Shown: one piece after another, positions 1-64,000 of the stretch
Layout: each line of letters opens with the position of its first letter
How positions within the stretch are numbered: position 1 is the stretch's first letter
Assembly: GCA_964199315.1 (NCBI GenBank)
Contig: OZ116706.1
Location: forward strand, 5,828,001-5,892,000
From: Orbicella franksi
Taxonomy: Eukaryota
Direction of reading: 5' to 3'
Length of the DNA stretch: 64,000 nt
Made by a program: the position numbers and the translations under genes
Notes under the pieces: model-generated
Seen by the model: only the letters and a program-made list of their open reading frames with translations
What the model was told of the DNA's origin: nothing
Database searches by the model: none

Positions 1-361
1 GCTCACTAGTTTTCTTGCCCTGTATTAGAAGGGATTTTTTCGTGGCATACCAAGTGCAGGTGAACAGTTTGTTTGTAAATTTGTGGGGATGTCCCTCGCC
101 AGTCGGTTGACTCCATGTTCCTGTGTAGCCCAGAGCCGAGAAGAATTTGTCGAGATCTTTTGCGCTGCCCGTCCATTCGAAACGACCCCCGCCTTTTCCT
201 GATATCCGTAGGAATTTAGATGAGTCCATTATTTTGCATTTGCTTCGTGCGTTATCTTCTCGATCGTCTTGGAATTGTTCCCGGGAGATCAGATGCTGCT
301 CATGTGATTGCCCTTGGATGAACTTGGGACACAAATAGAAGGTATTCTCTGATTGGAGTAA
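1..361 (-). mobile_element. Probable 5' part (ORF1 N-terminus) of a non-LTR retrotransposon, running off the left edge of the window
   Basis: Minus-strand frame is open from 361 to the window edge, first ATG at 229: MDSSKFLRISGKGGGRFEWTGSAKDLDKFFSALGYTGTWSQPTGEGHPHKFTNKLFTCTWYATKKSLLIQGKKTSE. The W-x-G...L..F....G.WS.P.G...F.....WY.....L.IQGK pattern resembles, from memory, the ORF1 N-terminus of invertebrate L2/CR1-group LINEs. It is absent from the ORF track because its stop lies outside the window. Confidence 0.5.
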
Positions 362-424
362 CTACTGACGAAACCAACCAATCAAGTCCACGCCTTTTCT
401 GCACCTATCTCAATTAACCAATCA
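349..424. promoter_or_regulatory. Cluster of three CCAAT boxes between the divergent LINE-like ORF and TNFR gene A1
   Basis: CTGATTGG at 349-356, CCAATCA at 378-384 and 418-424. Motif match only. Confidence 0.3.
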
Positions 425-705
425 AAATGCATGTAGTATTTTGTAAACAAAGTCAAAATACGTTCATTCATAAAATTTCAGTCGTCTTACGTTTTAGCTG
501 TAACCAGTACAGTTGTAGTAAGATTGTCTTTACGGTTTACGTATTCGCTTTTTGACGTTTGAGTGTTCGTGCCGTATATCATTCCTTGAAAGAAGCCACC
601 AGAAACACATGATCATAACAATGCGATATGGAAGTTCCAGAATTCTTGCTGTTGAAGTCTTGTTTCTAGCCGGCGTTTCTTTCGTCGACATTTCGTTAAA
701 TGATC

Positions 706-3700
706 ATGACGCAGTCAGAGAAAATGGTGAGAAAATGTTTTCTTGATTTAAAAAAATCATCGTTTTTGTCGCCCTTTTAATATGTAATCAGCGAAAGTTC
801 TTCTGAATGTTCGCATTCCTTGTTTTCAGGTGGCTGACATAGGGGACGCAAGTGGTGTGACGCAGCAACCACGATCACCGAAAGTTCGTAGTTTTCCTTC
901 TTTTGATCTTAAGGTGGGTGGTTTTGCATAGAATATACCTCTCTGTTAGCGCCATATATCTTGTGGCTTGTTCTAATTTTGTGTTTAGGGACTACACATC
1001 ATGAAAGTACAATACGACGTAAAAATGCACGGATTGTGCTGAGTAATCACAGTTTATAAGCGTGCAGTTCGCACCAAATCTCATATGCAAGATCACTTTT
1101 TATATTAACTATCGATCGAATTTGGCCTTATTTCGAGGCAGAAACTTTTTCTAAGCGATAGTTTGTGCCAATATAGGTCTATTTTTTTAAAAAAATCGTG
1201 CTCTCATTGTGCTCTTAACACGCATCAAAATATCCCTCTGTTGTAGTAATTGCATCATTTTACTATCAGGAAATTAAATGTGACATCATTGGTTTATATT
1301 GTAAAAGATTGACAGATACTCTCTGATTGCTTACCATTTGTTTGAATAATCTGGTTGGATGACTGTTTGATAACGTGAGGGTTTAATAAGATGTGTTTTA
1401 AGGATTTTTAGAAATCGACAAACTGAGAGGAAGCCATTGAGATGGTGCTTACTATTTGGAATTTGATTTCCTGTATTTATTGTTTTCTGTTGATGAGAGA
1501 CTAGAAACTGGGAATTTCAGCCAATGGCTAGGAAATTTTCTGGCATTCCATTCAGAAATGGTAAAAGAGGAGTACTTGAGGAGGTAGTCTACAATTTGCA
1601 AACTGTTTTTCCACAACAGAACTGTTTCATAATACATGTATATTGTGTAGTTTCAGAAAATATCCATGCCTCCCCCACGGAAGGGATTTTTTCCAAGACC
1701 CCAACCCCTCTGGAAATTCCAATAAAAGCTTCACACGTTTCTTTAAATTGTTTGGTCTTACAGAACCCCCCCCCCCCCCCCAGGCAATTCCAATCCCTTC
1801 TGTGGGGGGAGTATGGATACGTGTATTTTCTGGACCTGCACATTTTGACTTTCAACTCAAATTTCAGGATTTCTTTTGGCCAAATGGTAAGCACTCCACA
1901 TCACTGTATCTGAAAGATAAAATGAAAATGAGTAAGCTGTTTTGTCATTTTGAGGGAGCACAGTACTGTGTAAAGATGTGGTGGTTATTTTTGGAAAGTT
2001 GAATAATTAACATGCATGCACTAATGGATGTTTTGTTTTGCAGGCATGTATTAAACATTTGACTGTGGTTGCCTGTCTTCTTACTATAGCATTTGCAGAG
2101 GTAAATGTTTTCGAGATTTTTCTTGTTTGCTTCTGACATGTTCTCAGGCAATTAAACTTTACTAATACCTGAAACACAGCCATTTCTTAAAAGGTACCAA
2201 GAAAGACAACCATTTCTGGTTTTTGGGTAATGTCAGGCTTTTAGCCAGATGGAAGTCCAGGCATCCTTTGGAAGGCCACTCTTTAAAGGAAATTGTTTTA
2301 TTTTTCATATATGTTGCCTTATAAATTGTTCATTTGAGCAGGCCCTTAATAGCACATTTTGGATGCCCACTTTTCAAATTCTGGCTAAAAGCCTGGGCAT
2401 CTTTGGATGTCATTAGTAACTATCTCCTTTTATGCTGAATAAGTGGCTTCTTTATGAATGCCAAGATGTGGCGGACAGTCCCTACTGAGACAGGAACTAA
2501 CCATGCAAAAATTGCATGCAGCCCTTAGCATTTAAGGCACAGATGTACCTTAGCCCAAACCCTAAACTACATTGTAACGTGGTGTTTTGAAGTTTTGACC
2601 TTTCAACACCTTGAAGGGATTTATACAAAAAAGAGCAGTAAAATCCAAAATGTCAGGCACCCTTTGGCTTGTTTTTGTGTGATTCATACTATTGAGATAA
2701 TGTCCTTAATATTATGCTTGTGTCAATATCCATTGACTAAGAATTTAGATAGGAGTAAATTACATACATGTACGTGTATGCATCATTATGCAAACTTTGT
2801 ATGTTGGGGTATAATTTTCATAATATATTTAACTTGCCTTAGGTTTCCAGGAATAAAAATGTTATCTTTTGGTTGATCAAGTCATCATAAAGCTACAGGC
2901 CAATTTGCCACATTTTCAGAATTGCTCTGACATCCTCATGTTGCATTCTGATCTGTATTTTTTTCTCCTTTTAAGCCTGTAAACGCTTGCAACTCTGAAA
3001 CTCAGTTCTTGGTGGAACATGAGGATGGATCAACATCATGTGAGGGTTGTCCATCTTGCCCTCCAGGGCAAACCCTTTCAACAGAGTGTGGGAAGCGAAT
3101 ACTATCAAGCGCTTTAATAAAATGTGAACCGTGCAAACTTGGCATGTCGTTTTCAAGTAAACATGGAACTTCTGTTTGTACCCCTTGTTCATCCTGTGCA
3201 AAAGATCAGGTGGTGGTGCAGAACTGCACTCTAATGAGGGACATCAAGTGTGACCAAAGATGTTATGGCAAGGACAGGTATATTTTACTTATTAACCAAA
3301 CACAGGGCTGTAATAGGAGAATCAACTAAAGTCCTTCTGGCACAGGCAAAGTGATGCATACAGTCTGCACAAGAAAAGGCTGAGGATGATGTTCTCCCAG
3401 TACACTCCCAAGCTTATGAGTGTTAATAAGGTTCTTCTACTAGCTGTTTGTGATATCCAGCCAGGCATTGACATGCATGTTGTATCCTAACTTGTAGACT
3501 CTGTAATCTGTATACAATAAGCTCTTATGATAATGTGCAAAGGTTTTTCTAATCAATAAATATTACTGACAGTGACTTTCAAAAATGGGGAAATGTTGGC
3601 TGAGGTTGTTTGATTCAATTCAAGTAAGAATTAATTGGATGGTTTTGATGATAGCTAGCAGGTGTCTTGCCAACAGATCTTGCCTGAGACCAAGCAGCTT

Positions 3701-6700
3701 TTGTTGAAAACCAAGTTGAGGATCTTTGATGTTAATAGCATTTCTTACTTCTACACATGCATCTGAAAAAACATTCTATTGTGTATTTTAGTGAAAATGT
3801 TTTGGGCAAATTAGTACTTACTAAGAAGGTGTAAGGCATGTGACCTTCAAATTCATTTCACATCAGCCTGACCTTAATAATCATGTGGGGTTTACTATAG
3901 TTACAAATGACACAGCAAATATATTAATACAAATGATGATGTTACAGAATACAGTATATTTTAGATATTGAAAGATGCTAATGCATATATGTATGCAAAA
4001 TTTCCATTTGATATTGTTTAAATCTGTTGCTTGACAGGTATTATGATGATGACAAGGGAGACTGTTTCCCATGCTCAAAATGTTGTAACGATGAGCAAGA
4101 TGTCGTGGAAAATGAGTGTAAAGAAAAACTGGGAACCCGATCAAACATGATCTGTTCTTTTCACAGCAGTATAAATCAATGTGATAAGTCAACAGCGTTT
4201 CCACAGGAGCCTACCACAACCATGAATCAGAGTGCAATTACCAATGATTATACAAGTCCAAGCCAGGGTTCCAAACGTGAAAGCACAGTACCACCCACTG
4301 CCCAACCCAATCATCATTTCACTCAAACAAAAACAGCAAAGCATCAGAACTTACTGATTTCAGTCACCATTCCTGTGGCACTGATATTAGCTCTGCTAAT
4401 AATAATAATTGCTGTTTATTTGTACATTCACAAGGCAAGACAAACATGCAGTTACTTGTGGTGCAATTGCAATACTGAAACTGGTGTTGCTGACATGGAA
4501 AATGGTGCATCTCCGACTTGTATTGTGTATTGTAAACCAACAAAGAGAAATCTAGGTAGGATTGCAATGTTTTACTAATTAGCATTTCTTAAATTATTTG
4601 CAGGTTTAGCTAGGCCGGTCCATATAGGAAAACCCTGCCTCAAGTGTGGCCCTAATGGCTTAGAGCTTGTGTGCCATACTTACATGTAGAACTTCCTAAA
4701 TATGGACCTGCTGCCAGCTAGAGGATAATGTATCCATATTACGCAGATGTTTTATGTAATATTCCTTTCTATTCTTTTATTAATTGTGTACTGTTATGTA
4801 CATGATGTGGTATAACATTTTCAAACGATCTTTTATTTCCTAGTCATTTCAGATTATGTTAGAGAGCATCAAACAGTGAGAATAAAAACTGTAGCAAAAA
4901 TAAATTTATACCATAACATACACCTAATTTTACATGTTGCAAGAGCTAAACGAGCCAATAATGCTAAGAAAAGCCTTGTATAGGATCTCTGAGTGATAGA
5001 TAAAAGGTTGTCATGCAGTCAAACAGATGATTGAATACAATACAATATATGTTACAAGCAAGTTTATTGCCTCAGCTATGCTGATGCATATGGTTTGCAA
5101 AGCTCTAGTCGACCGGCGTCGACAAAACCGGATCGGACCGGATTGGACCGGATCACGGATCGGATCACAGAAAAAAAAATGTTTTAAAGAAAAAAAAATC
5201 ACATCGTTTATAAGATAATAATAAATAAAAATAAAGGTGGAAAACTAAAATATGTTAAATAAAAATAAGAATCCCGAATTTGACGCAATGACATGTTAAT
5301 TACAGAGAATGATAAGAGGTCATTTAAAAAGCCACATAAGCGCCTAATTTACGACGAATTTAAACTGTAATGAACAGGCAGATGTAGTTATATTTGAACG
5401 TTAGTTGGCTTGAAGCTTGCGTGAACCTCCCATTCTCGTTTTTGAAATTGTTGTTAGTATCAGCTTATTCTCGGCTACTTTTTCGTGTCAGATGTGAGCG
5501 TTACAGTTAGCGTTACAGTTAACGAGAAAGCTTATGTACGAAAGCTTAAGGACATGACTTGCTTTAAAGGAGCTACGTCACGATTTGCGCATCTTGAAAA
5601 ATCTAGCCTAGTTTTTCAAGTTCGTCATTTGCAGTCCTCGTTAATCTTTGCCCTCCTAAACGATCCTCATTCCGTTTTGATTTGTTCTTGCCTCTTAAGT
5701 GCTTTCTATCCTAGAACACGATCATTTTAAGGTTTTATTCCATATAAAGGCACCTCTTTACGACCCTAAAAATGACTTTAAAAATCCTGACATAACTCCT
5801 AAAATGTTGTTTATTCTCGGGTTGCATTATCGTTCACATTATCGATGTTATTCCTATATTTTTTTTGTAAAACAGCTATATTTCCTTGAAATACAAATGG
5901 TCTGTTTCGTTTTATTCCAGTACGAAATATCATATTCCAAACTCACATCTTGTAAAAGTATAGACTTGTCTCAGAAACGGAAATTGTTTGAAATCATCAG
6001 GTGTTTAATTTTTTAGTGTTTTTAGTTTTTGTGTTTCGATTCATACGTTCGTCCTATTATTACCATGCTGACTCGTTTTATGGCAGTTTACCTTTGATGC
6101 AAGCGAATATACGAAATATCATTTATCTGAACTGCGGAGAAAGATATGAAGTCATGGTTGATCATCGCAGTCAAAACCCAACAGCCTAAAAAAAATTCAT
6201 CTGTGAGCAGCTCCCAGTTGGCTTGATATTATAAAAGAATAAAGGAATATCACACCTGAATTAAATAAAACGTTCTGTTCACAGTAGTTACTCTAATGTA
6301 ATTTGGTCAACAAAATTTTGAATTTTGAATCTTGAATTTTGAATTTTGAAATTTGAATTTTTTTTCCTTGATCCGATCCGTGATCCGATCCGTGATCCGG
6401 TCCGATCCAATCCAGGTTTTGTCGACGCCGTTTGTTGACTACTGTTTGAGTTAATTATTGCCATTAACGTTAAGGTTACACAATACCATTGCAGGTGCCC
6501 CTCAGAAGAAAATTCATACCTGTGTTTTTAAGGAAACTACCACAAACTATATATCAGTAGAAAGAGTATGAACTGTAGATTCTGGAACAAAATATCCACT
6601 GTTTTGGCCGTGCCTTTGTTGAGAAGAAAGAAGTAGGGAAACGGAACACGACTGATAGTCATTCAGCCAAATTAATTGGGTGTCAAACGAAGGCAGTGAT

Positions 6701-9700
6701 GTTTAAGGTCATTCCTCACATTTGCATTGCGCATCCTTACTGCGCATAATTTATGGCGTCATTAGCGCGCGCCTGTGCACGCGCATATTGAAAACATGAC
6801 AAATTTGCCTTGATATTGAGCTCTGTCAGTTGAAAAATGGCTCTAGCTCACCAACGAGCATGGGCACCCCAATTTTTTTTCCAGTCGTTGTAATCAACTA
6901 ATCATAAGCTTTGCGTGAGAAAAGACTGATCTAATTTCTATTGCTGAAAATTGAATAAATAAGAAAAATAGCAGATACACTGTGGGCTTTTCTATTTTGC
7001 AGTCGGTAACCACGTCAAGAAATTTGGTTCACATTTTTAATCAAGGATTTAGCTTTCTGTGTGAATCAAAGTTAAACGTTTATTTGTGTCCGACACAATG
7101 TATTGACTGTAGTTTAATGCGTGTTCTTATGAGTCCAGGCTTACAAAGATGTTACAATTACTGGGAATGCGTTCTCATAATAAGCATTACATAATGCCAA
7201 AATGGGGCATTTTCAATGCCTCACTGCTCCTTAATGAGCATGGGCACCCCCCGTTTTTATTTCAAAATTGAAGTTATCATATGACAAATATTCAGTGGAC
7301 AAAGTTTGAACAAAAATCCATTGTCACTTTTATTTCAGAGCAATTACCTTAAGTACTGCACAGTGTTAATCAGCAAGCATCAATCTCTCAATATGTCGGG
7401 GTTTTCCAGTATTCTTATTGGCTATCTTTTTATAGACTCATGAAGTTATAGTATCAAATAATTTGCTGATCCTGTTGCGTTCACGCCTGTCATAAGAGAA
7501 ATATCCAGGATATAAAAAATCCCCGACACACTTTTACTTCTCAATGCTTACGGAATGCTCTGGCTAAATTTCGTGAAATTCTGCCGATTCTACCTACCCT
7601 ATTAATTCATTGACAGAAATGGTATTCTCGCAACAAACTATTGCGAGTTATCGCCGTTTAAAGAGTTGTAAACATGTCACACGTTTACTTGGATGTATGT
7701 CAACAGAATATGTTGCCAACCAATGAAATCGTGGCACCCCTAGCATTCACAGGCGATTTTTGTGGGAATTCCAAGGCAATAATAGTGTAATAGCCATGTT
7801 CTCCTTGTTGAACTTTGGTATGCATCTATGGAGCAGTCAAATAATTATAAGTGAGGTAAGAACACGGGGTACGAGTATATGCACGATCCCTTGCAGCTGT
7901 CGGTCAAAGTTTTCTTTGTTTCTTCGAGAAATTCAGCTTTTGTCTTCTTAGGTCCTGGCTTTGATTTTTTTGCTGTCCAAGGACTTTTCTCTTCTCTTTT
8001 TTGGCACATTTCATGACCTCAAAGAGGAGTGATAGGTAGCATGGAAGAGCGAATCAATTCGAGAACACAGCTGTGAAATGGCGTGTAAACAAGAAAATGC
8101 TAATGAGGCCCTTGTAATAAGAGCTACCAGTCAAAGCCGTTTCGCTCAAAAAGCCGATGCCTTATGAGGATTATGACACCTAACTATTTTATTTACTTTT
8201 ATCACTAATTGAAGCTTTTTCCCTAAATAACTCGAGCACATTTTAAGATTTTACTGTAATTTTTTTGGGAACTGGATTTTGTAGCAACCTTTCTGTTTTG
8301 CTTATTAAAAAGAGAAATTCTACGAATTGCGAAAGTAGCACTCTCATTTGGTATTGTGTAACCTTAAGTTGACTCAGTTGCAAGTACTTCTTCCTCAACT
8401 GCAAGGTGTTGTTTCTTAATGTAGTACAGTATTCTAGTTTGGAAAACGTTTCCTTTGATAAGTTTGTATTTTAAATTATACAAAATGTGTTTGTATGCAA
8501 ATTATATCTAGATTGAACATTTTATGTTTATTTAGTGTAATTATTACAACAGATATGGTTGAAAAAGGGTCAGTGAAGAGTGACAAAGTTGAATGTGGCA
8601 TATTGTTCACAGAATCAAGGGAATTACTGTTAGGAAAGGTGCAGTACTTTATATATAATATTTGGTCATGAGTTTGAATAAACCTTTTTATAGTTTCTTG
8701 TGGGATTCTCGCCATTTTATAACTGCATAGTATATATATGAAACGAATCACAGATATGGTACCGCTGTCTCAACACAATTAAGAAAAAAATAATGGTTTC
8801 AACCACTGCCCCCCCCTCCCCCAATTGCCCTGGACATTCCAGTTTTTGCTCATGTGCTTTCCTTTAAAAATTTGGTTTTTGAGATTCCCTCCCCCTTGGA
8901 ATTTCCTAGAACCCTGCTTGTAATGGGTATGGATATTTCCTGGAACCACACATTGCAAAGAAACTGAGCATGCTAGCCTTTTCAAAAGGAGGAGTTGCAA
9001 AGTTGACTACAGATTGTGTTGTTTACCATTACTCCTAATAAATAAGCAAACTAAAGTGTATAATTATTATATTTTCTGTAGGGTAATCAAGAGGAACTGG
9101 TATGTTCTTGCCAACAAGGTGTGCAACAATGTGTGCAACAATGTGTGCAACAAGGTGTGATGTTTTGCTTAATTTGTAGAACTTTGAACTTCATTACCTA
9201 ATTGAAAATTAACTCAGGGTATAAATTACTCCCTGTTAAAATATTTTTGTATTTCCACCTTCTCAAGATTTCAGATACCAACGTAATTAGGTAATTACAT
9301 TAAATTCTTAATCTATTATTTAATGTTTGTAATTAAATAGCCTTGGAATGGCTGGGTTTTTTTGGAAATGGTGAATATTTAAATATCTAATCTAGAAGTC
9401 ATGGAGAAATTTTCTATGATTTTCAGGCAAATCGTAATAAATCTTTTTCTTTAGTACATACTTACTTGTTATGTCCAGTTTGAGCAAATATCTCTAGACC
9501 CATGACTGATTAGGGTCTGAATAGTGCTGAAAATGTAGTTTTCACTTGAATGAATTTGCTAATATGGAATTCAATGTTAATTCGTTATTTAGTTAGTACT
9601 GAAACTGGTGTCACTGACATGGACAATGGTGCATCTCTGACTTGTGGGATGCATTGTAAACCAACTAAGGGAAATCCAGGTAGGATTATAATGTTTCACT

Positions 9701-10554
9701 AATAAGTAGTTCTTAAACTTAAAATTATTTGCTGGTTTAGCTAGACTGGTCCATATACTTGTAGGAAAACCCTGCACCCGCAGCCTCGAGCATGGCCCTA
9801 ATGGCTTAGTGCGTAAGGCAGACATAATTACTTACTTTTGTGAATGGGATTGCCATTCTAATTTTTAGAATGTAACGTTTTTGTGCAGGAGTTAAAATCG
9901 ATTATGTTTGTTTTGCTGAGATAGTTAAGAACATCTGAACTTTACAGTAGTTTAAGTGAGCATTTTCTCCTAGGAACAAGTACACCCACTGTGTAATGTT
10001 AGCTGTAGCAAGATACGACAAAACATGTTTAATATTTTTAAAGAAAAATTACATTCTCTGGCTATGAACATGCAGTTTGTTTCAAGACTTAGAGCATTTG
10101 GCTGTCAAAGTACATACAATGCAAACTGAAAAAATCTTAGTGAAAATAAAGTTTTTTTTCAAAAGTAGATGAAACTATAAAGCAGAATAATGAAATTTTA
10201 CTAATCCCTCCACTTCATTTAATTTTTGACCCCTTTTTAGAGCCCAGCAGGTTACTAAGTGGCTTATTGAATGATGATCCTTATCTTCAAGAAATCTCAG
10301 CGCGTTTGGACGCCACTTTGGCAGGCGCTGGTAACTACCGAGCAGTTGCACAGAATTATGACCTCGATCATTACAAGATATCCTCAGTCCTTGAAAAGGA
10401 CGTCAGAGGGCCAACTACGGCACTTATTGAAAGCCTTGCAGCTACTCACCCAAAACTAACAGTTCATGAGTTTGCTGTTGTGGTGAGAAAAAAAGCTAAA
10501 AGAAATGATGTGGTTGAATTGCTTAAAGCATACGATTCAGGCAAAAAAGTATAG
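706..10554 (+). CDS. TNF receptor superfamily death receptor, subtype A, copy 1 (A1); EDAR/TNFRSF19/EDA2R-like ectodomain
   Basis: Exons with GT-AG boundaries: 706-726 (MTQSEKM), 2044-2100 (signal peptide ACIKHLTVVACLLTIAFAE), 2976-3277 (CRDs, CEGCPSCPPGQTLSTECG...), 4038-4555 (third Cys module, S/T stalk, TM ISVTIPVALILALLIIIIAVYLYI), probable 9593-9679, and 10241-10554 (death domain). Phases 0/0/2/1 match paralog A2. Small internal exons between 4556 and 9592 are unresolved. Confidence 0.88.
1642..1844. mobile_element. MITE (non-autonomous DNA transposon) in A1 intron 1
   Basis: Imperfect terminal inverted repeats: attgtgtagtttcagaaaatatccatgcctcccccacggaagggatt versus aatcccttctgtggggggagtatggata...ttttctggacctgcacatt. 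A related 3' half lies at about 8808-8954. Confidence 0.7.
5114..6430. mobile_element. ~1.3 kb non-autonomous TIR element with GGATC-type subterminal repeats, in an A1 intron
   Basis: Left end cggcgtcgacaaaaccggatcggaccggattggaccggatcacggatcggatc is the reverse complement of the right end gatccgatccgtgatccggtccgatccaatccaggttttgtcgacgccg. No transposase ORF inside and no clear TSD. Confidence 0.8.
5568..5800. mobile_element. Small MITE nested in the 5114-6430 element
   Basis: TIR aggagctacgtcacgattt versus the reverse complement of aaatcctgacataactcct (16/19 match), preceded by TTAA. Confidence 0.55.
6707..7348. mobile_element. Non-autonomous TIR element with TTAA target-site duplication (Kolobok/piggyBac-type TSD)
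   Basis: TTAA|ggtcattcctc ... gagcaattacc|TTAA. GG...CC termini with imperfect TIRs. Confidence 0.6.
8808..8954. repeat. Truncated copy of the 1642-1844 MITE family
   Basis: Ends in ...gggtatggatatttcctggaaccacacatt, similar to the 3' TIR of the 1642-1844 element. Confidence 0.5.
9112..9159. repeat. 12-bp minisatellite x4 (caacaa[g/t]gtgtg)
   Basis: Directly visible tandem array. Confidence 0.9.
9593..9679 (+). CDS. Probable A1 cytoplasmic exon made by duplication of the 3' end of the TM exon
   Basis: ttatttag|TT AGT ACT GAA ACT GGT GTC ACT GAC ATG GAC AAT GGT GCA TCT ... AAT CCA G|gtagg. It is 87 nt, phase 1-1 and open. It is homologous to about 4473-4555, and the homology continues about 130 bp into the downstream intron. 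Confidence 0.6.
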
Positions 10555-12745
10555 AGGGGTAGCAATTGATTTGAATTTTTAGTGTTTTGTAATTTTATTA
10601 GAGAGAGTATCTTCCATCTTCCAAAGGTTAGGGTTTCCCATAATTACACTTCTTAGATGATTATGCATGCTTAATATCAGTATAGTTTGGACAGAATCAT
10701 TATATTCATACTCTTCCTGGACACAGTTTAGTAGGGTTCCATATTTAGGGATCCGGAGTTAAGTAACATTTTAAGGGTCAGAAAAAAACAATGGATTTTA
10801 GATGAAGTCTCAGGGACCTAAATTTGAATTATAAATAAGTGAAATTTCGGTTTTTTAGAAGTTTGGTATTTTGAAATTCGGTGAGTGAATTGAGGTTTTT
10901 TTCTTGCTGCTTCAGCGTTTAATTTTACTAGTGTTCTCTCTGGAGGAATACAATATTTTGGTCGTTGACCTGTGAACAGGTTTCCTACTGGATATAGGTT
11001 GAAAAAGAAAACCAGACCAACTGCACTCAGTTTGCTCTGGGGGCTATCCATGTAGTCACAGGCAGAAAAAAATTTTCCTCCTCTTTATTGCGCGTGAGCC
11101 ATAGAAGCTCGCCCATCTTACATTTCGGAAGAGTTGAGATTTATCACGTTTAGTGAGCGGGCCTGTGCAGTTGTAAAGGAAAAGAAAGTATGCAGGATTA
11201 TGGTGTCTGGTCAAGAAATATATTTTTTCCAATTGACTACCCCTAAGTCGTAAAAAATATTAAATAAACTAAGATAGTGATATGTTTTTCCCGTTTTCTT
11301 TTTGTACACTTTAAACTATTGTTGTTCATTTCGTATTAAAGTAACGCGAAAGTATTTAAGTTTGGAAAATAATTTTGATGTTCAAAAATGTATTTGTTTC
11401 AGTTTTGTTTCAAGTAAGACGACAGTGAGGCAGAAAGTGTTCAATCTGTTTCATTCAGTATTTTCTGACCAAGGAATCCCATTTTCGTGGTTTAAAAACA
11501 CCGTATGCTTATTCGAATTTAGAAAATTTAACATCAAAGGTGTACAGAAGTTCTTCAAGAACAAAGCACAGTAAAATTGGAAAGTATGCCAAGTTTTGAT
11601 ATCTCGAAAAGTACACGAATTGTAAATATTGAGAACTCTTAAAAAAATTAAGAGCTCGACGTTGTTACCTTACTTCTGTAGCGCAAACAGAAATATGAAG
11701 ACCGAAAATTTCAGTCTAAAGGAAAACATTTTGTGGTGTATTAAAAGTGCTCAAATTAGTTTTGTCGTAGGTGTAATTATGGCAATGTAGCACCACAATT
11801 TCTTCAGTAGAAATCTTGTTTCTTCTTTTGTAAGAGTCGATCATGGTCTCTTGGCTTATATAACCTAATCTTTGAATTTATTATCTTTTTCACATTTTTT
11901 ATCTTTTTCAGTTCTTTCGTGTAAAAAGAGTAGAGGAATAGACCTTACGCAGAATTACGTGAATATGTCACCCTAGGCCTCATTTAATCGAAATCATCTT
12001 GTCAAACTTCTGGCTCCATACTGTTTACACGTTGGAGTTCTTTGTTGCTGTGGGAATTTATTCATGATAATACGTGCAAATTGCCAGTCGAGAGTGAGGC
12101 TTGGGATGTAAGTAGTTTACGGTCCGATGTGAACATACATAAGAACTATTACAACCTCTGTAATTACTTAAGATCTTTTGTTAAACAAAGTGAAGTGCTG
12201 TAAAGAATATAACGCATTTTATTAAATAATTAGGCAATTTCGCGCTCTCTTTTTATTTTTGTAACTTTTAAACTATATAATTTTAAACATACTGTGTGTT
12301 TTAAGGTGTTTTATAAAACGCCCTTTTATACAAACCAGGAGTGATAACCTGTTAAGGTGGTTGAACACATTCAATTTTTATACGAGGCAGTGCACATTCG
12401 GATTACGAAAAAACCTTGCATGTTGCTGATACAGCGACTACTTGGTTTAATCTCTGCTAGTTCTAAATGTGCTATTTTACTTCTAAAAATAATACAGTGT
12501 GTTGCGTGTTGTAGTATTTTGATATTTTGTTAGAACCGACGGTATGTCAGAAAAAACCAGTAAGTCAAGATGCAAAAACCCAACCGTCGGGCAGGATTTT
12601 TTGTTCAACCTTTGGAGTCCAGTGAAATGCAACGTTTGCATAGTTAGTCGAACAACTGAAAGTGAATGCTATTGTGACGTCCTTGAAAATGCACCTTTTT
12701 CTTTAGAGCCAGTCGTTGTGTTCAGCCATCTTAACTTGACCCCAA

Positions 12746-12935
12746 ATTCACCAAGTTTGAAGGATGTAACTTGGCTAGAACACGCTTAGTTAATTTTTCT
12801 AATTTTCTATACATTTGTCTTTTTTTTTTCGCACCGCCGCGTCTACCCAGCCATATGTACAGACAAATGAATGGAAAATTAGAAAAATTAACTGAGCGTC
12901 CTCTAGCCAAGCTACATCCTTCAAACTTGGTGAAT
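12746..12935. repeat. Fold-back element (75-bp inverted arms, ~40-bp spacer), probable MITE
   Basis: 12746-12820 is a near-perfect reverse complement of 12861-12935. Confidence 0.85.
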
Positions 12936-15666
12936 AAAATCTTCCACCTAGTATTCTAACATTGCGGCTCACAAATTGTGTAAAATTCGTCTTTGCAAAA
13001 AGTTTTTTGCCATCGGTTTCCCATAAAAACACTGTAATTTCTGACCGCTCTGCCTACCCGTCAAGATGGCGTCGAAAACCGTGATAGGGTCTATTTGTAC
13101 AACCACTACTGACAGTTACAGGTGTAGTATCTATAGTGACAGATATCGTGCGACCGTAAGGGATAAGTAGTATCTAATTCCAATTATTAAAAACTGGATC
13201 ATTGGATAATGCCATTCGAGAGTTTTCACTGACTTGGCTGTCATGGGTTATGGCCATTACACCGTGCTCTACACATGGTAAGCCTATGCGTGATTTTTTG
13301 GGGCGTTGTTAGTTTTATTTTGGTTCAGTTTTCTCTATGTTGGGGGCGTTTTTAATAATTAAAACAATTATTCCACTCGCGCTTGTTGGATTTGAGATGA
13401 TTATATCTACCATCTCATATCCAACGTGGATAGTTGTTAATTGGCGAGCGTTATCTAGGCATGGCGTTCCAAGAGTAAAGCTTGAAAACGAGCATGTACA
13501 TACGAATTCTATCGCAACTTCAGTAGTTGGTGGAGATTTATAAACAAACAAGCAAACAACGATAATCAACGGTGTATAGTTTTTAACACTTCATTAAATC
13601 AAAACCACAATGAAAACAACTGCAGTGTAAGAACACTACAACAGTAGACCCATGTAAAGACCCATAGGCTATCGCACGGAACCACCATGAAGTTTCTTCC
13701 TCGTCATGTCCTTCCTTTCTGATGCTCTTGCATTTCTGATCATCTAAGAAGAAAGAAACGTAGTTATTTGAGTGATAAAAAAATGATTGTAAAACTGCCG
13801 TCTAGTTCATGGGGTATTGCGAAAAGTTTTGAGATACGGTTTTTAACATTCGTTCATAGCCACAATGTTCAGGTTAAGGTGAAAATTGTCGATTTAATTA
13901 TTGTGATACTGATCTCACAGACATTTTAAAAGAATAGAACTGAACCTTTTTGTCGCCAATGTCACAAGCTCCCTTTGTTACTTACCAAAGGAAAACTCGG
14001 GTTCGTCACTCTTTCAAAGATGAGTGATAATGATTCTGTCCACAAGGCTGAAAGAAGAGAAAGAAGGAAAACTGTTTAATTTAACCGAGAGGAGAAGGTC
14101 CCCTTGCACTGTGTTTTCGTAAAACACGGTCATCGCGTCATGATTTGTGGAGTGCCGTATTTTCAAGATATGGCACATAATGTCGTGGCTTTCTTTCACT
14201 GCATATACCGTTAATGAGGGACGATTTGACGTTTTCTGTTGGTCATAAGCAAATCTAAGCTATTTGATTGCCTCGCTTTGTTGCTTTTAATATACTTTTT
14301 AACCTTTCCAATAATTCAACGGGAAGTCGAAGCTGGGCTACTGAAAGTAATTTTAAAGATTGAAGGCCGCAGTTAAGACTTTGCCAAACTGAGAATTGGG
14401 GTTCCACTTTTTGGAAGTAGATTCAAATAGATGAATATTTCTTCATCCACAGTGGTAGTAAAATAAAAATGCCACACATTTGCAATCATTAGGAGACAAT
14501 TCATGTATTACCCAAATTGGCAGAAGAAGAGTCAGAGCTGTGTCTCCATACTGCAGCATGATCCTTAGGTGATCTTCGCATAGTTGTTCAACCTCACCCT
14601 GAGACTCCACATATACTTCTGCTTTAGCTCCTGGTTGCTCCGTCCACCGCTGACTTAATGATGTTATCTGAGGCACAGTAAATATCTGGATAGTAGAGAA
14701 AAGTATGATCAGTTTAACTTTTGAAAATTTTTAACCAGTTTTAAATAATTTTTCTTCTGAGTACCTGCAAGGTCCAATTTATTTATTTCAGTGATGGTAA
14801 CGTGTCACTTATGACGTCATCGTTGGATTTTTTTTTTCAATATATTAATAAATAGTAAAGCAAGGATGCTAACACTGTAAAGAGCGAGGTATGACAGAAG
14901 TTATAACTTAAAACGTTTGGTGGAACAAGTTAAGTTGGACCATGGTTACCATAGAAAACCCTTTAAAAGAAGGTTGCAATAGCATCGCTAAGACGCGTGA
15001 CCAGAAAATAGAATGCCCACTTGCTAGTCAATAAATTTTTCGAAAGGTCACCAAGTTTTGGATTACTTTTACTGAAAATTAGAAAACGTACAAATGAGTG
15101 TGACAGGCTTACTAGCTGTGGTAACACAAGCAACTCTCGAGTCACACTTATAGGTTGCTGATGCAGTTGTCACATTTAATGTTGTTTCAACTATACTATA
15201 CAAACCTCCTCCCCTTAAATTTTAACTGCTTTAAAGTACTTTTGTCATGAACTTATTCTGAACTTATTGTAAAGGTTGAACACAGCGATGTACATAGCAC
15301 TCACTTTTTCAGCCATGCTTGAGTCCTTTATCCTGAAGTTTCTTTGCAGTTGGTTCACCAACTGGAACCTAATTGTGACTTGATCTTGTATAAATCCAGT
15401 GTGGAAATATCGAGTACTTGTTTGTAGACCCATGCGTTCAACACAAAATGGCACTAACTTCGTGCCTGGCTGCTCTTCCATCTTGCTAACCAATACACAC
15501 ACTTCCCTCTAGTAAAAAGAGAAGAAAGTAACACATTGACAACTTAATGGCTCACATTATAAGCCAAAAGGTGGCATAGCATGTAGTTTTTGTTATCATG
15601 ACAAAGTTACAGGAGAGTAAAATTATTTTTGAAACAAAGATGACTGAACATTTTACTGTATGGAGA

Positions 15667-16067
15667 TACAATCGAACCTCCGGTTGCGACCACCTCTCGT
15701 AAGCGACCAGTTTTCCAAAATACCAAAAGTTTCTAAGTCAAATCACTATATTTGGAACTTCTTGTAAGCAACCACCACTTAACAGATAACAGAGCAGAAA
15801 TAGGATAATAAGGTGTTGTAACATTATCGCATTCCTGGGTAGTACAAGAGACGGATATTCTCAACGGGAAGTACCGCATTTTTCTCGAAATTGACTTTTC
15901 ACAGGAATAAAACATTTAAAACACGGGGTAAGTCTCTTCAGTTACCCTATGCTAATGAGGCAAAATTTTGACCCTATATGGTCTAAGCTCTCGTAAGCGA
16001 ACACGTCCCTTAAGCGACCACATAGGCTTGACATTTTGGCTGGTCGCTTACGAGAGGTTTAACTGTA
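15667..16067. mobile_element. Tc1/mariner-pogo-type MITE with TA target-site duplication
   Basis: TA|caatcgaacctc ... gaggtttaactg|TA. Confidence 0.8.
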
Positions 16068-16222
16068 CTTTTAATTTGATAAGGCTGTAATTAGTGGTAT
16101 GAACAGCCATAAACTTGATGTCTTAAACAGCACAATAACCGCCTTAGTCCTTTCACACTTTAGAGTTACTCTATGTCAGAGTTTCTACCAGTTGATCAAT
16201 TTGTTCAATGTATTTTACTTAA

Positions 16223-16623
16223 GGTGGCTCAAAACAGTTTCCAGTACTTTCCAAGGCGTAGATTTTGATGGATCATTATAACCAGTCGTTATCAATTGAT
16301 GCTACAATCATGGTATCAAACAACGGTCCAATCATTGCTGAACATGTAGTTATCGTTTTCATGAGACAATAGGTCACCATAGCCATAGTATGACCTGTTA
16401 AAAACAATCATTGCTGAACATGTAGGTATCGTTTCATGAGACAATAGGTTACCATAGCCATAGTATGACCTGCTAAAAACACCCTTAAATGTAGCTTTTA
16501 GTACTTATATTCCATAAACGGAATGGTAAACCCTTTTTTGTTTTCGAATTTTGATAAGTAGAATAAGATCCAACTTTTGGCAAAGTTAAAAAAAACATTC
16601 TGTACATGGGTTTCACAGCAACC
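16223..16623. mobile_element. MITE with TTAA TSD, containing an internal 2 x ~76-bp tandem duplication (16329-16479)
   Basis: TTAA|ggtggctcaaaac ... gtttcacagcaacc|TTAA. The internal caatcattgctgaacatg...gacctg unit occurs twice. Confidence 0.65.
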
Positions 16624-19600
16624 TTAAATTTTCTTTATTAAGTCTTAGAAAGATATGGAAAACGTTTTGAGCCACGTTAATGTTATTTGAATAAACTAAT
16701 GTAATTTGTAAGCAAATTTACTGCAGTAGGAATTACGCACATTAAAGGTAATTTGCTAAAGATATTTTAAGAGGACTCTGATGAATACAAATTAATCTGA
16801 AGAACAAGGCAAAAAGATTGTACCTGTTTTAATAAAAAAAAGTTATGACTGATAACTGTACCGGTGATGGTCAAATATTAAATTGTGGTATTTTGGCCTA
16901 AAGACGAAGAAAGGTAATGGTAATAACAAAATTACTGTAATGCAGTCAGTTTACATGTATGTGTAATTTGTTATATGGGGTTTCCTCATAAAGTAAAATA
17001 TACATTAATTAAAATGCATTAAATAATTCAAATTGCATTTATTTTATCAGAAGTTTCATTACAATGGTTTCTACTTAATTTATTTCATTCACATTGTAAA
17101 AACAGAATTAGAACTGTCAATTTGGAAATATTTGTACAAAATTTTAGGTTCCTAATAAAAGCAAACTTTCACAAACTAAAGAGGGAATACTTTTGTCAAT
17201 TTATGGCTACTTTGAACAGGGCATTTTGAGATTGCTTAATCATAAGGACTTTGTGCTCATTTGACAGAATGTTTCCAATTTGGTTTCCATAAAATATTAA
17301 ATAACTTAAGTGAAATCTTCAATTTTTTTGAAGATAAACTGAAAATGTGAATATACACTTTTCAAAGGTTATTTATTTTCAAATAAACAGAAATCGATAA
17401 AGTCCAGTCCATTTCCCTCAAGGGGAAAGAGATGTACTGCTAGGTAATTTGAATATTAAAATGAGTTTACAGGAGCAGTATGCGGTCTTAGAAGTAGCAC
17501 AGTACCCACCCAAGAAGCCACCACAAAAAGGTGGTAACTCAGCCTCTGAAAACGCCAGCTGAACGTTTTTTTGGCACATGCCATGAGGACCATGCCTCGA
17601 AACTATAGAAAATTGGAAATACCATACTTGTCATATTAGTACTACTTTAGAATTAATTTGGTTGACTGAAATTCACTTAGTTGTCTTTTATGTTTGTTCA
17701 GCATTGGCAGCGTGCTAGGATGACTCATGTGTCATTGAAAAATGCAGGCATTTCAGAGATATATTCGCATGAAATGGTACAATATATTAGAGATCATTTT
17801 ACCTCACTGAAATCCTGCGAGGCCAGAAAATGTACTGAAACACTCTTTTCATTCCTCGGTACGGATGGGAAGCGTCTTTCCAAGACAAATAATTTTGTCT
17901 GGATACCTGGTGATGGTATTTGCACTGAAAAGGGCGAGTCATCTGGGTAAAACAAATGTAAACGCATTGTAAGATATACTGATAAATTAGAATTGAAAAC
18001 CTGCTACACAGTATATATGTATTTCCTCAGTCCTTATTTTTTTTCTTAAGAACAAATAAATCGTTAAACTGCCTCGAGCACGACAGGTAGTGTAGAAGAC
18101 TATTCAGCGTTGAATTTGACATTCATATTTGTAAGCACTCGGTTCAAGTAGTAATCAATGGCTCCAGCATCAGAAAAGGTATTAACGTTACGGATTCAGT
18201 CATTCCAAGCACTTCCTTGAAACGTTTGATTAATGTTTACACGACATTTTACGAGGATAAAGATTTTGAATTACTGTTTTTTAGGGAGTCTGCATGGCTG
18301 CCTTTATTATTGCATTAAAAGAGTCAAATGCTGCAGTCAATAGTTTTTTAGACCGCCATATTTACTTTTGGTGCGTGAGAGAGAGCACTCAAACCTGTCC
18401 CAAACGGAGCATTTTATGATCTTTATGCTCGGAGAATCTCACATAAACAATGAACACTGAACAACCACTTCAAGGTTTTGGTATGAAAGCTGAAAAGTCA
18501 GAGGTGCTAAGTTGTTTTTCCTCTTGCTATTTTGAGAATAACATATTTTAAACATGGTCAAGGAAAGAGTCTGTCGAGAGCTCAATGAGCTTGGTTCCTA
18601 CAAGAGAGTGGTTACGGCCTTTTAATGTTTCTACTTTGCCTAGGTAGAAAAGAGAAGCTTCATGCAATCTTCCATACCAGTATAATCGTGATTCTTGATT
18701 CTAAGGTGCCATTTGTATTCTCAATTTAATATGTATAAAACGGCCGACGATATTCGAAACAAACTGCCTACCCCACGAAATTCTCGGAATGGATTTGCAC
18801 AAGTCTCGCAATGAATTAATTTCAAGGTCGCTTAGACGGTCTTTTCTCGTAACAAAGTTTAAGTAACACACACATCATAAAATGCAAACTCTAACCGCCA
18901 TTGCAGCCGAGCAGCCTTCAAACTAAAATAGCGGTCAACCGCATCGATTTTTTGCAGCATGCAGTTTTCGATGCTGGCATGTCGTTGCTTTCCTCTGTGT
19001 GCTTTAACTACAGTATAAAAGTTACAATTGTCGTATTCTTGAAACACTAGTGAATATGATACGTACTGTGTACAGGAGTTCGTCTGAACTGCCCTCCATG
19101 TCGACCCGTGACCAGAAGCCTGCTTTCTGAGGGATTGATTTCTTCAATAGAAACATTGTCTTCGAATGCTGCGCGAGTACAGGCCACACCATTAACAAGT
19201 ATGTGGAGCAGCTCACTGACAGAGCCTGACTCCGCAAGCATCATATCGCTTCTGTGCTCATTTTCGTGGGCCCCGTCGTCGATCCGAACTTGTATAGAAC
19301 CATTCGTTTGTGTAATGGCTGCTTTGTCGCCCTCCAGTTGGAGACTACCTTTCTCTCCCTCGCTCTGCATTAGAATCTCCGCTGGTTGGGTTGGGGAGCT
19401 TTGTGTGACTGACTTCACAAGCATCATGTCACTCTGCTAATGATTTTGATTATCTTTGTCGTGGATCTGACCTTCTTGGAAAGCGTTATTCGCTTGTCGA
19501 ATTACAACAGTTGTGTTAGAACTTCCCAACTCCTCTTCGCTAAAGGGAATCTCTTGACGCTCAACTGGCGGCACTAGTTAGTATGCCGGATTAGGTTGCA

Positions 19601-20323
19601 TTTGGCTAGAAGGTTGTGTCGATTCTTCATCGAGCGTTTGTAAAGGTTGCCGTTGGATTTCTTCAGTGTCTGGCCCTTCAAAGTATGCTCGATTGCTTCT
19701 GTTCCCTTCCTCTTCGTCCTTCAAAATAGCAGGAGAGTAAATTACCAGAATGTTATCACATGTCGCGCCAAAACTATTGCACTAAAAACTAGGTAAACTT
19801 TGTCACCCTATAATCGAAATACTCAGTTGTAATGAGTTATTTGAGTACCGTATTCGGAGTATCAAAGCCATCCATTTTGCCTTGAACTTCGTAACCCTTA
19901 CAGTATGAATCGAAATCCAGTATGATAATTATTTATTGATATCAGCTGTCACATAAAGGTCCACTGATTGGATAAAGCAAGCTAAACAGTCTGTCAGTCA
20001 TGCTCGACAGGACTGCGGCTGTGCACGTGCACGAAAATAGTTTAATATTTTTTTATACATTTATACTTCATTTTTACAGTAATCTTTCTAGTATTGTTGT
20101 TATTACAATTTAACTGATTTAATTCATAATTTACTACCTCTTAGTATAGCTCCTGTTGATTTAGGAGTTGTTTTTTGGTTTAAAGATTTGATTAAAGTTG
20201 GCCAATACCTACACACTTCAATTTCGACCTTTTAATGAATCTTCTATCTTGTAACTCAAACCATCATATCTTTATTAGGCATTTATTCAGTAATGTCCAT
20301 GGTATTCTAGGTATTTCATCGTG

Positions 20324-20593
20324 TAGAAAGAGTTTTCAATTGAGTGTCATAAAACCAAAACCAGGGTAATCACTCTGGCCAATCACAAAGAACACGGACA
20401 ATACAGTGAACCAATGGAAACTTCAAGTAAATACATGTACCTTGGAAAACGTGCGCGAACAAGTCTCAATTGGTTTTGGTTTTACTTCTACTTCTGATTG
20501 GATGAAAGAGTGGCGCGAGTCTTTTTTAGCCAATCGTGTAGCGTAGTTATGTAAAGCCAATTACTTCTCTACTCTCAAGCGAAAACCACTCTA
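20324..20593. mobile_element. MITE immediately left of the B1 duplicated block
   Basis: Imperfect TIRs tagaaagagttttcaattgagtgt versus actctcaagcgaaaaccactcta, with internal CCAATC/GATTGG repeats. Confidence 0.6.
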
Positions 20594-21174
20594 AAAGTCT
20601 AATGCTTTCATTTGTTGCTATTTGTTAGATTTCTTCCTTCCGTTAAGGAATCGTGTGCGATGTTTTAATACTCATCCGGCGCCTTCATGTTGTGCTTCAA
20701 ACATTCTTTTTTCCTTGTACTGTCATTGTAATGCCTCTAATACCTTTTTTTGCTGGAAGACATGTCATTCAGTATGTATTTAGGTCAACAGTTCAGCCAT
20801 ACTACAGCGTGACACATGGAAAAATGTACAGTTATTTGATCGATTGTATATTTGTTCTTCTTTCCGGCTTTCCTGCTTGGCTGATCTCTAACAGACGTCA
20901 GTACCAGTGCAACGAAGCATTTGGTAGGTTACATGGAGTCTAGGTTGTGGTGAGGACGGACGCTGTTGGCGGCGGAAGGGAATACAGGCAATGATTAGGT
21001 AGTTGTATGCAAGAAAAAAATCTGTCAGTCTTTTTCGGGCTATTCGTTCCTTTATTGCCAGTCGCATGGCCGCGATTCCCTAAATCTGCTGAGTGTTTGA
21101 TCGCGTTTAACGTTGTGCAACTTCTCTTCCCACGCTCACGGAAAAGACGATGAGTCATGATGACGAGATTGTCT

Positions 21175-21186
21175 GGGGAATTCCCC
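21175..21186. promoter_or_regulatory. Palindromic NF-kB site upstream of B1 (AP-1 motif TGAGTCA at 21151-21157)
   Basis: GGGGAATTCCCC, 401 bp before the ATG at 21576; retained in B2. Confidence 0.6.
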
Positions 21187-21575
21187 CAGTTTATCTGGTT
21201 TCAACCAGTTTCTAATTTCCACCGTCAGCACTATTTAAACTGAGGCTCATATCATTCTCACTGGGCAAAGTAAAATCGACTTATTTGGTGAGTACTTCAT
21301 TGTTATTTACGAAGTAGTCATGACTTGTTCATTACGATCAAACGAGCAGGTAAATTAGGTGTCAAATTAATCGTAATTTTGAATCCCTTACATGTCGCGT
21401 CGATTAGAATACGATTACTAGTGTGCACGATATTAATTGTTAGTATTACAATCTGGTCGTGTTCTAAGTTGAAACATCTAATTATTATTGCAGTAGCCGT
21501 TTTACTTCGGAGCAGGATATTCAAAGTGAACTTACCAGAATAAATCGTGTTGAACTGAGCAAGACTGAATCCCCG

Positions 21576-23487
21576 ATGTGTTACTTCAGAATCGTAACGA
21601 GAACAGTTTTTATGGCAGCCCTGGTAAGTTTGCTAAGTTTGATGTCAGTTTGCCGGGCTTATTCGGTGATAGGCTATTAATGAATGAATTATGTTTTATT
21701 AGTGTCGCATAGCCTCATAATAATAACATATTCCATCGATCGATAAGATATCAATTATGTCATGCCAACAATATCAAGACAGCGTCGCTTATCGTGACAA
21801 GGCCACAGGTCGAGTATTTTACTAATTCAACTCCAGCCACACGTGTTGACACGCGTTCCACCAATTTCCTGTTCAGTTTTATTTGCCCAATTGCAATGGA
21901 TCATTATAAAACCGCAGAAATGTGAATTGTTTTTTAAGTTATTTCGTATTTTGTCTACAAGTGAAAAGTCAAGAAGAATTCGTTTATTTATGATTTTGTG
22001 GGACGTCGGCCTTTGACACTGAGTTATTTTGTCACATTTTGTTTATTAGTTGAAACAATTACTTTATAAATAAATGAAAAAAAAAAACAAAAAAACAAAA
22101 AAAACACAGAAAAAGCCATACTATCACGATCAATTTAACTTTTAGATTCAGAAACTTTTCATTGTTTCATAGCTCCAAGCTCAAACCAGCTGCTGCTCTG
22201 GATGCAAAGATGACAAAGTCACCTGGCGAAGCAATAATGCAGCAAAGAATGACACGTGCTTGGCTTGTATCGACTGCCCAGATGGAATGGAATCCTCGAT
22301 TCCTTGCGGAACGGTTGCCAAATATGGAACACATTTACACTGTGTGGCATGTAAAGAGGGAACTTTTTCTGATACTTACGATAAAGGACAATGCAAGCCA
22401 TGCACCGTGTGTTTAACTGGGCGCATGGTCACACGGAACTGCTCTGCCACCAAGAACACGCAATGTGGCTCTTGTAGCTATGGGTATTACGAGAGTGAGG
22501 TCGTCTTTGATTGTTTGCCGTGTTCTGTTTGTTGTTGGGACGGAAGAGATCAATTCGAGAGTCAATGCAAAACCCAGGGTCTACCAAGACACCGCCACTG
22601 CAAACCCAGACACGAACGTGGCTGCCAAGCATCTTGGACAAGCGTTGTGAAAGCGACCTCAGGCGCGATAACTGTGTTACCAAATCAAGGAGCCATGGAG
22701 CAAGACAGGGGCAACACCACCAGGACAACAACAACAATAACAACAACAACGGCAACTGACGAAAAAGCAGCATCACTTTCACCCACAACAGAAGAACGTT
22801 TCATTAGCACTAAGACCAGAGATCAAAACAAGAGTTTCCGCACTCTCTCAACTACTTCAACTGAGTTGCAAAAACGGACTGCTCCAGCCACATACTCTGA
22901 TGGCAAAAGCAGTTTAGCTGTAAGAAAGAGCAAAGGATCTTTGTTAGACAGCAGCGGCGCAAACAAGAATCGAGTCATTAAGGCTGTGAGTGTGAGCATC
23001 GCCATTTTGATAATGATTGTACTCGTCGCCAAGAGGAAGAAACTTGCGGCCTACTTCAAGTGGGCGAGATGTCATCCCACTTGTGGGTGTAGATCTAGCG
23101 ACGCTGAACTCGGGGGAGCCACCGAAAGCTCAGTGCTAGATGACATCAGAGGACAACCTGTGAGTGTCGTGCCTAAGGGAGGTGAGCAGGAATATATATC
23201 TTGCTTGTACTTCGCTATTTAATCTGATCATCAAATGCACGAATGTATCATTACTTTTGAGCCATAGTCACAATAGTACTCGTATATATATATCGGTAGC
23301 TGGCAAAACATGCTGATGTTGCTAATAGGGGCAGGCTATGCCACGGAGCACCATTGTTGCAGTACCTAGTGTTTATTTTTCAGTCAGAACAAGCAAGGGG
23401 AAGATGCCATACGGGCCTCTCGACGTTTTTCTTTACAAATTTCTTCTGTAAAGCTGAAACTTTCAACTTAGTGTCTCTTTCATACCT

Positions 23488-23520
<33 letters not shown>

Positions 23521-24227
23521 GTTATTTGATAGTGTCACAGCAACCACATTTTGACATGCAGGCTGATTTAACTTTCGTCTTTTTGGTAGAATTCTGTCTT
23601 TTTCCCAGTTGCCTGGACTGATAATATTGCGGAATCAGTCATTTTCGTCATATTATTACTCGGCTACAGAGGGGAGAGGCTTCCTACCATCGCTACTTGA
23701 TATTGGGAGCGAGAGTGGGAATTTGATTATACCAGTTACTCTACCCCGTTTCCTCTTTCGTAATGCACCAAGGGCATTGACCAATTTCCATATCGCAAAC
23801 CGAAACATGTATTATGCATAGTTCAACGTGGAATATTTACGAGCAAATGACGAATGTCATTTATGGTAAACAGCTCTTTAATATTTATTTTCTTTTTCCA
23901 GTTCTTATTCCCATGAAAGAGCTCAAGTTGCTCTCTCTCGACACCTATGACAGAGTGTGGAAACGATTGGACAAAAAACCAGAAGGAGCTAAGAAGGGTG
24001 ACTTCCAGCATGTGGCTGCAGAGTTCATGTATACACAGGAAGACATTTGGGAATTGGAAAAGGAACTTAAAACTTCGGGATTGGGAAGCCCTTCAAGACA
24101 GCTATTGGACGGCCTCGAGACTAGGCGGCCTGACCTCACTGTCTTAGAGTTTGTAAAAGTGCTGCAAAAACCGAAAATTCAGAGGGACGATATCGTTAAA
24201 TTGCTAAATGATTATGTTTATAGATAG
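21576..24227 (+). CDS. TNF receptor superfamily death receptor, subtype B, copy 1 (B1), ~460 aa
   Basis: Exons 21576-21623 (MCYFRIVTRTVFMAAL|gtaagt), 22173-23181 (CRDs, Thr-rich stalk, TM AVSVSIAILIMIVLVA, ends G|gtgag) and 23902-24227 (death domain). The frame is continuous at phases 0 and 1. Confidence 0.92.
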
Positions 24228-27200
24228 TCAATCGTCAATGGCAAGAATAATAACGTTTTCGATACTCAGCCAATGCAAGCTAGAGAAGACTTCAGGACAG
24301 TTCAAGCTCACGTCTGGGATGTCCTTTGCTGTGTCACACTATCTCCTGTCACGCTATTCCACAATGGAGGGTGAAGGGGATGACAGCTACCAACTTATGT
24401 TTGCTAAAAAAAGGTTCAGTTTTTAAAGAAACTGCTGAGAAAGTATATCACGAAAAAACGCTTGTTTTACCCTAAGATAATCTCAATGCGACTGACTTAA
24501 AATTTTCTCGTCGCAAAGTATTGAACTGAGCAAGAAAGACAAAAACCTAATATTCTAGATTTCTGGATTTGCAATGAACAGATGAAAAATGTGAGAGTTA
24601 AATTAATGTAGATAAGCTATGATGTTTAAATTTTCAGTTACAAAATGTTATACTGTTGTCCTACTTGTTGTTTATCCCGCAGTGCTTTCTTCTTCATAGT
24701 TTCTAGATTAAGCTACCTGTGCGTAAAGTTTCATTTCCTTTTGTTTCCAAGAATGTGATATATCATTTTTTTAAAGTAGTATTGTACTTGAAGCAATGTG
24801 TGGTTGTTCAGTTAAATTAGATAAAAAAAGAAAGACACACTTGGCAAATTTAAGCTTTGTATACTTTTACATTCACTGAATATAATACTGAACAATACAA
24901 GACAAATCATAGTGTCCGTACTTGCCAGAACAATTAGTTGAATAAAGTTCACTAAGCTTTTCGAAATTTTTGTATATCTATATCTGGTTCAAATAGTGAC
25001 AACCAGCGAAATTCATGTATATTTTGTAGAGGCTCTAGTTCTTTACAACGCTTAGATCAACAAACCTCAGAAAAATAAATTGTCCGTCTTAAATAACACG
25101 TAAATGTACTTCCTTTGAACGCTTTGATTTGAGACCTTCGGATGTTATAAGAGAAAAAACACCAAGCTATGTTCGTGTTTGTCCTCTGTGTATTTGAAAA
25201 TCGTACTCGGTAAAGTTTCACTTGCAACAGTTGATCAGTAAGGGTATGCAGCGCTCTGCGTCCTGCTGGTCAATCCAGGTCTAAACATAACGCCAGATTT
25301 TTTGTGACAATGCGTTTACAATAATGGACCAGCCTCCCCAGGAGGTACTCCCATATATAAGCTATGTGGGCTTGTGCCGCTGTGAAGGGTATGGTTTTCA
25401 GGCAGTTTAGTCTGGGATAGGGTGTAGGAACCAGAAAGTTTTCGTCTAGAATAAGGTTTAATTTACCGAAATTAAATAATTTAGTCTATGACAAGGTTCT
25501 TTACTGGGGGTTTCAGTAATACAAACTGAAACTCAAACGTGACATTGCAAGCCGAAGATAATGGTTTAGTTAACATATGTTGGACCACCATAATGATAAA
25601 GTTTCTGCATGGAAAATAGTTAGTCTTGGATAAGATAGGAGTTTTTGGTGCCTAGTCTAAAAAAATCAGGGTGATCATGATCTAGTATTGGGTAATGGTT
25701 TCAGTGTCCCAGCGGAACACGTCACACTCCTACCCAAAGATGAAAAAACGTCCCCCGTACTATACCGGGACGAACATCGAGCTCAGGGTCTCATTTCCTC
25801 CCGCCCCCTGGAGTAGAAGAGAGACCCTGGGAACGACGTCGCCAAGATATCGCATAACGCACATACTTTCGATACCTGCGAAATACCTTTGCGAAGATCC
25901 TTTCTGTGTGGAACCTTGTCAGTGAGTCCTTCTAGTTCCCTCCCTAGCCTGGTCCTGTCAAATGAATGTGCTCGCTTGATTCGCTTTATTTACCGATATT
26001 TATAGCTTTTCACCCGAAAAAAGGTCCTAAAACCACTGCTTTTCACTGTCAGTTTCAAAACATATTTAACAGGGGGGAAAAGTTATGAAGACTGACAAAC
26101 GTCTTTTGTTGTATGCTTTTGCTCACTTTCCTGGGCCACAATTAGCCTGCGACACAAACATTCGTCATCGCCGGTAAACTATATCGAGGTTTTTCTTGGC
26201 ACGTGCGTCTGACTAGACTGTACTGCAAGATATTTTTGGCTTTGACCTCGCAGAAACATAATAGGAGTTTCTTCTGTCTAGCTAAGGAACTAACAATAGA
26301 AACGTTTCTGTTACGTAATTCATGTGTATTGTAATAGGGAAAACAAAAGATTGCATGGTCATGGAGCCTCTGCGGCTTTGAATTTTGCAGGGCCGCATAA
26401 ACCATTTTCCTCAAACCATTTTCAAACCGACATGGCTGTTTCCATGTCTGCATTGGATTTCTTTGCAAAAAACAAGATAGACCAGCTATTACTAAGTTGT
26501 ACATGCAACAGAGGGATATTTTTCGGAATAGTACATGTCACTCATGTCATCTCATCTCCCCGGGTGGGGGGGGGGGGGTGTGGACTCGTGTATGAAAGGG
26601 GTGGGGATGCTCGTAGGAAATTTGAATTAAACCCCTAAAGCAGACCGATCTGGGCGTTGCCCAAGCTTTTTTTTGACCCCTAAAAGAGACAAGGTTAAAG
26701 CACAGACAAATGAAAAATACAGTGATTAAAGGACGAACTCTTGAAATAAATTCGGTATTTGAGCAAAAAATCAAATAACAAGCTTGTGAATATTTTTAGC
26801 CGTGATCAAATAATCGTTTTGTGTCAGCCGCCGAGTTTCACATTATACTCTTGTAAAACAATGGACAATGACATTTTGCTATAGTCTTCTTTAGGTATTG
26901 ATGTTATACAAAAAACTTTGATTATATGAATCGAGTAAATAAAACGAATAAAAATATACATATTTTAAAATATAAATTTTTATATTTCTTCGCGTGCAAC
27001 CCTAAACGAGACCTTCACGGCTAAATATAATGCCGTTTTGCCCAGAACACCTTAAGTGAGACCAAAATCTGAAATTTACACCCCTAAGCGAGACGACGAG
27101 CATCCCGGTTTTTTGTTTTCTTTGTTTTCATTCTCGTTGAGGCCTTCCCAATTCTATTGATACAGAGACCACAGGAAATCTTTAACTATCACGGAAAATA

Positions 27201-27467
27201 TCCTTTACGGCACAAATTACGAAAGAAAATTTTGGTGAAGCGGCCTCCGCTTCTTAGAAATTTTTCTTGCGGGACGAAGCGCGTAATCCCGAACGGGCAA
27301 GATAGCTCTATCTTGCCTGCTCGGGTAGCCAATCACAGCGCAGGATTTGTTCACCTGGCCTGTAGCTGTCCAAACAGCGTTTGTTATTGGCTGACGAAAC
27401 AATACATAAATGATCTAAACAATGCCCCTATCTCTGTCATCTCTTGAAACAATAGAAGTTACATTTA

Positions 27468-27632
27468 TTCCAAAATGGCGGCCAATTTATTATTCTTTTG
27501 TTTGCATGTTAATCAGCCCTCTTTGCCTAATTTTCACTTCAAAATTCTTTTGTATTTTGTTCATGTTGACAAGGCAAAGAGGGCTAATTACCATGTAAAC
27601 AAAAGAATAATAAACTGGCTGCCATTTTGGAA
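27468..27632. repeat. Fold-back MITE (61-bp inverted arms) ~1 kb upstream of A2
   Basis: 27468-27528 is a near-perfect reverse complement of 27572-27632. Confidence 0.85.
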
Positions 27633-28585
27633 AAAGGTGTATACAGGTCAGGAAGTCGAGGGTATAATGAGCCGAATTATAGCCTCGCTGAGTGGACGAC
27701 GAAACAGGTAAACGATAAACGACGACAAACCGATGTGGTACTCGAGGGTACTCGTAAAACGACGAGTCGAAGAGTCCAGCCGACGAATGGAACTTTCAAG
27801 ATGACGAGACGAACTCACAAAGCGATGAGTCGATAGTCGAACTGGCAATTCGACGAGTTGAACTCGGAAAACAACGACTTTACCAGAAGTATCGGTGTCC
27901 GGAAACGATGAAACGCCATAACGAAACGGCGAGTCGAACATTTTGTCCACAATCTACCTTCATAGTTTAGAGCCATTTAGGCGAGTTATACTTTTTCCAA
28001 ACCGCCTCCAGGAACACAGAGACATCAACGAACGCAATGCAAACATGAGGTAAGCCACTTTTATTAAAATTATTTTGTACACGTAGCATTTAGAACTACT
28101 TTGAAGCCTCCTCATACACTTTGTCTTATCACGGCTAAAATTGTAACGCAATCGCCAACAGCATAATGTCACGTACATCTACGCCTGTTCTAGCTTGTTC
28201 TAGATATTTTTGCCGCCAAACAATGGCCTGGAGACAAGCGACAGCCGGAAATACGTCTGCGTTCGCAGGCTACGCCCCCGCATGCAGATGATGAAGATGA
28301 TGTCATTGAAGATGGTCATGTGATAGAATTGATGTACAAAACTTTTCATTCATTGACTACATAACGTTTTTCTCCTGACAAGCTGGAGTAAGGTTGTGGC
28401 GAAATTCGTACTTACGTGTTTTCGCTCTCTCGACATTCCTCCAACTTGTTCCCTTCGAAAACTACGAGCTCAAAGTAACTCTAAAGCACAATGCGAAATG
28501 GATGTTGTCAAAGTATTTCTGTTGACGACTTATTTTTAACTATCGTTCGTTTCATCGACGAATTTGTGAAGTAGTGATCACGGCG

Positions 28586-31500
28586 ATGACGCAGCCAGTG
28601 AAGATGGTAAGAGTTAAAACTTTTAAACCGTAAAATCATCCTGTTCTTTTGTCATTCGTAGGTAGAATTCCTTTTTATCCTCTTTCAGTGATTTATCTGA
28701 CGAATTTTCGTCAATAGGTGCTCTAGTTTGTTTATGGACTGCGCCGTTCATGATGCAAAAATGTGCTTAGTAATCACAACAGTGTAAACGTAGCTAGTAT
28801 GCCCATGGTTTTACTGTAGGGGATAATGTCCAATTCTGGGGTATGGATGCGATTTCAACTCGAAATAAGTAGCACGTGTATGTATGGTATGTGTAAGTGA
28901 AGTATATCTAGGGATAACGTTAAGAATATTAAGCTTATATTTAAACTAATTTAAAGGTACGTACGTACGCACTAGCTAGTCGACGATTTTTATTCGCACT
29001 TGATCATGAGTTGACGTTTTATTTTGACTTTCGGTCGAGTTTGTTGTCAATGCGACGCATAACCTTACTTCTACCGATATTATGAGGAAACATAATTTTC
29101 TAGAACACTTCTTTTACGCATGTTCCTTCCATGAATTAAACGAAAACGTTTTATGGCGTCATCCCTATTCCAGGTCCAAAAAAATGTGACGTCATTAGAA
29201 AACAAATGTAAACAATCAGCTGTATTACGATGAATACAGAACCTTTCCCATTAATGAATATATGCTTGTTGACATTTATCACCAACCCTGTAAGCTACAG
29301 ATTACTATAATGGCCTTGTTTTGTTTTTCAGATATTTGGCTACACAGCTGCATTTATTTTGGCCTTCTGTTTTGCCATAGCTGATGCAGAGGTATGTGTA
29401 TAAATAGGATAGGTTTTGTTGTTTAGTAAACAAGATTTTGAACAATTCTAAACTAAACTGAATAGGGCAATCATGTATTCCAGACTATTTACCGGTGCAA
29501 TTTTTTTGTGCCTACATAGAAAATGTCCATTTCACATAAGATCCAGACCTCCCCAGAATTGACATTCTACCCCTCCCCAAACCCTTGAGGAGTAGATTTT
29601 TTTGTAAATTATATACACCCCCTAGCCCCTTTGTGAAAAGTCATTTTGATAAGAAACTGTGAAATTCAACACTCCAAACACTCAGGTATTAATGAGCCAT
29701 TTTCAGTTACACATCACTACTATTCATTATTGATTACTGTGTGGTAACATCTGAAGAAGATTATATGTACTAAGAAAGCATACAGCAATTTCTTTAACAC
29801 ATTTTGAAACTATATAGATAAAGTAGTAACTTGTCAAATTACCGTCATTTATAATCACACCCCTTTCAAAATGTGGTTCAATTTCCCTTGCAGGAGAGTG
29901 CTCTTACAATTTTTTTGATGCAGGTGCATGAAGTTGACATCATAATTTTACTGCAATTGTGGTTGCCAACACACTCACAAACAAAGCCAACTTTTGATCA
30001 ACAAAATTTTATACAAATGAAAAGAGATTAATGAGAACTAGAAAGTAATATTGAAAGGCTGCTGGCAAGAACATCCCCTTTATTTTTTGGCCATTTTTGA
30101 AGTGCTGAAAAATAGTTGAATTTTGGCATGCAGGTTTTGTTTTACCTGAGAATCATTGCCCTGAAGTTTTTTTTTGCTGGTTTGCTCTTCGTTTTATTGA
30201 TCTCAGGTTGTAGTGGGAATCATGACATCATTTTCACCATCACTGGTGCAGAAGCTTTTCATGAAGGTGATCACTGCCACCAAGTAGATTCAAAGACCAA
30301 TGTGAGAAACAAACAACTGGCTATTATCAGCAGTGCTTGACATTAAGGGTAGTTGCACCTGTAGTTGCTCATGTTAGGATCAATGGTACATAGCAATGGA
30401 AGTTCATTTTGACTCTTCATCCAGATGGGGGCATCTAAAGGAATGAAGATAAATAATTAGATACTGTACAAGTTGTAATCACCAAAACAAAATTGAGATC
30501 CACTAAACTAATGGGTCTGTGTTAAATTTCCATCCTTGGATACTATTATTATATTAACTTAGAGTACATGTATGTTCTTTCTAATTTTTTTGCAGCGTAC
30601 AAATCCTTGTAGTGAAACTCAGTATTGGATTGAATATTTAGATGGTTCGACCTTGTGTGAAGACTGTCCATCTTGCCTACCAGGACAAGGCCTTTCTGAA
30701 CAATGTGGACAACTTATAAAATCCAGTGCATTTGTGACATGTCAACCGTGCCAACCTAAATTCTCATTTTCCAGCAAAGATGACACCTCCATGTGTGCTC
30801 GTTGTTCATCTTGTGCAGTGGATCAGGTGGTGCTAAGGAACTGTACACCAGAGTGGGACATCAAGTGTGCAGAACGATGTTCCAGTATGGACAGGTACAA
30901 ATGCATGTGTTACATTTAATGCACTTTTGTATTTACCATTTAGAATTAAACTGCACATTACTTTTGAATAACCCCTACACACACAGATGGCAGGTGTTAA
31001 AAATTTTGAACATCTGCTGGCTAATAATTTAATCATGTCTTGCTATTTTACCATAAATTTCCAAAAGTAACGACCCCCTGAAAGTAGCAACCCCAAACGT
31101 AACGTCCAAAAATTGTGGCCCCCAATAAATCCCAAAAGTAACGACCCCCCAAAAGTAGTGGACCCTCTGAGAGAAGCGAGACCACCCCAATCTGCTGCTC
31201 CCGGAATAGTGAGATCCAGGTAAAATAGTATATTCATTTTTCCAGTCAAATTAGTCAGATGAAAGTTACCGTATGATCACTTGATTTAAGGTACTCTACA
31301 ACAAGGGAACGGTACTGCTTATGCCATGAAGTGTTGTGAAATGTCAATTTGTGCTTCATCAGTTCATGTTGTGCCATCAAATTTTTAAGTAACCGAGGAA
31401 CGTCCTAACAGGAAGTTTTCTTTTTTTCTTTCCTTGTTTAATATTTTCACTTCCTTTGGGCAGGTATTACAATCATGCCAAGGGAGACTGTTTACCTTGT

Positions 31501-34500
31501 TCGAAATGCTGTGGGGATGATCAAGATTTGGTGGAAGTTGAATGTCAAGAAAAACTGGGGCCTCGCTCTAACATGATCTGCTCTTTTGACACCAGCGTAA
31601 ACCGCTGTGGAAAGGCAATCAATTTGAGATCTCTACATAACGTCACAACAAATGCAAAGAAGATAACAGCTACTCCTGATAACTACACCAGTCCAAGCCA
31701 AGCTTCCAAAAGTGAACAAAGTGAAGCTCCTACTGAAAGTAATGACCTATCTCAAAGAAAAGTTCAGGATTTCTGGACAGCCGCCATTATTCCAGTTGTA
31801 ATACTGGCCCTGATGGTGATTTGCGGCTGTGTTTACATTTACAAGACAGGGAACCCAAATGGTTGCTTTTGGTGTCGCAGTGATGTTGAAAGGGGCTCAG
31901 GTGCACTTGATGCAGGTAAGAATTGACAGCCTTGATTATTTTATGCACCTATAGGTATGTGTCTTAAGATCTGACCATATTTATTTACTCATTTTTTGCC
32001 ATGTTATACACTTAGTTACTGTTCCTGAGAGAAACAGTTTTGGTTTCCTGAGAATCTCAGTGTTGCCTGTTTTCCAAGGGACCAGCAATATGTTTTGTTA
32101 TGTAACTTGAGTTTAGTGTGGGGTAATAAGGCAATTAGAAGTCAAAGTAACCTCTCAGTGGTAAGTAGGAGAGCAGACAACTATTGTGTAACTGTTTCCC
32201 ACCAGGGCAACATTTAGATTTAGCCATTGCCACGTGACCATAAATTAATCAGTAAGAGCACATGATGGAATGATACATTCAACTAAACTCAAGCTATATA
32301 TAACAATAGTTGAGGTGACCAGAAGTTGGCTGAAAGAAGAGGCCAATATGGCGGAAATAGTAGAGGATTAGTGAATAGAGGTGCAAAAAGCAAGTTATGT
32401 AAGGTGTGCAGGTTTGGCTGCCCAACATAGAGGCTTGTCATGGAATCTGAAACCTTGCATTTAATTTGTCAAAAATTGAGAACTGCTATACTGTGTCCTT
32501 ACTAGTTCTACTTGGGTTTGGAAATTAGTAATGGCACATGCATGTAGAAAGCTCCGAACAAAATCTTGGTCAGCATCTAGCTAGAGTTATTTTCCCAGTC
32601 CCCCATGTTGTTCTGAGGTGAACAATGCAATCATGACTTATCACTTCCTGTTTCCCAAACATCTGCTTCCGTATTACTCATGCTCGGTAAGGCGTATGAG
32701 TTGTAAAATGCCCTTGTTTTCTCTGTTTTGGTGTCACATTTGTGCATGCATACATTTACCACACTCTTTGGAGCTCAGTCCACTATACAACATCTGCCAT
32801 ATCGGATTCTTTGAGAAGGTGCCATTTTTTGCAAACATTGTGCTTTTTCCCCAATTTGATACGGTGTGGAAGTACCTATCAACAAGAAAGTGGTCTGGAG
32901 AGGTTGTCATGTCAATCGCCATGTGACAATATGACAAGTCTCTTATTTATTAGGGTTTTGGAGATTCAAGGACATATTGCAAAGAATCATGTACTATATA
33001 CATGCTCTGTATACTTTATCTTTTGGTCAAATGCATAATGCTTCCTGTTCGTGTAAATGGACGTGCTCAACAAAACAGGCAGGTAATAGGTCACGATTGA
33101 TATATTGATATTCAGTAGCATGGCTCTGAGGCTTTAAGGACAAAATTGCAAATTTTTCAATTTTCTTTTGTCCCTCAATTCCCAAAAGAGACTCAGTTAC
33201 AAGGAAAAAATTTTCAAAGAAAAATAAATGCTATAACATAACGATTCAGTGTTATCTTTTCGCCATTATCAAATGGAGATTAAAGTCGTTCAGTTCAGAT
33301 ATATACTAGCTTACATGTTTTAAAAGGAGTCAAGAATAATGTCAGGAACAATGTCCATTAATTAAACACTTTTCCCTGAATAGAATCCGCTTGTGTGTTT
33401 AGGTTGTTTTGTTTTGTTTTTTTCCATTTTCTTTTTCTGCTTTTGGTTTGTCTTGTACACCTTGTATTTTGCATCAATTGAAACCTATTAAGTTTTTGGC
33501 AACATATGCAAGGATATAATTGTGATAATATTTTTCAAAATATGGCATTTCATGAAACAACATACAAAAAAAACACCAGGGCTGGGTTTAGGCCGGTTAA
33601 CGCTGACCCAGGATTAAGAGTTAATTGAAGTAAGAATTTTTCATGTATAACAACGTTTTTCAATTCTTATGCTTTGGGTACTTTGAAATGATTCAAACTC
33701 AAAACTGAAGGACAAACAATATAAACAGAAAAGCTCACCGAAAAAATACTACACTGAAATCAAAATTCTCATTAATTCTAGGTTAGCTTAATCGGGCTTT
33801 GAACAACTCAGCCCAGGTGCCTACTGATGAGTACTGTTATTTTATCAAGTTTCAAGAATACATTAAAATCAAATTACAAATATAATAGAGATAAGGCAAA
33901 GTTGATGTTTGATTCAATGGCCCTGAATACTGTAATGTGTCCTAACAACCAACATAAACAAGTCTAACACTTGAACAGAAAATGCCTGAAGAGATTTAGT
34001 CCAGAATAGCTATGAAAAAAGATATTTCATCCAATTTGCAATTCTGATCCTTTGTTAATTCTCTGTTTATGATTGTTCGACTTGGCTCGCTTTGTGTTAT
34101 TTGCCTGATGATATCCTTGTAATAAAGATGACATATTGTGTTACACCCCTTATCTTCTCTCCTGCATCTTCAATATCTATATCTTAGATCTATGATGCAC
34201 TTTTTTCGAATTAGCTTTGCTCCCGTATTATAGTTGTTGGATGGCAAAGGTTTTCAAATTGCATGTCTGACTATGTACGCATTGCATACCTATTTCATAC
34301 AATTTGTAACCTGTGCATAGGTATAGGCTACTTAGAGCCTCTTGTCTTTTAATTGATCATTATTGTCTTAGAAGAACAAATAATAATAACTTGTTCTTTT
34401 TAGACAATAATTAAAACCAGTCAGGAAATTGTTAAAATTGCTGTCAGGTATTTCAATCCTGGCTTAACCTCAAAATTTTCCAAAAGTCACTTAGGGCTTT

Positions 34501-36968
34501 ATTTCAATTAGCATGTACCCCTTCAATTTAATTAATGTTTTGAACTCCGGAGCAATGATCAGTAGTTTGTATAGGGTGATCTAGTCCTGGTTTTCAGGTT
34601 CTTAAAGGAATTGCTTTGGTCACTCTTCTTTTCAATCATCAGCAGAAGTCATCTTCACCGCCTAGCAAACAGTTTATTGTTTGTCAGTCAAATGGTGTTT
34701 TTTGTCCGGCCTGTAAATCTTGACACTAGCTGTTTGGTCAGTTTAGCAATAATGTTATTAGTTTTCATGATTCATGTAAAGCTAAATTGCCAACAGTGAG
34801 TGATTACTTGTTGGTAGTTTTAAATTAAGTTGTTCTGTTTGTGGTCCATTCATCAACTTTGTTTATGTTTAGAATAAGCCAGTTGTAAGGTTGTGGTTAA
34901 GTTGTTGATGTCTGAAGAGAGGAGCTTGTTCTAAGTTGGTTTGCAAGCTTTCCAGAGCCTTTCATTGAAAACCGTTTGTTAACTGTAGCTTTAATAACAG
35001 TCATGCTGTTCAAACTCTAAATTATTTCTCCCTGTCTATGCACCTGACCAAATGTTATTATCATTATTATTATGCAGTCATCTATGTAAATTAGCACCCT
35101 ACAATATTGCCTGCACTCGTTTTTTCCAACAGATGGGGCTGAAGAAACATTGTCAAAAATTGGCAGATGTCACAGGCTTGAAATGATTTCACCAGAATCA
35201 TCAGAACCATTGTTGAACGAGGTACTTATAGAAATTAGTTGTTGTTCCGAGTATGAAATAAATAAACATTTTTTAATTGTTGTGGTATTAATGCTGTTGA
35301 TTAAAAAAATGTTTCTCAATCTTTTTTGTAATGCTGTATCTTTAAGGAAGCATTACGACCTAATTGCATTGGAATTTAACCAACGTGTAATCTTCAAGTG
35401 GCTTCTTCGGGTGTATAAAGAACATTTTGCAGTTGTAATTGTCATGCCTTTGCCATCAATAATGAAGGACCAGGTTAAGGGCTATCGAACGTAGGCCTCA
35501 GAAGTTCATCACTGTTGGAGAGGAACAGGCATTTTTGATGAACAGTCTGTAGTTTATTTGCGAGCAAGATATGTAGCCCCATCTTGCCCCCTCAGGTTGC
35601 TTTGTCAAGCTTCAATAAATCTTAATATATTGTTCCTTATGTGAAACCATGTATATTAACATAACCATGTACTGTAATATTAACACAGCGTGGTTCAGTA
35701 AGCTTTCTACTGAAGTTGTGGAAGTTTACTTTCAAAGACGATAACTGTGTAATTATATCAAGTATTGTGTTCTAGATGATGATTAAGTAACTAGCAATAA
35801 ATTATATATGAATTCCTGAATATTAACAATATTGTTAGTACATTAGTATCCTCCTTAAGTACTTCACATTCATTTTAATGAGTAATGTTACCATGATAGT
35901 TTTTCTTAGTTATATATTCACCACCCTCTGCCCATGTAAAGGGGTGTTGCTCATTTTGAAAAATAGTTGCCTAAATTTTCCAAGCTTGTCATTAATAATC
36001 ACTCTTAATATCTCCTACTGTAAGTTAAACTGTAACTGGTATTTCTGAGAATTTCTTCATTGCTGTTCTCCTTCCTTTGTCAAAAATTATTTTGAGGTTC
36101 TTTTTATCCGACTATGGCTAACTTGGAAGTAATATATTGTTATCACTACAGCAAAAACAAAATGCAAAATAATTATGTGGTGACATTTAGCTCCTGTAAA
36201 TGTGTTTGATACAAGTTGCAAAATATAGCACTACTTTCGATACGTCAAAAGTGAGTAATTATACAGTGTATTTATTTATAAATTTTGAAATCTTTCATTA
36301 AATAGGGTGATTCTGGTATGCTGACACGCTCTAGTGAAATGGCCATAAAGAAAGGTACAGCAAAGTGTTTTTGTTTCGTTCGAGCACATATTTTACATAA
36401 TTGATAAGTGAGTGAAAGGCATTTGAAGGATTAGTTTCACATCAGGATTCCAACCAAGTATAGTTATCTGGTGAACTGAAATACAATCCATAAATATTTA
36501 TAGTTAGGTTAACTATTGTAAAACTCACCTAGAGACATTAAGCACAGTTAGCTGCACTGTGTAATTCGCGGACGCCATTGTTTTCACGGAACTTAATGAG
36601 ATTTGTTTGGCCAAGATAGTACTTTTATTAACCTTGTCAAACGTGTTTGGTTGTTGTAATTGATAGATTCTAAACCACTGAGTAGCTTATTGGAGAGGGA
36701 TTCTGACCTGCAAAAGATCTGCGACTGTTTGGATGCACCCATGGCAGGGGTTGGTCACTACCGAGCAGTTGCCCTGTACTATGGCTCCAATTATTACCAG
36801 ATAGTCTCGGTCTTCGAAAAGCAACGCGGAGGACCATCCAGGGCCTTAATAGAATCCCTTCAAGCTAAGAAACCAGAACTAACAGTGGCAGAGTTTGCCT
36901 CTGTGGTGAGAAAAGAGGCTAACAGGAACGACGTCGTTAAACTGCTTGAAGAATACGACTTAAAATAG
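28586..36968 (+). CDS. TNF receptor superfamily death receptor, subtype A, copy 2 (A2)
   Basis: Exons 28586-28606 (MTQPVKM|gtaag), 29332-29391 (signal peptide IFGYTAAFILAFCFAIADAE), 30596-30894 (CRDs), 31464-31915 (Cys module, stalk, TM), 35133-35221 (linker) and 36667-36968 (death domain). The exon plan matches A1. One small phase 0-to-1 exon between 35222 and 36666 is required but not firmly identified. Confidence 0.88.
33577..33817. mobile_element. MITE; same family as 50131-50358, opposite orientation
   Basis: Shares caaactcaaaactgaaggacaa...aaacagaaaa...ctcaccgaaaa and taatcgggctttgaacaac with the reverse complement of 50131-50358. Confidence 0.7.
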
Positions 36969-37660
36969 AACATAAATCTCCTTGTATAAAGTGTATTTGT
37001 AGAGTCATTTTAGATGCTTTTTCAACTTTGAGAGTATTAAAGTAAAAGTGCTTTTATAGAAAATGTAAAGGTGCAAATACCACCAAGTAGTATGGCTATA
37101 AGTCCCAGATGAGGTTTTCAGTACAGAAGGAGATATGATCTGAACGGATTAGTTAACGCTAAATGTAGAGGGAAAGAAATTCCTGAATGCAGGTCCAGTG
37201 TCACAAAGAGGAGAAACTCTAGACTGCACGGACTCCGAGGATGACCTTCCTAAATTCCTCAGTTTAGCCATGTACATTCTATCTTCAAGTCGGCAGAATC
37301 TTGAGGGTATCTGACAGAAAAGGTTCGCTGTTGTTATATCATTCGTAAAATAGCCCTACTGAGACTGTTATTTTTTCGCTTTTAAAAGCATTTCTTTTGT
37401 AATCCTTTTATTGATTTTATTTTTTGTAGGGTTATTTTTGTTCCGTTTGTAATTTTTTTGTATTTCAATATGTTGGCATGTTATGATATCATTCGTAAAA
37501 TAGCTCTGCCGAGACTGTTAGTTTTTTCGTTTTTTAAAAAATTTCTTTTGTAATCCTTTTATTGATTTCTTTTATTTTTTATAGAGCTATTTTTGTTCAA
37601 TTTGTATTTTTTTTTAAGTGTAAAAGGAAGCCACTCTAAAACAAATATGTAAAAAAATGC
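36400..37660 (+). repeat. Last intron, death-domain exon and 3' flank of A2; duplicated at ~53138-54225
   Basis: Colinear similarity from attgataagtg through the DD exon to ...ctctaaaacaaatat. Confidence 0.9.
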
Positions 37661-37824
37661 GTACGCTGATCAAAGTGTTTTGTATCGTGTAGTGCTCAAG
37701 CCGATCAATCTTAGGCCGCACAGGTAAATGTTAGCGTGAACGAGAAATACTTTTGAGAAGTAAGCTTTGTCGTTTTGAGCTGTTAGGACATTTTTTTAAA
37801 TTAGTGTTATAGATTATTACAAAT

Positions 37825-37953
37825 CAGTGGCGGATCCAGACTTTGAGCTAAGGGGTGGGGAGTTGTTTTACTTGCCCTGCCGGCTTTTCGTCCTTCAGTC
37901 ATTTCTTTTTTCACCCAAAATAAGGGGGGCTCCCTCCCCTAGATCCGCCTTTG
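37825..37953. mobile_element. Short MITE
   Basis: cagtggcggatccag ... ctagatccgcctttg inverted termini. Confidence 0.7.
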
Positions 37954-38620
37954 CAAATTGTCCATATCATATAGCTAACCTTTTTCCAGAGTGTGAAAGC
38001 ACTATAAACCGATTCTTTCTTTTTGAAACGTATTTTCTTATTTACAATAACAGAAAAATTAGAACCTTATGGCAGTTATGCACTTTGGTTTGTAAAAGTT
38101 TGGAAAGGCATTTTGTAATAAACACAATTTAGTCATTTTGCTGATGTGATTACTTCGGAGAACTCCGGAGGATTTACCAAAAGCAATTTACTTAAATTAT
38201 ATATAAGCGATCTATTCAATACACTATTTTGTAGTTAGTTCTAAATTTTGTACTTTTATTGAGAGTTAACGTTATAATTCTTAGTATTTTTTTGTTATAA
38301 TTATAGAAATATGGTAGGTAGAAATTTTGTTCAATGTCATGATACACTTTACTACGTTTAAGTTGAATAGAGTGTGACAGTTTTGAAGGTTGTATCGTAA
38401 ATCAGTATTGCAAAAACGATAAATAGAATGTCAGCAAACAATTGGTTGCTTTACCATAGGAGGAGAATGCCAGCTTAAAAGGGAATCTCGTGACGTGTTT
38501 TCTATTTATCCTTCGAATTCGAACAAGGTTCTTTGACGATATATTGAAGTACTAAGGGGATGCGAAAGTTAAGGGGAGATTTTAAATGAATAGATTAATA
38601 ACGGCTACCATCAACATGAT

Positions 38621-38928
38621 GGTACGGTGGCCTCATGGTCAGTGCGCTCCCCTCCGCTCGAGTCGAGCAGTCCCGGGTTCGAGTGGTTGCCGGGGACATT
38701 TTAGTATGTTGTGGTCTTGGGCAAGACACTTTTCTCTCACAGTGCCTCTCTCCACCCACGTGTATAAATGGGTATACCGGCGACCTTAATGCGGGGGCAC
38801 AACCCTGGGATGGACTAGTATCCCATCCAGGGGGAGTAGAAATACTCCTAGTCGCTTCACGCTACAGAAACCGGGATAAGCTCCGACCTGATGGGCCACT
38901 TGGCTGGTATGCAGACTTTTACCTTCAC
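38621..38928 (+). mobile_element. tRNA-derived SINE
   Basis: Pol III A-box TGGCCTCATGG (38628-38638), B-box GGTTCGAGT (38676-38684), core ttgggcaagacactt...ctcacagtgcctctctccaccca.gtgtataaatgggta and a tttacctt tail. It does not fold as a full tRNA. Confidence 0.85.
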
Positions 38929-41013
38929 CATGCCCTCAGCACGTTAACCCTCTAGGTTGCAAGTGATCAATTTCATATATCAATTATTCATTCCAGATTC
39001 TCAGTTAAAATGTTCATTTTTCCCTTGTTCTCTCAAATCCTATAATCCTTTATTTGCCTTTCTCCTGCCGGCATAAACATGACAAAAAAATCATCACTGC
39101 AAACCTTACCCTCACACCATTGTCAGATCGCATGAAACATCGAAGGCAAACGAGGAGAGACCTGTATGGATAACGCCCCTTCAGTCTGGTTGGCCTCGTT
39201 TTCATAAGCTTGTTTTTTTCAGTTCATATTTTACTATAGTCGTGTCCCTGTAATTTACCATCAGAAAGGCATACAATGAATTATTCGTTTTGATTTGTGT
39301 TACAGGTAAGTTCTGTTACTTAATTAAGTGTTTCTTCTGAATGACGAAGGGCAGTTTAAAATGGAAGTACGTCGTTTCGCAAGGTTGGAGGTTTCTCTCT
39401 ACATTCAGAAAGTAAAGGTGAAAGATTGCGTCTTTTTATGTGGTTTTGAAGTACGTCTGGTTTCCAGAGTATGTGATGCAAAGAGTGTTACTTTAAAAAA
39501 CAAGAAAGGGGGTAATCTAAGAGACCGAAAGTCTCCCAGACTAAAGTTGGTGAAAGAGAAAATGGCCCTTTCAAGTTAATTAGATTTGTACTAAGCTTTC
39601 AAGCCAAGTGGTTATGTAATGAAACACTGGATCGAACAAATATTCTGCAAGAAGTGGTGGATGGTGTAAAGAGATCATTGAATACTGATCCCCACAAAGC
39701 AAACTAAAGGTTACCAAAAGTAAGGATTCTGAGAGGCATAGATTTCCTCTCTTTTAGTCTCGTAGGGTAAAAGTCATCCATGTTCTTTTATTCGAGATGG
39801 AAAATTTCTACCATGAGATGGTTTTTTTCAAAGTCAAAGGTGTAATTTTTGTTCTTTACACAAGACTTAGTCAGGCATAGTAAAGCTGCTTTCAGTTTTA
39901 AACCGCATCTATTAAAATAAACGCCACGCAATGCATGTACTTGTAGAGACGATGACGTTTAACGTTGACGTTGGCTATCTTGGACATTGCAAAACAAACA
40001 AACGGATGCATAAGGTAAATAAAAGTAACTAAAATTGGTACAAAATGTCTGTAGCAGGAGCGAGACGTGTTAAAAAAATGGGTGCAAGGACAAGGGGAAT
40101 TGATTTTGCTGTTGCTGTTGTTCGTTTTAGCTTTGAGCCATACAATAAAATAAAATTCCTGCATGTAGGGCACCAACAAAAAATTTGACTTTCCTGACGG
40201 TTCTGATTATTATCAGCCATTTAGCGATGTTTGCTGCATTGCAGACCCATTCACCATTTTATCGTCATTCAACCAAAACTCACTTTTTGAGAGAAATTAC
40301 TAGTTTAGAATTTGATTGTCAGATTAAGATGAACGGTTATAAAAAGCTACTGAGTGGCTGCTCTTGTCTTTCATTATACGGCGCATTTCGACTTACTGTC
40401 TTCAAAAACGGCACTATTGATTTCTTTTACTTGTATTCTGTTTCTTAGATTTCTGCCTTATTGCGTTAGTGATTGAGCGTGTGCGATGTTTTAATACTCA
40501 TACGACACCTTCATGATGCCGTGCTTCAACAATTTTTTCCTTGTGCTTATATTGTTATTGCAATGCCTCTACTACCTTTATTCGCTGGAAGACAAGTTCA
40601 TTTAGTGTGTACTCGATCAAGGTCAACGATTCAGCCATACTACAGAGGATCGTGACATATGGAAAAATGTACAATTATTTGTTTGATTGTATACTTGTTC
40701 TTCTTCCCTGCTTGTCTGATACGTAACTGGCGCCTGTATACCAGTGGAACGAAGCATTCAAGTTGATAGGTTACGTGGGGTCTGGGTAATGGTTATGACG
40801 GAGGCGGGCGGCGGTAAGGGAATCATGGGACAGTAACAAGGTAGTTGTATGTCAGAAAAAGTCTGTCAACTTTTTTCGTGCTATTCGTTCCTTTATTCCC
40901 CGTCGTATGGCTGCGATTTCAAAATCTGCTGACTGTTTGATTGCGTTAAACGTTGTGCAACTTCTCTACCCACGCTCACAGAAAAGATGCCGTCATGATG
41001 ACGAGATTGTCTA

Positions 41014-41023
41014 GGGAATTCCC
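41014..41023. promoter_or_regulatory. NF-kB site upstream of B2
   Basis: GGGAATTCCC, about 383 bp before the ATG at 41397. Confidence 0.6.
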
Positions 41024-41396
41024 CCAGGACGTCAACCAAGAATTTCCATCGTCATCACTATTTAAACTGAGGTTCGTAATATTCTCACTGAGACAAGTAA
41101 AATCGACTTATTTGGTGAGTATAGTTCATTATCATAGTAAAGTCATGACTTATTCATCTCCATCAAACGGAAGGGTAAATTAAGTGTCAAATTAATAGTG
41201 ATTTTAAATCGCTTACATTTGTATAGGCGTCGCTTCGATTAGATTACGATTAGTAGTGTATACGATATTAATTGTTATTATCTGGTCGTGTTTTAAGCTG
41301 AAACGTCTGATTACCTTTGCAGTAGCCGTTTTACTTCGGAGCAGAATATTCAAAGTGAACTTACCAGAACAAATCGTGAGGAAGACTGAACCCCCG

Positions 41397-44088
41397 ATGT
41401 GTTGCTTCAGAATCGTAACGAGAACAGTTTTTATGGCAGCCCTGGTAAGTTTGCGTAGTTTAAGGACTTTTAATGTCATTTCGCCGAGCTTTTTCGGTCA
41501 TAGCTATTGACGAATGGTTGTTATTGCAGTATACGTATTATGTTTTATTAGGGTCGCATAACCTCATAAAGTTAACACGTTCCATTGAGCGATAAGATAT
41601 CTATTGTGTCATGCGAACAACACAATTGAAAGACAGCCTCGCTTATCGTGACAAGGCCACAGGTCCAGTATTTTGCTAATTCAACTCCAGCCACACTTGT
41701 AAGCATGCGTTCCACCAATTTCCTGTTCAGTTTAATTTGCCCAATTGCAACTGATCATTATAAAACCGCAGAAATGTGAATTGTTTTTTTTTTTTTTATA
41801 TCATTTCGTATTTTGTCTACCTGGGAAGAGTCAAGAAGAATTCGTTTGTTTATGATTTTGTGGGACGTCGGCCTTTGCCACTGATTTATTTTGTCTCATT
41901 TTCTTTATTGGTTGAAAAAATTACTTGATAGATAAATGAAAAAAACACACAAAAAAGCCATAGTATCGCGATCACGTTAACTTTTTGATTCAGAAACTTT
42001 TCATTGTTTCATAGCTCCAAGCTCAAACCAGCTGCTGCTGTGGATGCAAAGATGACGAAGTCACCTGGCGAAGCAATAATGGAACACAGAATGACACATG
42101 CTTGGCTTGTATCGACTGTCCAGATGGAATGGAACCCTCGATTCCTTGCGGAACGGTCGCCAAATATGGAACACATTTACACTGTGTGGCATGTAGAGAG
42201 GGAACCTTTTCCGATACGTACGGCAAAAGACAGTGCAAGCCGTGTTCCGTATGCTCAGTTGGGCGAACAGTCGCACGAAACTGCTCTGTCACCAAGAACA
42301 CGCAATGTGGCTCTTGTAGCCATGGGTATTACGAGAGTAAGATCGTTTTTGATTGTCTGCCGTGTTCTGTCTGTTGTTGGGACGAAAAAGATCAACTCGA
42401 GAGTCAATGCAAAGCCCAGGGTCTACCAAGTCATCGCCACTGCAAACCCAGGCACGAGCGTGGCTGCCAAGCGCCTCGGACAAGCGGGGTAAAAGTGACA
42501 TCTGGCGCGGCAACTGGGCGACCAAATCAAGGAGCTACGAAGAAAAACAGCAGCAACACCACCACGACAACGACGACAACAACAACAACAACAAAAACAA
42601 CAAAAACGACAACAGCAACCGAAGAAAAAGTAGCATCACTTTCACCCACAACAGTCACAACAGACGAGCGTTTCATTAGCAGTAAGACCAGAGATCAAAA
42701 CACGAGTTCCAGCACTCTCTCCACTTCTTCAACTGAGCTGCCAAAAAGAACTGCTTCAGCTACAGGCACTGTTGGCAAAAGCAATCTAGCTTTTAAAAAG
42801 AGCAAAGGTTCTTTGTCAGACAGTAGCGGCGCAAACAAGAATCGAGTCATTAAGGCTGTGAGTGTGAGCATCGCCATTTTAATAATGATTGTATTTGTCG
42901 CCAAGAGGAAGAAAATTGCGGCCTACTTCAAGTGGGCGAGGTGCCATCTCACTTGTGGGTGTAGATCTAGCGACGCTGAACTCGGGGGAGCCACCGAAAG
43001 CTCAGTGCTAGATGACATCAAAGGACAACCTGTGAGTGTCGTGCCTAAAGGAGGTGAGAAGAAATATATACCTTGCTTGTACTTCGCTATTTAATCTGAT
43101 CATCTAATGCACGGATGTATCAATACTTTTGAGCCATAGTCATGATAGTAGTCCTGTATATATATATCGGTAGCTGGGAAAACATGTTGATGCATGTTGC
43201 TAATAGGGGCAGGCCATGCCACGTAGCACCGTTGCTGCAGTACCTAGTATTTTCAGTTTTCAGTCCGAACAAGCAAGGGGGAGGATGCGATACGGACCTC
43301 TCGACGTTTTTCTTTATTAATTTCCTCTGTAAAGCTGAAACTTTCAACTGCGTCTCTTTTATACCTGTTTCTTCGCGTCATTTGATAATGCCACAGTAAC
43401 CACATTTTGACATGCTGGCTGATCTAACTTTCGTCTTTTTCGTAGAATTCTTTCTTTTTCCCCAGTTGTCTGGGCTGATAATATCGCGGAATCAGTAATT
43501 TTTGTCATATTATTATTTAACTACAGAGCGGAGAGGCTTCCTACCATCGCTACTTGATATCGGGAGCGGGAGTGGGAATTTGATTATACCAGTTACTCTA
43601 CCACGTTCCGTTTTTCGTAATGCACCTAGGGCCGGCATTAACCAATTTCCATATCGCAAACCGAAACATGTATTATGCATAGTTCAACGTGGAATATTTA
43701 CGAGCAAATGACGAATGTCATTGATGGTAAACAGTTCTTTAATATTTATTTTCTTTTTCCAGTTCTTATTCCCATGAAAGAGCTCAAGTTCCTCTCTCTC
43801 GACACCTATGACAGAGTGTGGAAACGATTGGACAAAAAGCCAGAAGGAGCAAAGAAGGGTGACTTCAAGCATGTGGCTGCAGAGTTCATGTATACACAGG
43901 AAGACGTTTGGGAACTAGAGAAGGAACTTAGAACTTCCGGATCAGGAAGTCCTTCAAGACAGCTATTGGACGGCCTCGAGACTAGGCGGCCTGAGCTAAC
44001 TGTATTAGAGATGGTTAAAGTGCTGCAAAAACCGAAAATTCAGAGGGACGATATCGTTAAATTGCTAAATGATTATATTTGTAGATAG
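41397..44088 (+). CDS. TNF receptor superfamily death receptor, subtype B, copy 2 (B2), ~470 aa
   Basis: Exons 41397-41444, 42015-43053 and 43763-44088. The structure is the same as B1, with a stalk 10 aa longer. Confidence 0.92.
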
Positions 44089-46531
44089 TCAGTCGCAAGA
44101 ATATGAAAGTTTTTGATACTCAGCCAATATGGTGAGTGAGAGAAGGCTTCAGGACAGTTGCTCACGTCTGGGAGGCCCTTTGCCGTGTCACTTCAACTGC
44201 TGTCACACTATTCTACAATGGGGAGTGGAAGTGATGAAAGTTAGGTGACAGCTGTCAACTTCTGTTTGCTGAAGAAAAGGTTTAAGTTTTAAAATCTCCT
44301 GAGAACAAATACTAACTGGCAGAGCGCGTGTTTTGACTGACTTAAATTAAAGCATTAAAGTACACAAGAATGGCAGAAACCCTAATATTCTGGGTTTGAT
44401 CGCATGAAGTCAGCGCTATTCTTACAATGGAAAGTTAAAAATAGAGAGAATTAAATTAATTTAAATAAGCTATAATGCACAGATTTTCTATGACAAAATG
44501 TTTTACTCCTTTTCTACTGTTGTCCTTGTTTAATTTATATATCGTGCGGTGTTTTCTCCTTAGTTTCTAGATTTAGATTCCTGTGTGTAGAGGTTTATTT
44601 ACTTATAATTCTAAATATTTTAACTCTTATTTCCAACAATGTTGTATCTTATTTACTTTATGTTGTATTGTGCTTGTAGCAATGTGTGGTTGTTCAATTA
44701 AATTAGAAAAAACAAGGAGAAAAACACTTGGCAATTTAATTTAAGCATTGTAAACTTTTACATTCACTGAATATAATACTGAACAATACAAGACAGATCA
44801 TAGTGTCTGGACTTTCCAGAACAATTAGTTGAACAAAGTTCACTAAACTTTTCGAAATATTTATATGTCCATATCTGGGTAAAATAGTGAGTACCGGCGA
44901 AGTTCTTGTTCATTTTTGACTGGTTCTTTACAACGCTTGCAAAAAAAGAGAACCTTACTAGATTAACAAATCTCAGAACAAAAAAATTGTTTGTCTTCAA
45001 TAACACGTAAATGTGCCTTGAACGCTTTGGTTTGAGACCTTCGGACTTTATGAGAGAAAAAGAAAAGTTGTGTTCGTGTTTGTCCTCCTTGTATTTGAAA
45101 TCGTACTTACTAAAGCTTGACTTGCAACAATTGAGCAGTAATGGTATGCAGCGCTTTGCGTCCCTGCTGGTCGACCTAGGGCTTAATATAACGCCAGGTT
45201 TTTTTTGTGACAATGCGTGTACAATAATGGACCAGCTCCCCCCCCCCCCCAGGGGGGTAGCCCTTAAATGGGTATGTGGCGCTGCGAAGGGTATGGTTTT
45301 CAGGCAGTTTAGTCTGGGATAGGGTATAGAAATTAGACAGTTTTGGTCCAGAATAAGGTATAATTTACCGGGAAAGTGGCCAGTGTATAAATAATTTAGT
45401 TCTTTATCGGGGGTTTTAGTAATAGAAATTGAAACTCAAACGTGACACTGTAAGCTAAGATAATGGTTTAGTTAGCATATGTTGGACCAGCATGACGATT
45501 AAGTTTCTGCAAGGAAAATGGTGCCTAGTCTAAAAACATCAGGGTGATCATGGTCTAGTATTGGGTAAGGGTTTCATTGCCCCAGCGGTACACGTCATAC
45601 CTCTACCAAAAGATTTACAGAGAATGTCCCCCTTACCGGGACCTTCATCGTGTCCAGGGTCTCCTTTCCTCCCGCCCCCTGGAGTAGAAGAGAGACCCTG
45701 GGAACGAGGTCGCCGAGATATCTTATAACGCACATACTTTTGATACCAGCGAAATACCTCTGGGAAGATCCTTTCTGTATGGAGCCTTGTTCCTGAGTCC
45801 TTCTAGTTCCCTTCCTAGCCTGGTCCTGTCAAATGAACGTGCTCGCTTGATTCGCTTTATATACTAATCTTTATAGCTTTTTACCCAAGAAATAACTGCC
45901 CTAAAAGGTCCTAAAACCACTGGTTTTCACTGTCAGTTTTAGACCACATTTAATAGGGGAGAAAATTTATGAAGACTGACAAACGTCTTTTGTTGTATGT
46001 TTTTGTTCCCTTTCCTGGCCTAGCCTGCGACACAAACATTCTTCATCACCGTTAAACTATATCGAGGACTTTGTGACACGAGCGTCTGACTGTACTGCGG
46101 GCTATTTTTGGCTTTGACCTCGCAAAAACATAATAGATGTTTCCTTTTGTCTAAGGAACTAACCAATAGGAACGGTTCACGTATAGTCTATTAGGGAAAA
46201 CAAAAGATTGCGCACGAGCATGGAGCCTCCAACATCAATCTTAACATTTTGCTTGCTACTTTGAAGTTTTCAGGGCTGCTTAAACCATTTTCTTCTATTG
46301 ACTACGTTCAAACCGACATGGCCGGTCTGCATGTCTGCATTGGATTTCTTTACAAAAAACAAGATAGACCAGCTATTACTACATTGTACATGCAACAGAG
46401 GGATATTTTTCGGAATAGCACATGGCAGTCCTCTACCAATTTTTTTTCTCATACCTTCACGCATTTTCCACAGAATTCTTGACGATCGTGACAAACCGGA
46501 TCTGCGTTAGCCGTGTGGCCTGGCCTCGGCT

Positions 46532-46542
46532 GGGGAATCCCC
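46532..46542. promoter_or_regulatory. NF-kB site upstream of C1
   Basis: GGGGAATCCCC, 350 bp before the ATG at 46882; an identical site lies upstream of C2. Confidence 0.6.
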
Positions 46543-46881
46543 GAAAATACGACTCCCCTGGGCGCCAGATCCGTTCAGAAGTGAGTTACGTCGATCCGAC
46601 TAAGTTATAACATAAAACGCAACTCATCGTTTAAACCAGGAATAGGCGTCGTTTTACTTGATTTGGTACGTGTTACCATTTACTAAGATATTCCTTGGTC
46701 TTGAGAGACATATTGTCAGACGGTCTGGACAGAAAGCGGAAAACATCATAAGAGGAATATTGTCCTTGAGAAACGAGCCGAATACGTCATAAAGTGGTTT
46801 ACCAAAGTAGCACCTGAAAAGTACTTCAGTTCTCTCGTGCTTTGCTTGAACCTCTTCAAAGAAAATAACTTCCATTCAAAA

Positions 46882-49800
46882 ATGGGACAACGAGTTCAAC
46901 ACTCAGCAAACTTCACTTCGACGAAGTCGCGCCCCAAAGCTGTCTCGGTGGTCACTGCCACGATGAAAGGCTGTTTGGTTTCAGTGAGCTTCGCTATGCT
47001 GGTGAGTACAGAAGTCACAGTCATTTACAGTATATCATTTCTAATGAAGATAGAGACAGTATTAAAAAATAGTTTCACTATTTGTTTTCGTTCTGAAACA
47101 TTGTGAGGAGTTAATTACAGTGCTTGCTTATTTATGCTGAGTCATTATTTTGAGGCGGGTGAACCTTCGTGTTCGCTTGCTTAAGTTTTGAAAACTGACA
47201 AACAGGTTTTTGGTTGTTCATGTTTTCATAATCTTTCCCTCTAGAGAGAAATATACTTTAATGTTGGATCTTTAGTCCACATCTGTCTTATAATATTTAA
47301 GTTTACGTTCTATGCGCGACACGTTCCGGAGCAACAAACGTTCGGCGATTAATTTACATTTTCATCTTTGGATGTCATATCTACGCTGGCTGGAACAACC
47401 AGTAGCTTTTTTTTTCTCGGTTACGTGCAAATTAGTTGGTTAAAATGGCATAATCTGTGAATTTTCGATTTACTATTCTGCACACGATGGTGACCCTTCG
47501 TTTTTCACTTTCGATTTTTTGGTTCAAAAAATGTGCATTACGTGTCATGAGAAACTGAGATTATCACTTACTGTATTGAACGTGGAAGATTCATCACATT
47601 ATACGTCTATGTACGGGCTAAATGGAAATGAAAGAGGTTAGATAGGTTCTTCGCTAAAGTCTGGCTGAACAAGACTTAAATGCATACACAAGATCACATG
47701 ACAGAAATAAGCTGTGTCTCGTGATATGAGACAAAACGTTAATTTTTGCTTCAATGTCTATTTTTTTCCCGCGTGATATGATTTTCTACTATTATTTATG
47801 AAGACAAGCGACCTTATTAGGTTTATAAAGTGATATCTGCGGCTGCTTGCCCGAAATTTTGGGCAAAAACAACGACGAATGCGTCGCGACACAGGGCTAA
47901 AATCGTATTATGACATCAGCCAAAAAAGTATGTCGATCGATGACCTAATTCGTCACATGCCCAGACACAAGGCGGATCTTGTCTGACTAGTCTGACCTAC
48001 TAAACAAACTTGTTTGTCTGACTAAGCATTATGAATTTACTGTCTTTTAATTTATCTCACTCTTGGCAGCAACGTATAGACTACGGGTAGTTTCTCTTTC
48101 GCTCAGCCCGTCCTGCGTGACGTGAAAGAAAACCGCGAGGAAAAAAAATGGCCGCGCGAAATCTTGGGGGCGAAATTTCGCGCGGCCATTTTTTTTCTCG
48201 CGGTTTTCTTTCGCGTCACGCCGGACGGACTGAGCGAAAGAGGCACTACTCGTAGTCTACGTTGCTGCGAAGAGAAACATTGCGTGACGGTTTCGGTTGC
48301 GTTATCATCTTGGATAATGAGATATGCCAGATATTTTCCGCCAAATTAAATACAACTTTTTTTATAACGTTTTTCTTATAAAGAATTTACCAAATTTGGA
48401 CTAAAACAACGACTTTGATCCAAACCAAGGCTTACCGAACTAGAACGAGGGCCCACTAAAAACCTGTGGAAAATTCAAAGCATCTTCACAACAAACCGAA
48501 TGACGTTGAGACGAAACTGGTTTAAAATTGTCTCTGAAAATGATCTAGTTACAAAAGTACTGTCAACGCTTTCTGACTAATGATCTTGAATGTGGCTTAG
48601 TAGTCTATATTACGCAAGCCCATGTACACAAGGTTACTCGATGGAATGGCGAACGATCCCTGGGAGAGGAGGGGGGAGTTTCTTCCATATATGGACTATA
48701 TGGGTACAGTAATAGCCCACGTATAAGAACCCGGATTTTAAGAACCTGTTAGGCTAAAATTTTCATTTTAAGCCTCCTCCACATAAGAACCTATTAAGGC
48801 TGGGTGGGGTTGCTGTAAAAGTGTATAGGTAGAAACTGCTGAGTTAAGATCGTCATCTATTCAAAAGTAACTTGACATAACTTTTTTTTTCTTTCAAGCT
48901 CATTGCTTGAACTTTTTATGAATTTGGTATCAACATCAGTTTCTTTGTTATGTTTTGTTAAGGACATATACTGTACCTGCACTGAACTACCTATAGGCAT
49001 TGCTCTATGGTACAAATAAATGATTTATGCTGTATTATGAGATGATATTTATGATATATATAGTATATTCAGATGAAATTCATATGAAAATATAAGAACC
49101 TATTTTAAGAACCTTGGTAGCCTAAATTTGCTTTAAGTACCATTTATATAACAACCTATTTAGGCTAAATTGAAAAATTCACGCTCTTATACGTGGGCTA
49201 TTACTGTATGTGCTGCGGGATAGAGCAGGGTGTTTGAAGTTCTGGATCCTTAAATAGGGTATCATTTTTGCCCCTGTTGGCATTTTTGTTCCCGGTGTGA
49301 TCCTTTGAAAGGGTACCTTAATTGTGTCGGCTAAAATTGCAGTGCATAAATGCCCAGCTAAACGAAAAGTAAATGAACTGTTAAAACTGAACTATTCGTA
49401 AACTTCCAATGTTACAGAAACGAAATAAAGTTGAACCGTCCACGCCATTCTTGGTTTTTGTTTTTCTCTTCAATAAATTATGTCTGTATGTGCCGCTCAG
49501 CGGGTTGTGATTTCATGCAGGTCTTCTGTCTCATATTCTAGACGTCTCTTAGAAATGGGCATAAAGTTTCGAACGCACGACAAACTTTGCTTTGTGTTCA
49601 GGTTTTTGCAAGTCCACGAAAAAAGAACTAACTTTCAAAAACGAGTTTATGAAGTAAGTTATTTTCTACTCTAAATCTGGCATATTTCTAGAATAGAGTA
49701 TAATTTTGAGACTTTTTGCAGTCTCCCTAAATAGGCCCTTGACACTTAAGCCATCACGTGACTTATTTTGTTTTATAATATTATGGGCTATAACTTAAAG

Positions 49801-52800
49801 AGTGCCAGAGATGGAAAAAGCACGAAATGTTATGACGGTTTGAATTTTCAAAAATTTAAGAAGATTCGTATGAAAAAAGTTGTTGGAGAGCAAGACCTTG
49901 TCCGCAACATAACCTCTAACTAAACTTTCCTAAAACTCCAACTGTTAAATAAGACTTAATCTTAAATACCAGAGACGTGGGCCTCAAACTTGGCCATTAT
50001 ACTATTTCGATATTTTCTTTCCATTTCTGGCATTTTTAAGTTATGGCCCATAATATAAAAATCTTTTTGCTCAAATTTTGTCACGTGATCCCGGCTGCAA
50101 AGTGTTTATCTAGGTTGTAAATTTGTAGACTTGGACCAGGTTGTTCAAAGCCCGATTAGATAGTCCAGGTGATCTTAGTTTTGTAACTTTTCGGTGAGGT
50201 TTTCTGTTTATATTAATTGTCCTTCAGTTTTGAGCTTGAGTTATCTCACACAATACAAATTAAAGGAAGTGAAAAACATTTAAACAAGAACAAATTATGC
50301 TTCGGTTAACTTTTAATCCTGGGTTAGCGTTAACCAGCAATCGAACAACCCAGCGCTGGGTGGCACACTGACACATGTACTCACACGTCGTACCCGGAAT
50401 CTCCACGCCGCCTAGTGCTTAGTCAGCAGTCACCTTCATAGCTGTTAGTCTGGTAACCAGTCTACTGTGAAGGTGACTATGGTTAATATGACACGTACTA
50501 CATATAATTTCTCTCTCCGATTCCAACTTTAGTTTGCTTAGTTGGTTGTCTTTGTTGGGAACATATATCTACCAACCTGGCGACTCTTTTTCTTTAACAG
50601 GTTTGTCATGTCGGAGCAAACTTCTTTCCCTGCAACCCAGAACAGATCCATTGGAATACTACGGTGGGAAAGAGACCGAAATGTTTTGACTGTCCTGATT
50701 GTCTCCCAGGGACAGAGCCTTCAGTCCCGTGTGGGACCTCAGTAAACTACTGGCCAGACATTCACTGTGTTTCGTGCAAACTTGGCAAAACGTACTCTGA
50801 CAAATATGACACATCGCAATGCAAGGCATGTACAATATGTACTAGAGGAAGAGCAGTTAAAAATAACTGCACCTTAACTACAAATACTAAATGTGACAGC
50901 AAATGTGGGCCCGGATTTTATACTGTTCGTTTGATATCTGGCTGTTTCCCTTGCACGCAATGTTGCGGCGATGGAAAGGATGAGTTTGCAGCGGAATGTG
51001 CGAATAACAAGAAGAAGTGTAAAGTGCGGCCTACGCCATGCATCCATGTTGATACAACGCCTTCGAAGCCAGCCAATCGTAATTACAGCTCTTCTAAGCC
51101 AACCAAGCGTAATTACAGCACTTCTAATACCTCAACAACAGTTCAGACAGCAGGTGACAGAACAACAATGACGGTAAATGAAGAAGAGAACTCGTTGTTC
51201 GGAGGAGTCAGCATCTCGATCACGCCAACTTCGGCTTTGGATAACGGAGTGCTAAAAGACGCGAGAGTCGAGTCTGGAAAGCAAGATGGAATAAGTATAG
51301 TTGTGATCCTCTTGATCATAGCTGCAGCATTATGTGTGGTTTTGTCCATCTCAGTGATCGTAAAAAGATTCATACCAGTAAGATATATGCTACGATCTTC
51401 CAGGGAGCAGGATTCAAATAATGAAGGCTGTAACATTTCCCAAGGAGGAACACCACCTCTTCCCCATTCATCGGCGCGGTCTAGTCAGGATTCTGCAACA
51501 CCTTTGCTTAATCGATCAGAGTCACCTCAACCGAATGGATCTGCAACACCTCAGCATATGGTATCTACTCCACTACACACCAATGAAGCTGTATCATCTC
51601 AGCGGAATGAATCTGAATCGCCCGAGCCCAATAAATCTACCACAGTTCATTCCAGTGATTCTTATTCACCTCAGGCAAGAGAATATGAACCACCCCAACC
51701 CAATATATCTAGATCTGTCTCGCCTCAGACTAGTGAATCTGTATCATCTCAACCCGATGGATCTGCATCAACTCACCCCAATCAATCAGCAGCAGCAGCC
51801 GCCCAGTCCAATCGACCTGCTCAAGAACAAGTCAAATCGAATCCAGGTGAGGTATTGTCGATAAAAAGCCAGCATGGCTATTAAAGATTATATAATAACC
51901 CAAGTTATTCTCGCATTTTGATTGGTTCTCGCCTATGATCTATTAGAGGACAGACGCACGATTGACGTCATCATTACAAAGTTTTTCCCTCTGTGTTTTA
52001 AAATGGCGGAAAGTTTTGAGAATTTAGATAATTTAGATACGTGACTGGGCAAAAGATAAGGTACAAAAAAGTCGGGCATTGAAAAGAAACGAGAAGCATA
52101 GTCTAGCAGGAAGGAGAAAGATAAGGCCGTTTCTTTTTTAGAAAATGACTCAGAAAAAATACTCGGCAGTCGAGCGAGACTAAACCAAACACAAAATTGG
52201 TTTTGGTAAGCCGCGAACCACGGCTTTATTTCGAATTTAACAAACCCAATAAATTATTAATTAATTAACCCAATAATACTTGACTTTTCAGCATGTTCTT
52301 TAAAGTGCCTATGAAGTAAAAAATAATTGCTGCTTATTTGAAAGGCCCTTCAAAGTTAAGAAGAATGACGTTTTCCTTTTGCGAATATCTTTTTTTCGTT
52401 TACATATTTACATTTTTGTATTATGCAAATGAGGAAAGTGATGATGTCATAGGTGGTTCCACTAAAACAGCACAACACTCAATCGAGTATAACTCTAGAA
52501 ATATTAAGGCACTGTTCTTTAAACTTGGCATCAGAAATGTACATCACAAACGAAACATAATGAAACCCGTCGTGCCGTTGCCATGACAACAGTTATGCCG
52601 CTGGTTCTGTTTCAATTAAGACTAAAATTCCCGGATTTTATCTTAAACGAGGATCATCCACTCCCGCCAATGTAATGGGAAGTGTTAAGACAATATAAGA
52701 ACCATGCGTGTTCCGAGCAAGACCCTCTGTCCCATTTTTAAAGGTTGCAAATAGGGAAATTTGTTTTTTCACAGAAAGAGACTGAAGCCAAGAGTGTTGC

Positions 52801-53699
52801 CATGGCAACAACATAGTAGGTGTCATTCTGTTTCTTTTGTGATGTACATTGCTGGTGCCAAGTTTGAAGAACACTGCTTTAACATTTATAGAGTTATTCA
52901 AAAAGTGATCATCACCTTCATTATCGCCCTTACCTTCACCCTGAACGGTCACCAACAAACACCGTCACCACCAACCTGACCATCATCAACAATAACACTA
53001 TTAAATTACCGTTACTTCCATCTCAGGTGGTACAACCTTTGAAGCATTTTCCAGTGTTTGAACGGATGTGTAAAGACCTTAACAGCAAAAGGCCTGGTGA
53101 CTGGCCTTTTGCTGTGCGTATTTTAATACTGAAAGGCATTGATAAGTGCATTAAAGGCATTTGAACGATTGGTTTCGCATGAGGATTTCATCCAAGTTTA
53201 GTTATCTGGTGTGCAGAAATACAATCTATAAGTATTTTAAAGCGAGATTAACTGCTGTGAAACTTACCTTAAGACATTAAGCACAGTAAGCTGCACTGTG
53301 TAATTTGTAGACGCCATTTTTTCACGGAATCTAATGAGATTTGTTTGGGCAAGATAGTATCACTCGTCAAACGCGTTTGTTTGTTTGTTCTTGATAGATT
53401 CTAAACCATTAAGTAGCTTACTGGAGAAGGAATCTGACCTGCAAAAGATCTGTGAGTGTTTGGATACAAACATGGCAGGGGTTGGTCACTACCGAGCAGT
53501 TGCTCTGTACTATGGATCTAGTCATTGCCAGATAGTCTCGGTCTTCGAAAAGCACTGGGGAGGACCATCCAGAGCCTTAATAGAATCCCTTAAAGCTAAG
53601 AAACCAGAACTTACAGTGGCAGAGTTTGCCTCTGTGGTGAGAAAAGAGGCTAACAGGAACGACGTCGTTAAACTGCTAGAAGAATACAACTTAAAATAG
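46882..53699 (+). CDS. Chimeric TNF receptor superfamily gene C1: subtype-C ectodomain/TM/linker joined to a subtype-A death domain
   Basis: Exons 46882 (or 46963)-47001 (MKGCLVSVSFAML|gtgagt), 50601-51846 (CRDs, stalk, TM IVVILLIIAAALCVVLSISVIV, S/P-rich linker, CCA G|gtgag) and 53398-53699 (gatag|AT TCT AAA CCA, A2-like DD). The phase-1 junction keeps the frame. The final splice is inferred. Confidence 0.75.
48066..48268. mobile_element. ~200-bp palindromic MITE in C1 intron 1, absent from the C2 paralog
   Basis: tagactacgggtag...gaaagaaaaccgcgag...tggccgcgcgaaat / atttcgcgcggcca...ctcgcggttttctttc...ctactcgtagtcta forms one long hairpin. Confidence 0.85.
48705..49208. mobile_element. Young MITE with perfect TIRs and TA TSD, nested in an older repeat
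   Basis: tacagtaatagcccacgtataaga ... tcttatacgtgggctattactgta, a 24/24 match including the TA. It interrupts ...ggactatatgggTA|tgtgctgcggg.... Confidence 0.9.
50131..50358. mobile_element. MITE in C1 intron 1 (family of 33577-33817)
   Basis: ggttgttcaaagcccgatta ... ttaaccagcaatcgaacaacc imperfect inverted ends; absent from the C2 intron. Confidence 0.7.
52300..52905. mobile_element. Truncated repeat insertion with internal inverted segments in C1 intron 2
   Basis: Starts TTAAagtgcctatgaag. About 52506-52590 is an imperfect reverse complement of about 52793-52880. Not present in the C2 intron. Confidence 0.5.
53027..53104 (+). pseudogene. Broken remnant of the native subtype-C death-domain exon of C1
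   Basis: Homologous to 62238-~62330 with an intact ccatctcag acceptor. A 14-nt deletion (agctcgaggaaaag) causes a frameshift and a TGA at 53059-53061. Homology stops at ...aggcctggtgactgg. Confidence 0.85.
53398..53699 (+). CDS. Intact subtype-A death-domain exon captured downstream of C1
   Basis: DSKPLSSLLEKESDLQKICECLD...RNDVVKLLEEYNLK has 12 differences in 100 aa from the A2 DD exon (36667-36968). The acceptor and stop are conserved. Confidence 0.8.
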
Positions 53700-55182
53700 A
53701 ACATAAATCTCCTTGTATAAAATGAATTTGTAGAGTCATTTTAGATGCTTTTTCATCTTTAACAGTATTAAAATACTTTTATAGGAAATGTAAAGGTGCA
53801 AATAAGATCACGTAGTATGTCGATAAGTCCAAGATGAGGTCTTCAGTACAGGAGGAGATAGTCAGTGGTGAGAAGTGATCTGAACGGATTAGTTGACGCT
53901 AAACGTTAGAGGGAAAGGAATTTCTGAATGCAGGTCTAGTGTCACAAACTGGAAAAACTCTAGACTGCACTGACTCCGAGTATGGCCTTCCTAAATTCCT
54001 CAGTTTAGCCATACACATTCTATCTTCAAGTCGGCAGGATCTTGAGGGTATCTGACAGAAACGGTTCGCTGTTATTATATCATTCGTTATTTTTCGTTAT
54101 TAAAAACATTCCTTTTGTAATCCTTTTATTGATTTATTTTATTTTTTATAGAGCTATTTTTGTTCAATTTGTATTTAAGTGTGAATCGAAAGGAAGTCTC
54201 TCTAAAACAAATATTTAAAAAAAAAAACTGAAAGACAGACAACATAAACAGAAAACTGGACCGAAAAGTTTTATTGTAAGATGTATGTACTGTGTTGTGA
54301 GGAACAAGTATTGTATTGTAAAAGTTACTGTAATTAAGTAATGTAAAGGTAAGATAAGCAGTGTCGATAAAAAATCGAATAAGATCAAAATTTAAAAAAA
54401 TGCAAAAGATAAACACAAAAAGTGAAGAATAACAACAACAACAACAAAAACAATTCAAAACAAGAAACAGTAAACGAAACTGGTCAATGTCGGTGAAATA
54501 GGATGTTAATTATAATTATCAGAGATGTCTCACATTGTAAATGTTTTTAACACCATCGAAACCGTCCTATGGATAAAAATAACGTTTGCCTTTTGTGGGT
54601 TAATTTTCACAACTTTTAACCCTCTGTGAAAAGATTCGAATTGTTATTTTTTTCTGTCCAATTTTGGATATTTTCCAGTTCGCAGGCGTTATTTGTTATT
54701 TGTATCGTCACCCAATGCTTTTCCCTAAGCCACGGCTACCATGGAGACCAGCTTTTGGTTTGAGAAAGCTCTTTATGTTAAAATTTGGCCTTTTAAAGAT
54801 AGCTAACTTGACTGATATTTTACTTTAGGACCGTTAATCAGTTAGTAGGCTCGGGCTGGGCCCTTGTGACTGACACACCATGTAACTCTGAAACATAGAA
54901 ATCGAAAAAAAAAGAAAACGATTCTGAATCAGTAATTGCCTATCTTGCTATAATTGTTCTTCCGGTAAAATAAATCGCTTTATGGCAATAAAAGATCGAC
55001 GGTAAACAAAGTGTCTACGGCTGATAATTTTGGGGAATAAATAGAGATAAAAACGCATAGGAAACTGTCCAATTACAATTCAGTTGTAATCTATTAATTT
55101 GTCATGTTCCTTATTCAAACCGTCATTATTATTTTTTAAAAAAAGGAAAAGTGACGAAATTTCTTGTTATTAATTTAATAAC

Positions 55183-55671
55183 AATACACTTGAAAAAAAT
55201 TACTCGATTCTGATTGGCTAAGAGCGTGCAGTTTAAGTGTAACACCAGTGCAAAAAGTGTAACACCAGCGGAAATTACGAGATTACCAGACCCCTTCAGA
55301 ACGGTAAACGAATATCAGCCAAACAGCCAAATATTTTCGAACACCCGCAGCTCAACAATCACCCGAACCCTTGCGAAGATTACCAAAGATTACCCGTAAA
55401 TTACTGAAAATTTTCCAACATTATCGGACGTTTTCCGAATAGTTTCAATTATTAGTGTACAGCAAAGACCCTAATTAGTCTATTTTCGAGCGTGTTATTA
55501 ACAAGTAATCATATGACTATTCTCGTGCAATAACAGAGCACCTGTGAATTTTTCGAATACTACAATCTGCACTCACCCTATGGGTATGTGCAATTTTGTT
55601 AGCCCTTGAAAGATTTACTCGTGCTTATTCATTCCAAATTGCGTCGAAATCATGTGATTATCTGATACATA
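55183..55671. repeat. Interspersed repeat fragment (probable non-autonomous DNA element)
   Basis: Contains ttctgattggctaagagc, duplicated gtgtaacaccag and gtgcttattcattccaaattgc...gaaatcatgtgatta. I recall this as an abundant anthozoan repeat; it cannot be verified here. Confidence 0.35.
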
Positions 55672-56060
55672 TGTTTAGCCACTACAATGGACAAAGATTA
55701 TCTTACCCCTTTTTTTAATTGTAGTTATTTGTGGATCATTTTTGTCCAACGCTTTACCCTGGTCGATCGATCGATGTCTTGAAAGTTAATGCATCAATAA
55801 AAAACAACTCCCTGAACCGGAAGCAGTAAATTAGCATTTGTGCATTATTCGGAGTATATGCAACCTATTTGCACACTTAATAAAATTGTTTCTGCTAAAA
55901 GTCCAATTCCAAACCTTTTGTGGCTAGCGCATTTTCTGTTCGAAATGAAGCTTTTTACCTGCGAGCACAAACCCGTGACACATGAAAGCAAATTTTTGAC
56001 AGAGTTTTGTGAAAGACGATTTGCAAATCTCCGTAATAACTGACCTTCATAGCTAAACTA

Positions 56061-56145
56061 CAACCTGCGAGCAAGCTCTTCACATGGCAACTTCTCTTTC
56101 TCCTTTTGTACTTTCTTTCCCCACGAAGAGCCTGCTCGCAGGCTA
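56061..56145. mobile_element. Short MITE
   Basis: aacctgcgagcaagctctt ... aagagcctgctcgcaggcta inverted termini. Confidence 0.7.
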
Positions 56146-57916
56146 AAAATTTCTTCCTCCAAAGGGACATAACATTGCAGCCACGTTACTGATAGTTTAT
56201 AGATCCCGACGATAATTTATACGGAATGTGTGGACAATTGGCTTTATGCTTTGATTGTTTTGTCACGCATTCAGGTACGTTCTGTTTACAAGCTTATAGA
56301 GGTAGCTTCATAGAAATATTTTATAACAATAAAATACTTCAAGTCACAAGGAAATTAATATATTTGGGGTCTGGCGGTTCTCAGGCAGGTTTGTGCTGTT
56401 AAACTCAGGATTAAAGGGCGTTCGACGAAGCTTACGCTAAAACCGGTAATGCTACCTTCTAATTGTTTTGTAAAAGCGCCATATTTTGAACAAAGGCTAT
56501 CCCTGTGGTTGACCTTTGTAGAAATTGAGGACATTTAAACCGTAGGATGCAATACAATTCTCACTTTGTACAACTACATTTTTCTGTGTGGCACTTCTCA
56601 CAGATGCTGATATCCTAGTCTTATCCTCGCTAAATGCCTACTAATTCGACTCGGATTTCTCTTTAGTAAGTGCTCTAATATCTCATCGAGCTAATGGTCT
56701 TGAGCGGTTGATATATTCAGCAGACAATGATGAAGCATAGTTTACAAGCATTTGCGATTTCGTGCATATATTTCGAACTGTGGTTGTTTCAATGAAATCC
56801 ATGTCACTCTCAGTCGATTGAATCTACTTAAAAATTGTTCGTGTCCAAGATAGCTTGTGAAATTTTTGTGAAGTTTGTCTCCTTCTCTTAAGACTAAGCA
56901 GTATTCTCCTGGCACCATGTTTCATCGATTAGGCGGTATATGTTAGGGATTGTTCATAGTCTGTTATGGGGGGAGACAACTGTGACAGAAAGAAACAGTG
57001 AGCGTGCTCCCTTGCTTCATAACATTTTAGATTACTAGTGCCCCAGGTCAAATTTTTGATAAATCTCAGTTTAAAAATAAAGTTGTCTGTTATTGTTAAT
57101 AATTGTCTTAGATTTGCATGAGTGACATTTACCTCTGTCACGTGATCGAATCAATTTTCGCTGGTTCAATTGGCTTATAAAATTAAAACAACAATTAGTC
57201 AAAGTTACTTTTCAAATACTAGTGTCAACTTTAAAAACCGTAATGCCAATAAAATATAACATGTTAAAGCATTAATTATAGCTCATAACAAAATGGATTT
57301 AAATTACATGTCTTACATGACGAATTTTCGTGGTCAGCGCAACAGATAGTACTTATTTTTATGAACGAAATCCATCGAAATTACAACCGAAGATTAGAAC
57401 TTTCTCCAGCTTCGCTGCTGTCTTGAAGATTCACATCCGCAATCATAGGAATCCCAGTGCGCTCACCGCCTGACGCACAAGGTGTTTTGTACGTGATACT
57501 AATGTAATGAACTAAAGGTATTAGCGTTGCATGTTATGGTCGAGACATCACATAAAGCTCATATTTGTGACCGGGTCCTTTTTATTCTCTTCCCATTCTG
57601 GCACTGTTAAACGAACGTGCTCACCTGACACCTTGATATTGACTAATAAATTTTATTATTTCACCTTATTTATGGCCTCTTTGACGCTACCATAACTCGC
57701 TCCAGTAGGAAAGTGTCGGACGTGTCGTGACATTAGCGTTGTCATAAAAATAGTGTCGACGTGTATGTTATGATTTTGTGTGACGGAGGAATATTTTTAG
57801 AAGAGCACACGTATTCCTCAACTAATTTATTTTACCATGGGAAAATACCGATTTCCCGCCTACGACTTGATGACTAATGCATTCTTTGCATTGCTTCACG
57901 TTTTTCCGCTAGACGT

Positions 57917-57927
57917 GGGGAATCCCC
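57917..57927. promoter_or_regulatory. NF-kB site upstream of C2
   Basis: GGGGAATCCCC, 353 bp before the ATG at 58270. Confidence 0.6.
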
Positions 57928-58269
57928 GGCGTGAGCGACGCCAGTGTTAGTTTATGTTATCAGCTGTTAAATTAAAACAAGGCATAAGTTCGATGTTACT
58001 TTACAAGGTAAGTGGTACTATCTACAACGATATTGTTGTGTTGTAACTTATTGTTAGAGTGTCTTGGGATCGAAAGCGGAAGAAGTTAGAAGAGGAACAA
58101 TGTTCACTACAGAGACATGCCCAGTTGTCATATAGTCGTATAGTGTTTCATAAAAGGCGAATGTCGGCACTTGAAGGAACTCAGTTCAACCGGTAACATC
58201 TCAGAAGTTCTTCACTGTAACCTCGTGTTTTGTCCGATTCTCATCAAAGGAAATAATCGCCATTCCAAA

Positions 58270-61200
58270 ATGGGACAAAGAGTTCAACACTCAGCAAGCT
58301 GCATGTTGAAGAAATCTTGCTCCAAGGCTATCTTCACTGCCACGATGAAAAGCTGTTTGACTTTAATGATCTTCGTTATTTTGGTGAGTACAGAAGTTAC
58401 AGTCATTTATATTATTTCCAGTGATGATAATAACAGTATTACAAAGTCGCTTCACCCTTTTCTTTTCATTCTGGGATTAATATGAAATTGTGAAGATTTA
58501 GTTGATTGCTTGCTTAATATGCACAGTCATCATGTTGGGGAGGCTTACGGCCTTCCTGTTCGCTTGCCACTTAAATTTTAAAACTTGATAAAGAGGTCTT
58601 CAGTTTGGCTGTTCACTCGCAAAGAAATTCTCATCTCCCTTCGATCAGGAGAGAGATATTCTTAACTGAATGCTGAATTTTCGTAGTCTACATCTCTCAG
58701 GTAGATCAACCATACAGGTCACTTTACCAACTAACGAACGCTCGGCAGTATTTTACATCCAAAGTTAAAAAGTGCAAAGACACCCACGCATTGCACTTTT
58801 TAACTTTGGATGTCATATCTACGTTGACTGGACCAGACAGTACTCTATCTCCCTCGGTTGTATGCAAATTAGCTGGTTAAAATGGCATAATCTGTCGATT
58901 TTCGATTTGGGCTGTTCTGCATATTAATGGCGACCTTTCGTTGTTCACTTTCGATTCCAGTTTCCTCTTCAAAAAATATGGTTTGATATGTAATGAGAAA
59001 CTAACCTTGTGATTCATACTTGCTAGATTCATTGTGGAAGACTGATCAAAGTATACGTCTACGTGCAGGCTGCATAGAAGTGTAAAGAAGTAAAATAAGT
59101 TCATTGCTTCAATACGTGTAAGCCTTTAACGGCAACACAAGATCACATGACAGATATAAGCTGTACTCGTAATGTGAGACAAAACACTATTATTTGCTTC
59201 AATGTCTATTTTTTTCGCGAGTGGAATGTTCTACTATTATTTAGGAAGACAAGCGATCTTTTTAGGTTTATTAAGTGATATCTGCAGCTGTTTATCCGAA
59301 ATCTTGGGCAGAAACAATGACGATTCAGAGGTAAAATCGCATCAGGACATCAGCGAAAAATTACATCGATGACCTAACTCGGCGACAATGCCACATGCTG
59401 ATCACGAGACTCAGGAATCCAAGGTGATCTAGTCTGCTATTGGCAGAGAAAGCTCTTTGACAAGGTCGTCAAACTTGTTTCGTCGACTACGAATTACGAA
59501 TTTATTGTTTTTTTTTTCTCACACTTCACAGAAACGAAACATTACGTGACTGGGTCTCGGTTGCATCACCATCCTGAATAATGCGATATATAAACGCATG
59601 TAGATTTTGCGTAATCCTAAAACGAATACTCCGAGCTTGGACTAAAACTAAGACCCACTGAACTAGAACAACGACCCAGTAAAATCGAAAGCGATTGATT
59701 GTCTCCCAAAATGATCTTTAGTTACAAAAGTACTGTCAACGCTTTGTGACCAATGACCCCTCATATGCTCCCTCCCTTTCAACAGATTCAGCAGTCTGTA
59801 TTGCGCAAGATTACTCGATGGATTTCATTCGCCCTCTCGCATAGTTCTTTTCTATGCCCACTGGTGATGACAGAGATGTTGTTCTCATTCGATCGATAAG
59901 TTCGAGTTTGAGAGACCTATTGTAGAGTCCATTCGGTTATGGAAATGAAGGTACCAACATACAGAGAACTTCACATTGTAGCTATTCAGTCACCAAACTC
60001 TCAAGATAACTATGCTGATACATGTGCCACTCAACGGTGTCGAGATTTCAGGACTTCTAACTCATATTCGAGACGTCTCGTTGAAAGGGGGTTTAATATT
60101 TCGAACACAAGAAAACTTTGCTTTTTGTGCATGTGTTTTTGGCAAGTTCATTAGCAAGGAATTAACTTTTTAAAAACGTGCTTCTGATATCTACAAAATT
60201 TCTATTTAAAAACTGGCGTATTTCAAGTGCAGGTATAGTTTTGAATACAAAGTCTCCGTGAAATGGGGTGTAAAGCACCTAACACCCATCCCCGCCTTCC
60301 AGGGCTTAGTCAGCAGTCTCCTTCGAGTTTCCTACGCAGCCGTGAATCTAGTAACCAGTTCACTGTGAAAATACAACCTTAATGCATGGATAATAAGACA
60401 GGCACAACTTATAGATAATTTCCCTCAGTCTTCAGTTCTAACTGTAGTTTGCTCAACTTATTGTGTTTGTTGGAATCATACATATCTACTCACCTGGCGA
60501 CCAAAATGACACATTTTCTTTACTGACAGGTTTGTCGTGTTGGAGCAAACTTTCCCTGCAGACCTGAACAGATCCATTGGAATACTACAGTGGGAAAGAG
60601 ACCGAAATGTTTTGACTGTCCTGACTGTCTCCCAGGGACAGAGCCTTCAGTCCCGTGTGGGACCTCAGTAAACTACTGGCCAGACATTCACTGTGTTTCG
60701 TGCAAACTTGGCAAAACGTACTCTGACAAATATGACACATCGCAATGCAAGGCATGTACAATATGTTCTGATGGAAAAGCAGTTAAAAATAACTGCAACT
60801 TAACTACAAATACTAAATGTGACAGCAAATGTGGGCCCGGATTTTATACCGTTCTTTTGATATCTGGCTGTTTCCCTTGCACGCAATGTTGCGGCGATGG
60901 AAAGGATGAGTTTGCAGCGGAATGTGCGAATAACAAGAAGAAGTGTAAAGTGCGGCCTACGCCATGCACCCGTGTTCAGACAACGCCTTCGAAGCCAACC
61001 ACGCGTAATTACAGCACTTCTAAAACCTCACCAACAGTTCAGACAGCACGTGACAGAACAACAACGACGGTAAATGAAGAAGAGAAATCGGTGTCCGGAG
61101 AGTCCAGGATCTCGATCACGCCAACTTCGACTTTGGATAACGAAGTGCTAAGAAGTGAAAAAGTTGAGTCTGGAAAAGAAGATGGAATAAACATAGTTGT

Positions 61201-62578
61201 GATCCTGTTGATCATAGCTGCAGCATTATGTGTGGTTTTGTTCATCACGATGATCGTAAAAAGAGTCATGCCAGTAGGAGATATGTTACGACCATCCAGG
61301 GAGCAGGATTCAAATAATGAAGGCTGTAACATTTCCCAAGGAGGAACACCACCTCTACCCCATTCGTCGGCACGGTCTAGTCAGGATTCTGAAACACCTT
61401 TGCTTAATCGATCAGAGTCACCTCAACCAAACGGATCTACATTACCTCAGCATATGGTATCTACTCCACTACACACCAATGAAGCTGTATTATCTCAGCC
61501 GAATGAATCTGAATCGCCCAAACCCAATAGATCTGCCTCGCCTCATTCCAGGGATTCTTTATCACCTCAAGCAAGAGAATATGAACCACCCCAACCCAAT
61601 ATATCCAGATCTGTCTCGCCCCAGACTAGTGAATCTGTATCATCTCAACCCGATAGATCTGCATCAACTCACCCCAATCAATTGGCAGCAGCAGCGGCCC
61701 AGTCCAATCGATCTGCTCAAGAACAAGGCAAATCAAATCCAGGTAAGTAATTGTCGATAAAAAGCCAGCGTGGCTATCAAAGATTCATACTGAAGTACGA
61801 TCAGGCTCATAGCTTGCATTAAACAATAAAGTTGATTTACCTCTGGTGACAAAGGCAAAAAAGTGAAAACATAGTTTGGAGGTTTGATGATTGAAAATTA
61901 ATAGTGGGGTGAAAGAAAGAGAAAAGCTGCCCCTGAAGTTTTCGTTGAATCATTAATTTCAATTTAAAAAAAAAACAATATAATTTTCCACCTCTCTCCG
62001 ATTGAGGCGTTCACTTCAAATTATCTGGTCGCCACATGTATCACTGCTACAACCATCACCATGCACTTCCAAACCCACGAACACCAACTGATCCGCGGGC
62101 ACAAAAACCAGATCATCATTTTCACATCGCCCTTACCCTCACCCTCAGCCGCCAACGCAACTCCGTCACCAGCAACATGAGTAACATGAACATCATCAAC
62201 AATAACATTAATAAATTACCACTACTTCCATTTTTAGGTGATGTTACCCTTGAAGAGCTCGAGGAAAAGCACTTTCCAGTGTTTGAACGGATGTGTAAAG
62301 ACCTTAACAGCAAAAGGCCTGGTGAATGGTGGGACTTCGAGCGCTTAGCTTCCTGTTACGATAAGATTTCGCTCACAGATCGCAACTCCTTGAAAAACGA
62401 GTTTCAGAACGGTGGCGGAATTCCCTCTGACGTCTTAATGAGTCATATAAAGACTAAATACCCAGATCATACCGTTCGTCATCTTGTTAGGAATCTGCAA
62501 AGAATCGGAAGGGATGACATAGCACAAAGATTAATTCCATACACTGTGAGAAAACCTTCGTCCACTCAAGGGTACTAA
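58270..62578 (+). CDS. TNF receptor superfamily death receptor, subtype C, copy 2 (C2), ~530-555 aa
   Basis: Exons 58270 (or 58345)-58383 (MKSCLTLMIFVIL|gtgagt), 60530-61742 (CRDs, stalk, TM, S/P-rich linker, CCA G|gtaagt) and 62238-62578 (tttttag|GT GAT GTT; death domain ...GRDDIAQRLIPY). The frame is continuous. Confidence 0.92.
58755..58813. repeat. Perfect 23-bp inverted repeat with 13-nt spacer in C2 intron 1
   Basis: acatccaaagttaaaaagtgcaa / ttgcactttttaactttggatgt. Confidence 0.9.
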
Positions 62579-63670
62579 TGGATTGATCTGGGAAGGGAGT
62601 TCTGTACAGTAAATTACGTCCAAGCACCTGGAATGAAAGTTTTAAAGCCAGAAATAAAATATGTTTGTTCAGGTCATAAACAATTTTCCTACAGAGGAAA
62701 TAAGGAGGAGAATGGTTCTCTGATGCATTATTAGTTTCTTCGAATAACTGTTTTTGGAAATCTATACGAAGACAATGATTATTTTAAGAGAGACGTCTCA
62801 TTAGTTAAAATTGTCAGTTACTTACTACCACAGCTCGTCGCATAATCCGCGTTTTTCTTTTTGTGGGTGTATCTCCTCATCTATTCATTCACTGGTCAAG
62901 GACTTCAATTGCTTTTTTTCCTGTTTCTTTTTTGGCTAGTCTCCAGTTCGCAACCGTTATTTGCGTTGTCACATAACGCTTCTCCCTACGGCTGCGAAGG
63001 ACACTAGTTTTTGGCTTGAGAACGTTCTTATTTTAAAAATTGTCCTTTTAGAGTTAAGGAGTTAAAATAAATTTTTATTATAGGACTGGGGCATTTGCAT
63101 GTCTGCTTGTATTGTAAAATATAATAGAACCTGGAGGCAGGGCTCCAAGAAGGAAATTTAAATGCTGAGGGCAAGCGAAATAAATAAAATAGGAAATGAA
63201 AATAATTAATGAGCAGGGGAAAGACGATGATTCAGTCAAGAAGCATATGTAACAAATTAAAATACCATATCATTTTATTCTCACCGGGGCCCGCACGAAC
63301 AAGCACCCTAATTTTATATTCGACGGGCCCAGTTGTTTCTGGTTGTCTAATGTTATGCCACTGTACTTTGTCTTCTCGTAAATTGCTGGAGACCGGTCTC
63401 ACGGATCGGCGACCTTCCCTCCTCCCCCAACGATAACTTTCACGCCCGCATACTTAGAGCACTTGTTCCCTTTTACCCCCGGGCTAACCTCGTTTCCCAT
63501 AACTTAACAATGCCCGGAGTGATTAAGAGTAAGGGCCCCGGTGGGAATTAGTTACTGCTTTCATTGCGGTCATATTGGTGTTTCCAAAGAACAGAATTAT
63601 ATTTTCTCTTAATTTAGAGAACACCATCATGGTCGTCGTGACGTCATGTGAAAACCCCGGGATTTTTCTT

Positions 63671-63847
63671 TAGTGGAACCTCTATTTAACGAACCTCTAT
63701 ATAGCGAAGTCCTCGATGTAACGAACGATTTTCCTGGCCCCACTAAAAGTAAAATATATGGAAAAGAACCTCAATACAATCAATCTCGTTATAGCGAACA
63801 TATTTTGGCAGCTCCTTGGCCCTTCGTTATATCGGGAGGTTCCACTA
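63671..63847. mobile_element. Tc1/mariner-type MITE
   Basis: tagtggaacctc ... gaggttccacta terminal inverted repeats. Confidence 0.8.
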
Positions 63848-64000
63848 TATCTTGTTATTTTGAAAAGAGTGCAACTAGTACTTATCATGGCTTCAAATAT
63901 ATATGGCGCTCCTATGTCAAAGAATTTTCATAAAATTTGATTTCTAGCTAGAAAAAGATTTCTCTAACATATGTGAGAAATCATTACGTGGATTAGCGGG

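Follow-up and report, generated by a model that had tools for sequence, protein, structure and literature searches.

Capture of a paralogue's death-domain exon by a coral TNF-receptor gene in a tandem cluster

Introduction

A coral tandem cluster of TNF-receptor genes, arranged in the order A1-B1-A2-B2-C1-C2 within a 64-kb window (the whole stretch of DNA analysed here), raises the question of whether one receptor can exchange its signalling module for that of a paralogue, and what such an exchange would do to its output. Domain rearrangements have been described among the innate-immune genes of amphioxus (PMC2575513), a domain-shuffling origin has been proposed for the IL-17 pathway (PMC11087794), and IGFLR1 has been described as a member of the TNFR family (PMC3099712). 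An earlier note, made from the letters of the window alone, proposed that C1 follows its neighbour C2 into a broken death-domain (DD) exon, continues as a copy of the end of A2, and would therefore sense a C-type ligand and signal by an A-type pathway. We find in C1 a clear example of exon capture in nature; the proposed change in signalling is weighed below.

Results

Organisation of C1

C1 is a three-exon gene of the TNF-receptor superfamily. Its predicted protein of ~555 aa would carry an A-type death domain behind a C-type signal peptide, cysteine-rich domains, transmembrane (TM) segment and linker. The features of C1, and those of C2 and A2 with which it is compared, are as follows.

46882 to 47001, plus strand: C1 exon 1 (ATG at 46882, inner ATG at 46963; phase 0; found by an ORF-plus-donor scan)
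from 47002, plus strand: donor of C1 exon 1, GTGAGT
50601 to 51846, plus strand: C1 exon 2 (TNFR cysteine-rich domains, stalk, putative transmembrane helix, S/P-rich cytoplasmic linker)
51846/51847, plus strand: end of C1 exon 2, in phase 1, with donor GT at 51847
51890 to 52906, no strand assigned: insertion in intron 2, absent from C2 and from a second coral species
52907 to 53026, plus strand: relic of the former C-type last intron (its 3' end), with acceptor AG at 53025-26; matches C2 62111 to 62237
53027 to 53104, plus strand: remnant of the C-type DD exon, with a 14-nt deletion, the resulting frameshift and TGA at 53059-61 (from the alignment with C2)
53105 to 53397, plus strand: last intron of A2 type, captured almost whole together with its acceptor (...cttgatAG)
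53398 to 53699, plus strand: captured A-type DD exon, the last coding exon of C1 (phase 1, 100 codons, TAG at 53697-99)
53700 to 54223, plus strand: captured A2 3' UTR and flank, 90.5% then 80% identical to A2 36969 to 37657
54585 to 54801, plus strand: diverged relic of the C-type 3' flank, 70% identical to C2 62853 to 63056
36355 to 37657, plus strand: A2 donor-type segment (last intron 36355 to 36666, DD exon 36667 to 36968, 3' flank)
58270 to 62578, plus strand: C2, the unchanged C-type reference paralogue (exons 58270 to 58383 and 60530 to 61742, DD exon 62238 to 62578)

Exon 1 encodes a predicted signal peptide (...MKGCLVSVSFAML) and is homologous to exon 1 of C2 (79%), with further homologues in L009, L004 and L005 and a similar N-terminus in the Oculina model P0034. 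The splice between exons 1 and 2 of C1 was not directly seen in cDNA; the equivalent C2 splice is present in cDNA L010, which is spliced at exactly the C2 exon joints. Exon 2 is 86% identical to that of C2, and its reading frame is open in the window and in the cDNA contigs L001 and L011. It matches the Pfam family TNFR_c6 (PF00020) in two stretches (E=3e-9, 37.6 bits with a cut-off of 29.4), its cysteine pattern is conserved with C2 and their relatives, and the hydrophobic stretch ISIVVILLIIAAALCVVLSISVIV is a candidate TM helix. The predicted extracellular TNFR-type cysteine-rich domains place C1 in the TNF-receptor superfamily. The insertion in intron 2 contains a ~600-bp element (52299-52899) with 103-nt inverted arms, a 90% identical copy of which lies inside the A2 intron of L006; RNA depth over this element is very high, and the reads continue into unlike sequence, as for a repeat.

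The breakpoint and the captured segment

Self-BLAST of the window aligned 50402-51889 with C2 60289-61785 (86.3%) and 52907-53104 with C2 62111-62329 (75.8%), and then 53138-54176 with A2 36400-37454 (84.7%) and 54090-54223 with A2 37523-37657 (87.4%). The colinearity with C2 that the earlier note had described thus holds through exon 2 and again over the final 120 nt of the intron and the initial 78 nt of the DD exon, and this remnant exon does carry the reported frameshifting deletion, running into its stop when read in phase 1. A switch to a copy of A2 follows as claimed, but at 53104/53105 and not at about 53138. Over 53105-53137, identity is 85% with L003, an orthologous chimera, and 67% with L006, an A2 orthologue, indicating that the window's own A2 has diverged there. 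On this alignment C1 is a chimeric gene with two parents and a defined breakpoint, C2-like to 53104 and A2-like from 53105, and the exon phylogenies conflict as expected, exon 2 being placed among C-type genes and the DD exon among A2-type genes.

On the A2 side the breakpoint lies ~10-15 nt inside the last intron, and the segment reaches from there across the DD exon into the 3' flank. It spans at least 1.1 kb in the window and at least 1.8 kb in the second species, where A2 homology in L003 and L009 extends to A2 position 38202. What C1 lost by replacement is everything in the C-type DD exon after nt 78 (window numbering), together with the proximal 3' UTR; because a relic of the C-type 3' flank survives downstream, the A2 piece took the place of ~0.5 kb of C1. 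In L004 and L005 this flank element has the same relative position, ~0.35-0.45 kb past the DD exon. A fusion by crossover was also considered and is ruled out by the relic at 54585-54801.

The captured exon is open and retains its own acceptor, and 12 of its 100 residues are not those of A2, as had been stated; seven of these differences are derived in A2. The exon is 92.1% identical to its A2 counterpart, the intron 84.5% (A2 36400-36666) and the initial 300 nt of the 3' flank 90.5%. The earlier note had also seen the intron as more diverged than the exon, with an estimate of ~80%.

The hybrid transcript

The proposed splice from 51846 to 53398 is present in the JGI metatranscriptome contigs L001 and L011, which come from two samples and have an uninterrupted frame up to the TAG stop. 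Four raw poly(A) reads from X23 show the same GT..AG joint, as do contigs from runs X1 and X2, and the predicted phase-1 join, CCA G/AT TCT AAA, occurs in the cDNA exactly as written. The DD exon is not a separate transcript, since it is joined to C1 exon 2 in cDNA, and the mature transcript unites the parts of C1 in frame. L001 and L011 also cover the captured 3' UTR and flank. Junction depth is low, at four raw reads.

A single, old capture

The same breakpoint is found in L003 and L009, both of the second coral species. In a maximum-likelihood tree the captured segments of the window and of L003 (winC1cap and L003cap) form a clade with support 100/99, and a grouping of winC1cap with winA2 is rejected (p-AU 8e-5). 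The shared breakpoint and the clade of captured segments indicate one old capture. Neutral identity is lower between C1 and C2 (70-76%) than between the captured segment and A2 (84.5%). Together these comparisons point to a one-time capture that postdates the C1/C2 duplication and predates the separation from the second species, in which the C-type exon stub has since been wholly deleted.

Ectodomains of the A and C types are ~34% identical. The cysteine-rich domains of C1 and C2 have a dS of 0.059, compared with 0.18 for the orthologue comparison, and contain blocks of 100% identity. On these sequence comparisons gene conversion keeps the two sets of domains alike, and the low dN/dS of the C1 cysteine-rich domains may reflect import from C2 by this route.

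A-type and C-type death domains

The captured exon is predicted to fold as a death domain. Its AlphaFold2 model has a pLDDT of 97.0, a pTM of 0.88 and seven helical elements, in keeping with the six-helix bundle of about 80-100 residues that characterises this superfamily, and almost all of the leading Foldseek matches are to death domains (Fas/FADD, UNC5H2, p75NTR, RAIDD, RIPK1, IRAK4). The best structural match is IGFLR1 (TM 0.84, 24-27% identity), followed by p75NTR, FADD, UNC5 and MyD88. The gathering score of Pfam Death (PF00531) was not reached by the captured exon or A2 (no match), by A1 (E=0.089) or by the C2 DD (19 bits, cut-off 22.6), and a profile search against PDB sequences gave the UNC5H2 DD at E=0.43.

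If A-type and C-type DDs recruit one and the same adaptor, the swap would be functionally silent, and C1 would amount to another C-type receptor whose tail has been replaced. Comparison of the two DD profiles shows homology (hhalign probability 97.6%, E=4e-12) and two common motifs, G-PS..L and R(N/D)D(V/I), and IGFLR1 is the best match of both models, ahead of p75NTR, IRAK and MyD88; this homology and common best match make different adaptors for the two types plausible rather than established. However, the two types share only 22% identity, about the distance between vertebrate receptor death domains that use different adaptors, and each is conserved as a separate class across corals. We regard a silent swap as conceivable but doubtful.

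Selection on C1

We also considered that C1 might be an expressed but decaying chimera, with a dispensable protein drifting towards a pseudogene as already in the second species, and find this unlikely. The captured exon brought a good acceptor with it, which would explain transcription and splicing, and the 3' part of intron 1 is kept in both C1 cDNA contigs (L001 and L011). Recent dN/dS is 0.87 for C1 (7 synonymous and 20 non-synonymous changes) versus 0.15 for C2 (17 and 9, against L010; Fisher p=0.006 for the contrast), from which we infer relaxed recent selection on C1; over the long term dN/dS is 0.37-0.43. Within the species complex the captured DD exon shows only non-synonymous differences (1-3, with 0 synonymous). 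Between the copies of the two species its dN/dS is 0.43, with 0.32-0.71 for true A2 orthologues; the captured-exon ratio by itself is not significant (p=0.067). In the second species both chimeric copies have independent frameshifts in exon 2 (1 nt at L003:3244, 2 nt at L009:8518), and the L003 copy has lost a conserved Cys and the conserved Ser57.

The pattern of indels speaks against decay of C1 in the window's own lineage. In the window none of the three coding exons is disrupted, and open frames for exons 2 and 3 recur in L001 and L011 and in the genomic ORFs P0086 and P0087. The coding exons differ by five indels in ~1640 nt, compared with 27 in ~1750 nt of non-coding DNA. Over a dS of ~0.15, non-coding DNA of equal length has accumulated around 20 indels whose size is not divisible by three, whereas a single coding indel shifts the frame and this belongs to the second species; the captured DD exon has no indels against L009. 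Since the capture, the window's lineage has kept its coding exons free of frameshifts. Moreover, the captured exon retains every invariant position of the A-type DD alignment. The chimeric copies of the second species stem from a duplication of the C1-C2 unit (97.5% identity) and carry a single lesion each, so that any loss there is recent and postdates this duplication.

Splice choice and integrity of the junction

It is very improbable that the main product uses the old acceptor at 53027, reads 11 out-of-frame codons and ends as a DD-less decoy, with the A-type exon as 3' UTR. The acceptor AG and its pyrimidine tract (53010-53026) are intact, but no C1-specific reads were found at 53025-26 and no join of 51846 to 53027 with C1 letters, the four reads nearby carrying the letters of C2's undeleted sequence. 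All assembled C1 cDNAs use 53398, with the low depth leaving room for a minor isoform, and the second species is without the stub.

The 53.1-kb junction, which the earlier note had flagged as a possible mis-assembly, is present in many independent data sets as well as in the second species. An X2 contig (53071-53425) spans the breakpoint, and at least 20 DNA-type runs, labelled as five species, contain 0.74-1.00 of the words sampled from a 201-nt stretch at the breakpoint, which argues against mis-assembly. An assembly or haplotype artefact, or a DD exon that belongs to another transcript, can be dismissed with near certainty: independent RNA and DNA data sets cross the breakpoint, the identical junction occurs at two places in another species' assembly and cDNAs link C1 exon 2 to the captured exon, while the one X1 contig that links an A-type penultimate exon to a similar DD exon is best read as A-type mRNA placed on the similar exon.

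Discussion

The structural part of the original proposal stands: C1 is a genuine transcribed chimera, in which an exon for a C-type ectodomain, predicted TM segment and linker is spliced to an A2-derived DD exon. We think it probable that C1 arose by a one-time capture of an A2 segment which replaced its own DD, yielding an in-frame spliced hybrid whose output would differ from that of C2. Under this model the A2-type segment, which replaced ~0.5 kb of C1, would have been copied by non-homologous ectopic repair or templated insertion within the cluster; the old exon stub is out of frame, and the mRNA joins 51846 in frame to the captured exon at 53398. The resulting receptor would bind the same ligand as C2 and present a different DD surface. 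Its output might differ through a different adaptor, or C1 might act as an altered, possibly modulating partner in mixed complexes. The claim that C1 is rewired to the A-type pathway nevertheless needs tempering, given the homology of the A and C death domains, the recent C1 dN/dS of 0.87 and the frameshifts in the second species.

Like exon-shuffled chimeras in immune-receptor arrays, C1 has a signalling module that moved between paralogues at a phase-1-compatible intron boundary, and by its sequence it would represent a new input/output combination. What sets it apart is that a single 64-kb window still shows both parents, the precise breakpoint, the defunct remnant of the replaced exon and the spliced mRNA, and that the swap was between two death domains of the same fold rather than between different domain types. 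IGFLR1 (TMEM149) and p75NTR/NRADD-type receptors, the best structural matches of the captured A-type and of the C-type DDs, are type I membrane proteins in which TNFR-like cysteine-rich domains are combined with a C-terminal DD, the architecture predicted for C1; the coral DD sequences are too dissimilar for the Pfam Death cut-off, and the likeness is one of predicted structure.

The human decoy receptors TRAIL-R3 and TRAIL-R4 are TNF receptors without death domains that arose by tandem duplication. C1 is likewise a tandem death-receptor duplicate with a disabled original DD exon but, unlike these decoys, it gained and uses a foreign one. A further parallel is offered by vertebrate paired receptors (KIR, Ly49, SIRP and similar), which have near-identical ectodomains and different signalling tails. 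C1 and C2 likewise appear, from their sequences, to have ectodomains that are kept alike and homogenised, and very different cytoplasmic domains, the DD tails being 22% identical. In C1 and C2, however, the tails are two death domains and not an ITIM opposed to adaptor-binding TM residues, and the family is TNFR and not Ig or lectin. We tentatively suggest that C1 and C2 could be a cnidarian counterpart of paired receptors, with ectodomains matched by conversion and a death domain swapped by capture. If so, one ligand would trigger two outputs, or C1 would modulate C2 in mixed trimers.

A hybrid gene in an array of TNF-receptor-like genes

The window, 64 kb of eukaryotic DNA, holds an array of six TNF-receptor-like genes on the same strand (A1, B1, A2, B2, C1 and C2; 34–45% GC). 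Among named proteins, the nearest belong to stony corals, namely Oculina patagonica (54%), Stylophora and Acropora; the nearest unnamed ones come from coral metagenome and metatranscriptome assemblies, and the DNA is therefore scleractinian. Self-comparison showed that B1 and B2 are a 6-kb duplicate (20605-26543 vs 40424-46430, 80.5% identity), that A1 and A2 are alike in exons only, and that C1 and C2 resemble each other upstream, in exon 2 and over parts of the last intron. Because B1 and B2 have diverged far less than A1 and A2, the array did not arise by duplication of a single A-B unit. B1 and B2 each carry TNFR cysteine-rich domains and a C-type-like death domain (DD; 23907-24224), and the A and C ectodomains are ~34% identical. 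By homology, C1 would comprise three exons with about 555 codons.

Predicted exons of C1 (forward strand)
46882-47001, exon 1, MGQRVQHS...MKGCLVSVSFAML, from an ATG-to-GTGAGT scan
50601-51846, exon 2, by homology
53398-53699, exon 3, by homology

Exon 1 has homologues in C2 (58270-58383) and at the N-terminus of a gene model from Oculina; in a C2 cDNA contig (L010) the 58270-58383 exon is spliced exactly onto 60530. Immediately 5' of 50601 there are stops or no ATG in C1, C2 and four related loci, including L003 (second coral species) and L004 and L005 (C-type genes of two other assemblies), so this stretch is intron; the splice in L010 likewise argues against its use as the N-terminus, as in ORFs P0001 and P0017. 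A conserved block at 49551-49774 was also considered as exon 1 and is intronic in L010. Both C1 cDNA contigs keep the end of intron 1, their libraries being taken as total-RNA, and poly(A) reads hardly cover the 120 nt that precede 50601. At 50581, shortly before the acceptor of exon 2, the window is missing 9 nt (GACAAAAAT) that occur in a contig from run X2, in cDNA contig L001 and, with one base changed, in C2; this is an indel polymorphism in intron 1. The last intron of C1 contains a ~600-bp element (52299-52899) with inverted arms of 103 nt (52489-52591 and 52795-52897), which resembles an abundant MITE-like repeat: it reaches an RNA contig depth in the thousands, reads over it run on into unlike sequence, and the A2 intron of the second species has a copy (L006:1685-2286) with 90% identity.

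The breakpoint and the captured block

An earlier note had read C1 as a C-type receptor rewired to an A-type DD, and every element that it described was found in the alignments, with two corrections. C1 is colinear with C2 over 50402-51889 (C2 60289-61785, 86.3%) and again over 52907-53104 (C2 62111-62329, 75.8%), the latter ending in a 78-nt stub of the C-type DD exon. In the alignment the stub has a 14-nt deletion relative to C2 and, read in phase 1, reaches a TGA at 53059-61; its former acceptor is kept (AG at 53025-26). The sequence downstream is, as claimed, a copy of A2 36400-37657 (intron 84.5% identical, exon 92.1%, first 300 nt of the 3' flank 90.5%). In the captured exon, 53398-53699, the frame is open and 12 of 100 residues are unlike those of A2. 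The position of the switch had to be moved, from 53138 to 53104/53105. The 33 nt between 53104 and 53138 match the orthologous chimera of the second species at 85% and that species' A2 at 67%, and the window's own A2 is the copy that changed across them. On the A2 side, the edge of the copied block lies ~10-15 nt into the last intron (36355-36666).

A relic of C-type 3' flank (70% identical) remains at 54585-54801, downstream of the captured block, and the same element is found 0.35-0.45 kb beyond the DD exon in the C-type genes of two other assemblies. Thus, where the earlier note allowed a deletion/fusion or an ectopic insertion, a crossover fusion does not hold and the A2 block instead replaced ~0.5 kb of C1. 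A tandem duplication in the A2 3' flank (37329-37459 and 37479-37614) is a single unit in the captured copy, so it either arose in A2 after the capture or one unit was lost from C1.

The hybrid exists in DNA and is transcribed

The concern that the 53.1-kb junction might be an assembly artefact is refuted by independent data. A contig from run X2 (53071-53425) spans the breakpoint, the junction is present twice in the second species' assembly, and between 0.74 and 1.00 of the sampled words of a 201-nt stretch across it (53030-53230) occur in 20 or more DNA-type runs, which come from several studies and bear five species labels. Mis-assembly is ruled out by these RNA contigs, DNA-run words and second-species copies.

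The predicted splice from 51846 to 53398 was found in RNA. Searching proteins with exon 2 led to P0007 (JGI), in which ...AQEQVKSNP runs straight into DSKPLSSLLEKESDLQKICECLDT..., with residues specific to the C1 captured exon. Its contig, L001, matches window 50360-51846 at 97.2% and continues at 53396-54867, and L011/P0088, from a different JGI sample, makes the identical jump. Among public reads mapped over 49300-55200, the GT..AG joint is carried by four raw poly(A) reads of run X23 (three start points, with a shorter side of 67 nt) and by contigs from X1 and X2. The only reads near the former acceptor have 25 letters of the undeleted C2 sequence and are thus C2 mRNA placed on C1; no C1 transcript using the 53027 acceptor was seen in the reads mapped over this interval.

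At 53396, an X1 contig also links a penultimate exon of A type, which differs from A2 36325-36354 by 4 mismatches in 30 nt, to a DD exon with at least 95% similarity to the captured one; the captured exon may have a closer A-type paralogue than the window's A2. A third C-type gene outside the window, 88% identical to C1, is represented by L002 (JGI cDNA) and L008 (ENA genomic). The L002 DD exon is 99.3% identical to the captured exon (99.5% over exon and start of the 3' UTR). Its exon 2-DD join (L002/P0024) was sought in DNA and not confirmed, contig L008 stopping short of the DD. L002 is either a second chimeric gene in the species group or a chimeric metatranscriptome assembly, the latter being possible because its exon 2 is nearly identical to C1 over the last ~120 nt. 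In another C-type paralogue (L005:2873-4330) only ~6 nt separate exon 2 from a C-type DD and the last intron is missing, which suggests intron loss or a retrocopy. The location of P0070 was sought and not found.

Origin and age of the capture

An ENA contig of the second coral species, ctg56800, is syntenic with the window, carrying A2 (L006), then B2-C1-C2 (L009), plus a further C1'-C2' (L003). Both of its C1 copies have the A-type block at the same breakpoint as the window, without the exon stub and without the repeat insertion. The two chimeric copies (L003:2166-4292 and L009:8106-10228) lie ~50 kb apart and are 97.5% identical; the C1-C2 unit has evidently been duplicated in this species. 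Across intron and exon, 14 informative sites group the window's captured segment with that of L003, and one groups it with the window's A2. The maximum-likelihood tree likewise unites the two captured segments (100/99) and rejects the grouping with A2 (p-AU 8e-5). Sequence comparison thus indicates one capture before the two coral species split. The capture was later than the C1/C2 duplication, since non-coding identity between C1 and C2 (70-76%) is below that between A2 and the captured segment (84.5%).

The absence of homology at the edges and the inclusion of most of an intron point to an event at the DNA level, which would have been non-homologous ectopic repair or templated insertion. Among the alternatives, the tree and the informative sites rule out, for intron and exon, that A2 and the captured exon underwent recent gene conversion; in the 3' flank, where the alignment is poor, the signal is mixed. 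A simple unequal crossover or deletion fusion is rejected for the window by the C-type flank relic beyond the block and by neutral divergence that is older between C1 and C2 than between A2 and the captured segment, and a single tandem duplication creating both C1/C2 and the junction fits neither observation. A retroposed RNA fragment of A2, with its end at the A-run 54219-29, is dismissed as the source because the intron is nearly entire and A2 homology in L003 and L009 is ~0.5 kb longer, extending to A2 position 38202.

Selection on the hybrid and gene conversion with C2

Between the two species' chimeras the captured exon has a dN/dS of 0.43 (9 synonymous and 15 non-synonymous changes, p=0.067), within the range of true A2 orthologues (0.32-0.71). 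With outgroup A-type sequences, ~7 of its 12 differences from A2 arose in A2 and ~4 in C1. Between C1 and the syntenic L009 copy there are 5 indels in ~1640 nt of coding sequence, one of them frameshifting and L009's own, against 27 in ~1750 nt of non-coding sequence; the DD exon has none. Between the window and close relatives, C1 has 7 synonymous and 20 non-synonymous changes (dN/dS 0.87) whereas C2 has 17 and 9 (dN/dS 0.15; p=0.006 for the contrast). Each second-species chimera has its own frameshift in exon 2 (1 nt at L003:3244, 2 nt at L009:8518) and L003 also lacks a conserved Cys and Ser57; the captured DD exons are open in both. Our reading is that the hybrid was maintained through most of its history, that in the species group of the window it is intact and expressed, with selection now relaxed or changed, and that it is probably being lost in the second species' lineage, after the unit duplication.

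The cysteine-rich domains of C1 (50601-51035) and C2 (60530-60960) have a dS of 0.059 and blocks of 100% identity, against a dS of 0.18 in the C1 orthologue comparison, which indicates that gene conversion keeps the two ligand-binding modules alike. The remainder of exon 2 has a dS of 0.10-0.13, and the conversion appears to be ongoing and confined to the ligand-binding part. Vertebrate paired receptors similarly have ligand-binding modules that are kept alike and tails that differ.

The captured death domain

The captured exon scored below the Pfam Death threshold. AlphaFold, given an alignment of 26 A-type sequences, modelled it as a six-helix bundle (pLDDT 97). Almost all of its highest-ranking PDB matches are death domains (Fas/FADD, UNC5H2, p75NTR, RAIDD, RIPK1 and IRAK4), and among Swiss-Prot models the C-terminal domain of IGFLR1 comes first (TM 0.84, 24-27% identity), ahead of p75NTR, MyD88, FADD and NRADD. 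The C-type DD is also modelled as a death domain (pLDDT 86), again with IGFLR1 on top, and profile comparison finds the A and C death domains homologous (22% identity, probability 97.6%).

Discussion

C1 is a real chimeric gene: it is old and structurally sound, and its splicing is as predicted. That C1 rewires signalling is a reasonable hypothesis, weakened by the kinship of the A and C death domains and by the signs of relaxed constraint.

TNF-receptor and death-domain repertoires are greatly expanded in corals and, to our knowledge, almost nothing is known of how new receptor-to-pathway links originate in these animals. That exons are captured within expanded arrays of immune genes is known (PMC2575513, PMC11087794); our literature searches found no account of the C1 capture event. 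If the two death domains are equivalent or C1 is dispensable, the locus would be a textbook exon capture with little physiological weight. The C1 locus keeps each step of the process: both parents, the breakpoint, the disabled stub, the hybrid mRNA, an orthologue in another species and an unchanged sister gene, C2, with nearly the same ligand-binding domain. Its value lies mainly in being an unusually complete natural experiment, in which C1, C2 and A2 differ by defined modules, on how much of the signalling output of an early-branching animal is set by the death domain by itself.
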